DNA from: Methanoregula sp.
Lineage (GTDB): Archaea; Halobacteriota; Methanomicrobia; Methanomicrobiales; Methanospirillaceae
Assembly (NCBI GenBank): GCA_041645055.1
Contig: JBAZQT010000001.1
Coordinates: forward strand, 7,842-71,841
Direction of reading: 5' to 3'
Length of the DNA stretch: 64,000 nucleotides
The notes under the pieces were generated by a model that saw nothing but the letters and a program-made list of their open reading frames with translations, was not told where the DNA came from and did not search any database. Positions within the stretch are counted from its first letter, which is position 1. The number at the start of each line of letters is the position of its first letter. The translations under genes were made by a program, and so were the position numbers. Positions 1 through 64,000 of this stretch are shown here, in pieces.

Positions 1-1574
1 TTGATCGCAGCGCCGTCACCTACGAGTAGTATGGTGATATTAATTTTGTCCCCCACTTGGGAATTCCCACAGTCCCCTAACGAGGATGTGCTGATGTACG
101 GATAGTTTTTCCAGACCAGCGTGACATCACGAGTGATCGGGACACCGGACTTGTTCGTCCACATTGCTGTTGCAACAACCTGCCCGGTGGCTGCCGGATT
201 ATATCCTGCATCACCATAAACTGCGAATGCTCCCGGGCTAAAATCTACGGTTGCGTATCCGCTGGTACCATCCACGGGCACTGGTAGTAAAGTAGAAAGG
301 CTAGGGGAGGTCGTCACAATAAAGGGCCCGCCGGGATAAATTGAATCAGCAAGCGAGAAGGTGACAAGTTCATCGCTTACCGGGTTGCCCTTAATATCAA
401 TCACCCGTGCCTGAAGAACTGACCGGGTTGAGGGATTCACATCAAGACTCGTCATAGACTGCGGATTTCCGGTAAATGTCAGGTCTACAGGATCGGTGTT
501 ATAATATTCAACATCCTGACTGCAATACCCGATAGAGCCAGCATTTATACCGGTACAAACGGCACTCGTATTCCCAAGAGGCACCGCTTTGAGAGTATAA
601 ACACCAATCTTTTCTTTCGGACCGAAGGAGATTTGTAATCGTCCCCAGGTATTTGTAGGTGCAGTTACACTCATTCCATCAGTTGAACTGCAGTATACGG
701 ATGCCCCGGTTATCGGGTTGTTGTATTTATCGGTCATCGTGTAATAAATTTCCACTGCGTTTTCCGGGAGGCCGTCCGCAGGAAGGGTTGAACCTGGACT
801 TGCTGGAGTCTGCGCAATATAATAGGGTTCACTTTCCGCTACACCCTGAATATACGTTGCCGGGGGAACCACGATATTGCCGATGGGATCCATCTGGATG
901 TAATTACTTTTGACAGTAGTAGATATCCTGAGAACGGCAGATATGTTGCCTTCTACATCCGTTGAATATAATTTCTGGGTAACATAATTCAGACCATCCT
1001 GAAATCCCACGCCACTTTCATCTGCCATGGTGAGACGGATTTGTTCTGCAGAATTTTTATTATCTATTCGATTGCCCCAGCGATCGACAAGGGTGACATT
1101 CACATGGGTTATTGAACCTACCGGTAACTCAGCTTGGTTTTCAAAAGTCACCCCTTGGGGCGTATCGTGATCGATCCGCTGGTAGGTAACAACCTGAACA
1201 GGGAGTGTTGGAGTGTCGTAAGAGATAGTGGCTATGATAGTTGCATTGCCGGTTTTTTTGCCTGTAGAAAATACTGCTGTTGCTTTTCCATCCGAACCGG
1301 TGAGAACAAATGCCGGAGATACAGGGGAGATCGTTCCCAAATCCTGAGAAACAGGATCAAGAGAGAAGATTACTTTTGCACCAGTGACGGGAGTCGCAGG
1401 AGTTCCCGCCGCCAAGGCATAAACGGTAATTGTGGATTGATCATTCCCATCATTCGCGATGAGCCAGCCTGAATTGCTGCTGCTGATAGTTGACGGGGAA
1501 AGGTCTATTGCAGCTGCAGAACTTATGAGCAGGACCAGACCTAAAATTACCAAAATCCTTCGTTCCACTATCAT
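1..1574 (-). CDS. Secreted surface protein with bacterial Ig-like (Big_1/invasin-type) repeats. The C-terminal part runs off the left edge of the window.
   Basis: Absent from the ORF track because no stop lies in the window. Hand translation of the reverse strand from ATG (1574-1572) gives MIVERRILVILGLVLLISSAAAIDLSPSTISSSNSGWLIANDGNDQSTITVYALAAGTPATPVTGAKVIFSLDPVSQDLGTISPVSPAFVLTGSDGKATAVFSTG... The same frame is still open at bases 3-59 (..QVGDKINITILLVGDGAAI). It has a signal/anchor helix followed by repeated V.F.L...G...T..GKAT modules typical of Ig-like adhesin domains. Confidence 0.65.
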   Translation of the reverse strand, partial: MIVERRILVILGLVLLISSAAAIDLSPSTISSSNSGWLIANDGNDQSTITVYALAAGTPATPVTGAKVIFSLDPVSQDLGTISPVSPAFVLTGSDGKATAVFSTGKKTGNATIIATISYDTPTLPVQVVTYQRIDHDTPQGVTFENQAELPVGSITHVNVTLVDRWGNRIDNKNSAEQIRLTMADESGVGFQDGLNYVTQKLYSTDVEGNISAVLRISTTVKSNYIQMDPIGNIVVPPATYIQGVAESEPYYIAQTPASPGSTLPADGLPENAVEIYYTMTDKYNNPITGASVYCSSTDGMSVTAPTNTWGRLQISFGPKEKIGVYTLKAVPLGNTSAVCTGINAGSIGYCSQDVEYYNTDPVDLTFTGNPQSMTSLDVNPSTRSVLQARVIDIKGNPVSDELVTFSLADSIYPGGPFIVTTSPSLSTLLPVPVDGTSGYATVDFSPGAFAVYGDAGYNPAATGQVVATAMWTNKSGVPITRDVTLVWKNYPYISTSSLGDCGNSQVGDKINITILLVGDGAAI

Positions 1575-2006
1575 ATCAATCAAATTGAAGAAAGAGCTAG
1601 CGCTCAATACAATATATAATTTTCTATTTTTAAAATCGCTCAAAAACAACTAAAAAAAGTAAAATAACAATGATTTGCTCAATATTTATGAATTTGTTTC
1701 CTTTTCTATGAGGGATCATAGTTCTGGAATAATAGGGCCTGATCAAACTGAATATTCCCTTATGGGACAATGAACGCTGAAGTCTTTTCACACGGTTGAT
1801 GGGGATAAAAGAGATGTCGTTTAGTGCTGAATTCGCCCGATTGATGGTTGATTGATTACACAACCATTTTTTTTCATATTCCAATGTGTTTTTGTTCCAC
1901 CAATCCTGTTCTTTTTTCCGATTCGATTTTTAAGAAGAAATTTAAACGCCCCTGATAAACGAATATTTATATTCACCCTCCATCCTATAAACCACAAGGC
2001 AAATCC

Positions 2007-2621
2007 ATGAGAAAAGTGGCATATGTATTTTTTTTCATAATGTTGGTTTTAGCCATCGTTGTTATTATTGGGGGAAATCCACTATCATTTTTTAGTCCGT
2101 CACCACAAGCCACACACTCAAAAGTTGATATCGGTTTTATTGTTCTCAACCAGTCCAATGAATTCGAGAGAGTAAATTTCGAAGACATCATACCAAACGT
2201 CCCAAATGTGGGGATCCTCCGAGAAGACGGTTCATCTGATAATATTACCGAAACAACGCACATCCAGCTGATCCGCGGATATAATCTGGATGCAACAGGA
2301 AATGCAACTAGTTGGATCTTCGTGGTCCGGCAACCGGAACAGGTGTCACTGGTCACTTACGATCGCTCTGGTGAAAAGGTGAATATCTGGCTGGGCCGGT
2401 ACCCGGAAAAAGAGATAATTATCAGTCAGATAATTACACCACGAAATCTTTTTGAAAAGAACCGGGAGCTGATTTTCCCAACATCACTTGCGATCACTAC
2501 CGGGTCAAGAGAACTTGCCTTAGCAGAAGGTAACTATTATCTCACCATAACAGGCCAGGGAAAAACAAGATATCTCATATTCGATGCAAAGACAGGGGCG
2601 TTGACATCATCAAATGACTGA
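2007..2621 (+). CDS. Membrane-anchored hypothetical protein, first gene of the pilin-like cluster
   Basis: ATG ORF of 204 aa. N-terminal hydrophobic helix (VAYVFFFIMLVLAIVVIIGG) followed by a soluble domain. Its stop overlaps the next start by 8 nt. Confidence 0.6.
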   Translation: MRKVAYVFFFIMLVLAIVVIIGGNPLSFFSPSPQATHSKVDIGFIVLNQSNEFERVNFEDIIPNVPNVGILREDGSSDNITETTHIQLIRGYNLDATGNATSWIFVVRQPEQVSLVTYDRSGEKVNIWLGRYPEKEIIISQIITPRNLFEKNRELIFPTSLAITTGSRELALAEGNYYLTITGQGKTRYLIFDAKTGALTSSND

Positions 2622-3717
2622 CGATTCCGGGATAATGTCAATAGACTTTCTGGTAGGTTTCACTATCTTCATGATTACTTTTATCTGGGTAGCGACCCTG
2701 ATACCGGGCCTGTTTATCGGTCTTCAGTCACATACGATAGATTTCGATGCCGTTGCATACCGGACCGGGGTAATTCTTGTGGAGGACCCGGGGGCTGTCG
2801 GACCGCTTGTAACCGGAAACCAGCCGTGGGAGATTCAGAATGACAAGCGCGATGTTGCACGATTCGGCCTTGCAGTCTCAAAAGAAACCCCTCGTATTCT
2901 CGATAAAAACAAAGTGAACCGGTTTTTCTGTCTTACAGCGTTTTCTTATCCGGAAGATTATCAGAAACGAGTGATATTCGGGGACTATCCCTATCGGTTC
3001 AACATTTCCCTCAGGGTTGCTGGAGAGGACTCACCCCGATCTGTGGGCGAGGTTGTTCCCGATAATTACCCGTATGGATATATTCGCAGGGATGTAAAAA
3101 TCAAGGATTCAAGCAACACATCGATCGGTAAAACTATAATCAGGGCGTATGGCTACAACAATACCGAAAACGTGACATTTAATGAGTTCCGGGTTGTGAT
3201 CAATTCATCATACCTTCTTACCGGCAACGTAGGTAAAATTGACAATCCAAATGGGGATGCTGCGTACCGGATCAACCCGAACGGGGATCGAATTGTTATC
3301 AATATCACTGATCTGGATGAGACGCGAAATACGGTTGCGCATCCCCCATCAGAACCTTACTCTATCGCCTTGAAAGAAGTAAAATTTTACCAGACACACA
3401 CCGGGGATTCAAACCTCTATGCCTTTTCACCGGTTGCGGCGTTTGAGAATTATGTTTATGTCAACTGGGGTACTACAGCAGTAAAACCTCCTGCCAACCT
3501 CGGTACCGACAGAAATCTTTCGATGGTTTTTGAGCCGGGTTTTTTCTCCAGTACGGATAAGTACGGTGCGATCTACATCAACCTGACCTTTGAACTGGAT
3601 CCAAAGCAGCAGTTCCTTAATAATACCCATACCCGGCCATTTGATTACAATTACAATCCGGTGAACGTCACACAACCCGCCCTGACTGATGCCGTTCTGG
3701 AGGTGGCAGTGTGGTAA
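2614..3717 (+). CDS. Archaeal type IV pilin-like protein (class III signal-peptide-like N-terminus)
   Basis: 367 aa. N-terminus MTDDSGIMSIDFLVGFTIFMITFIWVATLIPGLFIG is a short charged leader plus a long hydrophobic helix. Many N-x-S/T sequons. Overlaps both neighbouring genes. Confidence 0.65.
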   Translation: MTDDSGIMSIDFLVGFTIFMITFIWVATLIPGLFIGLQSHTIDFDAVAYRTGVILVEDPGAVGPLVTGNQPWEIQNDKRDVARFGLAVSKETPRILDKNKVNRFFCLTAFSYPEDYQKRVIFGDYPYRFNISLRVAGEDSPRSVGEVVPDNYPYGYIRRDVKIKDSSNTSIGKTIIRAYGYNNTENVTFNEFRVVINSSYLLTGNVGKIDNPNGDAAYRINPNGDRIVINITDLDETRNTVAHPPSEPYSIALKEVKFYQTHTGDSNLYAFSPVAAFENYVYVNWGTTAVKPPANLGTDRNLSMVFEPGFFSSTDKYGAIYINLTFELDPKQQFLNNTHTRPFDYNYNPVNVTQPALTDAVLEVAVW

Positions 3718-4223
3718 ACACGGAAGGGCAACTGTATACTATCGAGGGCATAGCCGCTGGACTGATCATGCTCATGACAGCATACATTGTAGTCAACAGC
3801 ACATCGGTGTATACCTTGGGAGATACCCATATCAGCGATATGCAGCTCGAAGTGCTGGGCAGTGATGCCCTGAACCTGATGAATACTGCACCCAACAGTA
3901 CACTTGGCAGGAGCCCGCTCCAGACAATCGTGGAAACCGATGATGCTGAAACATTCCGGTCAATGTTCCTCACCTTAGTGAACAACAGAGCGGGATCTGA
4001 TCGGGATCATATCCAGTTTGTAGCAAATGTAACATACGTGGATGTGGGAGGATCTGTCAGAAGTACGGTTTTGAGTGATTCCCTGCGCCCGTTCGTGAGC
4101 GGAGAACATGCCGTGCGTGTTTCTGACTGGGTAATTGTTGAAAAACGATTTCCTGACTGTTCTGCCCAGTCCTGTTCGGGCAAACATGCCGTTCTCGTGG
4201 AGGTACTTTTATGGCGGGATTAA
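3711..4223 (+). CDS. Archaeal type IV pilin-like protein
   Basis: 170 aa. N-terminus MVNTEGQLYTIEGIAAGLIMLMTAYIVV has a G-Q followed by a hydrophobic helix, resembling prepilin peptidase (PibD/EppA-type) substrates. Overlapping start and stop with neighbours. Confidence 0.65.
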   Translation: MVNTEGQLYTIEGIAAGLIMLMTAYIVVNSTSVYTLGDTHISDMQLEVLGSDALNLMNTAPNSTLGRSPLQTIVETDDAETFRSMFLTLVNNRAGSDRDHIQFVANVTYVDVGGSVRSTVLSDSLRPFVSGEHAVRVSDWVIVEKRFPDCSAQSCSGKHAVLVEVLLWRD

Positions 4224-4591
4224 ATGATGATGCCCAGTGGATTGTGCTCATGGGATTTGTCGTGAGTTTCAGCCTGTTCTTTATCGCGATAGTTCTCAAC
4301 CAGTCAACTGTTATAGGACAAACAACCGCAGAAGCAGTCTTGGAATTCCCGAAAAACGATATTCGTGATGTACGAGATGTGATCATCCGGTCCGAATTTT
4401 TAGATGACGATGGGATTTTTTTCAATAAATCAAATGTACAGAAGGACATTCGCACCCTGTCATTGAGCAGACAGAATTCCGTAGTGAATATCTCATCCAC
4501 ACCACCAACCGCTGAGAATCCCTATACCACAGTTGATATTCATTACAACAACGGAGTGACCATATACAATGAGATCTGGAGATCAAAATAG
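4211..4591 (+). CDS. Small pilin-like protein
   Basis: 126 aa. N-terminus MAGLNDDAQWIVLMGFVVSFSLFFIAIVLNQS is a charged leader plus hydrophobic helix. Overlaps the upstream gene by 13 nt and the downstream gene by 23 nt. Confidence 0.6.
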   Translation: MAGLNDDAQWIVLMGFVVSFSLFFIAIVLNQSTVIGQTTAEAVLEFPKNDIRDVRDVIIRSEFLDDDGIFFNKSNVQKDIRTLSLSRQNSVVNISSTPPTAENPYTTVDIHYNNGVTIYNEIWRSK

Positions 4592-5039
4592 AGGGATCCT
4601 GCTGGGCAAAGATGCCGGTGTGGCAACATTGATAGAGTATATCATAATATCCGGCGTCCTCATGGCCCTCTTTATTGTGATGCTTCTCCTCGTAAATGCA
4701 AATTTCATGGAGGGGCCGGCGAACACTCTCACGTATTCCGCATTTACCGATATCAGTAACGGCATCTCCATCCGGATCGTTGATACCTATGCCATCGCAC
4801 CCGACACGGGGAATATTACTTCAAAATTCGACATCCCGGATGACATCGCGGGACGGGGATATTTTGTTGAGATCGGCAATACAGCCAGTGATGATCCAAC
4901 AGCCCAGACTGTAACGGTATCGAGAGGTTCGATTGTCACTAATGTGGCAATCGCCGGTATCGGTTCTACACGAAGAGCCGGTGGGAATACCACAGGTTCG
5001 GGTATGAACAGGATAAGTTATGATTCTGGAGGATTTTAA
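4569..5039 (+). CDS. Pilin-like protein
   Basis: 156 aa. N-terminus ..GKDAGVATLIEYIIISGVLMALFIVMLLLV. ATGA stop/start overlap with the next gene. Confidence 0.6.
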   Translation: MRSGDQNRGILLGKDAGVATLIEYIIISGVLMALFIVMLLLVNANFMEGPANTLTYSAFTDISNGISIRIVDTYAIAPDTGNITSKFDIPDDIAGRGYFVEIGNTASDDPTAQTVTVSRGSIVTNVAIAGIGSTRRAGGNTTGSGMNRISYDSGGF

Positions 5040-5848
5040 TGACGGGCAAAAATAACCGGATATCACGCACTTCAGCAGTGTCTGAATCAATCGGATTCTT
5101 ACTCATCTTCACCATAGTGATCGCGGGTATCGGACTTGTTACCCTGTACGGTTATCCGATGCTTCTCCAGCAGCAGACAAGCGCTGATGAGCAGATCATG
5201 CAAAAGAACATGATCGTTTTGCAAAACGATGTGAAAAGTCTCGCGTATAAGACCGTGCCCTACAAAGAGACATCTTTAAAGATCGGGGGTGGGGCACTAA
5301 CGGTGTACAATTCAAGTTACACCCCTGCATCCTCAACGATAAAAATCTATGATCAAAATAATGTCGTGTACGAGAACTCATTCCAATCCGGAGATTTGCG
5401 ATATTCCTCTGATAGTGCCGGGACTGACATCTCTCTTCAGAACGGAGCAGTTGTCCTGCGCCGGCACGCGGTACCAGGTTCGGTGATGCTCGCTGAGCCC
5501 CGATGGTTCTATGACAGTCAGACAAATACCATGGTCATTAATCTTGTAAACATCACCAGCACCGGGCAAATTTCACGGACGGGTATCGGTACGGTACAGA
5601 TGACATTGGGAGAAACCCAGTTCCAAAAAACAGATTCTCCTTCTCTTGTGCCCCCGGTATACCTTGAATACACACCTGATCCGGCACAGGATTACTCGAT
5701 AGCCTGGGACAAGTATTTAAAAAACCCTCCTTTAGGGATGACACTGATAAGTGGAACTCCGGGTACGGGAACAGTGCTGAAATATCAACTGCCACCAACA
5801 ACCACATTGGTTATCAAACAATACGAAGTGAACATCAGATCACTATGA
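5039..5848 (+). CDS. Archaeal type IV pilin N-terminal domain protein
   Basis: 269 aa. N-terminus ..RTSAVSESIGFLLIFTIVIAGIGLVTLYG matches the archaeal pilin N-terminal pattern (R/K-x-AVS-x-hIG-hydrophobic helix) that I recognise from haloarchaeal and methanogen pilin-like proteins. Confidence 0.7.
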   Translation: MTGKNNRISRTSAVSESIGFLLIFTIVIAGIGLVTLYGYPMLLQQQTSADEQIMQKNMIVLQNDVKSLAYKTVPYKETSLKIGGGALTVYNSSYTPASSTIKIYDQNNVVYENSFQSGDLRYSSDSAGTDISLQNGAVVLRRHAVPGSVMLAEPRWFYDSQTNTMVINLVNITSTGQISRTGIGTVQMTLGETQFQKTDSPSLVPPVYLEYTPDPAQDYSIAWDKYLKNPPLGMTLISGTPGTGTVLKYQLPPTTTLVIKQYEVNIRSL

Positions 5849-6063
5849 TCTTTTTTCAAGCTGGCAGGTCTGGAAAAATATAAAAAAATTTCCTCCTGAA
5901 AAAAAATTTAAAAAGATTATTGAATATACAATCTACCCGTTTTCTTTGTTAAAATTTGTGAAAATTCATTCCTAAACGATGCACAAAAAGAGCTAAACAC
6001 TACCGTTTATGATAGATTTTTTTTAAGCGATCCGATACGGTTCACCAAACACCATAAGTCGTC

Positions 6064-6702
6064 TCATCCAAATCCCTTCAGGTAAGGTATTGCCAGCAGG
6101 AGTAACAACCCCGCACCGAAGCATACAATCATTATCCCGGATATCCGGTTAATCAGCCTCAGGTGCTTAGCACTGATATGGGAACGCACGGAACCAATCG
6201 CACCACAGAGAATGATCCACCAGAGCGTAGAGCCTAAAAAAACACCGCCAACAAACTCCGATGCAGAAAGAACAGAATTTTCATGAAACACAACGCCAAA
6301 ACCGGGCAGGATGGCGATAAAGAAGATGAGCGTTAACGGATTTGCAATCGCGATGGCCACCATCGACAGGTAATCTTTGAGGTACGTCTCGCGCTCGGTT
6401 TTCACGCTTATAGGTGCGGGTATTGAGAGGAATATTCGTATTCCCACTACGATAAGAACTAAACCCGCAGCGAGCCGGAGCGGGAACTGGTAGGCCAGAA
6501 TCAGTCCGGATATGGCAGTAAGCCCGAAGAAGGTGACAGCAGCATAAAACGAATCTGAAGTTGCCACCCCGGTACCCGATATGATCCCGTGAAGCCTGCC
6601 ATTAGTGACCGCCCTCTGGATACATATGAGGGCAATCGGACCAACCGGTACAGCAAGCGTGAGGCCGATGATCACTCCCTGGATGAATAAACTGGTGTCC
6701 AT
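6064..6702 (-). CDS. LysE/RhtB family amino-acid efflux translocator
   Basis: 212 aa with about 6 TM segments. N-terminus FIQGVIIGLTLAVPVGPIALICIQRA..G...G is typical of the LysE family. Confidence 0.85.
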   Translation of the reverse strand: MDTSLFIQGVIIGLTLAVPVGPIALICIQRAVTNGRLHGIISGTGVATSDSFYAAVTFFGLTAISGLILAYQFPLRLAAGLVLIVVGIRIFLSIPAPISVKTERETYLKDYLSMVAIAIANPLTLIFFIAILPGFGVVFHENSVLSASEFVGGVFLGSTLWWIILCGAIGSVRSHISAKHLRLINRISGIMIVCFGAGLLLLLAIPYLKGFG

Positions 6703-6962
6703 ATATTCACTTGCCGGGTTATTCTCCCGTGTGATTGACCGGGACGTTGGATCTGTCTATCTGCCAAACCCCCAAAGGTTGTAGCAGTTAGCGGTAAGAT
6801 CGCTGGTGATGTATCCCTTACGATACATTCTTTTTACCGATGTTGAGGGTTTCGGTACAAAGTGATCATATCACGAACCATGGATTGCTGTGAGAATCGA
6901 TCCTCATGCCGCATTTTATTATTTGGAGAATGAACATCTGAACCAGAATTATGAAAACAAGA

Positions 6963-7047
6963 TGCGGGGAGCCGGATTCGAACCGACGAACTCCTTCGAG
7001 AATAGATCTTGAGTCTATCGCCGTTGGCCAGGCTTGGCTATCCCCGC
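6963..7047 (-). tRNA. tRNA-Leu (anticodon CAA), class II with long variable arm
   Basis: The reverse complement folds as a cloverleaf: acceptor GCGGGGA/TCCCCGC, D arm GCC..GGC, anticodon stem ATAGA/TCTAT with loop CTCAAGA (CAA), variable arm CTC-GAAG-GAG, and T arm GTCGG-TTCGAAT-CCGGC. CCA is not encoded. Confidence 0.9.
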
Positions 7048-7074
7048 TTGGTGTGGAATAATGTTGGTGACGGG

Positions 7075-7083
7075 AATAAATAA
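7075..7083 (-). promoter_or_regulatory. TATA-box-like element upstream of tRNA-Leu
   Basis: The reverse strand reads TTATTTATT about 28-36 nt upstream of the mature tRNA 5' end, which is the spacing expected for an archaeal TATA box. Confidence 0.4.
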
Positions 7084-7146
7084 GCTCACCTGATCAGATG
7101 AGCTGAAGGACATACAGGTACATGGTTCACATCAGATCTTTGACTT

Positions 7147-8040
7147 TTATTCCGTGTGTCCGTTAAACGGCACGACGATCGCGGAGTTTTCACATTCCTC
7201 GCATTCAACCTCCAGCGTGGAATGGTGGATATGGTACTTCTCCAATCGTTCCCTGATCTCCTGCTTCATCTCCGCGATTTTTGCCACATCCGGTTCGCAG
7301 GAATAGATATGGGCGTCCAGTACGTGGATCTCGGAACTGAGGCTCCAGATGTGGACATGGTGCACCCCGGCAACTCCCTTAACCATAGTCATGTCTGCTA
7401 TGACTGCGTCAAAGTCAACGGACCTCGGGGTGAACTGGAGGAGGATTGCAATAGTCTCGCGCAGAATACCCGCGGCCGAGACAATGATCAGGACCGCAAT
7501 AAATCCCGAGAGAAGGGGGTCGACAAACACCTGCCCGGTAAACGCAATCCAGATGGCAGCGACAATCACCGCAACCGATGAGACCGCATCGCCGATGACA
7601 TGCAGGAAAGCACTTTTCACATTCAGGTTGTGGCTCCCGTGCAGCAGAAACGCGACAGCAATATTGGCAATAAGACCTGTCACCGCGACAGCACCCATGA
7701 GACCACTCTCGATCGGTGCAGGGTTCAGCAACCGCTGGTACGCTTCCCACAGGATAATACCGCTCACCGCCATTAGCAGCAGGGAATTGATAAAGGCTGC
7801 AAAGATCTCTGCCCGTAAAAACCCATACGTTCGTTCCTTTGACGGGAGCCGGGAAGCAAGCGTGATCGCCCCAAGGGAAAGGAGGAGCGCCAGCACGTCA
7901 CTGAACATATGGCCGGCATCACTTACCAGCGCAAGCGAGCCCGAGATCAAGCCACCCGCAAGTTCGACGACAAAAAAGAGGGACGTGATAACGAGTGCGA
8001 GCTGTAACGGTTTTTTAAAATCCCGGTGCGTGTGGACCAT
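7147..8040 (-). CDS. Cation diffusion facilitator (CzcD/ZitB-like Zn/Co/Cd efflux) transporter
   Basis: 297 aa. Motifs LALVSDAGHMFSD and HVIGD fall in TM2/TM5 positions. It has a C-terminal cytoplasmic domain and a His-rich terminus. Confidence 0.9.
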   Translation of the reverse strand: MVHTHRDFKKPLQLALVITSLFFVVELAGGLISGSLALVSDAGHMFSDVLALLLSLGAITLASRLPSKERTYGFLRAEIFAAFINSLLLMAVSGIILWEAYQRLLNPAPIESGLMGAVAVTGLIANIAVAFLLHGSHNLNVKSAFLHVIGDAVSSVAVIVAAIWIAFTGQVFVDPLLSGFIAVLIIVSAAGILRETIAILLQFTPRSVDFDAVIADMTMVKGVAGVHHVHIWSLSSEIHVLDAHIYSCEPDVAKIAEMKQEIRERLEKYHIHHSTLEVECEECENSAIVVPFNGHTE

Positions 8041-8181
8041 TCGTTTGCCTGCATGGTTGTCAGCGTTATAATAAAAAAAGGTACATATCGTGGATCATCA
8101 GGATCAGTCACTCTGCCTGAACCCAATTAATTTTCGGGAGGTACGCTACCGGAACACCAGTAACGGGGCTGGATTTTTGGA

Positions 8182-11100
8182 TCACATGAAATCCGCTAAA
8201 CCCAGCTGCTGCTGCTTCTCCTCACCGAACGTGGACTGGATCGCAAGGTCGATCACTTCAACCCGCTGCTTGGTGTATTCCGAGACCTTGTATTTCCGGC
8301 AGATCTCGCGGGACATCTCGAGATATTTCTTTACCGAACCTTCGTGCACAGTGGGAATGATATTACCATTACACGGGTGCTTTCCCTTGAACTTCGTACA
8401 TTTGCCGGCAAGTGGCATCCGGCGGTAGCTCGTGTTGCACTTCGTACACCGGAATTTCTGCTTTGAAAAAGCCGACAGGTTGCCCATTAAGTCCCGGATG
8501 AAATGCGTGTTAAGTACCCGCTCTGCCACATCGTCGGCATCGACCGCCCGGATCTTCTCTGCCAGCACCAGTTCGGCCTCGAGTTTGTCGGTCATCGTCT
8601 TGAGCTGGGTGTACATCGATTCGATAGGCCCTGCCGAGATATCCGAGGTGTCGTGGGTGACCTGGAACCCTTCCAGCTGGGCAGGAGTGCCGATACGGTT
8701 CTCGACCCGGTCAATGAGTTTGACAATCGTTTTAGGCTCGATATAGTTGAGTGCACCGGTGTACACCTCGATGGGGTAATGATCGCAGACATCGACGTTT
8801 AAGGCTTCTTTGTCGATCTGGGCTGGATCAATCCTGCTCGTCAGCACGAGCGGGGCATCCATGGAACCGCCCCGGTTCTGGGGTAGGAACGAGCGCGAGA
8901 AGTTGATCAGGCCATCTAACAGAAGCATGATGCAGTCTTCATCCCCATCACACTGGCCGGTGAAGATCCCATTTGCCACCAGAGTATGATCGTCGGCAAC
9001 CGTCAGGCAATAGACCCGTTCCTCCGGTGCCGGCACGATATCGATAGAGCGTATACGGTCCGAGATCACGTTCATACCTTCCAGCACCGGAACCGCATCC
9101 CCGACTTTGAGTTCGAGTGCCCTGATCTTCCGGAGATATGCTGTATCCCAGACGAGCATTGCGTGATCGGGAGTGACTGCGATATCCTTCCCAAGCGCAG
9201 TCGTGATCCGGAGCAGGGTTGCCGGGGAACGGTGGATGGAGACCGTAGTGACCTTACGGATATGCATCACGCCATTTGTATCGATAGTTCGGGTGTAATA
9301 CGGACGAGCCGGGTCAGAGTAATAGGTGCCAAGCTGGTCGATGCCCGGACGACTCACGTCGAAATTTTCCAGCACAAACTTCCGTATCGGGTGCCGGGTC
9401 CAGGACCTGCCATCGTACACCTCGATCATGGTATCGCCAAAGAAGCAGTTCCTGCGCTTGGCGGCATGGAAGAACGGGTGGGCATATCCTACATCTGCCC
9501 GGGTAAACCCGATGATCCGGGCGAGAACACCCGCGCTCGTGTGTGGAGCGAGGCCAATAACAAGATGACCTACAAGATCCTGAGGTTTTTCCACATTGTA
9601 AAACGGGGGGAGGCCATAAACTTTCACCAGCAGGTCATCCATGAACTTTGCCACGCTCACCATGTACTCGGCACAGGAATCGGAAACAAGGAGATCCTGT
9701 GCATGGAGTTCAACCACCTGCTTGCCGTTCTGGAGATCGTACCCGTACGTGTCTTTGGTGTAACCCAGCGAGCGGAGTTTCTCGACCGGTACCCGCACTT
9801 CATCGGGGCGGATGTGGGTGAGCGGCAGGTCGATCATGTCAAACCGCGTGGTCCCGTCCTTAAAGACCCAGATGTTCCGTATCCCCCGTAATACCCCCTT
9901 CTCCATCGCCTCTACAGACTTCTCCTTCGAGATCATGCCCTTGACACCCTTGACAAGCGCGACCGCATCGGTTTTCATCCCGAGGTGTGCCATCACCTTG
10001 GCGTATTCCCCTTTGACATCCAGTTTGAGTCGCTGGGAGCAGGTTGCCTGTCCATCACACGCGGGACACCGGGGCAGACTGGTTTCCCGTCCGCACTTGA
10101 TGCAGATAAAGACCGCGACCGTATGCCCCCCGCACTTGTCGCACCGGTTGAGATAGGTGATCTCCTGGCACTGCGAGCATCGCCTTCGGCCGACTTCGAT
10201 CTCGATGATCCCGCATTCCTTCTGGATACCGATATCGGTATCGTTCTGGTCCTCCTGCTCGATATGGGAAGACGCAGACTGGAATGACCGCCGGGCACCC
10301 CCGGTGTCGCCGAGCGGGAAAAGAACATGTGGGGGAGGATTCATCTTACGGGGCTTGGATTTCCCCGGTCTCCCCATGCGCCCACCGATCCGTGTCCCCG
10401 ATCGCGAACGCATCTTAAACCCGGAAAGGTGCTGGACAAGAACTAGCTGGGACGTATCCGGGGGATTTGTCCAGACCCCGCATTTCTTCAGGGAATCATC
10501 CAGCCCGAGGCAGGCGATGAAGGCCCGGTACAGGTGGATCTTTACACACCCATCCCGCACGATGTGCGGAAGAAGCAGTGTTTCGAGAATGTCTTTGATG
10601 ACCGGATCAAGAGGGATCTGGAGATAATCGTCGACAATCTTTCCCGTACTCGCAAACGCATCAGCGAGGATGCGGATCTGGTCCATGGTGATATCGTCCC
10701 AGAACCATGTGTAAGCGGGATGGAGATATCCTCCCGCCCGGGCAAATGCAATTGCCTCCTCTTCATCTTTCGGTGTTTTTGTACCAGGTTCGCTGTCGAG
10801 CAGCCACCATTCGTCGCAGTAGCCGGAAGGTACCAGCGGGTGGTTGTTCTCTAAAAATTCCCCGTACGAGATGAGAATCTCGCCTACGTCAAGGATCCGC
10901 TCGATCACAGGCTGTAGGCGCTGGGCTGTTGCTTCATCATCGATCCGGAGCACATCGCCACTGGTGAGACGCACGGTCGGTCCTTCGATCGAGTCTACCG
11001 GTACGACTCCGCAGGCCTTACCCGGCCTCTCGGTCTTCATCTGGGTGCCGGTGGCGAGGAACTCGCCCAGCACATACAGAGTAGACGGGTGAAAGCCGGC

Positions 11101-12096
11101 GGCGGCAAACCCAGTGTTGCGCGAACGACCATACCGGAGCCGGAAGCCACCTTTTCTCATAGGATAGGCAAAGACCGGTCTCCCTCCGATCAGGTCACGA
11201 AGGTACTTGTCCAGCGGTTTGATACCAACAGTTTTTTCTTCATCACCGGACTTTGAGGCACCGGCTATGAGTTTGTCAAGCCAGTCCCAGCCCTCCATCT
11301 TCATCTTCTCGACCCGGCTCTTGAGCTTGCGTGCCTTGCCTGCGATACCTTCCCCGATAACGAGCGCCATGCCGCCCCGCACGGTATTGGTCTCTACCCG
11401 TTCGAGGTTCCGGTGCCCGGACACCTCTTCCTGTTCGGTTGCTTCGCCATCGATGCAAACCGGGCAGTTCTCGATGATGAGCCGTATCTCTGCTTCGCTT
11501 GGCAGGTACTGGAGGTTCATGATCGAGTTGTACTGCCGGATCTCCTCGATGTACCGCTCTACCTCGTCCTGCCGGGGTATGTAGCGGTTGATATTCAGTT
11601 TCTGGCGCACATAGTCCCCGACAAGCACCGAGAGTGCCTGTGCAGTCCCACCGGCACTCCGGATCGGTCCTGCATAGAATATCATAAGGTACTGGCTGCC
11701 ATCGTCGTTCTTGCCAAGCTCAATCTTTGCAATCCCTTCAGTGGGAGCCGCTACGACACCCTCCGTGAGAAGGGCCATCGCTGTCCGTATGGCATGGTCG
11801 AGTACCTCAAGAACAGAGGTCTCCCCGAACTTCCGGGCAACAAAATCATCACCGATTCGGAGCGCAATCTCCTCACGCGACATCTGGGCTTCGAGTTCAC
11901 GGATCCGCACCGCAACCCCTTTGATGCCAAGTAGTGCCTCAACGCGGTCGGCTAAATCGCTTGCAATAGGTATCTCAACATCGGTGGAAGGATCAAGACC
12001 ACGGGAGCGGGCTTCCTTTGCTATCGCTATCGCACGATGAAGATCATCAAGAAGGGATTTTTCATACGCCTCCATCGCGGGCGAGAGCACTAGCAT
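8182..12096 (-). CDS. polC: DNA polymerase II (PolD) large subunit DP2, intein-containing
   Basis: 1304 aa with DP2 hallmarks: cysteine-cluster zinc modules (CSQCQ..CDKCG..CIKCG..CPAC), catalytic-region motif [11 protein letters not shown]|...|CDGDEDC interrupted by an insert, and a C-terminal CTKCN..C..C zinc finger. Confidence 0.95.
8953..9447 (-). other. Mini-intein (165 aa) inserted in the AAKRRN/CDGDEDC motif of DP2
   Basis: The insert begins [10 protein letters not shown] (block A Cys), contains TPDH (block B TxxH) and ends ..[14 protein letters not shown], followed by the extein +1 Cys (CDGDEDC). There is no LAGLIDADG or HNH endonuclease domain. Both boundaries are in frame (9445-9447 = Cys1, 8953-8955 = terminal Gln). 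Confidence 0.85.
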
Positions 12097-12309
12097 ACCG
12101 GTACGATGGTCCGGGAGGGAATTTATCCCTTCGGTTTATCGCAAAAAAAGCTCATGGTTATTTCGTGGGGAGATGTATGGGATCAAACCGCCGCAGAGCG
12201 CTCTGTCAGGCATGGAAGTATCCCTTGCATTCGGAGGTATGGAGGTATCTGCCCCCACTTTGTAACCCACTCAAATAAAGAACTAAAAACAGACTGAATT
12301 GTATCCAAA

Positions 12310-12864
12310 TCAGCTCTTATCCTCATCGCCCTGAATTTTCTCAACCATCGAGGGAATGCCCGTTTCTCCCATCTGCCAGAGGGTCAAAGACGCACAGGTG
12401 CGGAGTATTGAATCGGCATCGTCAAGGCGCCGGGTGAGTGGTTCCACCGCAGGTTTTCCGATCCGGCAGAGAGCCCGGGAGAGATAGCCACGCAGGTCCG
12501 CATCATCGCTTCCCATAGCATCGATCAGGGCTTCAACGGCAGGTGCACCCATGTTCCCGAGCGCTGCGGCACCATAGCGTCGGAAATCCTTTTCCCGGTT
12601 CACCCGCATTGCAGCAATCACGGGGTCTATCGCGGGTATGCCAATACGTGATAGAGCTACTGCCGCATACCAGCGGTGATCATTGTCTGTTGAATCCGCA
12701 AGTTCCGTGATCAGGAGCGGTACTGCCCGTTCGCCATATTCCCCGAGTGACTGTACCGCCTCGTGTCGTACATCAATAGACGGGTCTCCCATTGCAGTAA
12801 TAAGCTCGTTGATCTTCTGCTCATCGGCGGGATGAAAATCGTTTCGGGAATTTTGCAGCGCCAT
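12310..12864 (-). CDS. HEAT-repeat (PBS-lyase-type) protein
   Basis: 184 aa built from repeated ~31-aa units (D..VR..A..ALG.IG...AV.PLI.AL). Confidence 0.8.
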   Translation of the reverse strand: MALQNSRNDFHPADEQKINELITAMGDPSIDVRHEAVQSLGEYGERAVPLLITELADSTDNDHRWYAAVALSRIGIPAIDPVIAAMRVNREKDFRRYGAAALGNMGAPAVEALIDAMGSDDADLRGYLSRALCRIGKPAVEPLTRRLDDADSILRTCASLTLWQMGETGIPSMVEKIQGDEDKS

Positions 12865-12866
12865 TA

Positions 12867-13817
12867 TTACCTCGTGTTCTTATCTTTGCATTCTTTTTTG
12901 GGAGTCCCAACGCGTATCCTGCGCACCAGCGGTTCAACAGCAGGGATCAGGATGGCATCGATTGCATCGGCTATTGCCCTTCGCTCATCGTCATCAGCAT
13001 TCTCAAGGAGCTGGACAAGGGGCTCGATTGCATCTGCATTCTTGAGTTCCCCGAGCGCAGTCATCACTTCTATACGGATCTCCCCTCGTGCTCCTTTTAA
13101 AAAACCCAGCAGGGGACAAAGAGCAGGAGTACCGATTGCTGCAAGCGCAGCTGCGGCTTCTGCCCTTACCATTGCCTCCTTGTCAGCAAGTGCAAGGATC
13201 AGCTGTTCAACAGCAAGAGGGTTTTTTATTTTTCCCAAGGCAAGTGCTGCTCCCCACCGAACACTGGTATCACCTTGTTTGAGAGCGTTGATAAGAGGAA
13301 AAACTGCCGGTTCGCCAATCATGCTGATTGCATGCGCAGCCCGGCTTCTCACAAACCTATCCTCATCGGAAAGAAGGTGGATGAGGGGGTCGATGGCATC
13401 CGGGTTCCCAATCTCACCAAGGGCAATTGCTGCTTTCCAGCGGACATCGTCATCCGGGTACTGCAACGCGGCAATGAGTGATTCAACCGCCGGATTCCCA
13501 ATCTTTGAGAGAGCTTCTGCCGCTTTCCACCGCACACCACTGAACTCATCCCGCTTCAATGCGGTGATGAGCGGCCCGACCGCATTTTCATCCCCGAGAT
13601 TTCCCAGTGCTTCTGCTGCCTCGTACTGGACCTGGGGATCTTTATGTTCCAGAAGGTGGCAAAGACCTGCGATATCCCACCGGCTTTTCAGTTTTTTCAC
13701 ATCCGGCCCGAGAAGCCCGGCGGGATTGAAATGTTCAAAAAAAGCCAGTTCCACCACAATGGGTACCATCAGGTAAAGGAGACGCTTGTACCTGAAAACC
13801 GGCGGGATGAATTCCAT
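12867..13817 (-). CDS. HEAT-repeat protein (start uncertain; the ORF extends to 13976)
   Basis: About 9 tandem HEAT-like units (..D..VR..AA.ALG.IG.P.A..PLI.AL.). Its stop lies 2 nt from the downstream HEAT gene start. I placed the start at MEFIPP (ATG 13817); Met at 13769 is an alternative. Confidence 0.75.
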   Translation of the reverse strand: MEFIPPVFRYKRLLYLMVPIVVELAFFEHFNPAGLLGPDVKKLKSRWDIAGLCHLLEHKDPQVQYEAAEALGNLGDENAVGPLITALKRDEFSGVRWKAAEALSKIGNPAVESLIAALQYPDDDVRWKAAIALGEIGNPDAIDPLIHLLSDEDRFVRSRAAHAISMIGEPAVFPLINALKQGDTSVRWGAALALGKIKNPLAVEQLILALADKEAMVRAEAAAALAAIGTPALCPLLGFLKGARGEIRIEVMTALGELKNADAIEPLVQLLENADDDERRAIADAIDAILIPAVEPLVRRIRVGTPKKECKDKNTR

Positions 13818-14157
13818 CTGATGATACGTTGGCAAGAGACAGATAAATGGATTGTGGGTTGTTCGTAGGGAGAGGGGGTGCTTCGAAGAGAAATGGGTGA
13901 ACATTTCAATGAGGTTCAATGAGATCAGTAAACACTCTATCGAAACGAAATCCGTTTTCCTAAAAAGAGGAGTCAACGGAGATTTCTAACCGAGGAGATT
14001 GCTCTTATCCGTGAAAGGAGATTTCCAGGGGAAAAACAGGTAATATTTCGCCGGCATATACCCGAAGGGATGTGCATCAATTCGGTCAGGATCACTATTT
14101 TGTAATCGGCAGCTTAATACATATCATCTACAGCGCAATGCACAGGATTGTAATACT

Positions 14158-15282
14158 ATGGAACAGCTCATGATTGTCAACATCCTGCTCGTCTGCATAT
14201 TTATCGCCGTACTACTGCTTCCGTTCAAGGTCAAAAAGGTGGAAGAGAACCTTGAGGTGTTTCTCTTTGTTTGCGGAATAGCTGCACTGAGTGTTGCCAG
14301 TTTTGCAATCCTGCACGGAGAAACATTCGGGTGGACGTACGCTATAGTGGTTGAGGCGCTTTCCGCACCGGTTATGATCACGACCGTGGCCGGGATACCG
14401 GTTGGCATTGTCCAGATAGTCCTCATCATGGGTTTGATTATTTATTTTGCCCACACGCAGATCCAGGTGGCCATCCAGACGATGGTAAACCGGGTGCCGC
14501 TTTCTGTCATCGTTTTCTTCCTGATCTGTGGTCTTGGGGTTGTTTCCAGCATTATCTCTGCGATTCTTGCTGCCATCATTCTCGTTGAAATAGTCTGTGC
14601 CCTCCCGCTCGGACGGCAGGAGAAGATTGGTGTCACGGTGATTGCCTGTTTTTCCATTGGTCTTGGGGCTGCACTCACGCCACTCGGTGAACCACTCTCC
14701 ACGATCGCCATCTCCAAACTTTCCGGTGATCCTTACCATGCAGGATTTACGTTCCTTTTCGATATGCTGGGGATCTATATCATTCCCGGTATCATTGCTC
14801 TGGGAATTCTTGGTGTTGTTTACTTACAGCGGCAGGGTACCAGCACGGAGGGACTTGAGTGCAAAATCGTTCGCGAGAGCATCCGCGATGTCGTGATCCG
14901 CGCAGGCAAAGTATACCTTTTCATCATGGCGCTGGTCTTTTTAGGAGAGGGGTTCAAGCCGCTCATTCTTGAATATATTATCCAGATACCGTCAGAGGGC
15001 CTCTTCTGGGTAAATATCGTGTCTGCGGTGCTTGACAATGCAACCCTTGCCGCTGCAGAGATCGGGCCACAACTCAGCATGATCCAGATAAAAAGCGCAT
15101 TAATGGGACTGTTGATTGCCGGGGGTATGCTTATCCCCGGCAATATTCCCAATATCATCGCAGCAGGCAGGATGGAGATCACCAGTAAGGAATGGGCAAG
15201 ATACGGAGTGCCCCTTGGATTTGCCCTGATGCTGATTTTTTTTGCAATCCTGTTCGTTCCCGCGTATCTCGGCATCCACTAA
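14158..15282 (+). CDS. Multi-pass membrane protein, probable ion transporter (resembles the DUF1646 family from memory)
   Basis: 374 aa with about 10 hydrophobic helices. The antisense ORFs in the track are low-complexity. Confidence 0.7.
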   Translation: MEQLMIVNILLVCIFIAVLLLPFKVKKVEENLEVFLFVCGIAALSVASFAILHGETFGWTYAIVVEALSAPVMITTVAGIPVGIVQIVLIMGLIIYFAHTQIQVAIQTMVNRVPLSVIVFFLICGLGVVSSIISAILAAIILVEIVCALPLGRQEKIGVTVIACFSIGLGAALTPLGEPLSTIAISKLSGDPYHAGFTFLFDMLGIYIIPGIIALGILGVVYLQRQGTSTEGLECKIVRESIRDVVIRAGKVYLFIMALVFLGEGFKPLILEYIIQIPSEGLFWVNIVSAVLDNATLAAAEIGPQLSMIQIKSALMGLLIAGGMLIPGNIPNIIAAGRMEITSKEWARYGVPLGFALMLIFFAILFVPAYLGIH

Positions 15283-15771
15283 AAAATCCCATTTATTCAT
15301 CTGCACGGGATTCAGGGTCTGGTAAATACGATACGTAAAAAGTCCTGCACTGCTACCGGAAAGAATTGCCGAGAACCGATGGGAAGAATCAGGTAAACGC
15401 CTTCCAGCCTGAATACCTCATCCCTGTTTATAATATACCGCTTGACTGAGGAAAGGCAAGATAAAATCGTGTTTTTCGTTCACTGCCGGGTTACAGGAAG
15501 GTATTTATTCACCTTCGATGGTATAGACCAATTGAATATGTCAGGGGATGTCTCAGCGTAATGGTCCAGGATATCATAAAAGCCATTGATGCTCTGAAAA
15601 CTACGGCGGTGGCACGATGCCGGGAGCGAATAGAAGAGGCAGCCCAGAAAGCGCGTGGATTGCGGGGAGGCAGTCCTGCCAAAGAAGAGAAGAAAACCCC
15701 CGGTTCCCGGGAACCACAGTGCGGGGTTACATCGATCCTGAAACGCAGGCACGGGTTGTAAAGAGGGTAGT

Positions 15772-16092
15772 ATGGACACGGAAAAGACACTGCTGCAACA
15801 AATTCGGGAAAAAGAACAGGATGTGGCAAAGAAGATAGAGGATGTAAAAGCTGGCACGGAAGCAACAATCGCCGCAGCAAAAACTGATGCCGAGAACCTG
15901 CTGTGCACCGCAAACGCTGAAGGAAAAACTGCCGCTGAAGAGTTATACTGGCGGGAGAAAGGAAAAACTGAAGCCAATATAGAACAGTTAAAACAGGAAG
16001 CGGGACGTGAAGCAGAAGCTGCAGCAGAAAAAGGCAAGAGAAATATTCCCGTTGCTGCAGCAGCCATTGTACGCTTTGTGACCATGGAGTAG
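15772..16092 (+). CDS. atpH: A-type ATP synthase subunit H
   Basis: 106-aa coiled-coil protein rich in E/K/A (LLQQIREKEQDVAKKIEDVKA..AEAAAEKG), immediately upstream of atpI. Confidence 0.8.
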   Translation: MDTEKTLLQQIREKEQDVAKKIEDVKAGTEATIAAAKTDAENLLCTANAEGKTAAEELYWREKGKTEANIEQLKQEAGREAEAAAEKGKRNIPVAAAAIVRFVTME

Positions 16093-16118
16093 TCCGGCAT
16101 TGCCCGGAAAGGGACCGT

Positions 16119-18050
16119 ATGCTCCAGCAGATGAAAAGAATCCAGGTAATCGGGCCAAAACCCTCATTCAATCGTGTAGTTGACCTGTTGTACCAGGAAG
16201 GAACTCTTCATCTCGAAGACGTATCAAAATCGGTCTCTCCGGATGAGATCCCTTTAGACAAAGTAGTGCTGGATACTGCAGGTGAAGTTACTGAAGTATT
16301 AGGAAAGATCAACGGGATCTTTTCTACGCTTCCTCACGTCAGTGATGATCCGGCACGCATGGATGAAATCCGAAAAACCCTCCAGAACCAGAGCCATGAA
16401 CAGGTTCTGTTGCGGGCGCAGGAGATAATCCGGAATCTTGAGACCACAACCAGGGATCTTGCGTCAAGAAAGAGTGAACTCACCTTAACCATCACCGCAT
16501 TAAACCGGTACTCAAAAGTCCTTGTCATCCTCCAGCCGCTTGAGCGCGAGCTGCCGATGCTGGAAGGGTTTGAAGTCACGATCCTCTTAATCCAGAAGGA
16601 ACACGGCGAGGTTGTTGAACTGATAAAAAAAGAATTAGACATCATCACCAGCAACCAGTTCGAGATGACGTCGACAAGCGTTGATGCCGAAACTCTCGCA
16701 GCCATCATGGTCTTTAACAAACGGCATTCCGAACAGGTCCATTCTTTCATCTACTCGGTGAATGTAAACGAGGTGCGTCTGCCCCGGGAATACATGGGAA
16801 AACCGTTTTACGAGATGTTTGCCTTAATCGAGGAGAACAAGCTCCGGGCCAATAACGAGATAGAAAAGATCGAAGAGGGACTTCTTGCACTTGCATCTGC
16901 CTGGCACCAGGAACTCGCCCTGTTGAAAAAAAACCTTGAGGACATGAATGACGAACTGGGGGCATTTTCAAACTTCGCGTTGTCTGAATATACCTTTGTC
17001 ATCATGGGGTGGATCCCCAAAAAAAAGTTACAAAAGGTAAAAAAATCCATAGCAGATGCATTCCAGGACCGGGTTATAGTAAATGAACTGGACACCACGG
17101 AAAAAGATATGGAAGGAGCGCCGGTCTTTTATGATAACCCCCGTTGGGTAAAACCGTTTGAGACGATTATGCAGCTCATTTCACCTCCGCGATACCGGGA
17201 GATCGATCCATCACCGGTTCTTGCGTTCTTTTTCCCGCTCTTTTTTGGGATCATGGTGGGGGATATCGGGTACGGGATCGTTATTTTTTTAATCGCGCTC
17301 CTCATCAAAAAGATGTATGGAACCATTGCATTTGCTGCAAGTGTAGCTGATATCCTCCTCATCTCGTCGATCCCGACCATCATCTTCGGTTATTTATACG
17401 GAGAATTTTTCGGGGATTTTGGTGAGATCATGGGCTGGCTGCATCCGGTACATTTCCTCGGTATAACGTGGAACCGGGTGGAGGCGATGATCCCCATGCT
17501 AATCCTTGCCATCGGTATTGGTGCTATTCATGTTATTCTGGGGCTCATCATCGGGATGCGTAATGCGATGATCATGAAAAGCAGGAAGCATCTCTCTGAA
17601 AAGACCGGGATGCTCCTTATGCTGATCGGGATCATTATTCTCATGGGAATGCTCGCAGGGGTGGTTCCTGAAATGGGGATCTATCCCACGGTCATACTTA
17701 TGGTGATCGCGCTGCCCCTGATCCTCTACGGTGCAGGTGTCTTTGGTGCGATCGAGGTTATGAGTACGGTAGGAAACATTCTCTCCTATGCCCGGCTGAT
17801 GGCAATCGGTATGGCATCCGTGATCCTCGCCATGGTCGCAAACAAACTCGGTGAGTCCTTTGAGATCCTGATCATCGGTATCATTGTGGCATTACTGCTT
17901 CATGCACTGAATATTGCGCTTGCCATGTTCAGCCCCTCTATCCACTCGATGCGTCTGCATATTGTGGAGTTCTTCTCGAAGTTCTACGAAGGTGGAGGCG
18001 TGGTGTATAAACCGTTTAAAAAAGCGGTTGTGGATGATGGGGGGAGGTAG
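16119..18050 (+). CDS. atpI: A-type ATP synthase subunit I (stator/proton channel a-subunit)
   Basis: 643 aa. N-terminal cytoplasmic coiled-coil half (MKRIQVIGPK...) and a C-terminal 7-8 TM half containing the conserved ..SYARLMA.G.AS.. arginine motif. Confidence 0.9.
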   Translation: MLQQMKRIQVIGPKPSFNRVVDLLYQEGTLHLEDVSKSVSPDEIPLDKVVLDTAGEVTEVLGKINGIFSTLPHVSDDPARMDEIRKTLQNQSHEQVLLRAQEIIRNLETTTRDLASRKSELTLTITALNRYSKVLVILQPLERELPMLEGFEVTILLIQKEHGEVVELIKKELDIITSNQFEMTSTSVDAETLAAIMVFNKRHSEQVHSFIYSVNVNEVRLPREYMGKPFYEMFALIEENKLRANNEIEKIEEGLLALASAWHQELALLKKNLEDMNDELGAFSNFALSEYTFVIMGWIPKKKLQKVKKSIADAFQDRVIVNELDTTEKDMEGAPVFYDNPRWVKPFETIMQLISPPRYREIDPSPVLAFFFPLFFGIMVGDIGYGIVIFLIALLIKKMYGTIAFAASVADILLISSIPTIIFGYLYGEFFGDFGEIMGWLHPVHFLGITWNRVEAMIPMLILAIGIGAIHVILGLIIGMRNAMIMKSRKHLSEKTGMLLMLIGIIILMGMLAGVVPEMGIYPTVILMVIALPLILYGAGVFGAIEVMSTVGNILSYARLMAIGMASVILAMVANKLGESFEILIIGIIVALLLHALNIALAMFSPSIHSMRLHIVEFFSKFYEGGGVVYKPFKKAVVDDGGR

Positions 18051-18193
18051 TAATAAGGCTCTTTGTTCCGAGAGGGCTGGTTGGATACATAGGCGGTCTC
18101 CCTATCAGGAACATTCTGGCAGATTGATAACTCACTCTGGCCGCAATGGGAAGGCACTATATTTCTGTTCAAACCGAAGAATACCGGACGACA

Positions 18194-18996
18194 TTTTCAA
18201 TCAAAGTCCGGTTGACTTTTTTCAAGCAGAGTCTGGTTGATTTTTTTTAATTAAGGTTTGCTTGAAAATTTACAATCAAAGTCCGGTTGAAAAATAAAAA
18301 TCAAAGTCTGTCTTGAAACTTGAAATCGAAGTCTGCTTACAAATTTGAAATCAAGGTTTGATTGATCCGGATCAGGTTTTCAATCACGATCATGATCGCG
18401 ATGAATAATTTTCATTCAGGGTTTGATGAAAAAATCGCAATCGAAGTCTGCCGGAAAATTTCAAATCGGGATCCGGTTGAACGTTTTCAAGCTAGGTTTG
18501 ATTGATTTTCCGAACAATTCACGTCGGAATGATTTTTTTGGATTCGTTTTTTCAATCAAACTCTGGTTAATAATTTCCAATCAAAGTCTGCTCCCAAACT
18601 TTCAATCAAGGTTTGCCTGAAAATTTACAATCAAGGTCCGGTTGATCCGGATCAGGTTTTCAATCACGATCATGATCGCGATGAAAAATTTTCATTCAAG
18701 GTTTGATGGAAAAATCGCAATCAAAGTCTGCCCGGAAATTTCAAATTGGGATCCGGTTGAAAAATTCAAATCAAGGTTTGATTAAAATTCTTCAAGCAAG
18801 GTCCGGTTGAAAATTTTCAATCGGGATCCGGTCAGGATTTTTCAAGCAGAGTCTGGTTGAAATGTTATCATCAGGGTTTGATTGATCCACGAACAATTTT
18901 CTATCAAACTTCGATTGATAATTTCATGGCAAGGTCCGGTTACCTTTTTTCAATCAAAGTCCGGCCGAAGATTTTCAATCCAGATCTGATTGATAT
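18194..18996. repeat. Tandem array of about 34 degenerate 24-25-bp units (consensus about TTTTCAATCAARGTCYGGTTGAAAA) with a 280-bp higher-order repeat
   Basis: Identical 18-mers CAATCAAAGTCCGGTTGA occur at 18198-18215 and 18273-18290, with many 1-4-mismatch copies head to tail. A perfect junction palindrome TTGAAAATTTTCAA lies at 18807-18820. The 130-bp blocks 18351-18480 and 18631-18760 are about 90% identical. No credible ORF. Confidence 0.9.
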
Positions 18997-19460
18997 TGCA
19001 TAAGAAGAACACCCATACCATATCAAAACGTAAATGATTCAGAAAATGCTAACGTATCGTGATTGCGGATGCATCCAAAACAATGTCAAACATGCAGACA
19101 TGCAATAAAAAAAACTCAAAGAACATCCCTTCATGCATATCTCTGCAAAGCCACGGGTTTGATCCGGGAACCTGTACTACCGGCGTTTTGGATATATTGT
19201 TTCGGCTGCCTCTGGTATGACATGAGTCCGTGGATACCGGTAACCGATGACAAAAAACCAAGGTCCGAATAAAAAATTGGCCTGAATGAATACTCAATAC
19301 ATATCAGGCGCACAGGATCTCTGCCAAGTCCGGATTACATCATTAAGAAGCCTCAACAAGAGTTCTCATGCTGCGTTTTTCTGCGGGAACTCCTCAATAT
19401 TTATTCTATTGGACGAAAAACAAAAGAGTATCAGAAGTGTTCCCGGAGAAAAAGCAAACC

Positions 19461-19802
19461 ATGACATTGTGCGAAGTACGAACCAACGGGGATATTACCA
19501 TTGTCGTAATGCCCCTCCAGATTGACCATGTCGCTGCATTGACACTGGACCACGAACTCCACGAATTCGCCATCCGGGGACCTAAAGCCCTGTTTTGCGA
19601 CTTTTCACATACAAAATATATCTCCAGTTCAGGACTCCGGATCATCCTCAAGACCGCAAAGACAGTAAAGGCGGATAATGGCAACTTCGGGGTCTTCTCT
19701 CTTACTCCTTTTGTTGACCATATCTTCTCTATGTCCGGGTTTTCAAAAGTAGTCTCTATCTATGATACCGAAGAGGCAGCAGTCCGGGCTGTTTCACGTT
19801 AA
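19461..19802 (+). CDS. STAS-domain protein (SpoIIAA-like anti-sigma-factor antagonist family)
   Basis: 113 aa counted from the internal ATG at 19461 (the track ORF starts at 19368). The motif DFSHTKYISSSGLRIIL corresponds to the D.S...fIDSSGL phospho-serine loop. The C-terminus ..FSMSGFSKVVSIYDTEEAA is typical. Confidence 0.75.
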   Translation: MTLCEVRTNGDITIVVMPLQIDHVAALTLDHELHEFAIRGPKALFCDFSHTKYISSSGLRIILKTAKTVKADNGNFGVFSLTPFVDHIFSMSGFSKVVSIYDTEEAAVRAVSR

Positions 19803-19891
19803 TACTATCTTTTTAAATCAAAAAAATGTTCAATCAGAGTCCGGAATGAAAAATAGATTCGGGAGCCCGTCAACGTATATCATAGCGCAAC

Positions 19892-20554
19892 TCACTTTGC
19901 GCCCAACATTTTATCTTTCGCTTTCTTCTTCTTCCGCTCCAGGATACTCTTGACCTTCTTCAACCGGAACAGGTCTTCGCGCTCTCGCTCTTCAATGGCA
20001 TTCTTGATGTACTTCGCCTGGCTCTTCAACTCGGGGATCAGGATCTGTTCCAGCGCATTTACCCGGCGGCGGTTCATCTGGATCTCTGCCCCCAGCCGCC
20101 GCATAGCAGTCTCAGTCTCAGCGAGTTGTATAAGCAGATCCAGTTCAGCTTCAAACCGCTCTGCGGTCTCATCGATCCTCCCGCTCGTTGAGATAATACC
20201 ATAGCCCCGTTCAAGCATGCTCTTTGATATCCGTTTTTTCTCAATGACGGGTACCGGGACACCCATGATGTTTTTCCCGGTAATATCAACGGTAATTGAC
20301 TTACGGGTAGCAAATGATGCGGATTTGAGCGTGACCGGATCGTCTACTGCCTGTGCAATCATGAGAGCGAGATCTGCTTCCTTTGAGACCAGTTCCAGTT
20401 CGTCGCGGGAGTTTGAGACCGTGTTTAAGATCTTGAAAAATTCCTGGATGAGTGCATCCATCTTTTCCCGCAGGAGGTCCCTGCCCTGCTCTGCAAGCTT
20501 GATCTGGGCTTTTTTCCGCATCAGCTCCATTCGCGTGGGCTTGACCTGTTCCAT
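19892..20554 (-). CDS. atpD: A-type ATP synthase subunit D
   Basis: 220 aa starting PTRMELMRKKAQIKLAEQGRDLLREK..., the conserved subunit D N-terminus. It is the last gene of the atpK-D unit. Confidence 0.9.
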   Translation of the reverse strand: MEQVKPTRMELMRKKAQIKLAEQGRDLLREKMDALIQEFFKILNTVSNSRDELELVSKEADLALMIAQAVDDPVTLKSASFATRKSITVDITGKNIMGVPVPVIEKKRISKSMLERGYGIISTSGRIDETAERFEAELDLLIQLAETETAMRRLGAEIQMNRRRVNALEQILIPELKSQAKYIKNAIEEREREDLFRLKKVKSILERKKKKAKDKMLGAK

Positions 20555-20557
20555 ACC

Positions 20558-21964
20558 TCAGCCTCCGCTTTGTTCCTTATACGTGGGATGATATTTTTTA
20601 ATGTACTCCCGTTTTATCCGTTTAAGCTCATCTTCGGGAAGCATGGCAAAAAGATCCCATGCAATCTTAAACGTATCTTCTATCGACCGGTCGTCATCTC
20701 CCTGCGATATGAACTCCTTTTCAAACCCGTCTGCTAACTTCAGATATTTTTTATCCAGTTCGGTCAAGGCTTCTTCCCCGACGATCGCAACGAGCCGGCG
20801 CAGGTCCCGTCCGTATGCGTACGATGCGTAGAGCTGATCAGCTACACCACGGTGATCTTCCCGGGTCTTGCCCGGGCCGATCCCTAAGTTCATGAGCCGG
20901 GACAGGCAGGGAAGGGCATCGACCGGCGGATCTGCACCCCGGCGGAAGAGATCCCGTGACAAGACGATCTGCCCCTCGGTGATATACCCGGTGAGGTCAG
21001 GAACCGGGTGGGTGATATCATCGTCAGGCATCGTCAGGATTGGGATCTGGGTGATCGACCCGCTCTTTCCTTTCAGCCTGCCTGCCCGCTCGTAGATAGA
21101 GGAAAGGTCCGTATACATGTAACCGGGATAACCCCTGCGACCGGGCACTTCCTCCCGAGCAGTCGAGATCTCCCGGAGGGCTTCGCAGTAATTGATCATG
21201 TCCGTTAAGATCACCAGTACGTGCAGGTTGTGGGTGAACGCGAGGTACTCTGCAACTGTCAGCCCGCATCGCGGGGCTGCGAGCCGCTCGACGGTTGGAT
21301 CATCCGCGAGGTTCATAAAAAAGACTACCCGTTCGAGCGCCCCGGTCCGCTCAAAGTCCCGCATAAAGAAGGACGCCTCCTTGTGGGTGATACCCATGGC
21401 AACAAAGACCACGGCAAATTTCTCACCCTCACCCCGGACTTTTGCCTGCCGGGCGATCTGGGCAGCAAGTTTGCTTGCAGGAAGGCCTGAGCCGGAAAAT
21501 ATCGGGAGTTTTTGTCCCCGTACAAGGGTGTTGAGCCCATCTATTGCCGACATGCCGGTCTGGATGAAATCCGCGGGTTTGTCCCGGGCCGAGGGGTTAA
21601 TAGGTGTTCCGGCGATATCGAGAATCGCCTCCGGTATGATCTCCGGGCCACCGTCACGGGCTTTTCCCACACCACTGAAGACCCGGCCCAGCATATCCAG
21701 CGACACATTGATCCGGGCGGGTTCACCGGTGAACCTGACGGATGTATCGGTTGTATCAATACCCCGGGTGCCTTCATACACCTGGATGACCGCATGTTCT
21801 TCGGAGATATCAAGCACCTGCCCGGTCCGTACCTCACCATCCCGCAGGGTGATCCGGACGATCTCGCCAAAGGAGGCGCCTTTGACATTTTTAACAAAGA
21901 TTAATGGACCTGAAACATAATCGATCGTCTTATACTCTTTTGTTACCAGCGAGACGGGTTTCAT
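20558..21964 (-). CDS. atpB: A-type ATP synthase subunit B
   Basis: 468 aa. Non-catalytic subunit pattern (..[12 protein letters not shown].., ..[14 protein letters not shown]..). Confidence 0.95.
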
Positions 21965-23700
21965 CGTTCCACCTCCAGAGACATCAGCTGCCGATCGATT
22001 TCACCGATCATGTCCTGGATCTGGTTGATCTCCTGGATCTCTTTCATTCGCCCGATATCTGCTTTTAAGGAAAGGCCCTGCACCTGTTTGAGCGTTATGC
22101 CCCGGTTCATCCCTTCGATCACGCTGGCATAGTAGGTCATGATCACCTTGAGCATCAGGTACTGTTTTTCAATGGGGCAGAATGAATCCGTGTCGCTATA
22201 AGCGCTCTGCTGGAGGAAGTCCTCACGAATCATCCTCGTCACATCGAGAATCACCTTCTCGCTTTCCGGCAGGGCATCCGGGCCCACCAGCTGGACAATT
22301 TCCTGCAGCTCGACTTCCTTTTGTAACAGGTACATGGTTTTTTCCCGCAGTTCCCGCCAGTCGGGTGCCACATTTTTCGTATACCATTCCCCAATGCTGT
22401 CCAGGTACAGCGAGTAGCTCTTGATCCAGTTTACTGATGGAAAATGCCGGCGGTATGCTAAGTTGGTATCCAGTGCCCAGAATGTCCCGACAACCCGCAG
22501 CGTATTCTGGGTGATCGGTTCAGAGAAGTCCCCGCCCGGGGGTGATACTGCACCGACAACAGTAATGGAGCCGTTCCGTTCTCCCGTACCAAGGCACACG
22601 ACCCGGCCCGCCCGTTCGTAGAACGCGGAAAGCCGGGTGGCAAGATACGCAGGATAACCCTCTTCACCGGGCATCTCCTCAAGGCGTCCTGACACTTCGC
22701 GCAGTGCCTCACCCCACCGGGAGGTCGAGTCTGCCATCAGGGCAACATCGTACCCCATGTCCCGGAAATATTCTGCAATGGTGATGCCGGTATAGATCGA
22801 CGCCTCCCGTGCAGCAACCGGCATGTTGGAAGTATTTGCAATGAGGATCGTCCGCTGGATTAAGGGAAGATTGGTCCGGGGGTCAACCAGTTCGGGGAAC
22901 TCTTCAAGAACGTCAGTCATCTCGTTGCCCCGTTCACCGCACCCGATGTACACCACAATCTGTGTATCGGACCATTTGGCAAGCGTTTGCTCAGATACCG
23001 TCTTTCCCGTCCCAAAACCTCCCGGGATCATTGCCGTCCCACCTTTGGTGACCGGAAAGATACAGTCAAAGACCCGCTGGCCGGTGATCAGAGGAAGGAC
23101 CGGATCGAGTTTTTTCATGTGCGGCCGTGGAATCCTGACCGGCCAGACCTGCATCATAGAGAGATGGATTTTCGTATTGAGCGTGCATATTATTTCTTCA
23201 ACGGTAAACTGCCCGCTCCGGATATCGGTGACGGTACCGGAAACATTGTGTGGCACAAGGATCCGGTGTTCGAAATGAAATTCCTTTACAGTTCCTAAAA
23301 TATCTCCCGTAGTGACCGTGTCACCGATCTTAACGGTAGGAACAAACTCCCACTTTTTCTCGCGGTTGAGCCCGGGTGCCGATATACCCCGGGCAATAAA
23401 ATCCCCGCAGAGTTCTAAAAGCACCGGCAGCGGGCGCTGCACCCCATCATAGATGGAGGCAAGGAGCCCGGGCCCGAGTTCGACCGAGAGAGGTTTTTCG
23501 GTATTTTCAACAGGCTCACCGGTCATAAGACCGGTAGTGTCTTCATAGACCTGAATAACCGCATCTTCTCCTTCAAGGCGGATAATCTCCCCCCGGAGCG
23601 CCTCCTCACCAACCTTGACCACATCATACATCTTTGACCCTTTCATACCATGGGCAATGATGACGGGTCCGGAAATTCGCAAAATGGTTCCTGTAATCAT
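21961..23700 (-). CDS. atpA: A-type ATP synthase catalytic subunit A
   Basis: 579 aa. Walker [10 protein letters not shown], ..[11 protein letters not shown].., ..[10 protein letters not shown]... Overlaps atpB by 4 nt. Confidence 0.95.
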
Positions 23701-23704
23701 ACCA

Positions 23705-24025
23705 TCACCTCTTCAAAACGATATTGTACCCGATTGCTTTTCTTAAGAGCCGTTCTATGTACGTTCTCCGGTCAACCTCTTTGGATTTCGAGGGTATCGG
23801 GATGATGAGCGGGCGGTGCATCTTCTCAATCCGGTCCATCAGTTTCTCATCTAAGGAGAGCATGAACTCCTCATTCACCGCCACAATACCGATGTCATCC
23901 TTGTACAGCAGCGGGGGGATCACTTTTCGGGCTTCATCCATAGTACCCGCTTCAAGGACCTCGACTCCGGCAAGGCGGAACCCGGATGCACGATCCCGGT
24001 CAGTAACAACTACGAATTTATACAT
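23705..24025 (-). CDS. atpF: A-type ATP synthase subunit F
   Basis: 106 aa (..[27 protein letters not shown]..) in the conserved position between C and A. Confidence 0.85.
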
Positions 24026-25076
24026 ACACCAGCTCCTCTTTCAGCTGATCCAAGGGAAAATCTGCCGTCTTGCACCGGGAGATGATACGGATGTTGGTGA
24101 TCTCGTTGTATTTTGCCCAGAAATACCCGATAACAGAAGCCACGCTTAAGGGATCTCCTAAAAAAGCGCTCACACCTTGTTGAACCAGGAATTTTTCTAA
24201 TTGTTTTTCGATAACCGAGATCTTCTGGGTTCTCAAGGCGGAAGGCGGCAGTGCTGCAAGGAAACGGTAGGGGGTTTTTTTCAGATCTTCTACAACATCT
24301 TCAATCGAATGCAGGGAGAGCAGGTAGTCAAGCTTGCGTTCATCAAATTCCCTGCCGCCGCTGATGAGAAATTTTTTTGCCTCCTCCGGATCGATATGAT
24401 CCCGGATCATCCGAAGGATCGTCCTGAGGTTCACGACATCAATCTCTAACGAAATGATATTCCTTATGAGCCCGTTGTTGTAGCCGGGAATCTTAACCTG
24501 TTCGAGCGCGTCAGTATAATAGTATTCATCCAGTGCGCACTCAAGCAGGGCAAGATCTCCGGTCTTTGCAAACTCCGGGTATTCCCCGGTTAGGGGTTTG
24601 GAATACCGGATATTCCATGTAGCAAGCATATCGATAACTGCCCTGACATCCGGTTGCCGGACGAGTTCGATTACGGTGGCTTCATCCAGTTCCCCGGCAG
24701 GTACGAGACAATCGAGGATCTCTTCATTCGTGATATGGATATTTTTACCGCGGAGGATCGTTTTTATGTTCTGGACATCCCAGCGATGCAGGAAGATGGT
24801 GATGTACTTTTCCGCTTCTTCCTCCTTGACAAACTGGAGAATCTTTCTAAAGGTTCGTGTAAAATTTTTTCGGAGGGCATATTCAATGCAGAGCACCCCT
24901 GAGTACTGGACTTTTGCTTCGATGATATCAGATTTGTAAGGTGTCTTTTCGAGCTCAGCAATGAGAGACTCAAGATCCGGTTGCAATACCAGGTTGTCGA
25001 GGGCGCGCCGGTCCAGCAGGCGACTTTTCATCCCCCGCATCCGTGCGTTGATGTACCCCCAGTCCATCTCAATCAC
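24018..25076 (-). CDS. atpC: A-type ATP synthase subunit C (V-type d homologue)
   Basis: 352 aa all-helical protein. N-terminus WGYINARMRGMKSRLL is characteristic of this subunit. Confidence 0.9.
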   Translation of the reverse strand: MIEMDWGYINARMRGMKSRLLDRRALDNLVLQPDLESLIAELEKTPYKSDIIEAKVQYSGVLCIEYALRKNFTRTFRKILQFVKEEEAEKYITIFLHRWDVQNIKTILRGKNIHITNEEILDCLVPAGELDEATVIELVRQPDVRAVIDMLATWNIRYSKPLTGEYPEFAKTGDLALLECALDEYYYTDALEQVKIPGYNNGLIRNIISLEIDVVNLRTILRMIRDHIDPEEAKKFLISGGREFDERKLDYLLSLHSIEDVVEDLKKTPYRFLAALPPSALRTQKISVIEKQLEKFLVQQGVSAFLGDPLSVASVIGYFWAKYNEITNIRIISRCKTADFPLDQLKEELVYV

Positions 25077-25653
25077 CAGAAAGAATAGAATAAATCTCCA
25101 GTTTTTTTCGTTCTTTTGCCCGCTCCAGCCGGGACTCCACGGTATTTGAAATGATTACCGATCTATCGGGCAGGCTTGCCACAAGTCCTCCGGCAGAAGT
25201 GAGATCCGGAATAATATCTGCATGGATGTTTAGAGAGGCAAGCGTCTTCCTGCAGAGCTCTTCATCCCGTTTGTCCACCTGGATACAAAATGTATCCACA
25301 CAAAGAGCCCCTGCTGCATCCATGAGAAATTTTTTGAAAATTTCCGGGTATTCCGGGTCGTTTCTCAAGTTCGACAGCTGAAGACTGGCGTCGTTAAACG
25401 CTGATGCAAAAAGGTGTTCCCTGATCTTTATCAGGTGTGCCTTATTCTCGGCTTTTGCAAGGTACATGAGTTTATTCTTCTCAAATCCCGCTGCCATTTC
25501 TGCATCGGAGATCTGCGATTGCCGTATCAGTTCTGCCTGCTCGCGTGCCTTTTTTCTGACACTCTCGACAGTAACGCGTGCATTTTCTAAAAGTTCCTTC
25601 TCCTTCTCCTGTGCACTTTCGTCAACTGACTTTAACAGGTTTTCATAAGCCAC
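25069..25653 (-). CDS. atpE: A-type ATP synthase subunit E
   Basis: 194 aa. N-terminal E/K-rich coiled coil plus a C-terminal globular domain (..GGLVASLPDRSVIISNTVESRLE..). Confidence 0.85.
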   Translation of the reverse strand: MAYENLLKSVDESAQEKEKELLENARVTVESVRKKAREQAELIRQSQISDAEMAAGFEKNKLMYLAKAENKAHLIKIREHLFASAFNDASLQLSNLRNDPEYPEIFKKFLMDAAGALCVDTFCIQVDKRDEELCRKTLASLNIHADIIPDLTSAGGLVASLPDRSVIISNTVESRLERAKERKKLEIYSILSGD

Positions 25654-25737
25654 AAAACAACACCCGCCTTTTTTCCGTTACCGGAAAAAACCGGAATGAA
25701 TGTCGGGGAACTCCCGGCTTTTCCGAAATCTTCGATA

Positions 25738-25956
25738 TTACTTAACCATCAGGATAATCATTGCAGCAACGACAAAACCTAAGATCACCAGTGTTTCGGG
25801 AATTGCTTCAAGAATAATGATCGACCCGGCAGTTTCCGGGCGCTCGGCTATAGCACCAGCCCCGGCTGAACCTATTCGTGACTGTGCCCAACCCGTCCCG
25901 ATAGCGCCGGCAGCAAATGCAACTGCTGCTCCAATGGGTACTTCCCAACCAACCAT
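25738..25956 (-). CDS. atpK: A-type ATP synthase proteolipid subunit K (c subunit), single hairpin
   Basis: 72 aa with two TM helices. G/A-rich helix 1 (GAIGTGWAQSRIGSAGAGA) and the ion-binding carboxylate in LEAIPET of helix 2. GGAGGT lies 9-14 nt upstream of the ATG. Confidence 0.9.
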   Translation of the reverse strand: MVGWEVPIGAAVAFAAGAIGTGWAQSRIGSAGAGAIAERPETAGSIIILEAIPETLVILGFVVAAMIILMVK

Positions 25957-25996
25957 TCTTTGATACCTCCCAATGATACAACCTAACAGGTTAACC

Positions 25997-26004
25997 TATA
26001 TTAA
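25997..26004 (-). promoter_or_regulatory. TATA-like box upstream of atpK
   Basis: The reverse strand reads TTAATATA about 41-48 nt upstream of the atpK ATG. This fits an independent promoter for the atpK-D unit. Confidence 0.35.
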
Positions 26005-26068
26005 TGTATGGGGAAACGGCAGGCAATAAAAAAACAGATTTCGTCGGTAGCTAGCTTCCACCGCGACA

Positions 26069-26389
26069 CTACCCAAGGATTTCATCCAAGCGGGCGAGTG
26101 TTTCCGGAGTCATACACTTTTGAGTAAGCCCCTCTTTTGCAATAGCGATAATGGATACAAGATCTGCATGTGATAGCGTGGAAAAGCAGTAATCGTTCCA
26201 GCTGTCCCGGTCAACACTGATCCAGATCTCCCCTAATACATCACGGAGGAGAGCACAATCCTCCGCAGAAAAACATTGCCAGTCCTCACCAAAGCTGCGA
26301 CGTATCTTTTCATACGCATCTTCAACGGCTTTTTCCTTCTGGATCTGGAATCGCCGTCTGCCAAGACTTTCTTCAGTGCTGCGGGTCAT
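26069..26389 (-). CDS. Small hypothetical protein (paralogue of 26564-26899)
   Basis: 106 aa, ATG start. Shares the pattern GRR....EK.VE.A...I....G..W..FS..D..LL...L...W...D...W with its divergent neighbour. Confidence 0.6.
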   Translation of the reverse strand: MTRSTEESLGRRRFQIQKEKAVEDAYEKIRRSFGEDWQCFSAEDCALLRDVLGEIWISVDRDSWNDYCFSTLSHADLVSIIAIAKEGLTQKCMTPETLARLDEILG

Positions 26390-26563
26390 GGATTGTTACT
26401 GGTGGGAATTATACCCGTACCGGGATATATTGTTTTTGCAAGTTCCGTTGTCAGATCCATTCTCTCCCATGATATTGGTTTTTTCTTGGAACTTCCCTTC
26501 TCCACAAAGTATATGCTGGGAGAATGGAATTCATTCAACATACCCGCATGTGTGTGGGAGGAG

Positions 26564-26899
26564 ATGCAAATGCCAGATGTTACGCAGGCTGAGGTGGGAC
26601 GGCGACTGTACCATGTTCACCGTGAGAAACTTGTGGAAAGCGCGATCAAATTGATCCAGCAGGGTCTGGGAACAGAGTGGAAGTCATTTTCTGAAGATGA
26701 GATTCTCCTCCTCGGGCACCTTCTGCAGTGTACATGGAACACGATCGATCAGAAGATCTGGGATAAAATATTGTTTGCCAACGTCACAAAGAGCGATGTC
26801 CTGAAGATTCTTACCTATGGCAAAGGAGTTGGCCCGGGAAAGAATCCCGACCAGGCTGCAGTTGCTGAAATTAAGAAGATCCTGCTTGCAGTGCGGTAA
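26564..26899 (+). CDS. Small hypothetical protein (paralogue of 26069-26389)
   Basis: The track ORF 26276-26899 has an implausible N-terminal extension. An internal ATG at 26564 is preceded by GGGAGGAG and gives 111 aa that align along their length with the 106-aa neighbour. Confidence 0.6.
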   Translation: MQMPDVTQAEVGRRLYHVHREKLVESAIKLIQQGLGTEWKSFSEDEILLLGHLLQCTWNTIDQKIWDKILFANVTKSDVLKILTYGKGVGPGKNPDQAAVAEIKKILLAVR

Positions 26900-26983
26900 G
26901 TACCATTTTTTGTCAATAACCGGGATTGGAGGGACGTACACTATTTCCAATCGGGTCTGGCTGCACTAGGGGAGGATAAAACA

Positions 26984-28156
26984 TTACTCCGTTGCAACCG
27001 TCACGCATTCTTCAATCGTCCCAATCCTCGCAACAGCCCCGCACATATCCGGCACATAGGCAAGCGCTTTACCACTGTTCACCATGATAGCGGAGTACTG
27101 CTCCATCACCGGAGACACTACCATACAGGTGTCGGCAAAGACCCGGGCACCACTCTTCTCAATTGAGTCAACCGTCTTCCGGTTCTGGTCAATGACACCC
27201 TGCGCGGCAAATACGTAGAGGGGCTTTGTTACATTTTTACCGGTAAGCAGCCCGGCAATCGTAGTGAGTTCTGCAGGTGAGCAGTGCGGGCAGCCAACCG
27301 CAACAGCATCAACCGGCAGATCCTTGAACAAAGCTTCGATCTCACCGGATTCCACCGCAATGACTTCAAGACCGGAGAAATCGAATGGGATCTTCAATGC
27401 CTCAGGTGTGATACCCTCGACGTGATACAGGGCCACGGCACCGGTTGCAGCCATCGCAGCCCCAAGTGCCTTGAGCCGGTCGCTGTCCGGATTGAGACCC
27501 GAGAAGAACGGGATGCGATTGCCCACCAGTTTGCCGGTATGGTAACCGAGCGCTCCGTAGTGCGCAATGCTCCAGTCGCGGGTATCGGCCTGTACACGGA
27601 CAATCACCTGCGGTTTCCGGTTCTCCGCAAGGTGCAGACCATAGCAGGGCGTCTTTCCGATCAGTGCGGCAGCAAGGGCCCCGGGCCCGCCTTCGCGGTT
27701 CGTCCGGGCACCGATCACCGAGTTTGCATAGCTGACCGCGGATGATTCAGACCATGCAAGGTGATCCCCGTACGAGGTTTCCCGCAGATAATAGGGAGTA
27801 CAGGTGCATTCGAGGCCGATACCGAGCCGCTCGTAGGCAGCAACCACGGCCTGCTGCTTCCTGGCAAAATCCTCGTTGACCCCCATCTCCTGCCAGCGTT
27901 CCCGGGGCATACCGATGGGATTTAAGACCGCCGGGACTACCGCCTTTGCATCGAGAGATGAGAGCCACTGGAGGCCATATTCCCCGATCGTCTTGTAGGA
28001 TGCCCCGCTCACCTGGGCACTCCGGATAGGGACAAGTCGTTCCGCACCGAAAACCTTACCGAGTGCAACGAGAAGCTCGAGCATCTTCGCCTTTGTCTCT
28101 CCCTGCTCTCCTGCAAGAATCCGTTCATCACTGGGATCGAGGTACATCACGGTCAC
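26984..28156 (-). CDS. Aconitase X catalytic-domain protein (DUF521); probable phosphomevalonate dehydratase large subunit
   Basis: 390 aa. N-terminus YLDPSDERILAGEQGETKAKMLELLVALGKVFGAERLVPIRSAQVSGASYKTIG is typical of the AcnX large subunit. It is followed directly by UbiD-like and UbiX genes on the same strand, with overlap. Confidence 0.85.
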   Translation of the reverse strand: MTVMYLDPSDERILAGEQGETKAKMLELLVALGKVFGAERLVPIRSAQVSGASYKTIGEYGLQWLSSLDAKAVVPAVLNPIGMPRERWQEMGVNEDFARKQQAVVAAYERLGIGLECTCTPYYLRETSYGDHLAWSESSAVSYANSVIGARTNREGGPGALAAALIGKTPCYGLHLAENRKPQVIVRVQADTRDWSIAHYGALGYHTGKLVGNRIPFFSGLNPDSDRLKALGAAMAATGAVALYHVEGITPEALKIPFDFSGLEVIAVESGEIEALFKDLPVDAVAVGCPHCSPAELTTIAGLLTGKNVTKPLYVFAAQGVIDQNRKTVDSIEKSGARVFADTCMVVSPVMEQYSAIMVNSGKALAYVPDMCGAVARIGTIEECVTVATE

Positions 28157-29388
28157 CAGACGGCACGCGAGAAATCGGCCTCGCGACCGAGCACCATCGT
28201 TGCATCCACACCGATTTTTACATTCGTACCGTCTTCGAGCTGGCAGGGATCAAGCGATGAGCCCCGGACTCCGGTAATGACCATAATATCCCGGTCACCA
28301 CTCACCCGGGTTGCAATCGCGTACTCCACGTCATGGGGATCGTTGGGATCGATATCTTCATCCACCACAACCACGTGTTTGAGCGAGGTATGGGCGGCAA
28401 ATGCAGCCATGATAGCATTCTTGCCATCGCCCTGCGTGCTCTTCTTAATCTGTATCACCGCGTGGAGATACCCGCACCCGCCCTTGGTGAGCACAACGTT
28501 GCGTACTTCCGTGACGCCTGCCACTGCCTTGTAGATCTTAGGTTCATACGGTGCGCCCATCAGGATCTTATGTTCATCACCGCCGGGCAGGATACCATGA
28601 TAGATGCAATCCGGCTGGGTGTACATTCCGGTGAATTCAATGATGTGCTGCATCCGGATTGGATCATAGGTCCCGGTGATGTCAACGAATGGTCCTTCCT
28701 CGGTTAGATCGCCCGTGATAAACCCTTCCAGAACGATCTCGGCATCCGGGACCAGCACCCCGTTGCTGCACCGGTGCACCTTCATCTCCCCGCCCATCAG
28801 TTCTGCGGCAAACGGGAGTTCCATCGCCGTCGGAACGCGGGTGCAGCTCGCAAAAGTTACTGCCGGATGAGTCCCAATCGTGATGGCGATAGGGAGTGTC
28901 TCCCCCTTCGCAAGCGCTTTTTTGAGCATCACATGCGTATGCCGGCCTTCCACGAGCCGGGCAGCTACACGGTGATCATCAAGAACCTGCATCCGGTGGA
29001 TCGAAGCATTCTCAACACCATCCCAGCGTGAGAAGACGATTGCAGACGTAAGGTATTTTCCTGCATCCTTGGGGAAGTGGTGCATGATGGGGATGCGGGT
29101 AAGATCAGGCTTTTCCATCTTCAGCGGGCCGGCCTCGACAACCTTACCATCAAATTTTGCATCGGCAAGCGTTTTGACAATCTTCTTTTCATCAATGCCA
29201 AGGGCAAGGGAGAGCGAAGTCCGGCTGGCGGTGAGGTTCATCACGGCACGTTTTCCCTCAATATTATGAAAGAAGAGGAGCTTGTCAGTGGTGCTCGCCA
29301 TCTTTGCTGCCTGCATATCGGTAGAGACCTGCTCCTTTACATCGATAACAAGTCCCTTATTTCGCATTTTTTCAATGAATTCACGCAT
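28153..29388 (-). CDS. UbiD-family decarboxylase; probable trans-anhydromevalonate-5-phosphate decarboxylase
   Basis: 411 aa from ATG 29388 (MREFIEKMRNKGLVIDVKEQV; the track ORF is extended to 29475). UbiD-like throughout. Overlaps the AcnX gene by 4 nt and ubiX by 8 nt. Confidence 0.85.
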   Translation of the reverse strand: MREFIEKMRNKGLVIDVKEQVSTDMQAAKMASTTDKLLFFHNIEGKRAVMNLTASRTSLSLALGIDEKKIVKTLADAKFDGKVVEAGPLKMEKPDLTRIPIMHHFPKDAGKYLTSAIVFSRWDGVENASIHRMQVLDDHRVAARLVEGRHTHVMLKKALAKGETLPIAITIGTHPAVTFASCTRVPTAMELPFAAELMGGEMKVHRCSNGVLVPDAEIVLEGFITGDLTEEGPFVDITGTYDPIRMQHIIEFTGMYTQPDCIYHGILPGGDEHKILMGAPYEPKIYKAVAGVTEVRNVVLTKGGCGYLHAVIQIKKSTQGDGKNAIMAAFAAHTSLKHVVVVDEDIDPNDPHDVEYAIATRVSGDRDIMVITGVRGSSLDPCQLEDGTNVKIGVDATMVLGREADFSRAVW

Positions 29389-29935
29389 CGTAACCACTCC
29401 AGCGTTGTGCAAGTGTATGTTCCACCTTAAGATGATCGAGCACCCGGGCAACGACCATGTCCACAAGATCATCAATTGTTTTGGGGTGGTGATAGAAGGC
29501 AGGACAGGCGGGCATGATCAGTGCCCCGGCATCTTCAGCTGCGAGCATATTCTTTAAATGAATTTTCGACAACGGGGTTTCCCGGGTAACAAGAATACAT
29601 TTCCGGCCCTCTTTTAAGCAGACATCCGCAGTCCGGGTGATCAGGTTGTCGGCATACCCGGTCGCAATCGCCGAAAGTGTCTTGGCACTGCATGGGATCA
29701 CCACCATCCCGTCGATTTTGTGGGAACCGCTTGCAATCGATGCTCCCATCTTGTCGATGTGGTGGACTGTTGCATTGAACCCTTCAAAAGAGACACCCTC
29801 GTGGGTGGCGATCTGCTGTGCAATATCTGAAACAATGAGATGAACGTTTGCATCCTTACACAGCACCTCAAGTAAGCGGCGGGCATAGCAGGCCCCGCTT
29901 GCCCCCGTCACTCCGATAACATACTCTTTTTTCAT
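29381..29935 (-). CDS. ubiX: Flavin prenyltransferase UbiX (prenyl-FMN synthase)
   Basis: 184 aa from ATG 29935 (MKKEYVIGVTGASGACYARRLLEVL..). Motifs ..MVVIPCSAKTLSAIA.G.ADNLI.R.ADV.LKE.R. Confidence 0.9.
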   Translation of the reverse strand: MKKEYVIGVTGASGACYARRLLEVLCKDANVHLIVSDIAQQIATHEGVSFEGFNATVHHIDKMGASIASGSHKIDGMVVIPCSAKTLSAIATGYADNLITRTADVCLKEGRKCILVTRETPLSKIHLKNMLAAEDAGALIMPACPAFYHHPKTIDDLVDMVVARVLDHLKVEHTLAQRWSGYDA

Positions 29936-30199
29936 GGATATAATGCCCACTCCTGTGATAGCAATGTCGGAGTGAAGACAAAAAGAGTTTATGCCGGGAT
30001 CGGTCCGGCCGGGCAAAAAGATTATTTGCTTTTTGGCGGGGAAAAATCAGTGCCTTACCTGTATATCCTCAACCTTACGGGCGTAAGACGGGTTTGTGAT
30101 CACAGCGCGCTTCAATCACCAGCGTATTGGGGATGTTATAGAGCCGCAGGAGATCACAATCCATTCTTGGATAATCCCCGTTCATATAAAAATTACGGA

Positions 30200-30682
30200 C
30201 TAGCGTTTGCCCGCAGTAACATCCACTTTGACCCTGTTTCCTTTCATCTCGAGTTTGTACGGCCCGGTGGTATACATAGGGACCTGGTTTTTAAGATTAA
30301 ACCCTTTATCCCTTCCATAGCCATAAGTCTCTGACTTGCCATTGTCTACGTTTGTCACCTTCATCTCAAACCAGCAGTAGTTGATGTCATCGTTGAGTGG
30401 CAGGACATCAAAGTTGATACCCCATGCCGGATTGTCCACACGGAACTGCTCGGTTACTACGTCTTTTTCGCTCTGGAATGAATAGGACTTCTGGAGATAA
30501 TGATCTCCCAGGGTAAACGATGGCCGGGCTTGAACGGTTGTTGCAACAGGTGTTACCACAGATGTTCCCGCCACATTTGAAGTGGGTGTTACTACAGGCA
30601 CTGCAGGGCTCTGGGTGCATCCTGCAACCATAACTCCTGCAATGACCAGCGCAAGGATAACGAATATACGGTACTTCAACAT
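30200..30682 (-). CDS. Secreted or lipobox-like hypothetical protein
   Basis: 160 aa. Signal helix ending VMVAGC, then a T/P/V-rich linker and a beta-rich domain. Confidence 0.65.
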   Translation of the reverse strand: MLKYRIFVILALVIAGVMVAGCTQSPAVPVVTPTSNVAGTSVVTPVATTVQARPSFTLGDHYLQKSYSFQSEKDVVTEQFRVDNPAWGINFDVLPLNDDINYCWFEMKVTNVDNGKSETYGYGRDKGFNLKNQVPMYTTGPYKLEMKGNRVKVDVTAGKR

Positions 30683-30755
30683 GGTGAGTCTTTGGACACC
30701 GGGACTTATTATTGTTTATTTATGATACACAGAAAACTGGTCATTTGCATCTTTA

Positions 30756-31961
30756 CTAAAACAACGTATCCTGCCGGGTCGGTTTTTTAATGTGCAGAAT
30801 CTCGCAGGCTGCATCGGCAACGCGTTCCTGCTGACCGGAAATGGTGTATACCCCGAGACGCCATTGCTCGCGCCGGGTGGCATTCAGCGTCCGTACACGC
30901 GGAGAGAACTCTTCAAAATCCACTACGGTATTGCGGTTCTTCACCCGGACCCCAAGCGACATCTCGCTGGGAACAGAGGGGATGTCTACCAGTACCTCAT
31001 GCGGTTGGATATGAACCAGTTCAGCGATGCGGGTAGCAAAATCCCGGCATTTTTCGATCGGCATGCCGTTTTGGAATGCCATTACATTGACCTGATCGCC
31101 CCCGACAGAAAGTGCCCGTTTGTAGAGCCTTCGCTCGTATAACCGTGCTGCAAGATCCCGGGCCACTGGATTTTTTGAATTTTGTAATGCATGCATGCAC
31201 CCCGGATCATCCATACTCAGTATTTTTTGTGCCTCTGCAACCGGAGCACCCCTGAGATGTTCAAGAACCGCGAGCTGGAACATTGTCTCTCCGATCCTGC
31301 TCACATGATGATAATACACTGACGGACGCATCAGCGTGCGTGCGATAAGCAATGATTCCGCTGCATTCACCCCGTTCTCATCGAGCACGGTCCCCTCGGG
31401 CGTCTGGATCAGGTGCCGGATGAGACGCTGGGCATCCACACTGCCATATGGAGCACCGGTGTAGTACGCATCCCTCAGCAGGTAATCCATCCGGTCCACA
31501 TCGAGATCGCCGTGGATAATTTCGGACAAGGGATGCTTTCCTTTCACTATAGCGCAGAGCTCATCGGGATCAATATCCAGGGACCGGAGCTGGCTTCCCA
31601 CCTTATCCTCAACAATTATTTCAATATCATCATGGGTGCGATGCAGGAACTCTTCCATTAAGGGTTCGCTCGCATGGGAGAACGGGCCATGACCGATATC
31701 ATGAAGGAGCGCGGCAGCCACTACCAGCGTGCGCTCGGACTCAGATAAACCGAACCTTCGACAAACGACATCGGCAAGGAACATGGTACCAAGCGAGTGT
31801 TCGAACCGTGTATGATTGGCACCCGGATACACCAGGTAGGAAAAACCAAGCTGTTTGATGTAGCGGAGGCGCTGGAGTGCCGGGGAATCGAGCAGGGCAA
31901 GAGCAAACTCCTCTACTTCCACATAGCCATGGACCGGGTCCTTGATTATTTTCAAGTTCAC
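30756..31961 (-). CDS. HD-domain phosphohydrolase (dNTPase/SAMHD1-like family)
   Basis: Motifs IKDPVHGYVEV, NHTRFEHSLGT, LLHDIGHGPFSH and D.D..DYLLRD.YYTG. I prefer the in-frame GTG at 31961 (VNLKIIKDP...). The longest ORF (to 32075) would overlap cofD by 75 nt. Confidence 0.8.
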   Translation of the reverse strand: MNLKIIKDPVHGYVEVEEFALALLDSPALQRLRYIKQLGFSYLVYPGANHTRFEHSLGTMFLADVVCRRFGLSESERTLVVAAALLHDIGHGPFSHASEPLMEEFLHRTHDDIEIIVEDKVGSQLRSLDIDPDELCAIVKGKHPLSEIIHGDLDVDRMDYLLRDAYYTGAPYGSVDAQRLIRHLIQTPEGTVLDENGVNAAESLLIARTLMRPSVYYHHVSRIGETMFQLAVLEHLRGAPVAEAQKILSMDDPGCMHALQNSKNPVARDLAARLYERRLYKRALSVGGDQVNVMAFQNGMPIEKCRDFATRIAELVHIQPHEVLVDIPSVPSEMSLGVRVKNRNTVVDFEEFSPRVRTLNATRREQWRLGVYTISGQQERVADAACEILHIKKPTRQDTLF

Positions 31962-32000
31962 TAAAGAATCTTCATATACATCGCATAAAAGTATTGAGTA

Positions 32001-32903
32001 ATGATTACTTTCCTTTCGGGCGGGACTGGCACCCCGAAACTGCTGCGGGGGATGCAGAAAGTGATGGACCGGCATGAGATATCGGTCATCGTCAATACGG
32101 CTGAAGACATCTGGATCTCAGGAAACCACATCTCACCGGATGTTGATACCGTCATGTACCTGTTTGCCGGCATCCTCAATACGGATACGTGGTGGGGAGT
32201 CAGGAACGATACGTTCACCACCCACGAAGAGATCACCCGGCTGGGAATCGATGAGTTCATCGCGATCGGGGATATGGACCGGGCTGTGCATATTGCCCGG
32301 GGCGATATGATGCGAAACGGGATGCGCCTGACCAATGCCACAAAAATTCTCTGCGATCGTTTCGGCGTCCGGGAAAATGTGCTTCCCATGACTGATACTG
32401 AGGTGACAACACAGATAGAGACCGAGCTCGGTCTCATTCACTTCCAGGAGTACTGGATCAGGGCAAAGGGAAAGATCGATATCCAGAAGGTCACACGGAG
32501 TTTTAATGAGCCTCCGGTTGCAACCGAAGAAGGTCTGGCTGCGATTGAAGCGAGCGATGCTGTTGTGATCGGCCCTTCAAACCCTATCACCAGCATCCTG
32601 CCGATACTCTCCTGTGATGGAATAAAAAACGCACTTAAGGATAAATTCGTTATAGCGGTGAGTCCGTTTATTGGAAATGAACCGATCAGCGGTCCGGCGG
32701 GTGCTCTCATGAAGGCTTCGGGATTCGAACCCAGCTCTATTGGCACGATCAACTGTTATGACGGTTTGATCGATCTCTTCGTGCAGGACATCCGCGATCC
32801 TGTTGAAGTGAGCGATTCGGTCAGGTTTGACACCCTGATGACCGATGAGGACAAGAGCGTAGCACTGGCACGTGAGATAAAGGGTTTAGTAAAAAAGCAT
32901 TGA
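32001..32903 (+). CDS. cofD: 2-phospho-L-lactate transferase (coenzyme F420 biosynthesis)
   Basis: 300 aa. N-terminus [16 protein letters not shown], then ..[17 protein letters not shown]... and the ..GPSNP.TSI.PIL.. motif. Confidence 0.9.
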
Positions 32904-33014
32904 TGGGCACATTCTGCTGCCAAACGATCATACTTCTTTATTATTCACTCCAGTCCTGAAGGTGCTGCACTAAGGAGTGGCAAACCTATTTAACGCTGGG
33001 GAATAACGGTTATC

Positions 33015-33953
33015 GTGAGAGGCATGAAACGAATATTGAATTGTAAGACGGGCATATTCATTGTAATTATTTTTGTATTCTTATCCGGGTGTTTATCAGG
33101 TCCGGATTCGCAAAAAAGTACCATCAATCTTACATCATCTCCTTCCGGCTCAGAGGTCTATATCGACAACCAGTACAAGGGGACCACTCCAGTGACCATT
33201 CCTGATGTCGTGGTGGGATCTCACACGCTTGAATACCGTCATTCAGGATACCAGAGCTGGTCAAATACCGTCACCGTCTCTCCGGGTTTATCAAATTATT
33301 ATGCAGCATTAGCCCCTCTGTCAGCCACTCAGATATCCCAGCAGAACGGTCAGACAATAGCGCCGACACAAACCCCGGCACAAACGACATTAACGATCCA
33401 GGCCGGGAAAAAGACGATGATCATAGGAGACTCGAATCAATTTTCCGGAACTGCATCCGGAACAAACGTTGTATTATTGACACTATACGGACCGGGAAAA
33501 TATAAAAACGGGGTGTCCCTGGTTCAACAGAACGTCAATGAACTCGGAAATTGGAATTATATCTGGAATCCGGGCTCTGCTGTTGAGTCTGGTTCATTTA
33601 CCATGATCGTATCTGACCCATGGAAAACCACATCAGAGAGGACAGAATTTACCGTGATTGGAGGAGGAGTGGTCTCCATTTCACCAAGTACTGCTTCGGC
33701 TCTGGCAGGAACAACGGTAACTTTCTCCGGTCAATGCACTACAGGCGCCCAGAATGTGTTACTGGTATTATACGGACCTGGGCAATATACCAGCGGAACT
33801 GAACTGGGCCCCTTCTCTGTATCGGCAGATAAAACATGGAGTTTCAAGTATTCTCTTGATTCTACTATGCCTACGGGATATTATACTATGTATGTGTATG
33901 ATGTTCCAAGAACCAGCTCGGGTAACACCCAATTCACGATTGGTTATTCATAA
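33015..33953 (+). CDS. PEGA-domain lipoprotein with two C-terminal ~95-aa internal repeats
   Basis: Lipobox FLSGC. PEGA-like segment SSPSGSEVYIDNQYKGTTPVTIPDVVVGSHTLEYRHSGYQSW. The repeats ..VVLLTLYGPGKY.. and ..VLLVLYGPGQY.. each end in ..FTV(I)G. Confidence 0.75.
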   Translation: MRGMKRILNCKTGIFIVIIFVFLSGCLSGPDSQKSTINLTSSPSGSEVYIDNQYKGTTPVTIPDVVVGSHTLEYRHSGYQSWSNTVTVSPGLSNYYAALAPLSATQISQQNGQTIAPTQTPAQTTLTIQAGKKTMIIGDSNQFSGTASGTNVVLLTLYGPGKYKNGVSLVQQNVNELGNWNYIWNPGSAVESGSFTMIVSDPWKTTSERTEFTVIGGGVVSISPSTASALAGTTVTFSGQCTTGAQNVLLVLYGPGQYTSGTELGPFSVSADKTWSFKYSLDSTMPTGYYTMYVYDVPRTSSGNTQFTIGYS

Positions 33954-34183
33954 TCGTACTTTTTTTAACAACATACTACATTCCCACATTTTTCCCGATA
34001 CTCTATGATTTGGCAGATGCCCAATTACCAGAATATGGTAATCAGAATCCCAATACCGGGGTTGTGAAATTGGCCAAATCAAATTTTTCTCTTAAAAAAG
34101 GGCGGGAGATGCACAATTCGACCGTTTGTGTATCCGATACCTATTTGAAGGATTTTATACTAATATTCGTTCGGAGAAGTCGC

Positions 34184-35374
34184 ATGAGTATTACAAAAAA
34201 ATTTCTTAATTTGTTCAAGTCAGGAAAGGACGAGGAGGAGGAGCAGGCGCGTCGCCTCGCACAAAAGGAGCGCTACGATAATTTCCTTAAGGCCCTTACC
34301 GAGGGAGACCTTGAAACACGGTGGAATGCCGTACGATCCGTCGGGGATCTCGGCGAGCCATTCATCGAGCCGCTCATCCGCGGGTTAAAAGACGAGTACT
34401 GGATCATCAGGCGCGGATCGGCAGATACCCTTGGCAAGATTGGGGTTCCGGCAGTAGCACCCCTGATCGGTGCGCTGGATGAGTCGTCTGACGATGTACG
34501 CCAGGAAACCATCAGGGCACTCCAGCTTGTCGGAGAACCATCGGTCGGTCCTCTGGTCCAGGCAGTAAAGCACGCCCACCCGCTCATCCGTCGCGGGGCA
34601 GTGCAGGCACTGGGTATCATGGGTGAAACCCGGGCTGTCGGCCATCTTATCGAAGCGTTAAAAGACGCCGATCCTTATGTCCGGCACGAGAGTGCAGTTG
34701 CACTCGGCCGTATCGGGGATCCCCGTGCTGTCGCACCGTTGATCGAGAGTCTCAACGATGCACGGGAACATGTCCGCATGGCAGCGATGGCGACACTCTG
34801 CTCACTCGGCGAGCCTGCCATTGAACCACTCATACGAGCACTCATTGATCCAAATGATGATGTCCAGCGCCGGGCTTCACTCGCCCTTGTGACCATTGGG
34901 GAACCCTCCGTTGAACCGTTGATTAAAGCGCTCGGTGACCAGAACCCCGGTATACGCAAAGGTGCAGTGGATGTACTCGGCCAGATCGGCAATACCCGGG
35001 CGATCTCCCCCATTATCCAAGCACTCGATGATCCGGACCGGTCGGTTCGCATTGATGTCGTCAAGTCGCTGGCAGCACTTGGCGTTCCCGCAATTGCACC
35101 ACTCATGCAGGTCTTCCGCGAAGGAGATGTCAGGATGAGGACCGGTGCTATGGAAGCACTCTGGATGCTCGGCCAGCCGGCAACAACTCCCCTTATCATG
35201 GTCTTAAAAGACGACCAGAGCGATGTCAGAAGGCGTGCAGTACTCCTTCTCGGCGAGATCGGCGACCAGAAAGCTGTCGATCACATCACCGGCCTCCTTT
35301 CCGATGATAACGTATCCGTGCGCCGTGAAGCCTTCGAAGCGCTCGAGATGATCAAGAAAAGAACTGCCCAATAA
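34184..35374 (+). CDS. HEAT-repeat protein
   Basis: 396 aa from ATG 34184 (MSITKKF..). About 10 tandem units D..VR..A..ALG.IG.P.AV.PLI.AL.D. Confidence 0.8.
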   Translation: MSITKKFLNLFKSGKDEEEEQARRLAQKERYDNFLKALTEGDLETRWNAVRSVGDLGEPFIEPLIRGLKDEYWIIRRGSADTLGKIGVPAVAPLIGALDESSDDVRQETIRALQLVGEPSVGPLVQAVKHAHPLIRRGAVQALGIMGETRAVGHLIEALKDADPYVRHESAVALGRIGDPRAVAPLIESLNDAREHVRMAAMATLCSLGEPAIEPLIRALIDPNDDVQRRASLALVTIGEPSVEPLIKALGDQNPGIRKGAVDVLGQIGNTRAISPIIQALDDPDRSVRIDVVKSLAALGVPAIAPLMQVFREGDVRMRTGAMEALWMLGQPATTPLIMVLKDDQSDVRRRAVLLLGEIGDQKAVDHITGLLSDDNVSVRREAFEALEMIKKRTAQ

Positions 35375-35561
35375 ATACAAAAGCAGTCCATCTTTTTTAC
35401 TATGAAAAAGGCCCCGTCATTTTCTTGTGCCTGTATTCCTGCGGCCACCGGAATTAAATGGTTGGTGCAACCGGGTACCAGTTTTTAAAATATGCCAACT
35501 GCGATGGCTTGATATGATAAGCCCGACAGAGCATGCAGGTAGGAAAGGGAGTTGAGAGACC

Positions 35562-35999
35562 TTGCGGTTTGTGGTGACAAAACGGAACCGTGATGCAGTA
35601 TTGGCAGGGGCAAAAGGCCGTTTGGGTGAGGATGTACCGAACGATTCCTACCGGGAGCGGTTGATCAAATATGTTCCTGTAGAGACCATCGCCCTGTTTA
35701 TCGTTCTCTACGGAATCACGTATTACCTGTACGGCACCGAGTCCTGGTATCCCATCGTGGCACGCTGGATCCTGATCCTTGGATTTCTGTGTACGGTGCT
35801 GTACCTCTGGAAAGTGGAGAATATCACCGATGGGGTACAGCTGGGAATATCTGCAATCGGTTTCCTCATATGGGTGAGCGCACTTGGGGTGATCACGGTT
35901 ACGGACCTGCCATTTTATAATGCCATTGTTGCCGGGCTGCTCCTGTTCGCCTATATCTTTCTGGCGCCCTTGATTGACGGTGTGCCTGAGGTCTGGTAA
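35562..35999 (+). CDS. Small integral membrane protein (4 TM), hypothetical
   Basis: 145 aa with four clear hydrophobic helices. Only TTG or GTG start candidates exist, so the start is uncertain. The overlapping antisense ORF 35454-36062 looks non-coding. Confidence 0.5.
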   Translation: MRFVVTKRNRDAVLAGAKGRLGEDVPNDSYRERLIKYVPVETIALFIVLYGITYYLYGTESWYPIVARWILILGFLCTVLYLWKVENITDGVQLGISAIGFLIWVSALGVITVTDLPFYNAIVAGLLLFAYIFLAPLIDGVPEVW

Positions 36000-36052
36000 C
36001 GATGCTGTTATAAAAAAGTGGAAAAACCATGCAATGAGAGAGGTGATGAGAT

Positions 36053-36487
36053 ATGGATCCATTCATGCAAGAAGCCATTGAAGAAGCAAGAAAAGGGCGC
36101 AGTGAGGGGGGCATTCCCATCGGGTCAGTGCTTGTCCGGAACAACGTCATCCTTGGCAGGGGGCACAACCGCCGGGTGCAGGAAGGAGACCCGGTCATCC
36201 ACGCGGAGATTGATTGTCTGCGCAATGCCGGGCGGATCGGAACATACCGGGACGCAGTGCTCTATTCTACGCTCATGCCCTGCTATCTCTGCGCAGGTGC
36301 AGCAGTCCAGTTCGGGATCAAAAAGGTCATTGCAGGTGAATCCCGGAATTTTACCGGGGCTCGGGCATTTATGGAAGAGCATAGCATCGAAGTAATCGAT
36401 CTGGATCTTGAAGAGTGTGTTACCATGATGCAGGAATTTATTGCACAGAACCCCCGGCTCTGGAATGAGGATATCGGGGAACTCTAA
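36053..36487 (+). CDS. Cytosine/nucleoside deaminase (CMP/dCMP-type zinc deaminase, Fcy1-like)
   Basis: 144 aa. Zinc motifs HAE(IDCL) and PCYLCAG. N-terminus MQEAIEEARKG..EGGIPIGSVLV. Confidence 0.85.
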   Translation: MDPFMQEAIEEARKGRSEGGIPIGSVLVRNNVILGRGHNRRVQEGDPVIHAEIDCLRNAGRIGTYRDAVLYSTLMPCYLCAGAAVQFGIKKVIAGESRNFTGARAFMEEHSIEVIDLDLEECVTMMQEFIAQNPRLWNEDIGEL

Positions 36488-36652
36488 ATCCTTTTTTATC
36501 ACAAAGCGAGCTGATGCAAAAGGTCACGACTTTTGATAAAAAATGCGATTTTCAATCGGGCATGCATTGTTTCAAAAGATGTATGAAAAGAAAAAAAGGT
36601 TCTTCGCTGTATCATGTGAGTGAAATTTTGAATAAAATTTGTTGGGGATGTT

Positions 36653-36687
36653 TCCCCGCCTCAGGGCCTCTCCGAGGCACGGCGGGG
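36653..36687. repeat. GC-rich 35-nt hairpin element, copy 1
   Basis: TCCCCGCCTCAGGGCCTCTCCGAGGCACGGCGGGG has an outer stem CCCCGCC/GGCGGGG and an inner stem GCCTC/GAGGC. 32 consecutive nt are identical to the reverse complement of 61226-61257. Confidence 0.7.
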
Positions 36688-36855
36688 TAAGGTGGTTTTA
36701 ATATTTTCGTCACCAAGACTGCCACGGGGGCGTCCCTTCGGGGGCGGCGGGGTTCATCGTATTTTGAGGAATCGTAGCAACAGTCACCATCTTTGTAATC
36801 TACCAAGTTCATTAGTTACCCATTTAAAACGGTGATGAACAAAATAAAAAAGGGG

Positions 36856-37524
36856 TTATTTCAGTTCCCCTAACTCTTTCCAGTAATCGTACTCGTTTGT
36901 CCAGGTATCCTTGTTGAACGATACGAGCCGCTTGAAATATTCCTTACGCTCTTGCAGGTTCTTCTCCTGGGCCGGGTCTGTCCATTTTGTCTTGATCGCA
37001 TCAGTGAGTTTCCGTCCGAGCTCCTTTGCCTGCTTCTCGGCGCCAACGATCGCATTCGGGTCCCTGCCAACAAGGACGCCGACTTTACCAACCGTGGTCA
37101 TACCGAAGTTACTGAGCGTAAAGTTCATGTAATCAGCGACTTCGTCCACGTGGGATCCTCCCGCGGTGCAGACAGCACATCCATATTTTCCATAAAAGGA
37201 CTGGCAGTGGATCACATCTGCCATCCGGTCGAGCATCGTCTTAAGTTGGGCACTGACCTGGTTGATGTAATTCGGTGAACCGAGTACGATACCATCAGCG
37301 TTGGACATCTTAGCAAGCAGCGCCGGGAAGTCATCGTCATGGATGCATTCACCTGTTGCATAGCAGGCACAACATGCGGTACAGTACTTTATCTCAAGTC
37401 CGCATATGTCCACAAACGTAACATCCGCCCCGGTCTGCCGTGCTCCTTCAAGAACTGCCATGACCAGCCGGCGGGTCTGGCTTTTCTCCCCTTTCGGGCT
37501 GCTGTTGATGCCGATTATCTTCAT
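36856..37524 (-). CDS. Iron-sulfur flavoprotein / NADPH-dependent FMN reductase family
   Basis: 222 aa from ATG 37524 (MKIIGINSSPKGEKSQT..). Compact Cys cluster CTACCACYATGEC and the flavodoxin-like motif GSPNYI. Confidence 0.8.
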   Translation of the reverse strand: MKIIGINSSPKGEKSQTRRLVMAVLEGARQTGADVTFVDICGLEIKYCTACCACYATGECIHDDDFPALLAKMSNADGIVLGSPNYINQVSAQLKTMLDRMADVIHCQSFYGKYGCAVCTAGGSHVDEVADYMNFTLSNFGMTTVGKVGVLVGRDPNAIVGAEKQAKELGRKLTDAIKTKWTDPAQEKNLQERKEYFKRLVSFNKDTWTNEYDYWKELGELK

Positions 37525-37669
37525 GATTCCTCTCCATGTAAGGATCATTGCTTATCGATAAAAAAGTATGCGATGACCAAAAATTTCCTGTTTCAGCGGT
37601 TGAACCGGTATACGTGAGGGAATATGCTCTTTACCCATAATTGCACACCATTTACCGAGTGATTCTTCC

Positions 37670-38038
37670 ATGATCATCCGCGACATTACAAATTCCCCCC
37701 ATGAGCGTGTCCTTGATCGCTCTCTGCTCTGCGAATTGCTGCATCCCGATAAGGTAACCGGGGCACAGGAACTGGGCTGCAGTATTGCCCATGCGATCAT
37801 CCCCCCGGGGGAGTCTACGCTCCCCCACCTGCTGAAAAAATCAACGGAACTCTACTATATTCTTCAAGGATTGGGAGAGATGCACATCGATAATGAATCC
37901 GTACAAGTTTCACCGGGTCAGATCATCCTGATCCCTCCAAAAGCCCGTCAGTGGATACGGAATACCGGCAAGGATAATCTTGTCTTCCTCTGTATCGTTT
38001 CACCAAAGTGGCAGGCAGAAGATGAGATACTCTGCTGA
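37670..38038 (+). CDS. Cupin-domain protein
   Basis: 122 aa. Cupin motifs ..H.......ELYYILQG.GEM.. and ..PG..I.IPP... Confidence 0.75.
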   Translation: MIIRDITNSPHERVLDRSLLCELLHPDKVTGAQELGCSIAHAIIPPGESTLPHLLKKSTELYYILQGLGEMHIDNESVQVSPGQIILIPPKARQWIRNTGKDNLVFLCIVSPKWQAEDEILC

Positions 38039-38122
38039 CATGACCGATCCCTGACAGGGTAACGGTAAGAGACAGGGATAACCATTGAAAGATTTTACAA
38101 ACGAAACGTTCTATTATACAGT

Positions 38123-38767
38123 ATGAGCGGATTTGAAAAGGATAACCAATACCGGATCTCCAAAGGGAGGCTGGAAACGATGGTGGACACAATCTTTGCG
38201 TTCGCCATGACCCTGCTCGTGCTCGGGTTGGTTATGCCACAGTTTTCCGAGGCCCAGGCTGCTTCTGAGCTCCCTCCCTATCTTGAAAAACTATTACCGC
38301 AGTTTATCCTTTTTATCGTTGCATTCCTGGTCCTTGCCTTCTTTTGGATCGAACACCACCGCCAGTTCCATTATCTCCGGATTGTTAATCCAGCCATCCT
38401 CCGGTTCAATGTCGCCATCCTCATCTTCATCGTCCTGATCCCGTTTACCACAGATGTATCCGGGATGTATGACGGAATAATGATCGCAGTGGTCCTCTTC
38501 CATGTCAATCTCCTGATCGTTGGTGCGCTGTTTCTTGGCCAGTGGGGGTATATCTGCCGGCGCAACCATCTCTGTGATACTGAATTTGACATCGCCAAGG
38601 AGAGATACCGGTTCTGGATCCTTGTAACAGTTCCGTCCGTTGCATTCCTCGGTATTGTTGTGGCATTTTTTTCACCTTCGTTCTCACTACTTGTCTATCT
38701 GCTTATCCCTGTCATTATTACACTTTGGGGAAAATCCCCCGGACATAAAGAACAAAAAAGTAGGTAA
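38123..38767 (+). CDS. TMEM175/DUF1211-family putative potassium channel
   Basis: 214 aa. Signature RLETMVDTIFAFAMTLLVL (the RxxxFSD-like first helix) and W..HH..F. Confidence 0.8.
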   Translation: MSGFEKDNQYRISKGRLETMVDTIFAFAMTLLVLGLVMPQFSEAQAASELPPYLEKLLPQFILFIVAFLVLAFFWIEHHRQFHYLRIVNPAILRFNVAILIFIVLIPFTTDVSGMYDGIMIAVVLFHVNLLIVGALFLGQWGYICRRNHLCDTEFDIAKERYRFWILVTVPSVAFLGIVVAFFSPSFSLLVYLLIPVIITLWGKSPGHKEQKSR

Positions 38768-38809
38768 ATAATTAGAGATAAAAAAAAGGTTGGCCAGGAT
38801 TCGATCTGC

Positions 38810-39400
38810 CTAATCCCAATAATACTTCACAAAGAGTTTTGATTTCCGGACCTTTGGGGTAAAGAACCGGAGTGCAAGCGGAACGATAATAATTGTAACG
38901 ATGATGTTGCCAATAAGCCAGACCATAAATGTGCTCCCGATCTGGCTGGATTGAATAACATTTCCGAGCGCGAGAGTGTATGCACCCCAGGCTGCACCCA
39001 CAATATTGTTGATCAGAACCCCAAAGAGCAGCAGCAGTGTCCAGTCCCGGCGGTTCTCTAAATTGAGATCCACTTCAAAGGTTCGCAGTGCAACGAGCGG
39101 GATAAGTACCTGCAGGAGACCGGCGATCGAATAGTAGATTGCAACGCCGCCAGGAATGGCCGGGTTGGTAGTAAGCAGCCCGGCGCCAATAAGGGTGCCG
39201 GCATAAGCGGCGATCGCACCATAAGCACCAAACCAGAGCGTAAAGAGGATCATAAACGCTACGGCAAAATAGAGTGTGGATACCCCGCCAACGCTTCCGG
39301 GCAGGGCAAATACACAGAGCCAGGCGATGAGGGAATTGACCACTATAAGGACCAGGGTAAGGATAACAAAGGAATATGTTGGTTCACGAACGTTTTTCAT
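38810..39400 (-). CDS. Integral membrane protein, hypothetical
   Basis: 196 aa from ATG 39400 (MKNVREPTYSF..) with 5-6 TM helices. The longer track ORF adds an implausible leader. Confidence 0.6.
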   Translation of the reverse strand: MKNVREPTYSFVILTLVLIVVNSLIAWLCVFALPGSVGGVSTLYFAVAFMILFTLWFGAYGAIAAYAGTLIGAGLLTTNPAIPGGVAIYYSIAGLLQVLIPLVALRTFEVDLNLENRRDWTLLLLFGVLINNIVGAAWGAYTLALGNVIQSSQIGSTFMVWLIGNIIVTIIIVPLALRFFTPKVRKSKLFVKYYWD

Positions 39401-39567
39401 ACATTCTCCTGTATTCCATATTGCGTACACATATAAATAGTATTTATTGTCCTGCGAACAGGGGAGAATCGTGATCGCGGTGTTTAATTTTCCTATATGC
39501 TTTTTACCCTTCACAATTTTTATGACCGGACCACCGTATCTATACATACAGGAGTGTTGGCGGATTT

Positions 39568-40674
39568 ATGATCAATTCACAGGATTCTACGCTCGATTCC
39601 GCATCTGTACAGGAAAATATCCTTATTGAGAGTGCCGCTGTGGCTCTGGACGAACGCAGGGACGCCGGGCTTGACGGGCTCGTTGGCGGGCTTGACTCGG
39701 TGGTGATCGCAACCGAGACCGACCATCTCGTGCCTGCGGTCTATGAGCTGCTCCGGTATACCGGACTTGCATGCACAGAAGCCTTCTTCGATGTCGATTC
39801 ACAAAGCTACGTGCTTTCCGTTCCCGGCTCGGCATCGCTGATCGTCCGGTCGCGGGGCAGTGCTCAGAACCCGTTTGCTGTCACGAATAAAGGGCAACTG
39901 ACAGGACCCTTTCCCAACACCCGGCTCGAGAGTTTCATCTTTTCCACACCGGATATCAGCGAATATGTGGCCATCCAGAAAGCGCGTGGGATACAGTTCC
40001 TGACTCCCGAACCAATTGTATCCAATTACTTCTCCTTTATCCAGACCGTCCCTTCACCCTACACCGGAAATTCCGTAAGCTTGATAGAATGGCAAGACGA
40101 GATGCGGACCTATGCCCCAACGGGTGCGACCACCATCTCTCCAGATATTATGAAGCCTGAATACAAACACCTGAAAAATATTTCAAAGCTCGATCATGCT
40201 GCAACACGGGTCAGGGCGCAGGACAGGTCTGCCGCTATCTTAGAGTTCCTCTCCTTAACCAACTATCACTACGATTTCGGTGTGCACGTCAAATCTCAAA
40301 ACTCGATCACGAGTGTTGCCCGGCGCGAGAAGGATGATTTTGCCATGGTCTTCACCTCCGGAATCACTCCCTATACCAGTGATGAAACATCCGGGCCTAC
40401 CGAGAAGTTCATCCGGAATTACGGGACCCGGGTGCACCACATGGCATTCCAGACCGAAAAGATCGAAGAGACGGTTGCCCTGCTCAAAAAAGAGGGCATG
40501 GAGTTCCTGCTTGAACTCGTGGGTTCAGAAACGGAAGGACTTAAACAGATCTTCTCCGAACCCTCGCAACACACGCAGATCGTGAACGAATATATTCACC
40601 GCTACGGGAATTTTGACGGGTTTTTTTCCCGGAGCAATGTAGAAAAACTGACTGAAGCAACCGCAAAGCAGTGA
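39568..40674 (+). CDS. VOC-fold, 4-hydroxyphenylpyruvate-dioxygenase-like protein
   Basis: 368 aa. Candidate metal ligands in LDHAATRV, RVHHMAFQT and NEYIHR. The C-terminus GLKQIFSEP...NEYIHRYGNFDGFFSRSNVEKLTEA resembles the HPPD motif LLQIFT...E.IQR....GFG.GNF..LFE.IE. Confidence 0.7.
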   Translation: MINSQDSTLDSASVQENILIESAAVALDERRDAGLDGLVGGLDSVVIATETDHLVPAVYELLRYTGLACTEAFFDVDSQSYVLSVPGSASLIVRSRGSAQNPFAVTNKGQLTGPFPNTRLESFIFSTPDISEYVAIQKARGIQFLTPEPIVSNYFSFIQTVPSPYTGNSVSLIEWQDEMRTYAPTGATTISPDIMKPEYKHLKNISKLDHAATRVRAQDRSAAILEFLSLTNYHYDFGVHVKSQNSITSVARREKDDFAMVFTSGITPYTSDETSGPTEKFIRNYGTRVHHMAFQTEKIEETVALLKKEGMEFLLELVGSETEGLKQIFSEPSQHTQIVNEYIHRYGNFDGFFSRSNVEKLTEATAKQ

Positions 40675-40748
40675 CCCGCCGCCATGAATTATTTTTCTAT
40701 CCCTGATGAAATTCAATTAAGGAAAATCCGTCCAGTTCGGTATCTGCC

Positions 40749-41219
40749 ATGATAGTCATAGGAATTGATCCCGGCGTTGCCCGGCTCGGGTATGGCGTGA
40801 TACAGGTGGACAAAGGAGTGGTAACACCGCTCTGCTACGGGTGCATCCAGACACGGGCGGGCAAGCGACAGGCAGAGCGGTTGTTCGCGATATATACGGA
40901 GATTACGGCACTCTTTGCAAAGTATCCACCGGATTTTCTGGCGATAGAAAAACTATTTTTCACAAAAAATGTCACATCCGCCATGAGCGTGAGCGAGGTA
41001 AGGGGGGTGATACTCCTTGCCGCAGAGCAGCACCATATTCCGGTTGAAGAGTATACGCCAAACCAGATTAAACAGGCAATTACCGGATCCGGGCGGGCGG
41101 ACAAGGTGCAGATGCAGGAGATGATCAAGCGCCTGCTTCATCTCGATGAGATTCCCAAACCGGATGATGCTGCCGATGGTCTTTCGATTGCCTTATGTCA
41201 TATCCACATCATGAGATAG
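40749..41219 (+). CDS. ruvC: Crossover junction endodeoxyribonuclease RuvC
   Basis: 156 aa. MIVIGIDPG....GYGVI.., ..LAIEKLFF.KN..SA..V...RGV, ..Y.P.QIKQA.TG.G.A.K.Q.., and PDDAADGLSIALCH contain the catalytic D/E/D/D residues. Confidence 0.9.
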   Translation: MIVIGIDPGVARLGYGVIQVDKGVVTPLCYGCIQTRAGKRQAERLFAIYTEITALFAKYPPDFLAIEKLFFTKNVTSAMSVSEVRGVILLAAEQHHIPVEEYTPNQIKQAITGSGRADKVQMQEMIKRLLHLDEIPKPDDAADGLSIALCHIHIMR

Positions 41220-41223
41220 TACA

Positions 41224-41820
41224 ATGATCGCGCATCTGTACGGTGAACCGGTCCAGACGGGAGACCGGTGGGTGGTACTGGACGTCAACGGCATCGGGTA
41301 CCGCGTCTTTGTTCCCCAGCCCTCGGTACAGGAGATTTCTGGGCGCAAGGGAAAGATAAAACTCTTCACCCACATGGCGGTGCGGGAGGATGCCATCACC
41401 CTGTACGGGTTCCTCCACGGCAGCGAGCGGGAAATATTTTCCATCCTCATCGGGGTCTCGGGGATCGGTCCCCAGACGGCACTCAATATCCTCTCCCAGA
41501 TCACAATCGAGGATCTTGTCATGGCCATCCTCTCCGAGGATGAAAAGAGCCTGACACGAATTTCCGGGATCGGGAGTAAGGGCGCAAAGCGGCTCATCCT
41601 TGAACTCCGGGACAAGATCAAAAAAGTACGCGATTCCATGCCACCGGCAGGTGCCGGTAAAGCAGATCACCTGATCCATGATGCCGCCAGTGCACTCATC
41701 TCGCTCGGGTTTGCCGAGAAAGACTCGTACGATGCGGTCAGGATCTCTGCCGCAGGATTGAAAGAACCGTCCATCCAGACCTTAATCAAAGCGGCGCTGG
41801 TAACCCTCAAAGAGCATTGA
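41224..41820 (+). CDS. ruvA: Holliday junction DNA helicase subunit RuvA
   Basis: 198 aa. MIAHLYGE.....[15 protein letters not shown], then helix-hairpin-helix motifs [13 protein letters not shown] and L..I.GIG.K.A.RLILEL. Confidence 0.9.
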
Positions 41821-42827
41821 CAACCATGAGCGAGCGGATTATTTCTCCCGAACCCCTGGCGGATGATGGCGAGGAGCTCACGCTGCGGCCGGCCTCGCTC
41901 GATACGTTCATCGGACAGGATCAGGTAAAAGAGACATTGAAGATCGCCATCCAGGCAGCGAAGATCCGAAGCGAACCGCTCGACCATATCCTGTTCTCAG
42001 GACCCCCGGGACTCGGCAAGACCACCCTCGCATATATTATTGCCAACGAGATGGGAGCGACCATCAGGACGACGACGGGCCCGGTGCTCGAAAAACCCGG
42101 GGATGTCGCGGCACTGGCCACTGCACTGAAAGAAGGGGATGTACTCTTCATCGATGAGATTCATCGCATGAACCCGGTGGTTGAAGAGATTCTTTACCCG
42201 GCGATGGAAGATTTCTTCATCGATGTGATGATCGGTGAAGGCCCGAGCGCCCGTTCGATTAAACTCGAACTCGAACACTTCACTCTTATTGGGGCAACCA
42301 CCCGGCAGGGCCTGCTGAGTTCGCCGTTCCGGGACCGGTTCGGCATCATCATCCGCTTAAACCTCTATTCCCCCGCAGAACTTGTCGAGATCATTACACG
42401 GAGCGCCGGTATCTTAAAAATTCCCATCACTCCTGACGGTTCTGAAGCCATTGCCCAGCGGAGCAGGGGGACTCCACGGATCGGCAATCGTCTCTTACGC
42501 AGGGTGCGGGACTTTGCAGTGGTAAAGGGAGATGGCACTATCACCGCAGAGATCGCAAGAGACGCCCTTTCCCTTATGCAGATCGATGAGCTCGGGCTGG
42601 ATGAACTCGACCGGCGCATTCTCTCGGTCATTGCTGAGGATTTCGGGGGCGGTCCGGTCGGGGCAAAGACCATTGCCATATCGGTAGGAGAGGAGACACA
42701 GACGATCGAAGAAGTGTACGAACCGTACCTCATCCAGATCGGTTTTCTCAAGCGAACGCCGCAGGGCAGGCAGACAACTCCCGCAGCGCAACGACACCTG
42801 AAAAATCCCCAGAAGACGTTATTCTGA
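41817..42827 (+). CDS. ruvB: Holliday junction ATP-dependent DNA helicase RuvB
   Basis: 336 aa. LRP..LD.FIGQ..VKE.L, Walker [12 protein letters not shown], Walker [10 protein letters not shown], sensor GATTR.G.L..PLRDRFG, and [17 protein letters not shown]. Confidence 0.95.
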
Positions 42828-42956
42828 AGAAGAATCTACCGGAAAATCCTGGGCTGCACAAGGGAGGATTCGTTGCAATTTTTGCATTACTTCCATTTTT
42901 TTAGAAGTCAACGCCAGATTCATCATCTTTTCCTGTGTAAAGAATCCTGATCAACT

Positions 42957-45110
42957 ATGTCATACAGGAAACACACCCTGATCGTACTTACCACGCTCAT
43001 GCTCATTCTCGCCGCTGTCATTGCCAGCGGATGCATGAGCACAACGGTAACAACACCAGCATCGGCAGGGGATATCAAAAAATTCAGTTCAGCGGATGAG
43101 ATCCGCAATTACATCAAGAACAATACGCAGCTCGCAGAGGGGGCTGGTTACACCACAGATGGGGCGTGGTCAACGGATCGCATGGTTGCTGTCCCGGCCG
43201 TGGCAATGGCCGAGTCATCGGCAAAGGGAGCCACCCAATCCGCTGCACTCCCGTCAGCCGTGGGTGCCGGATCGACGGGCTACTCAGAGACCAATGTGCA
43301 GGTTGCCGGTGTCGATGAACCGGACTTTGTCAAGAACGATGCCCGGTACATCTACGTGATCTCGGGCAGCACGCTTACAATCGTGGATGTGTACCCGGCA
43401 TCATCAGCTTCAATCCTTTCAAAGACCGAACTGGAAGATACACCCAAGGAGATCTTCATCAACGGTGACCGGCTCATACTTTTAAAAACCGGCACGTCAG
43501 AACTTTCTGTAAGTGAAACGCCGCAGGGAACAGCTGTTGCTTCTAAGGTCGCGATGATGCCGCGGTACCCGTATTACCGTACTGCACCGGTCACCCATGC
43601 GGTCTTCTACGATATCAGTGACCGGGCCCACCCAAAGCTGCTCAAAGATTATACTATTGACGGCGATTACGTGGACGCACGGATGATTGGAAGCACGGTA
43701 TACCTGCTCTCCCGCGAATCGGTGTACCCGTACAATGACCGGATCATCGTCCCTGCAGTACGGGAGAATTCGAAATTAGTCATTACACCGGATGTCTACT
43801 ACTTCGATAACCCCGAACGCCAGTATGACTTTACCACCGTCACTTCGTTTGATGCCGGCAACGGGGCAACGAAAGATGCAAAGACGTACCTCGTCGGCAG
43901 CGGCAACATCGTCTACGTTTCACCCGATGCAATGTACGTGAGCTACCAGAAGTACCACAACGTCTACCGCACGATGCGGGGCGGGGCGGAACCTGCCATT
44001 GGCATGGCGCAGGGTTCGGGGGTATCGTCTGGCAGTGCAGCGCCGGTATCAGTGTCCTCAATTGTCCAGGATTTCAATACCATGAACGAGGCGGACAAAC
44101 AGGCAGCCATCGCAGAGTTAAAGAGCGGTGAGCAGGAAGCGATCCGCAAGAAAGAGATCGACCAGACAACAACGGTAATCCACAAGATCGGGATCAACAA
44201 TGGTGCGATCAACTACCTGGCAAAAGGTGAAGTGCCGGGGTATCTCAAGAACCAGTTCGCCATGGACGAGTATAACGGCAACCTCCGGGTTGCAACCACG
44301 TCCAGTGTCTATACGACAAAGGGACAGTACGAGTACAACAACGTGTTTGTGCTGGACAGTGCGATGAAAATGATCGGGTCACTCACGCACATCGCCGAGC
44401 AGGAGAAGATCTACTCAACCCGGTTTATCGGCGACCGGCTCTACATGGTCACATTCAAACGCGTAGACCCGTTCTTTGTGATCGATCTCTCGACACCAAC
44501 AAGCCCAAAGATACTTGGCAAGCTCAAGATCCCCGGTTACTCGGATTACCTCCACCCGTACGATAAGAACCTCATCATCGGGATTGGAAAGGAGACCGCA
44601 GCCAATGACTGGGGCGGTGTCTCCACCCAGGGTCTGAAACTGGCTCTCTTCGATGTCTCGGATGTCGATCACCCCCGACAGGTAGGGAAAGTCGAGATCG
44701 GCGATGCCGGTTCGGACTCCGCAGCCCTGTCAGATCACAAAGCGTTCCTCTTTGACAAGGCAAAGAACCTGCTCGTGATCCCGGCCCGGGTCGTTAAGCA
44801 AAATGCAGTGCAGGATCAGAAGCTCAGCGGCGATCAGCCACAAGTCTGGTACGGTGCATACGTCTTTGGAGTAAATCCTGATACCGGGTTTGTCCTCAGG
44901 GGCACGGTCGAGCACGGTACGGGAGGCAGCGGATATTATTACTATGGCAGCTCGCGAAATGAAGTGAAACGCTCGCTCTATATCGGGGACACACTTTACA
45001 CACTCTCGTCAGCGAAGATCCTTGCAAACCCGTTAAGCCAGATCAATACAACCGTTGCGACGATTAAGCTGGACGGGAAGGATGATGTCCTCTATCCGGT
45101 TATGAAATAA
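42957..45110 (+). CDS. Secreted beta-propeller domain protein (Beta_propel-type family)
   Basis: 717 aa. N-terminal anchor ending SGC. Motifs TNVQVAGVDEPDFVKNDARYIYV, STRFIGDRLYMVTFKRVDPFFVIDLS.P..PKILG.LKIPGYSDYLHPYD, and G.KLALFDVSDV..P. Confidence 0.8.
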   Translation: MSYRKHTLIVLTTLMLILAAVIASGCMSTTVTTPASAGDIKKFSSADEIRNYIKNNTQLAEGAGYTTDGAWSTDRMVAVPAVAMAESSAKGATQSAALPSAVGAGSTGYSETNVQVAGVDEPDFVKNDARYIYVISGSTLTIVDVYPASSASILSKTELEDTPKEIFINGDRLILLKTGTSELSVSETPQGTAVASKVAMMPRYPYYRTAPVTHAVFYDISDRAHPKLLKDYTIDGDYVDARMIGSTVYLLSRESVYPYNDRIIVPAVRENSKLVITPDVYYFDNPERQYDFTTVTSFDAGNGATKDAKTYLVGSGNIVYVSPDAMYVSYQKYHNVYRTMRGGAEPAIGMAQGSGVSSGSAAPVSVSSIVQDFNTMNEADKQAAIAELKSGEQEAIRKKEIDQTTTVIHKIGINNGAINYLAKGEVPGYLKNQFAMDEYNGNLRVATTSSVYTTKGQYEYNNVFVLDSAMKMIGSLTHIAEQEKIYSTRFIGDRLYMVTFKRVDPFFVIDLSTPTSPKILGKLKIPGYSDYLHPYDKNLIIGIGKETAANDWGGVSTQGLKLALFDVSDVDHPRQVGKVEIGDAGSDSAALSDHKAFLFDKAKNLLVIPARVVKQNAVQDQKLSGDQPQVWYGAYVFGVNPDTGFVLRGTVEHGTGGSGYYYYGSSRNEVKRSLYIGDTLYTLSSAKILANPLSQINTTVATIKLDGKDDVLYPVMK

Positions 45111-45139
45111 TTAAAAACCAAAAAAAAAAATTTATTTTT

Positions 45140-45646
45140 TTATGCCGGCTGGGCATTCATGTTCGCCGGAATCAAGCGCCGCAGAATCAGTTCAGGAACC
45201 TGTTGTGAGGTCTTGACCGTCATATCGAAATTCGCATTGTTTCCGGTTGATCCAAGATATGTAAGGGTAATCTGGAAATCCGTATCGAGAGCAGGCAAAC
45301 CCATAACCGTGATTTTCGCATGCTTGGGATTGATGACCCGCGGATTGCCCACGACCAGTTTTTCCCTGGTTCCGTCGACATCGGCAATCAGTTCGTTGTT
45401 AAATGAAGTAACGAGGATGCGACTGCTGCCAATATTGATGGGCTGACCATCCGGCAGGGTGACACGATAGGTTGTGACATAGGGAAAAGAAGTCCCGGTC
45501 TGTGATTCGACTACCGCTACGGTCAACGTGACAACGGCAAGGACACATACGACTGCGATTAAAGCCAGGATCCCCACCAGGACCTTTGTTCCGGTGCTCC
45601 ATCCCTTCGTGCTGTTTTGTTCAGCGTGTGCAGGAATATTCGACAT
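45140..45646 (-). CDS. Single-pass membrane-anchored hypothetical protein
   Basis: 168 aa with an N-terminal TM helix (VLVGILALIAVVCVLAVVTLTVAVV) and a beta-rich ectodomain. Confidence 0.55.
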   Translation of the reverse strand: MSNIPAHAEQNSTKGWSTGTKVLVGILALIAVVCVLAVVTLTVAVVESQTGTSFPYVTTYRVTLPDGQPINIGSSRILVTSFNNELIADVDGTREKLVVGNPRVINPKHAKITVMGLPALDTDFQITLTYLGSTGNNANFDMTVKTSQQVPELILRRLIPANMNAQPA

Positions 45647-45792
45647 GATTGTCTCCTAGTGTACAGGAGAGAGAGAACTATTTACGGGTTTTGGATTATG
45701 AGCGGGCTTAATAATCGCACCAGTTCTTTTTTAAATCCGGTATTTCCCATAAAGTCCATAATATCCTGCACCCCATAGTTATAGGATTTTAA

Positions 45793-47085
45793 ATGCGCAT
45801 ACCCATAAAGTCAGTCACACCGGAAACCGGGCACGCGGAAGTCTGCGGCTTTGTCCATGAGGTCAGGGATCTCGGCGGCCTTTCCTTCTTTTTGATCCGC
45901 GACCGTACCGGCATACTCCAGGTGACCATCCCCAAGAAGAAAGTCAGTGAAGCGGTCCTTGCCGCGGCAAAAGCCGTCTCCCGCGAATCCGTAGTGCGGG
46001 TCAGCGGACCGGTCAAGGCCGTTGACAAAGCACCCGGCGGGCGTGAACTCGTGCCGGAGACATTCGAGATCATCAGCCTTGCCGAAACCCCGCTGCCGCT
46101 CGATGTGTCGGAGAAAGTATCCGTAGAACTCGACACCCGGCTCGATGGCCGGTTCCTCGATGTGCGGAGACCCCGCGTTGCCGCAGTCTTTGCGATCCGC
46201 AGCGCTGCGATGCACGCACTCAATAATTATTTCCACCACGAAGGATTCATCTCGATCACCACCCCCAAGATCGTAGCCGCCGCAACCGAAGGCGGGACAG
46301 AACTTTTCCCGATCGCATACTTCGATAAGGAAGCCTACCTCAACCAGAGCCCACAGCTCTTCAAGCAGATGATGATGGCAGCGGGCTGCGAGAAAGTGTA
46401 CGAGATCGGACCGATCTTCCGTGCCGAGGAGCACAATACCACCAAGCACCTCAACGAGGCAACGAGTATCGATATCGAAGTCTCGTACGCCGATCACATC
46501 GAAGTGATGCGTATTTTGGAAGATGTTCTGATAAAAACCTACGAGTACGTGGACAAGACCTGCTCCGACCATCTCGCGAATATGGATATCACCGACTTTA
46601 CGGTGCCCAAGGGCCCGTTCCCCCGGCTTCCCTACAGCGAAGCAATCGAGATCGCTGCAAAGAAGATCGAGGATCCGATCAAGTATGGTGACGACATCGG
46701 CAGCGCTGCCGAGCGGGCGATCGGCGCCGAGATGGGAGGCCACTACTTTATCGTGGACTGGCCCACCGAGATCCGGCCCTACTACGCGATGCCCTACGAG
46801 AACGATCCTACGATCTGCAAGGCGTTCGATCTCATGCACCCGAGGATGGAACTCTCCAGCGGTGCCCAGCGGGTCCATAACCACGACCAGCTCGTGCAGC
46901 AGATTGCAAAGAAGGGGCTCAACCCCGAGAGCTTCGACTTCTACTTAAAGCCGTTCCGGTACGGCATGCCCCCCCACGCAGGCTGGGGACTGGGCGCAGA
47001 CCGGCTTATCATGACGATGCTGGGATTATCAAACGTCCGCGAGGCGGTCCTCTTCCCCCGCGATATGCACCGGCTCGTGCCGTAA
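45793..47085 (+). CDS. aspS: Aspartate--tRNA ligase, archaeal type
   Basis: 430 aa. OB-fold N-terminus ([21 protein letters not shown]) and class II motifs ..FRAE.., ..GG.R.H.., ..GLG.DR.. Confidence 0.95.
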
Positions 47086-47154
47086 TACCCTGACCAATTA
47101 CTATTTTTGCATCCGGATCAAAAGGGAGTACCAAAAAGGAGATGTGGACCGGTT

Positions 47155-48060
47155 ATGGCAAAGGAATATTTCATCAATAAAGTGCTGGCGACAACCGTGG
47201 TGGGCAGTTACCCGGTAGTCAAAGGCGGGGGTTTAAAGAGCCTCTTTGATCCGCTCCACTCAGCAGTCGAGACTGCGGTTGCCGACCAGATCAAAGCCGG
47301 TATCGATATCATATCAGACGGCCAGGTGCGGGGCGATATGATCGGTGCGTTCACCGCAAAACTACCTGGCATCCGGGAGCAGCAGGTAATCGGCAAGGTG
47401 CAGCCGGCCGATGGGCCAATAACCGTGGCAGATTCGAAATATGCCCTGACCAAATCCCCGAAAGTAAAAGGCATCATCACCGGACCATCCTCGCTCGCCC
47501 ACGGCCTGCACATCAGCACACCGATGTACCGGAACAAGGAGGAACTCGCCCTCGATCTTGCCGCAGCCCTCATTGTCGAAGCCCGCAATCTGGAAGCAGC
47601 AGGTGTCACCCTGCTCCAGATCGATGAACCAATCTTTTCGACCGGCATCGCAGACTTAAACGTGGGAAAACAGGCGGTAGAAGCAATCACGGCCGCAGTC
47701 CATATACCGACCTGCATGCATGTCTGCGGGGGCCTGGGCAATGTAATCGATGAGATCCTGAAATTCAACGTGAACGTGTTCGACTTCGAATTTGCCAACA
47801 ATACGGCCAACATCGACCTCCTCTCCCGGCGGGACCTTGGCGGGCGGATGATCGGATTCGGCTGCGTGGACTCATCGATCGATCAGGTTGAGACCGTCCC
47901 CGAGATCCGGAAGCGGATCGAAAAAGGTGTGGAGATTTTCGGGCCTAAGACAATGCTCATCGATCCCGACTGCGGGATGAGGATGCGGAGCCGCGAGTCG
48001 GCCTACTGGAAACTCAAGAACATGTGCGAAGCCGCAAAAGAAGTAAGGATCGCGCTCTGA
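47155..48060 (+). CDS. Cobalamin-independent methionine synthase catalytic-domain homologue (MetE-like methyltransferase of methanogens)
   Basis: 301 aa from ATG 47155 (MAKEYFINKVLATTVVGSYP..). Zinc-ligand context ..HVCGG.. and ..IDPDCGM... Confidence 0.8.
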   Translation: MAKEYFINKVLATTVVGSYPVVKGGGLKSLFDPLHSAVETAVADQIKAGIDIISDGQVRGDMIGAFTAKLPGIREQQVIGKVQPADGPITVADSKYALTKSPKVKGIITGPSSLAHGLHISTPMYRNKEELALDLAAALIVEARNLEAAGVTLLQIDEPIFSTGIADLNVGKQAVEAITAAVHIPTCMHVCGGLGNVIDEILKFNVNVFDFEFANNTANIDLLSRRDLGGRMIGFGCVDSSIDQVETVPEIRKRIEKGVEIFGPKTMLIDPDCGMRMRSRESAYWKLKNMCEAAKEVRIAL

Positions 48061-48170
48061 AACGCATTATAAAAAAATTCTACTGGGATCCATTTCTCAT
48101 CAGCTTTTTTTTAAAAATCATATCAATAGCTTCATCGTTTATCGCACTACCAAATATTTCACGAGAAGTT

Positions 48171-48917
48171 ATGGTAAAGATATGCAGCAGCTGCGGAACC
48201 AGGACGGCAGATGACCAGGCCCGTTTCTGTAACAAGTGTGGTTGCCCGTTCCCGCAACCCCCGCCGGAAATATCCACAGTACCACAACAGAGACAGCCTC
48301 CGGTATCAGCAGTATCCCGGAACACCCCCGGGAGTATGCCCCGCCAGGCACGAACCACCGGAAAAAGATCGGGCAATAAAAAAACCGGCAGGACCGGGCC
48401 GCTGCCATTTAAGACACTCGTTACGGGAAAATATCTCCGGCTCATCTACCTTGCCGGGGCGATCGTGATTATCCTGGTTTCCCTGCTGGGAATCAATGCA
48501 GGTTTTTCAAAAACCGGGTCCGGGGCTGCCACTATATCGTTTACCAACACCACGGCCCTCGTGGAAAATCCCTCCACCTCACCCCTTTTCTGGATCGGTC
48601 TTCTCATCTTCGGGAACCTGGTGTGGAGGATCTTCTGCGAACTGGCTGCCATGGTTTTCCGGATATATGATACCATCCGCTGCGCGGAAGAGGCCGGCCC
48701 TGACGATGCACCGGAATACCACAAAGAAGAAGCTTCGGGGTATGGTGCAGAGGAGGGCGGGGAGTATGTCGAATGCCCGCACTGTTCTAAGATTGTCCCT
48801 GCTGACCAGGTACGGGAATGCGAGGTCTGCGGAGTGCAGGGATGCAGCAGCTGTATCCGGCTCATGGGGCTGCTTAAGAAAAAGATGACGTGCAGGGAGT
48901 GCTTTGACAATAAGTAA
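48171..48917 (+). CDS. Zinc-ribbon membrane protein, hypothetical
   Basis: 248 aa from ATG 48171. N-terminal ribbon CSSCG..FCNKCG, a P/Q/R-rich linker, two TM helices, and C-terminal CPHC..CEVCG..CSSC..C.EC clusters. Confidence 0.6.
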   Translation: MVKICSSCGTRTADDQARFCNKCGCPFPQPPPEISTVPQQRQPPVSAVSRNTPGSMPRQARTTGKRSGNKKTGRTGPLPFKTLVTGKYLRLIYLAGAIVIILVSLLGINAGFSKTGSGAATISFTNTTALVENPSTSPLFWIGLLIFGNLVWRIFCELAAMVFRIYDTIRCAEEAGPDDAPEYHKEEASGYGAEEGGEYVECPHCSKIVPADQVRECEVCGVQGCSSCIRLMGLLKKKMTCRECFDNK

Positions 48918-49106
48918 TTTTTTTAGTCTACTCAAAACCTGGGCACGTATGCAGTTCCCCACAAAAGACCAACTCGCGTTGTAAGTATTTTAGAAATTTT
49001 TTATTTTTTTTATTTTTTCTCGCGTTAGCGAAGAATTATTTTCCAGCCTCGCCTACTAAGCACAACCCGGTTTTCCTGTGGATACACCGGATACGAGGAG
49101 TTCTCA

Positions 49107-49964
49107 ATGAACAATAAACTGATAGCAATTCTGGCGATTGTCTTTACTATCTGCCTTCTCGCGGTGGCGGGATGTACAAATACCGCTGGTACCTGTCCGG
49201 CACCTGTCACAACAACCCAGCCCCATCCGGCGGTATCGTATAATGCAACACCCGTCAAGTACGCCCAGGTCAACGGGGTTTCGCTTGGGTACCGGGAATT
49301 CGGTTCCGGTGAGCCTCTGCTGATGGTTGAAGGATTTGGCGCAACCATCGATACGTGGAACCAGACCTTTATCGGCATCCTTGCCACAAAATACCATGTC
49401 TACACCTACGACCACCGGGGGATGGGCTACAGCAGCGACAACAATGCGACCCCCACCATCCCGCTGTATGCAGAGGACGCTGCCGGGCTGATGACGGCAC
49501 TCGGCTATGACAGTATGCATGTCTATGGGGTTTCGATGGGCTCAACGGTCTCCCAGCAGCTGGTCATCTCGCACCCTGAACGCGTACGGAAACTGGTGCT
49601 CGATTCTGTGACCTACAGCATCCGGATTCCTGAGACCAAGAAACTGCTTCACTTGATCGAAGTAGAGGGAATCGATCCCAACCAGACCGCGGGTGTCCAC
49701 CGGGAGTCACAGGCTAACCTCGCCTGGAACGGTTCGTATGCCAGTCTTTCCGGGATCAACAAGGATGTGATGCTGGTCGTGGGGACAAATGATGTCCTGA
49801 CACCCGAGGCAGTAACGGTCCAGATGGCCGGGCAGATCAATGGCTCGTGGCTCGTGCGATACAAGGGACTCCCGCATGCCGCGTCCCACTATGCTCCTGT
49901 AGATTACGCGAATAATGCACTCGCATTCCTCGGCGGGAATGAGTCGGCGCCGTGGAGTACGTAA
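49107..49964 (+). CDS. Alpha/beta-hydrolase lipoprotein
   Basis: 285 aa. Lipobox LLAVAGC, HG-type region and nucleophile elbow GVSMGS. Confidence 0.8.
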   Translation: MNNKLIAILAIVFTICLLAVAGCTNTAGTCPAPVTTTQPHPAVSYNATPVKYAQVNGVSLGYREFGSGEPLLMVEGFGATIDTWNQTFIGILATKYHVYTYDHRGMGYSSDNNATPTIPLYAEDAAGLMTALGYDSMHVYGVSMGSTVSQQLVISHPERVRKLVLDSVTYSIRIPETKKLLHLIEVEGIDPNQTAGVHRESQANLAWNGSYASLSGINKDVMLVVGTNDVLTPEAVTVQMAGQINGSWLVRYKGLPHAASHYAPVDYANNALAFLGGNESAPWST

Positions 49965-50148
49965 TTTTTTTTAGAGTGTTGCTCGGAAAAATATCCGCCT
50001 TAAATATCTTCAAAACTATTCGCTCTTTTTTTTAGCTGCTTCTTAACAGAGGCATCGTGGAATATTTTTGCCCAGCAAAAAATCCACTACCCCCTCCACC
50101 ACAAACCCGAAATATCCTGCGTTAAAGATACTAAAACAAGGAACCACC

Positions 50149-50847
50149 ATGTCGGAAAAATCGGCATCTCACATACAGGTCAGGGCTTTCCAGCACACAC
50201 CTACAGAACCGCTCGGCTTTTTTGAAAAAATTTTCGCGGAACAAAATGTCCCGTTTGAATACGTCCGGCTCTGGGAAGGGGACCCGGTCAGCATGGGTGA
50301 CGCCACACACCTTGTATTCCTTGGCGGGCCGATGAGCGTGAACGATGAGGCGGAACTCCCGTGGCTCAAAGAGGAAAAGGAATTAATCCGGAGGGCAGTA
50401 AAAAAGCGGGTTCCCGTGCTGGGACTGTGCCTTGGCGCCCAGCTGATCGCATCAGCACACGGGGCAACAGTGTACCGGTTCATAAACGAAACCGGCTGGT
50501 ACCCGGTCCGCACGACACCCGATTCTACCGGGGGTTTTGCATCATTCCCGGATACCTTCCACGTCTTCCAGATGCATGGCGAGACATTCCACCTGCCGGT
50601 TGGCGGGAGGCTCCAGTGCAGGGGCGATAATGTACCACACCAGGGTTTCCGGCTTGGGTCGGCACTCGGGCTCCAGTTCCATCTTGAGATGACCGATGTT
50701 CTGATCCGGGACTGGATAAAAGGTGAAAGAAAATTCTTAAAAGAGAAGATCGGGCGCGATACGGAACGATACCTTGCGGAAAGCAACCGGCTGTGCCGGC
50801 AGGTGGCGATGGAATTTCTGTACGGGAATCAACGGAATACGCAATAA
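50149..50847 (+). CDS. Class I glutamine amidotransferase-like protein
   Basis: 232 aa from ATG 50149. Nucleophile motif PVLGLCLGAQL and the late FHLE histidine/glutamate region. Confidence 0.8.
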   Translation: MSEKSASHIQVRAFQHTPTEPLGFFEKIFAEQNVPFEYVRLWEGDPVSMGDATHLVFLGGPMSVNDEAELPWLKEEKELIRRAVKKRVPVLGLCLGAQLIASAHGATVYRFINETGWYPVRTTPDSTGGFASFPDTFHVFQMHGETFHLPVGGRLQCRGDNVPHQGFRLGSALGLQFHLEMTDVLIRDWIKGERKFLKEKIGRDTERYLAESNRLCRQVAMEFLYGNQRNTQ

Positions 50848-50859
50848 AAAAAAGAATTT

Positions 50860-51483
50860 TTATACGACTCTCGATGTGGTCGACGCTTCAATACCCTTAT
50901 CGGTGATGATGAACGGCAACAGCCGCTGGGGAGCAGCGGCATCCTTGATTTTATGCACGGCCAGAGTACGTTCGATCTCAGCCTGGTGAATATCGGTCTT
51001 GAATTCGATAACGAGATCTGCCGCCCGCATAATCCTCGTCATCTCCATGGGCGTGTGGATACCGGTATACACGATGAACAGCATATTCGCGCCACGGTTC
51101 CTCATCTCTTCGCGGGTTTTTTTCAAAAATTTGAGAGCTTCATCGATACCGTACTTGATGATGATGGTTGAGAGCGAGTCCACCACGATCCTGCCGCCCG
51201 CCATCTGGGGGATGTACATCTCGGGATGGAGATCGTTAACATCCGTCATCCCGACTTCGACATCCCCTTCGTTTATCAGGTACGTTCCCTCTTCTCCCCC
51301 TTCTGCCCGCCAGAACTGCTTTGCCGAAAGGTCAACACCGGCAACCGGCGTTCCGTAGATCATAATGAGGGTCCCCTCTGGAAAACCACCGTCTAAGAGC
51401 AGGTTGAGCCCCACAATACCCGTGGTCCGCTTCCTTATCTTCCCGCTGACGGAAGTGTCATGGTCGCGGCTTTTTACATCCAT
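50860..51483 (-). CDS. KaiC/RecA-superfamily ATPase-fold protein with a degenerate P-loop
   Basis: 207 aa. TGIVGLNLLLDGGFPEGTLIMIYGTPVAGVD aligns with the KaiC-like TGIPGLD.LLGGG.P.G....V.G.PGTGKT but lacks the GK[ST]. A Walker-B-like RIVVDSLS is retained. Confidence 0.7.
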   Translation of the reverse strand: MDVKSRDHDTSVSGKIRKRTTGIVGLNLLLDGGFPEGTLIMIYGTPVAGVDLSAKQFWRAEGGEEGTYLINEGDVEVGMTDVNDLHPEMYIPQMAGGRIVVDSLSTIIIKYGIDEALKFLKKTREEMRNRGANMLFIVYTGIHTPMEMTRIMRAADLVIEFKTDIHQAEIERTLAVHKIKDAAAPQRLLPFIITDKGIEASTTSRVV

Positions 51484-51574
51484 CGGAGATACACCGGCTA
51501 ATATTATTTACAGCCTGCTTAAAAGGTTTTTGGAGATCGGACGATTTTGTCGCAGAATCTTCCGCTAAATGGCA

Positions 51575-53116
51575 TTACGAGCCAGATCCACCGAACTTTT
51601 CCCGGAGATCCCGGCGCAACAACTTCCAGCCATGAACCCGGGGCAATGAATCCATGACCATGAGTTTACGCGGGATCTTGTACCCGGCAAGATGATCCCG
51701 GCAATAGGTTTCGAGCTGGGATTCGGTGAGAGTCATTCCCGGTTTGAACACCACAGCAGCAATCGGGACTTCGCCTTTCCGTTCATCGGGAACACCGAAT
51801 ACCGCAACATCGGCTATTGCCGGGTGCTGGATAATCGTGTTCTCAACTTCTGTTGGATAGATCTTCCAGCCCGACATGATGATCATGTCCTTTTTCCGGT
51901 CCGTGATGTACAGGATTCCATCCTCATCGAGATGCCCGATATCCCCGGTAAGGAACCAGCCGTCATCCAGGAATACTTCAGCTGTCGCTTCCGGCATCTG
52001 CCAGTAACCGTGTGCAACGGAAGGACCGCGGAGCGCAATCTCGCCGGTTTCCAAAACAGCCATCTCCGTTGCCGGGTTTGCAGCATCGACAATCTTTACT
52101 TCCGTGTACCCAACTGCAACACCCACGCTCTGGTAATTCTTTGTCAGGTGCGGGTACCCGGGCAGGGTTGTCGTTCCTGAACCGATTACGATGGTCTCGG
52201 AGAGCCCGTACGAATTTGCAACCGGGATGTGATATCGCTGGTCAAACGCTTTCCAGACTACCGGGAGGAGCTGGCCACCTCCCGAGATGATCACCCGGGT
52301 CTTACCGAGACGCTGTTCTGTGCCGGGCGGGGCGGTGTTGAGCGAGTGGATAACCGGGGGCATGCCGGCCAGCACAGTGACTTTGTACTGCTCGGCAAGA
52401 GAAAGATACCGCTCGAGCTCGAAGCGTTCCATCATTACGTACGTTCCACCGGAGCGGAGCATCGCCAGCCCCCACGAGAGTCCGACGTGACCCATAGGGT
52501 AGATCCCGAGATACACATCGTCCGGGCACATCCGCAGGGCTTCACGTTCGGCATCGAGTGCCGTCATCCAGTTGCCATGGGAGAGCATCGCTCCTTTGGG
52601 TTTGCCGGTTGTGCCGGCCGTGTACTGGATATGGCAGAGATCGTCCGGAGCACAGTTAGTTGCCCGCATGGATGACGGTGCCGGGGGAAACGATGCCCAT
52701 GCAACAGATCCCGGGCTGGATCCCGCTGTGCAGATGATATGCTCAAGTGTCCCGGCTTGTGATCGTATCTTGTCGACAACGGCTACCCCCTGCGCATCGG
52801 TAATAACCGCTACGGCACCGGCATTATTGAGTGCATGCAGCAGTTCTTCGCCCCGGTATACGATATTGGTCGGGACTGCCACAGCACCGATCCGCCAGAT
52901 GGCAAAATAACTTATGAGGTACTCGGGCGAGCTGTCAAGGTAGATGCAGACCCGGTCACCTTTTTTCACACCAAGGTTCGCCAGTCCCTGCCCGATGCGG
53001 TTCATCTCGTCCCGGAGTTTCCCGTAACTGTACGTCTCATTGCGGGTTGGACAGATGAGTGCGACTTTCGCCTCAGGAACGCTTTTTGCATCGAGCAGGG
53101 TAGTGACGTTGGACAT
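51575..53116 (-). CDS. AMP-dependent acyl-CoA synthetase/ligase
   Basis: 513 aa. AMP-binding motif IQYTAGTTGKPKGAMLSH, plus ..GYG.SE.., ..TGD.G..DEDG...I.DR.KD.I...G..I.P.E.E... Confidence 0.9.
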   Translation of the reverse strand: MSNVTTLLDAKSVPEAKVALICPTRNETYSYGKLRDEMNRIGQGLANLGVKKGDRVCIYLDSSPEYLISYFAIWRIGAVAVPTNIVYRGEELLHALNNAGAVAVITDAQGVAVVDKIRSQAGTLEHIICTAGSSPGSVAWASFPPAPSSMRATNCAPDDLCHIQYTAGTTGKPKGAMLSHGNWMTALDAEREALRMCPDDVYLGIYPMGHVGLSWGLAMLRSGGTYVMMERFELERYLSLAEQYKVTVLAGMPPVIHSLNTAPPGTEQRLGKTRVIISGGGQLLPVVWKAFDQRYHIPVANSYGLSETIVIGSGTTTLPGYPHLTKNYQSVGVAVGYTEVKIVDAANPATEMAVLETGEIALRGPSVAHGYWQMPEATAEVFLDDGWFLTGDIGHLDEDGILYITDRKKDMIIMSGWKIYPTEVENTIIQHPAIADVAVFGVPDERKGEVPIAAVVFKPGMTLTESQLETYCRDHLAGYKIPRKLMVMDSLPRVHGWKLLRRDLREKFGGSGS

Positions 53117-53357
53117 GGTAGTGCCGGAAATTTTCTGGTGATAAAAATAAGACGTTGGGGTATTTAGGTGTGCATTATTCTGGGTCCGGCAATGCGGTTC
53201 GCGGATAGAGATTCTCTGACAGGGTTGTGCGTTTTTTATTTCCTGATTTTTTTAATAAGAGGGGGATCGATGCGGTGTACAGGGAACCCTGCATGATACC
53301 GGAATACAGGGGCAAGCTATTTCTGTAACAACCCCCGAATTATCTGTCCTGACACTT

Positions 53358-53675
53358 ATGGCAGAAAATACCCCCAATCAGCAACCAGCGCAAACACAAC
53401 CTGCGCAAAATTCTCAAAACCCCCAGAGCACCCGGAGAGATGCTCCCCGGCACCACGACAACCGGCGTCGTAATAATAATTATCGGGGACAGGCCCCCCG
53501 GCCTGCAGAAAGACCGGCTGAAAAACCGCTGGAACCAAAAGAGGCCAGTGAAGATGATGAAGAGACAGAGCAGGACCGGAGCGCTGCCCCGTCACGGCAA
53601 TCCCGGGGTGGCGGCCGGGGAAAGCCACCGAAACGGGTTATCGAGGAATGGGCCAACGATATCTATTGCGAGTAA
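53358..53675 (+). CDS. Low-complexity basic protein, hypothetical (weak call)
   Basis: 105-aa ATG ORF rich in Q/P/R/N/E, predicted disordered, ending in an ordered-looking tail KRVIEEWANDIYCE. No overlapping better ORF. Confidence 0.35.
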   Translation: MAENTPNQQPAQTQPAQNSQNPQSTRRDAPRHHDNRRRNNNYRGQAPRPAERPAEKPLEPKEASEDDEETEQDRSAAPSRQSRGGGRGKPPKRVIEEWANDIYCE

Positions 53676-53899
53676 GGGACTTAGCTTTTGGTCCGGGCTG
53701 TGATGCTGCCCGGGGATTCCCGATCTTTTTTTTAGATTTTTTTTCGCGGATATTTTCCAGAGATCATTTCACGGAATTTTTTTTCAATGCGATTTTTTTG
53801 CCGGAATTTTGCCGGAAAAATCCGGGGAACAACCGGGAAGAAAAGTTTGGATGTTAATGTGAAATTTCTCCTCATTTCCGGACCCAAAAATATGGGGTA

Positions 53900-54325
53900 A
53901 TTATCGCTTTTCCCCCATTAAAAAAATGGAGTTAACTGCGATCGCAAAAATGCCTAATCCAGGCATTTTACGGGCTTTGATTTCTGTATCTCTCCAAAAT
54001 GGGCTCTGTTTGGGTGTAAACAGACCCCTGTTCGGTCGAAAACTCCTGGAGTATTTGTATGAACAGGGGGTCTTTGAGTACGTCAGACAAGGTGAGGATC
54101 CGGGCACTTTCCCAGTTTTGGGAGATGATCTATTCTGAGCCCTATTCGGGCTCCGTTTGTCAAAATGATAAAGGTCAAATCCGGTTCCAGTGGAAGTGCG
54201 TCAACACCTGTGGAAAATAGTCTTTTAATCCGTTATTTTTCGAAAATACGCGTTTTAATCCAAATAAAACATGTCGAAATAGCGGGCTCCGGTTGGCCGC
54301 GTTTTTTGGCACATATTTCACATGG
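53900..54325 (+). repeat. About 420-bp non-coding element, copy A (paralogue of 61270-61690)
   Basis: Block-wise identity with copy B: GGGCTTTGATTTCT, CCAAAATGGGCTC, CCCTGTTCG, AAAACTCCTGGAGTATTTGTATGAACAGGGG (31/31), AGATGATCTATT, CGGGCTCCGTTTG, GCGGGCTCCGGTTGG.CGCGTTTTTTG. Hairpin CCCCTGTTC (54025-54033) / GAACAGGGG (54061-54069). Confidence 0.75.
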
Positions 54326-54681
54326 TTTTATTAGAGTTATGCTGCCGGATGCCCTGCTATTGCCCGCTAGTGAGAACACGTCGGAGAACTGGGGGATTTA
54401 TGAGAGTTTATCCGGTTTTTGAGTTGTTGGGAATAATTCCGGTATGAGGGAATGGACGTGTACGGAATTTTCCAAAAAAAATTTCCCGGTTTTTCTCACA
54501 CACCCGAAATTTTTTTGCCGGATATTTTGTCAGCCGCCAAAAACATTTGAAATTATTTTGAGAACTCGCAAACGCAAAAAATTTCGCGACCTTTTTTAGA
54601 AATTTTTAAACGGGCTCCTGCTTTTTGTAAAGGAACGGAATTTATCGTTAGGTTGATCAAAAAGGAATTGGCGAAAAAAGA

Positions 54682-55626
54682 TTACGACTGCTTGACCCGA
54701 TAATTCGTAATAATCAATTCGTTGATATTCCCGCGACCAGCGCCGTTGCTATTGATCATCCGCTTTGCAGGAACCCGCTCAATGAAGTAATCTGAATAGA
54801 GATCATCAAAGAATGAATCATTGGGATTCTTGTTCTTCGGATCGGAATTACTCAGCATAATTTTTGCGCCCTTGTCGTCAAGTTCCTTGAAAAATGTAAC
54901 AAGACATTCCTGGTCCTTATCGGAAAATCCATTCTTTGAATAGGAAGTAAATGAGGAAGTCTTGTTCAGCGGACGGTAAGGTGGATCAAAATACACGAAC
55001 GTGTGATTGTCAACAAATTTCCGGCATTGGGTAAAATCACCCGGAATAATTTTTGTTTTTTTCAGCAACGCTGCTACAGATTTCAGATTATCTTCGTTCA
55101 GAATATCCGGATTCTTGTATCGCCCGAAAGGAACATTGAATCCTCCTTTTTTATTTACCCGGAACAAGCCATTGTAACAGGTGTGGTTAAGAAAAATGAT
55201 CTGGGCTGCACGTTCAATCCATTCAGGGGTGTTCTTCCTGAAATCGATTTCAGGTAACTTCTCATTGAAGGCATCCCGGACTTCGTAATAAAAAATTTCT
55301 TTATTCTTTTCACTTTTGGAAAAAAAATCTGATTCGAGCGTTTCCAGTTCAGAGATTAATTTTTTTACCGAACGCTGGACAACGCGATACGTCAGAACCA
55401 GTTCTTCATTAACATCGCAGATATAGCACTGTTCAAAAGAAAATCTCTGGTTAAGGTCAAAAAAAACCGCTCCCCCGCCAATGAACGGTTCGATATACCT
55501 GGTGATTTTTCCTTCCGTTAATTCTTCCGGCAAACGTTTGTCAAACTCACTGAGTAACTGGGTTTTACCCCCGGCCCATTTGAGAAATGGCCGGGCTGAT
55601 GATTTGAGTATCGTTTGTGTTGCCAT
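54682..55626 (-). CDS. dam: Dam-family site-specific DNA adenine-N6 methyltransferase (D12 class), apparently orphan
   Basis: 314 aa. SAM motif RPFLKWAGGKTQLL, ..YIEPF.GGGAVFF.., catalytic VYFDPPY. Visibly more AT-rich than its neighbours. No nuclease gene is adjacent. Confidence 0.9.
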   Translation of the reverse strand: MATQTILKSSARPFLKWAGGKTQLLSEFDKRLPEELTEGKITRYIEPFIGGGAVFFDLNQRFSFEQCYICDVNEELVLTYRVVQRSVKKLISELETLESDFFSKSEKNKEIFYYEVRDAFNEKLPEIDFRKNTPEWIERAAQIIFLNHTCYNGLFRVNKKGGFNVPFGRYKNPDILNEDNLKSVAALLKKTKIIPGDFTQCRKFVDNHTFVYFDPPYRPLNKTSSFTSYSKNGFSDKDQECLVTFFKELDDKGAKIMLSNSDPKNKNPNDSFFDDLYSDYFIERVPAKRMINSNGAGRGNINELIITNYRVKQS

Positions 55627-55734
55627 GTCCAGAAGAACATCCGTCAGTATGAATTTCCGTTTTATAATGTTATTTTCCCGGCTTTATAGGATATTGAAAC
55701 GGTCTAACGAGCCACAATAATTGTTGGACCGCTA

Positions 55735-56307
55735 CTACATACCTTCCAGCAGACCGGCCACATCCCCCGACTTAATGATCTTAACCCCGATATTCTGCAT
55801 ATCCCGGATATTCGCCAGGTGCACCTCACCCGATGCCGCCCCGGTCGCATCACCGATCAGCACTACCGGGTAATTGTACGCAATGCCATCGAAGACGGTT
55901 GTCCGGATGCAGTTCGGAGTCTGGATACCGCAGACTATAAGGGTCGTCACTTTGAGGGTCCGGAGCATCAGGTCGAGTTCCGTACCGATGAACGCACTCA
56001 TCCGGGTCTTGGTGAGTACATACTCCCCTGCCCGTGGAGCCAGTTCATCGATGACCGCGGCACCATGCGAACCGGCAACGGCAAAGGGTTGTTTCCGGAA
56101 AAGATCCTGCCGGATGATCTCCACGTCCGAACCGTCCGGCCTGTGCACCCGGAGGATATGAAAGACCGGCAGGTTTCGTTTCCGGAATTCAGCCAGCACA
56201 GACTGGATTTTCGGTATTACGGCAGAGGCTCCCGCAACTTTCAGCGGCTTTGCTTCCAGCACGAAATCGTTTTGCATATCGATGATGAGGAGAGCAGCTC
56301 GTCCCAT
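55735..56307 (-). CDS. Isochorismatase-family cysteine hydrolase
   Basis: 190 aa. ALLIIDMQNDF, ..K.., ..L.V.G..T..CI..T catalytic D-K-C pattern. Confidence 0.85.
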   Translation of the reverse strand: MGRAALLIIDMQNDFVLEAKPLKVAGASAVIPKIQSVLAEFRKRNLPVFHILRVHRPDGSDVEIIRQDLFRKQPFAVAGSHGAAVIDELAPRAGEYVLTKTRMSAFIGTELDLMLRTLKVTTLIVCGIQTPNCIRTTVFDGIAYNYPVVLIGDATGAASGEVHLANIRDMQNIGVKIIKSGDVAGLLEGM

Positions 56308-56371
56308 GGTTGTTTCCCGTTAGACTATTGATACCCGGAATATAATAACTCTGTAGAAGTTTTCCGGAGCC

Positions 56372-57184
56372 TTGAAGATGGAACCCCTCATCCAGTACGT
56401 CTGCCTCTTTTTCACCGGGATTGTTTCCGGTACCGTATCCGGGCTCTTTGGGGTCGGGGGAGGATCCTTAATGACCCCGGTCCAGTTCTGGCTGTATACC
56501 TCCGGCGGAATGGACAGCACGCTTGCCACCCGTCTTGCGTTCGGCACATCACTTGCCGTGATCATCCCGACGATGATTAGCGGGGCCTACGGGCATAACC
56601 GGCACGGCGCTGTGGACTGGAAGGCTGCCGTTCCGCTGGGACTTGCCGCCATTTTCGGTGGACTTATCGGGGGGATGGTTGCGTCCCACATCTCAGGCAG
56701 CATGCTCCGGCTGTTCTTTGCGGTTTTTATTCTCATCATGGCTGCCCGCATGGTCTGGCAGATACGGGAATGCCCGGTCTGCGAGCCCCATGGATCGGCT
56801 GCGCAATATCTTTTCATCGGGTTTTTCATCGGGATTTTATCAGGATTGACCGGACTTGGCGGCGGTGCACTGCTTGTACCCATCCTCGTCATCCTGCTTG
56901 GCTACCCGATCCACCGGGCGGTCGGGACATCATCAGCTTGTCTTATCTTCTCTGCAGCGGGGGCCGTGATTGCGTATGTCATCAACGGGCTCGGGGTTGC
57001 CGGACTGCCGCCGTACTCGCTCGGGTACGTGGATCTTCTCACGTTTGCAATCCTCGCTGTCACGACCATCCCCCTCGCCCGGCTTGGCGTGCGGTTCGCC
57101 CACAGCTGCTCAGGGAAGAAACTGCAGATCATATTTGCCGGGCTTTTGGTGCTGATCGGCATCATGATGCTCGTGAGCGGATAA
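56372..57184 (+). CDS. TSUP (TauE/SafE) family anion exporter
   Basis: 270 aa, about 8 TM, with the duplicated motifs G.FGVGGGSLMTP and GLTGLGGGALLVPILV. Confidence 0.85.
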   Translation: MKMEPLIQYVCLFFTGIVSGTVSGLFGVGGGSLMTPVQFWLYTSGGMDSTLATRLAFGTSLAVIIPTMISGAYGHNRHGAVDWKAAVPLGLAAIFGGLIGGMVASHISGSMLRLFFAVFILIMAARMVWQIRECPVCEPHGSAAQYLFIGFFIGILSGLTGLGGGALLVPILVILLGYPIHRAVGTSSACLIFSAAGAVIAYVINGLGVAGLPPYSLGYVDLLTFAILAVTTIPLARLGVRFAHSCSGKKLQIIFAGLLVLIGIMMLVSG

Positions 57185-57277
57185 AAAAAATACGGAAATT
57201 CCCGTGACAGCGTAATCATCGCTGAATTTCAATCGCTGACATTCAACTCATCCATACGTTGAAAAAAAATTCGGTTC

Positions 57278-58765
57278 TTACAGCATTCCCATCCCGGCTG
57301 CCGCTTCAGTACATGACGGATCCTTGCATTTCGCTTCACGGATCAGGAGCGAGAGCACAAGCACCACTCCACCCAGAACAGTTCCAAAGATAAAGACTGA
57401 GTGGAACCCCGTGATGAGCATGGACATAGTAATGCCGCTTGTTCCTGAAGTGACCTGGATCCCGGCGAATGCCGTGATGATGAAAAATGTCCCGTACATC
57501 GCGACAGCGATCACCGACCCGATGTTGCGGGCGGTCATGGCAACACTTGAAACAACCCCCTCACTTCCCCGTGGTGACAGCCCGAGGATAAGATTGAAAT
57601 TCGGCGGGATGAAGAGACCGGCAGCTGCCCCGTTCAGGGCGAGCGCCACGATAATGTACCAGAACGCGGTGTCCTGGGTCATCTGCATGAACAGGATATT
57701 TGCCGTGATATAGCAGAGTGCTGCCGCTATGCAGATCCGGCGCGATCCCACCCGGTCCGAGAGACGCCCGGCCAGCGGGCCCATCACCATGAGGGCAACC
57801 GCCGGGACCATCAGGAAAAGCCCGGCGATATCGGTCTTAAGTCCTTTGACAATCTCAAGGTAAAATGGCATGATGAAACTTGTACCCGAGACCAGCATCA
57901 TGCCCGTCATTGCTGCGATATTCGCGAGCGTATAGTTGTGATTCTTAAAAAACGAGAGATCGATCAGCGGGACAGGACAGCGGGACTCCCAGACGACAAA
58001 TATCACCCAGAAGATTGTAGAGCCAAGTACACTCGCAATAATTACCGGTGACATCCAGCCCAGCGTCGTACCCATGTTCATCGCAAATACAAGGGAGCCA
58101 AGCGCTGCAAAAAGAATGCCGGCGCCGGTTGCATCAAACTGCTGGGGGACACCTTCTGCTATTGTGTCCTTCGGCAGTACACGGATTCCGAGCAGGATCG
58201 CTATAACGCCAACCGGGACGTTGATTAAGAAGATCCAGTGCCAGCTTAAGTAGGTGGTGAGTAAACCGCCGAGCACCGGTCCGGCCGCAACCCCGACCGA
58301 GACAAACGTGGTCATTATTCCGAGTGCTTTGCCCCGTGTCGCTGCCGGCAGGTACATCGTGATCATTGCACCACCGATTGCCTGGAGCATCGCCGCTCCG
58401 ATTGCCTGGAGGATCCGGAAGCCGACCAGTTCGCCGATGGTCATGGAAAGCATTCCGCAGGCAAGCGAACCGATGGCAAAGATCGCAAAACCCCAGAGAT
58501 ACACTTTCCGGTACCCCCGGATATCGGCAAATTTCCCAAACGCTATGAGCGTGGCTGACAGGGTCAGCAGGTAGGCCATCGCCACCCATGATACAATCGT
58601 AATCGACGTATTGAAGTACGTGGCCATTGTCGGGAGCGAAATGTTGACAATCGTGGTATCGAGTGCCCCCATGAACCCTGCTACCGAGACGAGGATCAGG
58701 AGGAGTTTTTGCTGGAGGGGATCTTGTATGACGGTGTGGCCGACCAGGGGATTCTTCATGGACAA
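57278..58765 (-). CDS. MFS transporter, 14-TM drug:H+ antiporter (DHA2/EmrB-like)
   Basis: 495 aa. LD.TIVN..LP, ..G...D..G.RK.. motif A-like, 14 hydrophobic segments. Confidence 0.9.
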   Translation of the reverse strand: MSMKNPLVGHTVIQDPLQQKLLLILVSVAGFMGALDTTIVNISLPTMATYFNTSITIVSWVAMAYLLTLSATLIAFGKFADIRGYRKVYLWGFAIFAIGSLACGMLSMTIGELVGFRILQAIGAAMLQAIGGAMITMYLPAATRGKALGIMTTFVSVGVAAGPVLGGLLTTYLSWHWIFLINVPVGVIAILLGIRVLPKDTIAEGVPQQFDATGAGILFAALGSLVFAMNMGTTLGWMSPVIIASVLGSTIFWVIFVVWESRCPVPLIDLSFFKNHNYTLANIAAMTGMMLVSGTSFIMPFYLEIVKGLKTDIAGLFLMVPAVALMVMGPLAGRLSDRVGSRRICIAAALCYITANILFMQMTQDTAFWYIIVALALNGAAAGLFIPPNFNLILGLSPRGSEGVVSSVAMTARNIGSVIAVAMYGTFFIITAFAGIQVTSGTSGITMSMLITGFHSVFIFGTVLGGVVLVLSLLIREAKCKDPSCTEAAAGMGML

Positions 58766-58965
58766 AAATATAGCACAAAGAATAATGAATTGATGGGGTT
58801 TGATTCTGCAACCCGTTCACTCGGGAACTGAGATGTACCGGCAGGGAGGGTCTGTGAGAGGAGTGGAATAGAGACAAACAGTCCGGCCGATTTTCATGGA
58901 GCATTAAAACAGCGATGAACGATTTTCGGATTAATCAACTTCCTCTGTATTTTCCCTTTGAAACA

Positions 58966-59187
58966 TTACCCACCAGAGACGATCTCAACATCACGAAATC
59001 CCACAAAGGTATTGAGATGTTCGGGCTGTGAATCTACCATGCAAAGCTCGATAACTTCCTTGATGCGGACGAGCGCTTCATCGATAGTTTTTCCAAATGT
59101 GTGGCAGCCTTTGAACAGGGGGCAGGATACGATGAAGATCCCATCCTCATCTGTTTCGACAATGATGGGAACATGAATCGTTTTCAT
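58966..59187 (-). CDS. HicB-like antitoxin-fold protein (UPF0150), no adjacent HicA
   Basis: 73 aa from ATG 59187: MKTIHVPIIVETDEDGIFIVSCPLFKGCHTFGKTIDEALVRIKEVIE matches the HicB N-domain pattern (..edG.y.a..P.l.GC...G.T.eEA..n..EAI). Confidence 0.7.
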   Translation of the reverse strand: MKTIHVPIIVETDEDGIFIVSCPLFKGCHTFGKTIDEALVRIKEVIELCMVDSQPEHLNTFVGFRDVEIVSGG

Positions 59188-59329
59188 ATACACATCATCG
59201 GAATTCACGCATTAATTCTTTTTTGCAAGCACGTTTCACCAATTTTTTAATGTTGGATCGTTTTTTTTAATAACACATTGTTGACGGTGAACAAAAAAAT
59301 GACCGGATCTTATTTTTTACCGGATATCT

Positions 59330-60115
59330 TCATGGAGAGGTTACTGCCGGCGTTACACGCGGGGTGGGAGTAACATTTCCTGTATGGGGATAAATTTCCG
59401 GCCCGGGTCCCAGCTGGGGGATTTTCGGGACCGGCGCGATGGAAACTGCCCAACCTCCGGGATTATTCCGGCCAAGGACGCTCAGGTAATAGGTGCCGTT
59501 CTCCGGAATGGTAACAAAAACAAACGGGTGCAGCGAGAGTGCGCCAAAGCCCGGCTGGATGTACGTGTTGTTGGCATCCATGAGGGCTGTTCCGTTGGCG
59601 TACTGGAGGAAATAGTAGGGGGAATCTATGCCGGTTATGTTCCGTTCGAAGAAATATTCACCGCGTTCTAAGTAGAAGACGGGCGTTGCCTGCGTTCCCG
59701 TACCCGAGAGGTTCACCGGTACTTTTAAGGGATTGGTGGTGACCAGCGGGGCAACTTCTGCGGTCCAATGGTTGCTGCAGGTTACGTTGAGCTGGTAGGT
59801 ATCTTTTTGGGGAGCCTGGAATGCTACCGATCCTGCAAACGGGCCGCTTGTTGAGAACGTTGTTTCTGCCAGGTATGCCTGCGTCATGTTGGAAAAGTCC
59901 AGTTCCATCCTGCCTGCACCATCGGTCCGGAATGACACGACAATGACACCGGCATCAAGGGGGAACGTGGCGTTCGGCTTCTCAGATGAGAGGGTAAGAG
60001 CTGTAGTCCCTGTGGGAGAGGTTCCCGGTACGACCGCTGGTGCAGGGGCCTGCGTGCATCCGCAGGCAGAAAGGCAGAGGAGGATAAGGATAAGCAGGAT
60101 AACAAAAGACTTCAT
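59330..60115 (-). CDS. Secreted or lipobox-like hypothetical protein
   Basis: 261 aa. Signal ILLILILLCLSACGC, then beta-rich sequence with several N-x-T sequons. Confidence 0.6.
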   Translation of the reverse strand: MKSFVILLILILLCLSACGCTQAPAPAVVPGTSPTGTTALTLSSEKPNATFPLDAGVIVVSFRTDGAGRMELDFSNMTQAYLAETTFSTSGPFAGSVAFQAPQKDTYQLNVTCSNHWTAEVAPLVTTNPLKVPVNLSGTGTQATPVFYLERGEYFFERNITGIDSPYYFLQYANGTALMDANNTYIQPGFGALSLHPFVFVTIPENGTYYLSVLGRNNPGGWAVSIAPVPKIPQLGPGPEIYPHTGNVTPTPRVTPAVTSP

Positions 60116-60294
60116 GATAAGTCAAACGATCCGATGAAATTTCTACCTTTTCTATTGCGTGCGGGGTGCGGGAGATCTCTTGCCCGTCCTACCGGAAGCC
60201 GGCATGAATGATGCACCGGGTGAGCTTCCCCATTCCATTCTTAACAACAACATTGATCCGCATCAATTCCGAGGAACACAAGTATGAATATCTT

Positions 60295-60561
60295 ATGGCA
60301 TACCAATACACTATCATGCACAGTCCGCTGGACTATACTGTTCATGCAAAGACTATGATGCAGGAACGGATGATCCAGGAAGACTGGGTAACGAGCACCG
60401 TCAGCGCTCCTGAGATGGTTGAGGAGAAGCGGGATGACGAGAGACACTACCTGAAACGGATCCCGGAACATGCGGGAAAATTCCTGCGGGTAATTGTCAA
60501 CCATTCTGTCCATCCGCCACGGGTGATCACGGTGTTCTTTGACAGGAGAGTGCAGCCATGA
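60295..60561 (+). CDS. DUF4258-like small toxin-type protein
   Basis: 88 aa from ATG 60295. ..HA...M.ER.I.E.WV..T...P........D..HYLK.I.E..G..LRV.VN.....VITVFFDR resembles DUF4258. Overlaps the next gene by 4 nt. Confidence 0.7.
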   Translation: MAYQYTIMHSPLDYTVHAKTMMQERMIQEDWVTSTVSAPEMVEEKRDDERHYLKRIPEHAGKFLRVIVNHSVHPPRVITVFFDRRVQP

Positions 60562-60758
60562 AAGTGACCGTTGATAAAGAGGCCGATGCGCTGTATATGC
60601 GCCTTTCCGATGCCCGTATCCATGACTCGGAAGAGGTGAAGCCCGGCGTGATCCTGGATTATGACGACCAGAATAATCTTGTCGGGATAGAACTTCTCAG
60701 GATATCGGAGCGGGTTCCCGCAGCCAGTCTGAAAACCGTGATGATCGAATCGGCATAA
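60558..60758 (+). CDS. DUF2283-like small antitoxin-type protein
   Basis: 66 aa. MKVTVDKEADALYMRLSD..I..SEEV.PGVILDYD..N.LVGIELL is the classic DUF2283 pattern. Confidence 0.75.
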   Translation: MKVTVDKEADALYMRLSDARIHDSEEVKPGVILDYDDQNNLVGIELLRISERVPAASLKTVMIESA

Positions 60759-60839
60759 TGCAGGAATTATCCTGATGCAATGGATGATTTTCACATCCTG
60801 TGACAGGATATGATCAATACTTTATTTAACATCCGGTGA

Positions 60840-60869
60840 CCGGGCCGGCATTCTCGGCCCGGCGTTTTT
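60840..60869 (+). terminator. Hairpin plus T-run downstream of the DUF4258/DUF2283 pair
   Basis: Perfect 8-bp stem CCGGGCCG (60840-60847) / CGGCCCGG (60855-60862) with a 7-nt loop, followed by CGTTTTT. Confidence 0.5.
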
Positions 60870-60990
60870 GATTGAAATTTTTTCACCAGACTTTGATTTT
60901 ATTTTTTAACCGGATGTTGGTTGAAAAAATCCGGGCGGACTTTGACAAGAAAAATTTAACCGGACCTTGCATGAAAATTTTTCAGCGAAA
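60870..60990. repeat. Short array of about 5 units of the 18.2-19.0-kb repeat family, opposite orientation
   Basis: CACCAGACTTTGATT, AACCGGATGTTGGTTGA, GGGCGGACTTTGACAAG and AACCGGACCTTGCATGAAAA are reverse-complement variants of CAATCAAAGTCYGGTTGA (compare TTCATGGCAAGGTCCGGTT at about 18923-18941). Confidence 0.55.
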
Positions 60991-61222
60991 ACGCGATTGT
61001 GTTTAAAAAAAATTATCCGGGCAATCGATCCGCTCTGCGACAGAAACGAGCGTGACCCCCTCTCTCCCCCAGAGGAGGAGGCAGCCCAAAGGGAGCACCC
61101 CCTCGACTCTATTGAAAATTTTATCAAAGCTCGGTGGGCCATCGGCAATTTGGGGAAAATGACCGGGTAGTGGATCAACGACTTCCTAAAAATTTTACAA
61201 AAACGGATGCTGAAACCGTCTG

Positions 61223-61257
61223 CCTCGCCGTGCCTCGGAGAGGCCCTGAGGCGGGGA
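61223..61257. repeat. GC-rich 35-nt hairpin element, copy 2 (inverted relative to copy 1)
   Basis: CGCCGTGCCTCGGAGAGGCCCTGAGGCGGGGA (61226-61257) is the exact reverse complement of 36653-36684. Confidence 0.7.
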
Positions 61258-61269
61258 ATCCTCAATAAA

Positions 61270-61690
61270 ATCGATCATTTTCCGCTCCCAAAAACCGAGT
61301 GAACTCCGATCGAAAAAAACCCCAATCCGGGCATTTTGTGGGCTTTGATTTCTCTAACTCGCCAAAATGGGCTCCATTCTGATGAAAATGAGGCCCTGTT
61401 CGATCAAAAACTCCTGGAGTATTTGTATGAACAGGGGTCCATTTCATGCTTGATAGAGTGGGACTCCGGGCGATTATTCAGGTCCAGAGATGATCTATTT
61501 CAAGCCCTTTACGGGCTCCGTTTGCCCATTTCCTGATCCTTTTTTCGGGATCAAAGGAGGCTTGTGTCCACCACTTGGGAAAATACTGTTTTAATGGGTT
61601 ATTTCGCGAAAATAACAGTTTTTAGAGCGATTTCATCCTGCAATTTGGCGGGCTCCGGTTGGTCGCGTTTTTTGCCACCTCATTTCAGGT
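61270..61690 (+). repeat. About 420-bp non-coding element, copy B (paralogue of 53900-54325)
   Basis: Carries the same ordered conserved blocks as copy A, in the same orientation. Hairpin CCCTGTTC (61394-61401) / GAACAGGG (61429-61436). Ends with GCGGGCTCCGGTTGGTCGCGTTTTTTG. Confidence 0.75.
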
Positions 61691-61947
61691 CATAGGGGGT
61701 GAGAAAGGCGATGGAAAGGGCCACTGTTGCCCGAAGATACGATCACGTCGGAGAAATGGAGACATGGGGGGATGAAAACGTGGGTGGTGTTTGACGGTGA
61801 CAATAAGCAGTGTGCCACACTGAAGAACGTGGAATGGTGTAAGAGGATGGATAACCAGGTTGAGGATTTTAATTGTGACAACAGAAGACACCAAAAAATT
61901 TCGATGCGTTAGAATTAATGGAGATTGAATTAACGAGATTTTTTATT

Positions 61948-62439
61948 CTATCTTTGCAAAATAATTTTTGCCGCAGTTCCAGTTATAAGTTCAACAATTA
62001 ATTCTCGAATAACAGTTTGTGCATCACCACGAATTTTGCCAAGAATCTCTCTGATTTTATAGGCTGCGGGCTTTGTATTTGGAGTATCTCGAACAATATC
62101 ATCTAATGCAGTTATGAATTCCTTTCGTTCTGATAATTCTAACTCATTCAGTTGGTCAATAATTTTTTTAACTGCACAGAGTTGCAATTCTGTCCATGGA
62201 TATGGCTTACCGCAATTATGACAATAGAGTGGGATAGTATAATCGTTTAAAGATGAGGACTCGTGATAAAGATTAATGCCTTGGATGGGATATTTACAAA
62301 ATTCACATTTAAGAAGTGTCTGTTCACCACATTTCGGACAAAAATTTTTGAGATATTCTGGTTCGGTTATGGCACATGCGGTGATTAAATGGCCGTTCTT
62401 GCATATTTGAGCGACATCATAACCGTTACCGACATACAT
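61948..62439 (-). CDS. Zinc-ribbon protein with C-terminal helical domain (resembles DUF2321 from memory)
   Basis: 163 aa. YDVAQICKNGH, CPKCG..(8)..CEFC, and YCHNCGKPYPWTE form paired CxxC knuckles. The locus is strongly AT-rich. Confidence 0.65.
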   Translation of the reverse strand: MYVGNGYDVAQICKNGHLITACAITEPEYLKNFCPKCGEQTLLKCEFCKYPIQGINLYHESSSLNDYTIPLYCHNCGKPYPWTELQLCAVKKIIDQLNELELSERKEFITALDDIVRDTPNTKPAAYKIREILGKIRGDAQTVIRELIVELITGTAAKIILQR

Positions 62440-62644
62440 ACATTTGGATAATGTTCTGTGATAAAATATCTTTTTGCAAATTGTCCAGTTTTAAGAAAGG
62501 CACGAATTAATTGGGTGTTATTTAAAGGTAATTCTAAACGAAAAATTTTATAAATTCACAGTTGATTATGTGTTAATTTCGAAAATGATTGGAATTTGCT
62601 AAATCATTATATTTAATTGCAAATGACATCATTCGATAGTTACT

Positions 62645-63373
62645 ATGATACAATGTGACCTTAAATCGCTTTATCAACACCTTGAATTAGTCCAAAATAA
62701 TTATGATTCTGTTGAAGAATTACTAAAAGAGGATCTCTTGGATGGATGGAGTAGACATCAAATTAAAACTGATTTTGATTTGAAACCAAATGATTTTTTA
62801 AGATTTGCTAAAAACGATTTAAAAGCAAACTACGAACATCATCTAATTAACAGTCTAACAAATATAAAACGTACAATTGATTGTCAAATAGATTCAATAT
62901 TTGTTGGATTGGGAATAAATACAAAAAAATCGGAAACAGAACATTGGAACTTTCCCGAAAAAATAGATATATTGAATAAATTAGGTATTCTTTCACCCGA
63001 GATTTTAGGTATTATTAATACCCAGAGAAATGATTTAGAGCATAGATATTCGAATCCGAATGAAAAAAATGTAAAATTAGCCTTGGATATTGCACAGTTA
63101 TTTCTAAAATATACTGAAAAATATCTAAATGATATGCCATATGACGGGGTGTTAATTGAACATTTAAACATAGATTCACATTTAGATGTAAATTTAGATT
63201 ATAAAAACAGAAAATTTCGATTTGAGGGTAAGGAATATAGTAAAGATAATTTTCACTCAATAAAAAATTCGTATGTAAAAGAAATACTTGAAGAGAATCG
63301 TGATGAGTATTTGAAATATTTAAAATGGTTTTTATTAATTACTGATATGGAATATACATTATATAAAACTTAA
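62645..63373 (+). CDS. Putative HEPN-domain protein (Rx4H motif)
   Basis: 242 aa, all-helical in appearance. QRNDLEHR at residues 127-134 (R codon 63026-63028, H codon 63041-63043) fits the HEPN R-N-x-x-x-H motif at the start of a helix. The locus is very AT-rich. Confidence 0.55.
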   Translation: MIQCDLKSLYQHLELVQNNYDSVEELLKEDLLDGWSRHQIKTDFDLKPNDFLRFAKNDLKANYEHHLINSLTNIKRTIDCQIDSIFVGLGINTKKSETEHWNFPEKIDILNKLGILSPEILGIINTQRNDLEHRYSNPNEKNVKLALDIAQLFLKYTEKYLNDMPYDGVLIEHLNIDSHLDVNLDYKNRKFRFEGKEYSKDNFHSIKNSYVKEILEENRDEYLKYLKWFLLITDMEYTLYKT

Positions 63374-63437
63374 ATGTAACGTGTTGGCATTAATATCTTT
63401 TAATTAATTCATAGTCGATTGTGTGCTAAAAAAAAAA

Positions 63438-64000
63438 TTACTGATATTCCAGCGGCTGCACCTGTTTCGGTAACCCGCCTTTGAAGTGCTGCTGGATCTT
63501 GCTGTAATAGTTCCGCAGGTTTTCGTTCATCGTGGGGTGCACTTTCTTCTGCGCTTCCTCGAAGTACTTCATTGAGATGATTGTCTGGTTGTCACGGAGG
63601 GCAAGCATACCGGCTTCGCGGCATACAGATTCAAGGTCCGAGCCCACGAATCCTTCCGTAGTGCCGGCAAGCGTTGCAGCAAGGGTATCCCGGGCCGGAT
63701 CGGAAAACGTGAGATTCTTTTCTGCCATCAGCTCGATGAACCTTCTGCGCCGGGTCCCGGCTGGAACACCGGTTGCATCGTCTGCTGCCGGACTGATCGC
63801 TGCCTTGATCTCATCGGCAGTGACTGCCTTGTCCTTCCCGAGCTTCTCGACCAGCTCGCCAATATTGTCTTCGGAATATTTTCCGCAGAGCCCGACAATC
63901 TCTTCGAGCGCCGAGCCTTCAATCGGCATGAACCGGGTGTGGATACCAATAATCTTCTTCCGGTCTTCCAGGGTGGGCTCGCCAATGTACACGAGCCGGT
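63438..64000 (-). CDS. CDC48/VCP-like AAA+ ATPase, C-terminal part only (the N-terminus lies beyond the right edge)
   Basis: The frame stays open to base 64000 (..RLVYIGEPTLEDRKKIIGIHTRFMP..). TEGFVGSDLESVCREAGMLALRD and F.EA..KV.PT match the end of a CDC48 D2 domain. Confidence 0.8.
   Translation of the reverse strand, partial: RLVYIGEPTLEDRKKIIGIHTRFMPIEGSALEEIVGLCGKYSEDNIGELVEKLGKDKAVTADEIKAAISPAADDATGVPAGTRRRRFIELMAEKNLTFSDPARDTLAATLAGTTEGFVGSDLESVCREAGMLALRDNQTIISMKYFEEAQKKVHPTMNENLRNYYSKIQQHFKGGLPKQVQPLEYQ

What the first reader, a model, noticed from the sequence alone, without database searches (positions are those of the whole stretch)
18194..18996. 0.8-kb array of about 34 tandem 24-25-bp units with palindromic junction boxes, a 280-bp higher-order period and GATC clusters
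The 1.4 kb between the atpI stop (18050) and the STAS gene (19461) has no credible ORF. Most of it is a head-to-tail array of degenerate units, consensus about TTTTCAATCAARGTCYGGTTGAAAA, with identical 18-mers at 18198-18215 and 18273-18290. Each unit begins TTTTCAA and ends TTGAAAA, so unit junctions form a dyad box; it is perfect at 18807-18820 (TTGAAAATTTTCAA). A second layer exists: 18351-18480 and 18631-18760 are about 90% identical 130-bp blocks offset by 280 bp, roughly 11 units. Each block contains the perfect palindrome CGATCATGATCG (18387-18398 and 18667-18678) and four GATC sites within about 35 bp. I count about 13 GATC sites in the array, against about 3 expected by chance, and a Dam-family methylase is encoded at 54682-55626. 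The units are contiguous with no unique spacers, so this is not a CRISPR array. Large arrays of dyad-symmetric sites are what iteron, centromere-like or nucleoid-protein loading regions look like. I know of no described archaeal element with this unit.
Basis: partly seen in the sequence, partly recalled or inferred. Interest (0 to 1): 0.72.

Follow-up and report, generated by a model that had tools for sequence, protein, structure and literature searches.

The report
Interspersed mosaic repeat of Methanoregula
The 0.8-kb array is real, but it is one unusually expanded copy of a previously undescribed non-coding repeat family found in many intergenic regions of Methanoregula genomes, so it is not a unique origin or centromere.

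Summary
Window 18194-18996 is a head-to-tail array of about 31-32 units of 25 bp, with a 140/280-bp higher-order period and two GATC-rich double palindromes. The interpretation needs changing. A two-unit pattern scan of one genome per species found more than 115 loci, 107 of them in 35 Methanoregula/Methanoregulaceae MAGs, with up to 10 arrays per genome in a truncated scan. The window holds a second 5-unit array at about 60866-60990 on the minus strand.

The family has a shared architecture. It combines a 25-bp box with an asymmetric, near-invariant core (AATCArrGTyyG), a GATC module recurring every 281 bp, and a fixed-length centre carrying AAAAGTTAA and CACGACGGA.

The site downstream of atpI is occupied in species with 95% down to 62% AtpI identity. 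Copy number there ranges from 1, 2, 7 and 19 units to about 32 in the window.

I found no Orc1/Cdc6, Rep or Par gene nearby, no RNA covariation, and no Rfam, plasmid, phage or viral match. In one orthologous group the element is better conserved than four-fold synonymous sites.

My best reading, which is inferred, is a DNA-level array of head-to-tail protein-binding boxes. The main rival is a selfish or neutral minisatellite. It counts as a new member of a known kind, the interspersed intergenic repeats.

The parts
18194..18996 (+). Main array: about 31-32 co-oriented 25-bp units (consensus TTTTCAATCAArGTCyGGTTGAAAA), organised in a 140/280-bp higher-order repeat
18269..18790 (+). Two copies of the higher-order repeat (18269-18510 and 18549-18790; 242 nt at 82% identity, offset 280). 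This corresponds to the family-wide 281-bp period.
18359..18407 (+). GATC module 1: TTGATCCGGATCAGGTTTTCAATCACGATCATGATCGCGATGA. It has 4 GATC sites and the palindromes TGATCCGGATCA and CGATCATGATCG.
18639..18687 (+). GATC module 2, 280 bp downstream of module 1, with the same sequence
18484..18548 (+). Degenerate 'centre' module. It keeps TTCACGTCGGAA (18518-18529; family consensus TyCACGACGGArG) but lacks the family's AAAAGTTAA motif.
18051..18193 (+). Left flank between the atpI stop and the first unit. It is conserved in close relatives (81% over 89 nt in L121/L122; 73% in L120) and fixes the orthology of the array site.
60866..60990 (-). Second, small array of the same family (about 5 units, opposite strand). 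It lies just after a GC-rich hairpin plus T-run downstream of a DUF4258/DUF2283 gene pair, at the edge of a low-GC region.
54682..55626 (-). Dam-family N6-adenine methyltransferase with no neighbouring ORF large enough to be an obvious restriction enzyme. It is a possible modifier of the GATC modules, but the link is not shown.

Best explanation
SHOWN. The array is one expanded copy of a Methanoregula-wide family of interspersed, non-coding mosaic repeats.
- Each element is built from co-oriented 25-bp boxes. These have an asymmetric, near-invariant core (A6 A7 t C9 A10 r r G13 T14 y y G17) followed by an A/T-rich spacer.
- Every 281 bp the boxes are punctuated by a GATC-rich double palindrome (TTGATCCGGATCAGnTTTTCAATCGCGATCrTGATCGCGATGA).
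- There is also a fixed-length centre carrying AAAAGTTAA and TyCACGACGGArG.
- Elements lie in intergenic DNA in either orientation and in all gene contexts, at many loci per genome.
- They persist at orthologous sites across species.
- They gain and lose units. At the atpI site the counts are 1, 2, 7, 19 and about 32.

INFERRED.
- The boxes are head-to-tail binding sites for an unidentified sequence-specific DNA-binding protein, and the palindromic GATC modules are sites for a dimeric and possibly methylation-sensitive partner. Together they would form a nucleoprotein array that acts at the DNA level, in an architectural or insulator-like role.
- Array length changes by unequal recombination or slippage between boxes and between modules.
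- The large size of this particular array is a lineage-specific expansion and not a requirement of the locus.
For: Family and distribution:
- More than 115 loci match a two-unit pattern. 107 of them lie in 35 Methanoregula/Methanoregulaceae MAGs, and 8 scattered bacterial hits are at about the chance level.
- A unit HMM resolves 114 arrays of 3 or more units, median 293 bp and maximum 956 bp, with units co-oriented within each array.

Shared architecture:
- GATCCGGATC occurs in 70 of 114 arrays and ATCGCGAT in 88 of 114.
- Module spacing is 279-282 bp in 25 of 37 cases.
- Centre modules align almost without gaps across 59 sequences.
- Array ends fall in a fixed phase of the 281-bp period: 59 of 64 left ends and 61 of 64 right ends, against about 60% expected (my tally from the distance lists printed).

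Sequence-specific constraint, not structure:
- Information content is very uneven along the unit (C9 0.99, G17 1.00, T14 0.98).
- The pattern persists in 69 units chosen only by phase, not by score.
- No pair of positions covaries under any stem or dyad model; mutual information is 0.03 or less for most pairs and 0.07 at most.

Persistence:
- Arrays lie downstream of atpI in species with AtpI identity of 95, 90, 89, 86, 82, 70, 69 and 62%.

Constraint:
- In the orthologous group L023/L100/L095/L088 the element is 76-85% identical, against 58-70% at four-fold sites of the flanking genes. Adjacent non-coding DNA is unalignable.
- Module identity within a genome (0.70) barely exceeds that between genomes (0.65), so homogenisation within a genome does not explain the conservation.

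Copy-number change at a fixed site.
Against: - No binding protein has been identified, and no binding, methylation or transcription data are available.
- A 25-bp spacing is 2.4 helical turns, which is not the integral spacing usual for cooperative side-by-side binding.
- The closest relatives manage with 1-2 units at this site, one lineage (L123) has let the GATC palindromes decay, and another (L001) has no array there. A large array is therefore dispensable locally.
- The constraint test rests on one orthologous group. Alignments of repeats are forgiving, and 32-140 gap columns were ignored.
- Gene orientation was judged with a crude ORF caller.
Confidence: 0.5

Rival explanations
1. Selfish or neutral repetitive DNA. 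A non-autonomous element (a MITE/minisatellite hybrid) spread by copy-and-paste or ectopic gene conversion. It now merely persists, with internal units expanding and contracting by slippage, and has no host function.
For: - It is dispersed in intergenic DNA with no bias in orientation or context: ++ 29, +- 22, -- 21, -+ 17.
- Array ends share one phase, as expected for copies of a single founder element.
- Copy number at one site varies widely among close relatives, with decay in L123 and absence in L001.
- Arrays often sit at contig ends in MAGs, for example L017, L022, L034, L039 and L050.
Against: - There are no terminal inverted repeats, target-site duplications or sharp termini. Ends fade into degenerate units.
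- No flanking-protein family recurs across non-orthologous loci; the recurrent clusters look like orthologous neighbours such as AtpI. The flanking proteins were not annotated, so a transposase was not specifically excluded.
- No copy was found in viral, phage or plasmid collections.
- Sites are occupied across deep divergence, down to 62% AtpI identity.
- The element is better conserved than four-fold sites, position-specific invariance is strong, and there is little within-genome homogenisation.
Confidence: 0.3
2. RNA-level or transcription-level element. The arrays would be transcribed into a repeat RNA (a sponge or processed small RNAs). Alternatively they act as multi-T-tract bidirectional terminators or insulators between genes.
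For: - Each unit junction carries T4-T8 on one strand and A4-A6 on the other. There are 6 runs of T5 or longer on each strand of the array.
- The main array starts 143 nt after the atpI stop. The small array follows a hairpin plus T-run downstream of a gene.
- The single unit left in L121/L122 is a 12-bp-stem hairpin with z = -5.6.
Against: - There is no covariation in any stem model of the unit.
- RNAalifold finds no consensus structure for the centre on either strand, and folding z-scores are about -0.3.
- Window units and GATC modules fold no better than shuffles.
- There is no Rfam match.
- Arrays also lie between divergent genes and in either orientation relative to co-directional genes.
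- The AAAAGTTAA motif does not resemble the local TATA boxes, which read TTATTTATT upstream of tRNA-Leu and the STAS gene.
- Termination does not explain the GATC modules or the centre.
Confidence: 0.12
3. Locus-specific replication or segregation site. This would be an origin with many mini-ORB-like Orc1/Cdc6 boxes, a centromere-like parS/SegB site, or the iterons of an integrated plasmid.
For: - The 3' half of the unit (GTCCGGTTGAAA) matches 9 of the first 12 positions of the Pyrococcus mini-ORB TTCCAGTGGAACT quoted in PMC1904270.
- M. thermautotrophicus origins carry many 13-bp mini-ORBs (same paper).
- The region is AT-rich, and the PolD large-subunit gene lies 6 kb away.
Against: - There are dozens of loci per genome, not one or a few.
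- No Orc1/Cdc6-like ORF was found in the window (Pfam scans of most ORFs over 100 aa) or, by a Walker A motif screen, in about 107 related 8-kb loci. Rep and Par genes were not screened for in the related loci.
- All boxes are direct repeats. There are no inverted ORBs around an unwinding element.
- The ORB-like half is the least conserved part of the unit.
- The closest relatives have 1-2 units at the site.
- There is no clear GC-skew turn at the array.
Confidence: 0.03

Closest known systems
BIME/REP elements of enterobacteria (bacterial interspersed mosaic elements)
   Same: Both are non-coding and strictly intergenic, with many copies per genome. Both are mosaics of a short repeated box plus other conserved motifs in a fixed order, carry variable numbers of tandem boxes, and sit at conserved positions between related species. 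BIMEs act as protein-binding platforms (IHF, gyrase, Pol I; from established knowledge).
   Different: REP boxes are imperfect palindromes that alternate in orientation. Here the boxes are asymmetric and all co-oriented. No RAYT-type transposase link was seen. The host is archaeal. This family also has a 281-bp higher-order period and GATC double palindromes.
MIRU/VNTR loci of mycobacteria
   Same: Both are tandem minisatellite units dispersed at tens of intergenic loci, with unit number varying between close relatives at a fixed site. Here the counts are 1, 2, 7, 19 and about 32.
   Different: MIRUs are 40-100 bp and often lie within operons, where they overlap stop and start codons. They have no higher-order period and no palindromic modules.
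BOX elements of Streptococcus pneumoniae (boxA-boxB(n)-boxC)
   Same: Both are modular elements with defined end modules and a variable number of internal tandem subunits, dispersed in intergenic regions.
   Different: BOX elements are thought to act through RNA structure. Here no RNA covariation or stable folding was found.
Plasmid/phage iterons and archaeal ORB/mini-ORB clusters
   Same: Both consist of direct repeats of an asymmetric box of about 12 bp with an A/T-rich spacer, sometimes with clustered GATC sites, as in P1 oriR and E. coli oriC (established knowledge).
   Different: Iterons and ORBs are tied to one replicon locus and to an adjacent initiator gene. These arrays are dispersed and have no such neighbour.

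Membership tests
Archaeal origin (ORB/mini-ORB cluster) | Adjacent or nearby orc1/cdc6 initiator gene | tested here: not met
   Pfam scans of most window ORFs over 100 aa found none. A Walker A motif screen of all fetched loci found no Orc1-like ORF.
Archaeal origin (ORB/mini-ORB cluster) | One or a few loci per chromosome | tested here: not met
   Up to 10 arrays per genome in a truncated scan, and 2 in this 64-kb window.
Archaeal origin (ORB/mini-ORB cluster) | Boxes match the ORB core (TTCC...GAA), with inverted copies flanking an AT-rich unwinding element | tested here: inconclusive
   The match to the mini-ORB quoted in PMC1904270 is 9 of the first 12 positions, and it lies in the least conserved half of the unit. 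All boxes are direct, none inverted.
CRISPR array | Repeats separated by unique spacers of similar length, usually with cas genes nearby | tested here: not met
   Units are contiguous at a 25-bp period with no spacers. No cas domains appeared in the Pfam scans of the window.
Plasmid/virus iterons or centromere (parS/SegB site) | Linked rep or par/seg gene, or presence on an extrachromosomal or integrated element | tested here: not met
   The flanks are ATP synthase and STAS genes that are syntenic in relatives. There are no matches in viral, phage or plasmid collections.
MITE | Terminal inverted repeats, target-site duplication and uniform length | tested here: not met
   Ends fade into degenerate units and lengths run from 50 to 956 bp. 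An inverted GTTAAC-containing motif occurs at the left end in only a few loci. Array ends do share a phase.
Interspersed intergenic repeat family (the REP/BIME, BOX, MIRU kind) | Many non-coding copies dispersed in intergenic regions of one lineage | tested here: met
   114 arrays in 35 related genomes, intergenic and in all contexts.
Interspersed intergenic repeat family (the REP/BIME, BOX, MIRU kind) | Modular or mosaic construction with a variable number of tandem subunits | tested here: met
   The 25-bp boxes, GATC module and centre occur in a fixed order, with 0-4 modules per array and variable unit number at an orthologous site.
Interspersed intergenic repeat family (the REP/BIME, BOX, MIRU kind) | Demonstrated interaction with host proteins, or an effect on neighbouring genes | not testable with these tools
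   This needs DAP-seq or pull-down, methylome and transcriptome data.
Known RNA family (Rfam) | Covariance-model match at or near the gathering score | tested here: not met
   Only sub-threshold chance hits, about 20-22 bits against gathering scores of 83-91.

The most novel reading that the evidence does not exclude
The arrays are functional chromosomal landmarks of Methanoregula. In this reading a dedicated sequence-specific protein polymerises head-to-tail on the 25-bp boxes, and Dam methylation of the GATC double palindromes gates a second, dimeric binder. That would give dozens of methylation-switchable architectural or insulator sites per chromosome. It would be an archaeal counterpart of SeqA/GATC-cluster or BIME-gyrase biology.
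Probability: 0.15. Interest if true: 0.8.

Novelty: new member of a known kind. Interest (0 to 1): 0.5.

Why it matters
Interspersed intergenic repeat families are well studied in bacteria, where REP/BIME, BOX and MIRU elements bind architectural proteins, shape transcripts and serve as typing markers. Few have been described in archaea, as far as I know. This family is abundant and specific to one lineage. It has an unusual two-level architecture and appears better conserved than synonymous sites.

It gives three practical handles:
- A defined 12-bp core and a GATC double palindrome to use as bait for the unknown binding proteins of an environmentally important methanogen group.
- Natural VNTR markers for strain-resolved metagenomics of peat and wetland Methanoregula.
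- An explanation for recurrent assembly breaks in these MAGs.

It also removes a false lead, because this locus should not be annotated as an origin or a centromere.

Tried and rejected
- Origin/ORB idea. The 3' half of the unit looks mini-ORB-like. I rejected the idea because of the many loci per genome, the absence of an Orc1-like ORF, and the lack of inverted boxes.
- RNA hairpin per unit. There is no covariation for any pairing register, and folding of window units is no better than shuffles.
- Structured small RNA in the centre module. RNAalifold returns an empty structure on both strands and z is about -0.3.
- Promoter in the centre. AAAAGTTAA does not resemble the local TATA boxes.
- Known RNA, plasmid, phage or virus relatives. 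None were found.
- Association with a recurrent neighbouring gene. Clustering of 367 flanking ORFs gave clusters that look like orthologous neighbours, such as AtpI, and no family shared across unrelated loci.
- Orientation bias relative to genes. None was found. Within this window the two arrays have opposite orientations.
- Within-genome homogenisation as the cause of conservation. The effect is small, 0.70 against 0.65.
One Pfam call failed on wrong coordinates. One contig (P0002) had no DNA available.
- Literature searches for Methanoregula or archaeal interspersed tandem repeats found nothing relevant.

Full report
OBSERVATION

The sequence between the atpI stop (18050) and the STAS gene (true ATG at 19461) contains a genuine tandem array at 18194-18996.

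- Tandem Repeats Finder gives several period-25 rows and a period-140 row.
- The repeat finder gives 19 copies of a 23-nt unit spaced by 25 bp, and a 242-nt pair at offset 280.
- Autocorrelation peaks sharply at 25, 140 and 280 bp.

Three corrections apply.

- There are about 31-32 units, not 34.
- GATC is 2.2 times over-represented across the whole window, so 6.8 sites are expected at the local rate, not 3. The tight four-site clusters are the unusual feature.
- The conserved part of the unit is not the outer dyad (see Architecture).

CONTEXT

The window comes from a Methanoregula-like archaeon. The best AtpI hits are Methanoregula or Methanomicrobiales MAGs.

- atpH (15772-16092) and atpI (16119-18050) are on the plus strand.
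- The rest of the A-type ATP synthase operon (D, B, A, F, C, E and a c-subunit gene) converges on the minus strand from 19892.
- A small STAS gene lies between them. The c-subunit is inferred from the gene calls of syntenic relatives.
- This layout is conserved in relatives.
- No Orc1/Cdc6, Rep or Par gene was found among the window ORFs I scanned, which were most of those over 100 aa.

THE KEY FINDING: A DISPERSED FAMILY

A 20-mer search found a second, 5-unit array on the opposite strand at about 60866-60990.

I then scanned one genome per prokaryotic species with a two-unit pattern (AAKCARRGTYYG-N13-AAKCARRGTYYG).

- 107 of them lie in 35 Methanoregula/Methanoregulaceae/'Methanomicrobiales' MAGs.
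- The other 8 are scattered bacterial hits, about the number expected by chance.
- A unit HMM built from the window resolves 114 arrays of 3 or more units in these loci. The median length is 293 bp and the maximum 956 bp, and units are co-oriented within each array.
- Single genomes show up to 10 arrays even in this truncated sample. One 493-kb contig carries 8.

The element is therefore not a unique chromosomal site.

ARCHITECTURE

The arrays share a mosaic plan.

- The 25-bp box has a very uneven conservation profile. A6, A7, C9, A10, G13, T14 and G17 are near-invariant. Positions 11, 12, 15 and 16 vary almost only by transitions. The 3' arm (GTTGA) and the T/A runs are loose.
- The same profile appears in 69 units chosen only by their phase between anchors, with C9 at 0.99 and G17 at 1.00. 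It is therefore not an ascertainment artefact.
- A GATC-rich double palindrome, TTGATCCGGATCAGnTTTTCAATCGCGATCrTGATCGCGATGA, is present in most arrays. GATCCGGATC occurs in 70 of 114 and ATCGCGAT in 88 of 114.
- This module recurs at 279-282 bp in 25 of 37 spacings.
- Between modules there is a fixed-length centre that begins GGTTGyrAAAAGTTAA and contains TyCACGACGGArG. The segments in between are variable, and the centre aligns almost without gaps across 59 sequences.
- Array ends fall in a constant phase of the 281-bp period: 59 of 64 left ends and 61 of 64 right ends, against about 60% expected (my tally from the distance lists printed). This points to copies of one founder element and argues against independent local slippage.
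- The window array is a somewhat degenerate, expanded member. It has two modules 280 bp apart, and its centre keeps TTCACGTCGGAA but lacks AAAAGTTAA.

WHAT IT IS NOT

- Not a structured RNA. No pair of unit positions covaries under any stem or dyad model. RNAalifold gives no consensus structure for the centre on either strand, and z-scores are near zero. Window units and modules fold no better than shuffles. There is no Rfam match.
- Not a promoter-like centre. The local TATA boxes read TTATTTATT.
- Not from a known plasmid, phage or virus.
- Not tied to any recurrent neighbouring gene. Clustering of 367 flanking ORFs gave clusters that look like orthologous neighbours. No Orc1-like ORF lies in any locus by the Walker A screen.
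- No bias in orientation or context relative to flanking genes: ++ 29, +- 22, -- 21, -+ 17. This used a crude ORF caller.

EVOLUTION AT THIS SITE

The position downstream of atpI is occupied by a family member in species whose AtpI is 95, 90, 89, 86, 82, 70, 69 and 62% identical to the window's. L038, of which only an 80-residue AtpI fragment was fetched, also has an array, but after the STAS gene. With the same conserved left flank, the copy number is:

| Locus | AtpI identity | Units |
|---|---|---|
| L121, L122 | 89-90% | 1 |
| L120 | 95% | 2 |
| L003 | 82% | 7 |
| L123 | 86% | 13 + 6, split by a 1.3-kb insertion, with decayed GATC palindromes |
| window | - | about 32 |

- L001 (88%) has a DUF1016/DUF1670 gene insertion and no array.
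- More distant species carry canonical two-module elements here.

The site is therefore old, but its array length is highly labile. The large array in this window is a lineage-specific expansion.

CONSTRAINT

- In the orthologous group L023/L100/L095/L088 the element is 76-85% identical.
- Four-fold sites of the two flanking genes are 58-70% identical, and the neighbouring non-repeat intergenic DNA does not align.
- Modules from different loci of one genome are only slightly more alike (0.70) than modules from different genomes (0.65). Within-genome homogenisation therefore does not explain the conservation.
- This supports purifying selection on the motifs. It rests on one orthologous group and on alignments of repetitive DNA.

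MECHANISM

Shown:
- a dispersed, mosaic, non-coding DNA family;
- sequence-specific conservation without structural conservation;
- persistent sites;
- gain and loss of units.

Inferred:
- the asymmetric boxes are head-to-tail binding sites for an unidentified DNA-binding protein;
- the palindromic GATC modules are sites for a dimeric partner;
- that partner may be sensitive to methylation by the Dam-family enzyme encoded at 54682-55626, which has no neighbouring ORF large enough to be an obvious restriction enzyme;
- array length changes by unequal recombination.

The main rival is that the family is selfish or neutral repetitive DNA. The two readings are compatible in the way they are for REP/BIME elements. 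Terminator or RNA roles, and origin or centromere roles, are less likely for the reasons given above.

COMPARISON AND NOVELTY

The closest known kinds are bacterial interspersed intergenic repeats.

- BIME/REP: a mosaic of boxes and motifs that serve as protein-binding platforms.
- MIRU: dispersed VNTR minisatellites.
- BOX: end modules with a variable number of internal subunits.

This family differs in four ways: co-oriented asymmetric boxes, a 281-bp higher-order period, GATC double palindromes, and an archaeal host. I found no description of it in two full-text searches. I rate it a new member of a known kind. Interest is moderate (0.5) as it stands, and higher if the methylation-gated architectural reading proves true.

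LIMITS

- The genome scan was truncated, and all related genomes are MAGs.
- Gene calls around arrays were crude.
- No experimental data (binding, methylation, transcription, replication) could be consulted.

Noticed in passing
window 40749-42827: A complete bacterial-type Holliday-junction operon, ruvC-ruvA-ruvB, with strong Pfam matches, in an archaeal genome. Archaea normally use Hjc/Hjm-type enzymes, so this may be a horizontal acquisition.
   Followed up: no
window 15772-26389: The A-type ATP synthase operon is split. atpH-atpI lie on the plus strand and converge on the D-B-A-F-C-E and c-subunit genes on the minus strand, with a STAS-domain gene (anti-sigma-antagonist-like; 19461-19802) in between. 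The layout is conserved in relatives.
   Followed up: partly
window 8182-12096 (-): PolD large subunit (DP2) with an intein-splicing domain inserted in the catalytic region. It lies 6 kb from the array.
   Followed up: no
whole window; loci L003-L118: GATC occurs at 8.4 per kb in the window and 8.9 per kb in related loci, about 2.2 times the composition expectation. An apparently orphan Dam-family methylase (54682-55626) sits in a low-GC stretch (53-56 kb).
   Followed up: partly
window 61000-64000: GC drops sharply to 0.37-0.39 next to the small repeat array. The region has few ORFs from 61.0 to 61.9 kb and a DUF2321 zinc-ribbon gene (61948-62439, minus strand). It looks like an acquired island whose edge coincides with a family array.
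   Followed up: no
L123 7360-8700; L001 12133-13965: At the orthologous atpI site, one relative has a 1.3-kb insertion inside the array carrying an unannotatable 167-aa ORF. Another has a DUF1016 fragment and two DUF1670 genes in place of the array. Arrays may be hotspots for insertion.
   Followed up: partly
window 19031-19292: A non-coding stretch between the array and the STAS promoter is 72% identical to L123 8915-9173 and absent from other relatives. Its 82-aa ORF is only partly conserved, so it is probably not a gene.
   Followed up: partly
L121 7060-7095; L122 4278-4313: Where only one unit remains, it is a perfect 12-bp-stem hairpin (TTTTTCAATCA-AAGTC-TGATTGAAAAA; z = -5.6) with T and A runs on either side, 130 nt after atpI. 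It could serve as a bidirectional terminator.
   Followed up: partly
window 2007-5848: A cluster of small genes with DUF7287, DUF7288, DUF7266 and DUF7289 domains, syntenic in relatives. Function was not examined.
   Followed up: no
L046 3510-4425; L055 1392-2347: These are the largest arrays in other genomes, with 3-4 nearly identical copies of the full 281-bp higher-order unit. This shows recent amplification of whole units and not only of 25-bp boxes.
   Followed up: partly

Follow-up and report, generated by a model that had tools for sequence, protein, structure and literature searches.

Interspersed non-coding repeats are well described in bacteria and poorly described in methanogens. 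In Streptococcus pneumoniae, BOX elements are interspersed intergenic modules of the order boxA-boxBn-boxC that are rich in palindromes, carry no transposase and occur in dozens per genome. The PATEs of haloarchaea are non-autonomous, non-coding elements of several hundred base pairs that derive from IS200-IS605, are associated with a palindrome and have neither terminal inverted repeats (TIRs) nor target duplications. Here we describe two non-coding segments, copies A and B, in a 64,000-nt stretch of Methanoregula DNA (the window), which are members of a large, previously undescribed family of interspersed repeats in Methanoregula-type methanogens. We found no description of the element in the searchable literature, and among interspersed intergenic repeats the family stands out for its size, the strength of its constraint and its occurrence in an archaeon.

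The closest parallels in behaviour would be the pneumococcal BOX elements and the haloarchaeal PATEs. Compared by description, and as a functional analogy only, the family resembles BOX in a fixed module order with one module in variable tandem number (here H1-kernel-H2n), and the likeness to ERIC/REP-type intergenic repeats, drawn in the same way, is looser. Unlike BOX, to which this comparison by description gives no sequence similarity, the family has an archaeal host, is three to five times longer, swaps alternative modules and holds about 218 positions nearly invariant among copies whose identity is otherwise about 63%. With the PATEs it shares the archaeal host, the lack of coding capacity, a length of several hundred base pairs, a palindrome and the lack of TIRs, and no target duplication was seen in its flanks; however, the palindrome lies 120 nt inside the element instead of at its end, and the right end has no hairpin. 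The single IS200/IS605 copy available (Y1_Tnp and OrfB_IS605, in the close relative L133) has neither ends in common with the repeat family nor any other similarity to it. The family also recalls MITEs such as Correia and Sulfolobus SM in being multi-copy and non-coding, with discrete bounds, subfamilies, truncated copies and variable presence, but it has no TIRs, no target-site duplication that could be seen and no known parent insertion sequence, and its internal blocks are constrained far more than its termini. The attC and attI sites of integrons offer a further parallel, in an imperfect palindrome with single-strand folding potential that adjoins compositionally foreign genes and in modules bounded by a repeated short motif. 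In contrast to integrons, no integrase or other recombinase recurs near the elements, R/L core sites (GTTRRRY) are lacking, the cargo genes do not each have a site of their own, and past the cargo the terminal motif does not recur; furthermore, the palindrome is invariant in sequence, whereas attC conserves structure and not sequence.

Copies A and B and the extent of the family

Copies A and B are colinear, lie on the + strand and are 71.7% identical over 403 nt (E = 1.5e-50), with identical blocks alternating with unrelated segments, which confirms the mosaic that the initial annotation had described from the letters of the window. The 26-mer core of the 31-nt identical block occurs exactly twice in the window and not once in 100 shuffles, and the end motif GCGGGCTCCGGTTGG occurs twice against 0.18 expected. 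A recurring GGGCTC-containing motif had also been reported and is indeed present, GGGCTCCGNTT being found four times against 0.13 expected, each time within copy A or B. The end of the element, which had been placed at a T-run, lies elsewhere: both copies continue for about 70 nt, up to the invariant CACGTCGGAGAA, and similarity stops sharply about 4 nt past the family-invariant GATCACGTCGGAGAA. The start is conserved as TTTTCCCC..CAAAAAA..GAGTTAAC. Genes around the elements in the window have orthologues annotated as Methanoregula that are 76-95% identical. The positions of the two copies and of their parts are collected in Table 1.

Table 1. Positions of copies A and B, their internal features and their optional outer modules in the window
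Feature	Position	Strand	Basis
Copy A, core element (486 nt), subfamily F1a	53907..54392	+	nhmmer with the family profile, 509 bits; bounds from the 38-copy alignment
Kernel of copy A: GGGCTC motif and M1; the sole part common to all subfamilies	53997..54076	+	Profile edges at hmm 110-119 and 190-199; family clustering
M1 imperfect palindrome/hairpin, copy A (CCCCTGTTCG...CTCCTGGAG...GAACAGGGG)	54025..54069	+	-25.9 kcal/mol, z = -4.8
Terminal motif GATCACGTCGGAGAA in degenerate form (ACGTCAGACAA), left of H2, copy A; forms with the right end the direct repeat that brackets H2	54080..54090	+	Consensus repeats; tandem duplications of H2
GAGCCC-N5-GGGCTC hairpin followed by CCGTTT, copy A	54137..54158	+	-11 kcal/mol, z = -3.2
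AT-rich palindrome H-b, copy A	54225..54258	+	Pairing 78%; own fold weak in A, z = -1.2
GCGGGCTCCGGTTGG block and T6 run, copy A	54282..54307	+	Predicted hairpin not significant; run of at least 4 T in 33/33 copies
Right terminus of copy A (ACACGTCGGAGAA)	54376..54388	+	Similarity among unrelated loci ends about 4 nt later
Optional right-hand extension module (about 215 nt), AT-rich, with GGGAATAATTCCGG and two TTTCCGGATTTT motifs	54393..54605	+	Alignment of 15 right flanks
Optional left-hand module before copy B: GC-rich hairpin (CCCCGCC...GGCGGGG; 61223-61263) and AT-rich hexamer (AATAAAAT)	61223..61271	+	Left-flank listing
Copy B, core element (485 nt), subfamily F1b	61275..61759	+	nhmmer with the family profile, 553 bits; bounds from the 38-copy alignment; variable-segment classes
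M1 imperfect palindrome/hairpin, copy B	61393..61437	+	-20.6 kcal/mol, z = -4.1
Same hairpin as at 54137 and GGGCTCCGTTT motif, copy B (AAGCCC...GGGCTC)	61502..61523	+	Motif counts
AT-rich palindrome H-b, copy B	61591..61624	+	Same pairing/covariation test and fold test as for copy A
GCGGGCTCCGGTTGG block and T6 run, copy B	61648..61673	+	Motif count; predicted hairpin not significant; run of at least 4 T in 33/33 copies
Right terminus of copy B (TCACGTCGGAGAA)	61743..61755	+	Same basis as the terminus of copy A

The two copies had been proposed to belong to a gene family, with a profile search for further members, and this expectation of more copies proved right. An exact 25-mer taken from the alignment served as the probe for the family and matched more than 118 metagenome stretches that carry the core; selection by this 25-mer fixed the 5' arm of the central palindrome, M1, in the copies collected. 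The loci fetched contain 126 kernels. Searching with conceptual translations of A and B brought up 18 short hypothetical ORFs, of which one is annotated from a Methanoregula sp. MAG, and the loci of these ORFs contributed 5 further copies. One locus (L005) is the same genome as the window (99.99% identical), whereas L010 is syntenic with copy A and L007 with copy B. The family profile recognises 47 full-length copies, of which 38 are non-redundant; the median pairwise identity is 63%, and the lengths nearly all fall between 474 and 487 nt; several contigs bear more than one copy, with a maximum of three in 8 kb. The exact 25-mer had no match in the viral contigs of IMG/VR, and the plasmid and phage collections returned no family match. 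A degenerate pattern derived from KLLEYLYEQG gave two chance matches in a scan of a genome collection and chance matches only in viral contigs; it was too narrow, since the TAT of the window copies is CAT in most family members. An enrichment of GATC sites was considered and rejected, with 4.4 sites per copy compared with 4.1 per 485 nt across the window.

Kernel, alternative modules and internal repeats

All copies have in common a kernel of about 85 nt that consists of GGGCTCCG and the 49-nt imperfect palindrome M1, and extends from GGGCTCCG through M1 to GGGGGTCCGG. Its edges are visible in partial matches to the profile of family F1, which start at hmm 110-119 in 29 copies and end at hmm 190-199 in 37. 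Breaks in similarity cluster at the edges of M1, and nearly all columns of M1 itself are invariant in 33 copies. Behind the kernel stands either H2, in 65 copies (family F1, which includes A and B), or the unrelated H3, in 40 copies (family F2), such that H2 and H3 follow one common left part and kernel; the left module is H1 or H1'. All forms end in ACGnCGGAGAA, and in F2, where a part of H2 is found inverted further on, the terminus is the similar TCTACGACGGAGAA. The H2 module is bracketed by the direct repeat GATCACGTC(A/G)GA(C/G)AA, whose left copy is degenerate, with GATCACGTC at positions 169 and 467 of the consensus. H2 is tandemly duplicated in four loci (L017, L018, L059 and L061), and units of H3 are repeated in a further one (L025). 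Outside the core, the right-hand extension module is present in copy A and in about 14 other copies, and the left-hand module precedes at least eight F1b copies and also occurs as a solitary inverted copy at 36647-36687.

Within the element, the consensus contains exact direct repeats of 9-11 nt at fixed spacing (GGGCTCCGATT, AATCCGGGCA, CGATCGAAAA and GATCACGTC) and short exact palindromes (GAGTTAACTC, TTCGATCGAA, CTCC-T-GGAG and ACCGTTT.AAACGGT). The family consensus has three direct GGGCTCCGNTT repeats, one of them at the GAGCCC/GGGCTC hairpin; copy A has two exact GGGCTCCGNTT matches, and its first site reads GGGCTCT. The variable segments between the blocks fall into two or three discrete classes each, which assort partly independently (A is F1a and B is F1b), and these discrete classes explain the mosaic seen between A and B. 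In a quarter of the members (class 1 of segment V5), the region of the small hairpin adjoining the T6 run is occupied by other sequence.

Turnover at orthologous sites and tests of mobility

Comparison of syntenic pairs separates the blocks from the segments between them. The 218 columns conserved in the family are 93-99% identical in such pairs, whereas the variable segments of copy A and L010 are 44-63% identical and the third codon positions of the adjacent acyl-CoA ligase 78%. Since the variable segments fall below the third-position identity, they have been replaced from other copies, and copy A and L010 indeed belong to different classes of segment V4. In these alignments, the blocks are held constant while segments swap between copies.

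Presence of the element at orthologous sites was followed in relatives, for each of which the identity of the neighbouring AMP-binding ligase to that of the window is given. The window has a full copy at site A and, at site B next to CDC48, a full copy with low-GC cargo. In L010, whose ligase is 95, 97 and 78% identical in nucleotides at codon positions 1, 2 and 3, site A also carries a full copy. In L133 (ligase 95% identical in amino acids), site A retains only the part 3' of the M1 apex, and a 1.4-kb three-gene segment takes the place of the left half, with the junction between CCTGG and AGTATTTG; this apex breakpoint is a single event. Site B is not covered in either L010 or L133. L136 (89%) lacks the element at site A, where there is an unrelated 0.95 kb, and has a full copy at site B, 315 nt from CDC48 and free of cargo. 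Finally, in the 2.8-Mb contig L137 (80%) the element is absent from both sites, and CDC48 lies 8 nt from TauE.

At the CDC48 locus the element is convergent with CDC48 in seven genomes, and in five different genomes unrelated low-GC cargo lies between the right end of the element and the CDC48 stop codon; one genome has no cargo. This cargo has a GC content of 28-34%, compared with about 49% overall, and its genes start within about 100 nt of the right end and, in several copies, within about 15 nt. The genes carried there include one for an orphan Dam-type methyltransferase and one whose product resembles pAgo-associated effectors. In L007, two elements enclose an AlbA_2/Schlafen-type gene, accompanied by a 178-bp duplicate of the CDC48 3' end; this duplication suggests cargo exchange by homologous recombination between the element and the CDC48 3' end. 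Low-GC DNA downstream was also considered as a general trait of the family (10/36 downstream compared with 2/40 upstream) and rejected, as most of these cases come from the single CDC48 locus.

The dispersal of the family in many copies and its presence in full, in part or not at all at site A among relatives are traits of MITE-like elements. Clustering of the ORFs near the elements returned host and accessory genes only, with no recurrent transposase, integrase or Rep gene, and there was no TnpB signature in about 800 kb around the elements. Inverted similarity of the termini goes no further than a 6-nt match of the ends, CTCCGA/TCGGAG, and where the left end has the variant CTGCGA (copy A and five other copies) the right end has no compensating change. 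No direct repeat recurred at the flanks in 33 flank pairs, for which the left bound is fuzzy and there is no clean empty site. A role as a replication origin (ORB) was rejected because TCCAGTGGAA is not conserved, occurring in copy A and two or three other copies only and within a variable segment; no orc1/cdc6 gene was present among the neighbours.

Coding, RNA and DNA readings of the element

That the copies are remnants of a decayed small protein gene, with a product of about 150 aa containing NPGILRALIS...LFDRKLLEYLHEQG or a left-half peptide of about 50 aa, is highly improbable, and the coding reading is effectively refuted. A frame is open over the 117-nt left block in 34 of 38 copies, 18 short ORFs have been called over family members, and runs without a stop somewhat exceed those of shuffled sequence in length (98 compared with 72 aa), all of which would speak for a gene. 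Against it, 101 distinct kernel-region sequences show no codon periodicity, with a flat 28.7, 25.5 and 28.4 variants per codon position, and their codon differences from the consensus comprise an excess of 1056 non-synonymous changes over 146 synonymous ones as well as 28 stops. Even in the best motif, LFDRKLLEYL, third positions are invariant and a TAA lies inside the motif in three copies (L007a, L007b and L049); copies differ in length by ±1-2 nt, which shifts the frame, no start codon is conserved among them, and the called short ORFs read the downstream blocks in differing frames. There is no Pfam match, no intact homologue among 5.8 billion proteins and no record of the exact product of the 70-aa ORF of copy A, and in L005 the gene callers placed no gene over either copy. 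These tests uphold the non-coding assignment of the initial annotation. Its argument from a lack of wobble-type divergence stands for the statistics of the family as a whole and is too absolute for A and B, which do have a few third-position differences (CCA/CCG, TTA/TTG).

Structure in RNA was weighed on the same alignments. The conserved CCCTGTTC/GAACAGGG hairpin that had been pointed out in both copies is real: it is M1, the strongest local structure and the most conserved feature of the element. The accompanying proposal of a structured RNA of about 0.4 kb that ends at the T-run is not supported. Rfam returned no match at E <= 1 for positions 53000-64000 of the window and none at E <= 0.1 in five related loci. 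RNAalifold, applied to 33 non-redundant copies in 497 columns, gave a consensus fold of -20.9 kcal/mol with a covariation term of -0.25 and double changes in only 2 of its 29 pairs. The small hairpin postulated before the T6 run has no folding advantage over shuffles (z = -0.8 and -0.2) and is replaced in a quarter of the family, most copies contain an internal T6 run, and invariant sequence goes on for 70 nt past the T-run. Copy-by-copy folds projected on the alignment share only three short hairpins on either strand, namely M1, GAGCCC/GGGCTC and the AT-rich palindrome H-b, two of which are invariant. A scan of all column pairs yielded scattered candidates of 4-6 bp with few double changes, which were judged, no null having been computed, to be at noise level. 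In an ungapped 55-column alignment of H-b, 78% of cells pair compared with 38-61% when the partners are slid, and covariation is 0.122 compared with 0.084 in shuffles, a value that 3 of 500 shuffles attain; the signal is modest and of a kind that kinship of the sequences alone can yield. A structured RNA with compensatory support is therefore not supported. Readings as a tRNA-like, C/D-box or ribozyme element were rejected, with no tRNA found and no Rfam match.

A family of ncRNA genes read on the + strand does not depend on such helices, and although we think it unlikely, it deserves serious weight because old copies are strongly constrained, the hairpins lean towards the + strand and an AT-rich hexamer lies upstream. 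As read from the alignments, each copy would have its own promoter, putatively an AT-rich hexamer about 35 nt upstream of GAGTTAAC, and would yield a transcript of about 400-480 nt with the M1 hairpin as its functional core, and the blocks would be primary-sequence or protein-binding signals rather than helices. Consistent with this reading, block conservation in syntenic pairs is above the neutral proxy, the length of the element is constant, the hexamer (AAATAT or ATAAAA) stands at a fixed position before most copies, and a run of at least 4 T is present in all of them. M1 also folds better on the + strand (-25.9 compared with -20.5 kcal/mol on the other strand), with about 5 kcal/mol gained from conserved G-U pairs, the GGGTCC/GGGCTC hairpin of F1b pairs only via G-U and only on the + strand, and H-b adds its modest covariation; the lean of the hairpins towards the + strand amounts to few independent events. 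These observations are set against the lack of an Rfam match, a consensus fold that is very weak and essentially without covariation, and variants in the 5' arm of M1 that are uncompensated in all three cases. Moreover, the terminus lies 70 nt past the T-run, the internal T6 in most copies should terminate archaeal transcription, the sequence 5' of the putative TATA is C-rich and not BRE-like, and truncated and rearranged copies are common. The composite DNA platform that the initial annotation had offered as its alternative would fit better than a structured RNA, as conservation lies in primary-sequence blocks, short exact palindromes and internal direct repeats at fixed spacing. A platform of this kind that serves the host and is itself non-mobile, located at a few dozen chromosomal positions and acting, for instance, in nucleoid organisation, in regulation of neighbouring genes or as a partition-type site, strikes us as less probable still. 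The exact palindromes, the iteron-like repeats (GGGCTCCGNTT three times, AATCCGGGCA and CGATCGAAAA twice each) with spacing fixed within 1-2 nt, the constraint on the blocks and the lack of both a coding and an RNA-structure signal would suit it. However, close relatives lose or truncate copies with no visible replacement, the orientation and distance of neighbouring genes relative to the element are not consistent (the downstream gene converges on the element in 20 cases and runs in its direction in 10), and alternative modules and tandem duplications are hard to square with one fixed multi-protein platform.

The reading that we tentatively prefer to all of these, at somewhat less than even likelihood, is an interspersed repeat, prone to recombination, that exerts its function in cis at the DNA level. 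In this model, A and B are old copies that have become fixed within a modular non-coding repeat family, whose alternative modules are joined to the kernel at the edges of M1, with H1 or H1' on the left, H2 (sometimes in tandem) or H3 on the right, and optional outer extensions. M1 and the short repeated or palindromic blocks could plausibly serve as recognition or structure-forming sites for a putative trans-acting recombination or DNA-processing activity, perhaps a dedicated protein, that spreads, rearranges and homogenises the copies and may keep them mobile today. Dispersed copies would then provide common homology as well as breakpoints, and accessory genes could be exchanged alongside them. 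Several observations weigh against this preferred reading. A selfish repeat would not need to hold 218 positions constant in old copies, and such constraint fits a function read out in every copy; the greater stability of M1 on the + strand and the fixed AT-rich hexamer upstream would suit an RNA gene. The family is also without a recurrent transposase, integrase or Rep and without TIRs beyond 6 nt, and the L133 breakpoint is the only one of its kind.

A more specific version, which we regard as improbable, is that an archaeal recombination system not yet described acts on folded single strands, with M1 and ACGnCGGAGAA as its sites in cis, and that it assembles modules and captures low-GC genes, in effect an integrase-distant platform of the integron or hotspot kind. 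The kernel might, in addition, double as a regulatory RNA. The family sits where accessory genes turn over. Should its palindrome prove to be a recombination site, an unknown enzyme would be implied, as would a path for gene exchange among environmentally important methane producers; if the element is transcribed, it would represent a new and abundant archaeal RNA family. Either way, annotators who recognise the family can account for long 'empty' stretches between genes and for spurious short ORFs in Methanoregula genomes. For the favoured model of a recombination-prone repeat, the candidate rearrangement junctions would be the M1 apex or CACGTCGG. At the apex itself, one copy keeps the palindrome by a double change, from CTCC-T-GGAG to CCCC-T-GGGG.

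Sequence features flanking the two copies

The window that holds copies A and B, two members of one non-coding repeat-element family, carries several further sequence features, whose positions are collected in the table together with those of features in related loci. The low-GC island beside copy B contains a DUF2321 zinc-ribbon gene and an unassigned gene of 242 aa, and the one beside copy A contains an orphan D12 methyltransferase gene of the Dam type. CCGG motifs with A/T flanks recur in the intergenic DNA surrounding the elements, both in the window and in many related loci. The interval separating copy A from copy B contains small toxin-antitoxin-like genes, one of them HicB-like and two others forming a DUF4258/DUF2283 pair.

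Features in the window and in related loci
Feature	Location	Coordinates	Details
Low-GC island	Window, immediately right of copy B	61800-63400	25-35% GC
Low-GC island	Window, immediately right of copy A	54400-55700	~39% GC
Arrays of 25-nt unit ATTTTCAATCAAAGTCCGGTTGAAA	Window	18193-19018	~30 copies, degenerate
Short runs of the 25-nt unit	Window, upstream of copy B	60867-61009	Inverted
A/T-flanked CCGG motifs (TTTGCCGGAAAAA, TTTCCGGATTTTTCT, GGGAATAATTCCGG)	Window	53792-53837 and 54400-54600	
HicB-like gene	Window	58966-59208	Pfam assignment, gene table of L005 (same genome)
DUF4258/DUF2283 pair	Window	60208-60758	Pfam assignments, L005 gene table
GC-rich hairpin CCCCGCC-GTGCCTCGGAGAGGCCCTGA-GGCGGGG, then AT-rich stretch	Window	36647-36687	- strand
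Same hairpin, then AT-rich stretch	Window, immediately before copy B	61223-61263	
IS200/IS605 element (Y1_Tnp + OrfB_IS605/TnpB)	L133	4318-5733	
178-bp direct duplication of CDC48 gene 3' end	L007	10438-10615 and 13702-13879	
Type I CRISPR-Cas genes (DevR/Cas7, Cas5, Cas3, Cas6b, Cas1)	L137	14925-21542	

Repeat arrays and the GC-rich hairpin

The arrays of the 25-nt unit show a super-period of 140 nt and occupy a 1.3-kb gap that has the gene for A-type ATPase subunit I on one side and a STAS-domain gene on the other. Other members of the element family, including L062 and L011, also have short inverted runs of this unit in their left flanks. Of the two GC-rich hairpin modules in the window, the one at 36.6 kb stands alone downstream of a gene, and the module also immediately precedes at least eight other copies of F1b, the subfamily of copy B. 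It looks like a small independent repeat or a terminator module.

Rearrangements in related loci

In comparison with L133, its closest relative, which holds a partial element at the site of copy A, the window lacks the IS200/IS605 element, inserted there between the orthologues of window ~53168 and of the AMP-binding gene that neighbours copy A. In the related locus L007, the two 178-bp duplicates of the 3' end of CDC48, the gene neighbouring copy B, are 94% identical, and a single-crossover integration would be expected to leave behind such a remnant; the segment between them contains an AlbA_2/Schlafen-type gene, a second copy of the element and a 206-aa gene. In L137, a 2.8-Mb Methanoregula contig in which both elements are absent, the type I CRISPR-Cas gene set lies ~3.4 kb away from the AMP-binding gene.

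Follow-up and report, generated by a model that had tools for sequence, protein, structure and literature searches.

In the HEPN superfamily helix 3 closes with the R-N-x3-H motif (PMC3710099), and the motif has this place also in the all-helical HEPN core of the DUF4145 family (PF13643; PMC3710099). Single-protein antiviral systems with DUF4145-type HEPN domains have been described. In RAZR (PD-T7-4), the ring-activated zinc-finger RNase, a Cys4 zinc ribbon forms the N-terminus and is fused to a divergent DUF4145-type HEPN domain, whose catalytic residues are R146 and H154. RAZR works without an antitoxin, depends on its catalytic R and H, and acts via abortive infection (PMC13017515). For this protein a sensor-plus-effector RNase mechanism has been demonstrated experimentally, and its HEPN domain has been structurally compared with the HEPN toxin 7AE6 (PMC13017515). 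BxaP, encoded by a BREX-associated single gene, has a DUF4145-type HEPN domain at its N-terminus and, as an unrelated accessory part, a HEAT-like C-terminus. It protects against phages in experiments and is a validated single-gene DUF4145 defence (PMC10799925). HEPN domains with the Rx4H motif are also present in the HEPN-MNT (HepT-MntA) toxin-antitoxin systems of type II/VII. HEPN RNases are characterised by metal-independent cleavage at a composite active site that is formed by a dimer. Other HEPN families have housekeeping roles, such as Las1 and Ire1, or are non-catalytic (PMC3710099).

The locus described here is an islet in a window of 64,000 nucleotides from Methanoregula sp., the window being the whole stretch of DNA that was analysed. 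A DUF2321 gene of 163 codons on the reverse strand (61948-62439; ORF list and Pfam PF10083) and a stand-alone HEPN-family gene of 242 codons on the forward strand (62645-63373; ORF, AF2 model, Foldseek, and family profile) diverge from an AT-rich spacer of 205 bp, which is assigned to no strand (62440-62644, GC 0.254; ORF list and sequence) and provides separate promoter regions for both genes. The arrangement agrees with the preliminary description, as does its position where the GC content of the window is lowest: at 0.313 the 1-kb bin 62001-63000 is the minimum of the 64 bins, the second-lowest bin having 0.382 and the window 0.501 on average. A TATA-like element, ttatatttaatt, is located on the forward strand at 62607-62618, 27-38 nt upstream of the ATG of the HEPN gene, and its position is kept in close homologues. 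It may be the promoter, and the HEPN mRNA would then be nearly leaderless.

The surroundings contain further accessory genes. A DUF4258 gene (60208-60561, Pfam E=8.9e-13) and a DUF2283 gene (60558-60758, E=4e-18) overlap by 4 nt and form a putative toxin-antitoxin pair on the forward strand (60208-60758), and a HicB-like antitoxin-domain gene is found on the reverse strand at 58966-59208 (PF15919, 29.5 bits versus a cut-off of 27). Both had been named before and both were recovered by Pfam; they are context and lie outside the HEPN unit. The HEPN gene itself is flanked by the DUF2321 gene and an AAA+ ATPase gene (Pfam), and the ORFs of a gene-poor stretch of 1.1 kb (60.8-61.9 kb) are without Pfam match. 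These data support a small neighbourhood of toxin-antitoxin and accessory genes. No integrase or transposase ORF is present in 58.9-64 kb according to the ORF list and Pfam, and neither significant flanking direct or inverted repeats nor terminal repeats, a target-site duplication, or conserved flanks were found around the islet. Atypical GC content is the sole signature of a mobile element. Together with homology that ends at the gene edges it makes both genes look horizontally acquired, as had been suggested.

The 242-residue protein alone does not match anything in Pfam, NCBIfam, PADLOC, PHROGs, or the PDB sequences, and a profile of its family does not retrieve any PDB sequence even at E<=10. 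Its assignment to HEPN proteins is based on the AF2 model (pLDDT 83.4, pTM 0.80) and on conservation. The model has helices at residues 48-60, 64-88, 118-133, and 140-162, and an insert between the core helices (residues 89-117) that includes a further helix at 103-113. When the model was compared to the PDB with Foldseek, 21 of the 25 best matches were HEPN proteins or HEPN-type structural-genomics entries, among them the HEPN-MNT toxin 7ae6/7ae8, of which 7AE6 is the best match, as well as 2hsb, 2q00, 1wwp, HepT (7bxo/5yep), Csm6, and 4nqf. The alignments to 2hsb, 2q00, and 3mfn span about 120-130 columns with TM-scores of 0.69-0.74 at 2.7-3.4 Å; the highest target-normalised TM-score is 0.74, and the E-values are weak (>=7e-3). 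Nothing significant was found among viral predicted structures. Secondary structure, conservation, and the Foldseek alignments place the HEPN core at residues ~45-163 (62777-63133, forward strand).

The segment QRNDLEHR, from which the HEPN call had originally been made, comprises residues 127-134. For a protein of 242 residues an R-x4-H pattern by itself would say little, and it is more than chance here because it is invariant across the family: R128, E132, and H133 are conserved in 100% and N129 in 96% of 141 family representatives. The predicted catalytic motif R128-N-D-L-E-H133 (63026-63043, forward strand) closes helix 118-133, which is HEPN helix 3. It is thus found at the C-terminal end of the helix instead of at the start, where it had been placed in the preliminary description, and this is the position prescribed for the superfamily. 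Both the model and the conservation support a HEPN fold whose R-N-x2-E-H motif is canonical and invariant. The four-helix core is the only well-conserved part, with a mean top-residue frequency of 0.56, whereas the N-terminal and C-terminal parts have 0.20-0.21. The C-terminal α/β module (residues 164-242; 63134-63370, forward strand) is modelled as four strands and a terminal helix, is poorly conserved with many gaps across the family, and many bacterial members align over the HEPN core only. We propose that this module may be a sensor or regulatory part.

Of the curated families only DUF4145 was matched repeatedly, both by members and by the consensus. Twelve of 42 members match it below threshold at E<=1 (best 9.3e-5), and the consensus reaches 18.7 bits (E=0.0019) compared to a gathering threshold of 23.1. 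HepT-like Pfam families were matched by two of the 42 members at E of about 0.02, and RiboL-PSP-HEPN by a single one. DUF4145 and the family described here are both sporadically distributed in bacteria, archaea, and mobile contexts and often have variable accessory domains, and the Mrr_N domain fused to one member (P0027) resembles the fusions of REase type that are reported for DUF4145 (PMC3710099). However, the window protein has no DUF4145 match at E<=1, the consensus covers only the C-terminal two-thirds of the DUF4145 profile (positions 30-87), and the family has an N-terminal segment and a C-terminal α/β module of its own. Judged from these profile comparisons DUF4145 is the closest relative, below formal membership. 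None of the family's sequence matches attains a curated threshold, and members with database entries do not carry a Pfam assignment. The family is unnamed and uncurated.

The resemblance to the described systems is partial in each case. 7AE6, with which the HEPN domain of RAZR has been compared, is also the best structural match of the window protein. In contrast to RAZR this protein has no zinc finger, there being no CxxC pairs in its sequence, the spacing of its motif is R-x4-H, its C-terminal module is different, and it does not match the PADLOC model of PD-T7-4. While the zinc ribbon of RAZR is fused, the ribbon next to the gene described here belongs to a separate gene that does not co-occur with it. 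A fixed association with BREX, as in BxaP, or with any other system is absent from the family. HEPN fold and Rx4H motif are shared with the HEPN-MNT toxins, which are the best structural matches (7ae6/7ae8, 7bxo, 5yep), but the window protein is about 100 residues longer and has extra domains. In addition, an MNT nucleotidyltransferase gene does not adjoin the window gene, and no nucleotidyltransferase is listed with the 25 commonest Pfam families in 144 immediate neighbours of its homologues, each of these families being present in at most three of the neighbours. A PADLOC run had been proposed; its models matched neither the window protein nor the family consensus.

The family is sizeable. 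A word-indexed search for homologues gave just six relatives, while an exhaustive profile search revealed at least 1,374 archaeal and bacterial clusters at 50% identity. In a locus scan with a 10-sequence alignment the distribution over the archaeal and bacterial phyla is patchy, and there are genomes with several copies. The bacterial members include some from Paenibacillus, Flavobacterium, and Marinobacter. Split, pseudogenised copies are also found (loci L018, L063, L083, and L084). No member was detected by tblastn in 50,697 phage records. The genes are AT-rich compared to their surroundings, with a median GC of 0.31 versus a flank value of 0.39; 51 of 78 genes fall short of their flanks by more than 5 points. 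Elsewhere the islets are sharp, about 1 kb long, and have a GC content of about 0.30 within DNA of 0.55-0.65 in unrelated contexts; a conserved additional ORF is not present in them. At the nucleotide level the upstream similarity of the window and three close homologues (L001, L003, and L010) starts no earlier than about 40 nt ahead of the ATG, and past the stop it soon fades. By tblastx the homology of the window to other HEPN loci is confined to the gene, and there is no synteny with the closest HEPN or DUF2321 loci beyond the genes themselves. The neighbours do not recur either. Blastp clustering of 433 neighbours within ±3 genes at 83 non-redundant HEPN loci gave clusters of at most three members, and among the 144 immediate neighbours neither Pfam nor PADLOC revealed a recurrent family. 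Most immediate neighbours are ordinary metabolic genes, among which defence or mobile genes are scattered.

The 163-residue protein contains CPKCG, CEFC, and CHNCGKPYPW, and its identity as a DUF2321 protein, which had been suggested before, is borne out by a full-length match to PF10083 (E=5.7e-47, 159.7 bits versus a cut-off of 24, profile positions 2-157 of 157). It also matches phrog_16447 (E=2e-33). An N-terminal double zinc ribbon (C13/H17, C34/C37, C45/C48, and C73/C76) is followed by a tail of four to five helices in the AF2 model (pLDDT 92). C34, C37, C45, C48, and C76 are invariant in the family, and C13, H17, and C73 are conserved to at least 90%. Foldseek of this model against the PDB did not give an informative match (all E>=0.2). 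The idea that the helical tail might be a cryptic HEPN domain was rejected, the hhalign probability between the two families being 0.1%; by this comparison they are unrelated. By tblastx other loci are homologous over 61934-62485 only. Elsewhere the gene occurs as a sharply bounded AT-rich single-gene islet of its own, in lineage-specific contexts that differ from the window's, and in temperate phages, too, it travels alone, as an accessory gene in antisense orientation. A conserved neighbour was not found among the DUF2321 loci. The DUF2321 gene of the window is an independent solo cassette, solitary like the other members.

The question is whether the two genes belong together, as the preliminary description had supposed in presenting them as a two-gene module. 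They are adjacent and divergent and share one AT-rich spacer, RAZR is an example of cooperation between a zinc ribbon and a DUF4145-type HEPN domain within one protein (PMC13017515), and zinc ribbons are sometimes fused to DUF4145 proteins (PMC3710099). The DUF2321 protein could accordingly be imagined as the antitoxin, sensor, or partner in a toxin-antitoxin or defence module, possibly as a "split RAZR" with zinc finger and DUF4145-HEPN on separate polypeptides. The comparative data make this very improbable. DUF2321 is present in none of 92 HEPN-family loci (0.90 Mb) and the HEPN family in none of 170 DUF2321 loci (1.13 Mb); the adjacency is seen in this window only. In the preliminary description such a lack of co-occurrence had been named as a result that would count against the claim. 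Marginal matches of the DUF2321 profile (15-17 bits) in two HEPN loci (L009 and L089) were rejected as generic CxxC double zinc ribbons. Each gene is found alone as an islet of its own with homology ending at its edges, the two genes are 10 GC points apart (0.360 for DUF2321 and 0.261 for HEPN), and the DUF2321 protein, with its double zinc ribbon and helical tail, has its own lineage-specific contexts. Together with the missing PD-T7-4 match this speaks against a split RAZR, and because of the divergent orientation the genes are not one operon. The adjacency is best read as two solo cassettes that landed in the same variable spot. A one-off functional coupling in this particular genome would be compatible with the comparative data.

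If the HEPN gene stands alone it might still be the toxin of a conventional toxin-antitoxin system, whose antitoxin would be a tiny ORF of less than 40-60 residues or, type I/III-like, an antisense or cis RNA in or beside the gene. HEPN toxins usually need neutralisation and no neutralising partner is visible; in 55 of 75 loci the upstream neighbour has the same orientation, and in 19 of the 75 it lies within 50 nt. Several long antisense ORFs overlap the HEPN gene, but AT-rich DNA readily yields such ORFs. We regard this explanation as unlikely, because no neighbour family recurs and the similarity of close homologues leaves only about 40 nt upstream and little past the stop. In addition, the spacer does not contain an ORF of at least 40 residues, including on the forward strand, and has no Rfam match, the scan of 58.5-64 kb giving a chance-level match only and none to the included tRNA models. 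An antitoxin is also not needed in the single-protein DUF4145 systems (PMC13017515, PMC10799925). A role outside of conflict, in RNA processing, in regulation by nucleotide or ligand binding, or as a catalytically silent HEPN protein, is improbable too. The housekeeping and non-catalytic HEPN families provide precedents, and the prevalence of metabolic genes among the immediate neighbours would be in accordance with it. However, the full catalytic motif is conserved, and the patchy spread, the lack of synteny, the strongly atypical composition with sharp islet edges, the pseudogenised copies, the multi-copy genomes, and the Mrr_N fusion are hard to reconcile with such a role.

The islet is thus probably composed of two independent, horizontally acquired single-gene cassettes placed back to back in a small variable region, a solo DUF4145-like HEPN gene, whose product is most likely a sensor-plus-RNase, and a solo DUF2321 gene. 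By analogy to RAZR and BxaP, the 242-residue protein would most likely be a self-contained sensor-plus-RNase toxin of abortive infection. It would be inactive in uninfected cells and would recognise a trigger derived from a virus or another invader via its variable module or through a higher-order assembly. Two HEPN domains could then form a composite active site, which would cleave RNA non-specifically, or tRNA or rRNA, and the cleavage would stop translation and lead to abortive infection. That the C-terminal module senses a trigger and holds the protein inactive is pure inference. The Mrr_N fusion of P0027 and the defence or mobile genes dispersed over the neighbourhoods point towards defence. 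As PADLOC does not recognise the family and searching the phage collection revealed no member, the defence role rests on analogy and mobility.

Archaeal immunity is poorly charted. We tentatively suggest that the family could be an unrecognised but widespread single-protein antiviral system, in which a HEPN RNase is combined with a fast-evolving α/β sensor. It would be common in methanogens, other archaea, and bacteria and would spread as an AT-rich cassette of about 1 kb that brings its own promoter and has no linked recombinase, and it would have been missed by current tools for finding defence systems. The pair of DUF2321 and HEPN genes is a false lead, which should stay out of catalogues of two-gene systems. 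What is now defined is an uncurated family of HEPN proteins that comprises at least 1,374 clusters, has a clean catalytic signature and a clear solo-gene behaviour, and is represented by a good structural model. This makes it a concrete candidate for abortive infection by a single protein in methanogens.

The two open reading frames of the islet were found as the preliminary description had given them: the DUF2321 gene (61948-62439, minus strand, 163 aa) and the HEPN-family gene (62645-63373, plus strand, 242 aa) diverge from a 205-bp spacer, the quoted peptide motifs are present in both proteins, and at a distance of 1-3 kb there are the DUF4258/DUF2283 pair and a HicB-like gene. They are also located, as proposed, in the most AT-rich DNA of the window, and the sequence observation is confirmed. 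In 1-kb bins, the lowest GC is that of bin 62001-63000 (0.313, the next lowest being 0.382 and the window mean 0.501), and at 100-bp resolution the low-GC block extends with sharp edges from about 61,900 to 63,400. The composition across this block is uneven, with a GC of 0.360 in the DUF2321 gene, 0.254 in the spacer, and 0.261 in the HEPN-family gene. Over about 1.1 kb between the DUF2283 and DUF2321 genes (60800-61930), no ORF is convincing and neither Pfam nor Rfam gives a match; this segment includes two direct copies of a 23-nt repeat, at 60905-60927 and 60955-60977 (83% identity), along with several tracts of the AAAATTTT type, and could represent genes in decay or else regulatory or non-coding DNA. 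The HicB-like antitoxin-domain gene (58966-59208, minus strand) scores barely above the Pfam threshold (29.5 bits versus 27), and the ORF listing contains no obvious HicA toxin ORF beside it.

As a single sequence, the 242-aa protein has no match in Pfam, NCBIfam, PADLOC, PHROGs, or the PDB chains, and a word-indexed protein search retrieved only six relatives. When 1.84 billion cluster representatives were searched exhaustively with a profile, 1,374 family representatives were found at E<=1e-3 (980 at E<=1e-10), mostly 210-270 aa long; those members that the source databases contain are all unnamed or annotated as "hypothetical protein". R128, E132, and H133 are conserved in 100% and N129 in 96% of 141 representatives, in which a second conserved cluster (N69, N73, K75, and R76) is located in the preceding long helix. 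The top-residue frequency is 0.56 in the core compared to 0.20-0.21 in the N- and C-terminal parts. The AlphaFold2 model, which was built on close homologues, is confident (pLDDT 83.4, pTM 0.80) and contains helices at 48-60, 64-88, 103-113, 118-133, and 140-162, after which come a sheet of four strands (164-215) and a terminal helix. Its top Foldseek matches in the PDB are nearly all HEPN domains, with modest E-values of at least 7e-3: the HEPN-MNT toxin 7ae6/7ae8, AF_0298 (2hsb; TM 0.70, 2.7 A), the SSO protein 2q00 (TM 0.74), and further 1wwp, HepT (7bxo/5yep), Csm6, and the sacsin HEPN domain. These matches and the invariant R128/E132/H133 support the HEPN reading, and the catalytic motif has the HEPN placement at the end of helix 118-133; that the preliminary description put it at the start of a helix is a small slip. 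Pfam DUF4145 is matched below threshold by 12 of 42 diverse members (best E 9.3e-5), HepT-like by two and RiboL-PSP-HEPN by one, and the family consensus scores 18.7 bits against DUF4145, under the cut-off of 23.1. From the predicted structure and the conserved residues we conclude that fold and catalytic signature are those of HEPN domains, the nearest curated family being DUF4145; the family itself escapes Pfam, NCBIfam, and PADLOC.

The neighbouring protein, which had been called DUF2321-like, is a full-length DUF2321 protein (PF10083, E=5.7e-47; phrog_16447, E=2e-33). Its high-confidence model (pLDDT 92) comprises an N-terminal zinc-ribbon module and a helical bundle and has no informative PDB relative, and no informative literature on DUF2321 was found. 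The suggested pairing of the two genes was not borne out when co-occurrence was checked both ways. Neither tblastn nor profile searches of six-frame translations (0.90 Mb) detected DUF2321 in the HEPN-family loci, which comprised 12 loci with close homologues and 80 genome loci with remoter relatives from Methanosarcina, Methanoregula, Methanobacterium, Bathyarchaeota, Bacteroidota, Proteobacteria, and Firmicutes. Two DUF2321-profile matches of 15-17 bits are generic CxxC...CxxC zinc ribbons without the DUF2321 signature motifs. Vice versa, no HEPN-family member was found, even at E<=1, in 170 DUF2321 loci (1.13 Mb; seven exact-protein look-ups, three phages, 80 viral contigs, and 80 metagenome contigs), and by hhalign the two families are unrelated (probability 0.1%). 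The DUF2321 contexts in these loci are lineage-specific only. In Methanoregula-type contigs (L094-L099), a conserved pair, an OB-fold gene (~418 aa) and a 200-aa gene, is followed downstream, at a distance of 12 nt, by an AT-rich DUF2321 gene (e.g. L095:2134-4498); the housekeeping DNA around them is GC-rich and otherwise syntenic. The arrangement marks either a spot of repeated insertion or a link of DUF2321 with this pair in that lineage. A second such context is found in 14 metagenome loci of the L186-L238 subset (e.g. L194, L204, L215), where DUF2321 follows two paralogous ~433-aa genes on the same strand, and in ten loci of this subset a conserved 264-aa gene is located downstream. In the temperate phages Lj928 (L100:3480-3956), phi879 (L101:3489-3959), and phiRS7 (L102:3492-3959), DUF2321 stands alone and is transcribed against the early, replication, and recombination genes around it, and this solo antisense position in prophage early regions is reminiscent of phage accessory genes ("morons") and superinfection-exclusion genes.

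All close homologues of the HEPN gene are islets of about 0.9-1.1 kb with sharp edges and a GC of about 0.30 within DNA of 0.55-0.65 GC, and the contexts of these islets are unrelated to one another. The proposed horizontal acquisition holds as mobility of the HEPN gene. The median GC over 78 loci is 0.31 for the HEPN gene and 0.39 for the flanks. The closest DUF2321 genes are also single-gene AT-rich islets (GC 0.36-0.39 versus 0.56-0.62). In tblastx comparisons of the window's 50-64 kb, homology to the HEPN loci is confined to 62,641-63,380 and homology to the DUF2321 loci to 61,934-62,485, and no flank is common to the window and either set of loci. The islet is best read as two separate solo cassettes, and the DUF2321 gene adjoining the HEPN gene is an unrelated solo gene in a small variable region, which also holds DUF4258/DUF2283 and the HicB-like gene. 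Among the HEPN islets, upstream similarity sets in about 40 nt ahead of the ATG and takes in a TATA-like element, by which each cassette appears to have a promoter of its own. At the islet we found no repeats, target duplications, recombinase genes, or Rfam families. Among 433 neighbours (three genes to either side at 83 non-redundant loci) no recurrent cluster exceeds three members, and Pfam and PADLOC scans of the 144 immediate neighbours yielded no recurrent family, these being a housekeeping mix with scattered integrases, HipA, methyltransferases, PglX, DRT, AbiO, Nhi, and Mads components. Two genomes encode two diverged family paralogues each at different loci (L013 and L015 in Methanosarcina MAG MSAR-AD2, L014 and L019 in an M. 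barkeri MAG), which indicates repeated acquisition or diversification within the genus. In an Anaerolineae MAG (MWTB01000015.1, L023:5327-6618), two tandem family genes on the same strand (225 and 205 aa, 4-nt overlap) may encode the two subunits of a HEPN heterodimer, whereas the arrangement elsewhere is solo. In L018, L063, L083, L084 (~5900-6700 each), and L072 (5992-6351), the gene is broken into two ORFs or shortened, suggesting pseudogenisation in about five of the 80 genome loci. Split copies, paralogues, and the tandem fit a dispensable, conflict-type gene.

The HEPN fold and the absence of a pair are both highly probable. The HEPN protein combines this fold and an intact, invariant motif with the lack of a conserved partner, variable N- and C-terminal parts around a conserved core, and horizontal mobility. 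It may be a self-contained RNase toxin, which would be inactive until a trigger leads its HEPN domains to dimerise or oligomerise productively. As sensor or regulator the variable alpha/beta module would be used, and RNA cleavage would cause translation arrest (abortive infection). We regard this specific defence mechanism as plausible rather than probable, and infer it from two validated single-protein DUF4145-HEPN systems, RAZR/PD-T7-4 and BxaP. Mrr_N-type architectures are typical of restriction and defence proteins, and one 321-aa representative (P0027), in which a winged-helix domain of the Mrr_N type (E=3e-27) is fused N-terminally to the family core, points the same way as RAZR and BxaP. 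RAZR/PD-T7-4, a zinc-ribbon and DUF4145 protein, cleaves RNA and assembles on phage proteins that form rings (PMC13017515), and BxaP combines DUF4145 with a HEAT-like part (PMC10799925). DUF2321 and the HEPN protein could also be read as a two-gene system or "split RAZR", but this is very improbable because the co-occurrence on which it depends is not found. A hidden antitoxin, whether a small ORF or an RNA, is unlikely since the conserved DNA leaves little room and no upstream gene is recurrent. It is quite doubtful that the protein has a housekeeping or non-catalytic role: the motif is invariant, the distribution is patchy, the composition is atypical, and pseudogenes occur, all of which agrees poorly with such a role. 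Our overall explanation of the HEPN islet is somewhat likely. The 242-aa protein belongs to a well-defined, unnamed, and widespread DUF4145-like solo HEPN family, which is a reasonable candidate for a single-protein defence gene, especially in methanogens.
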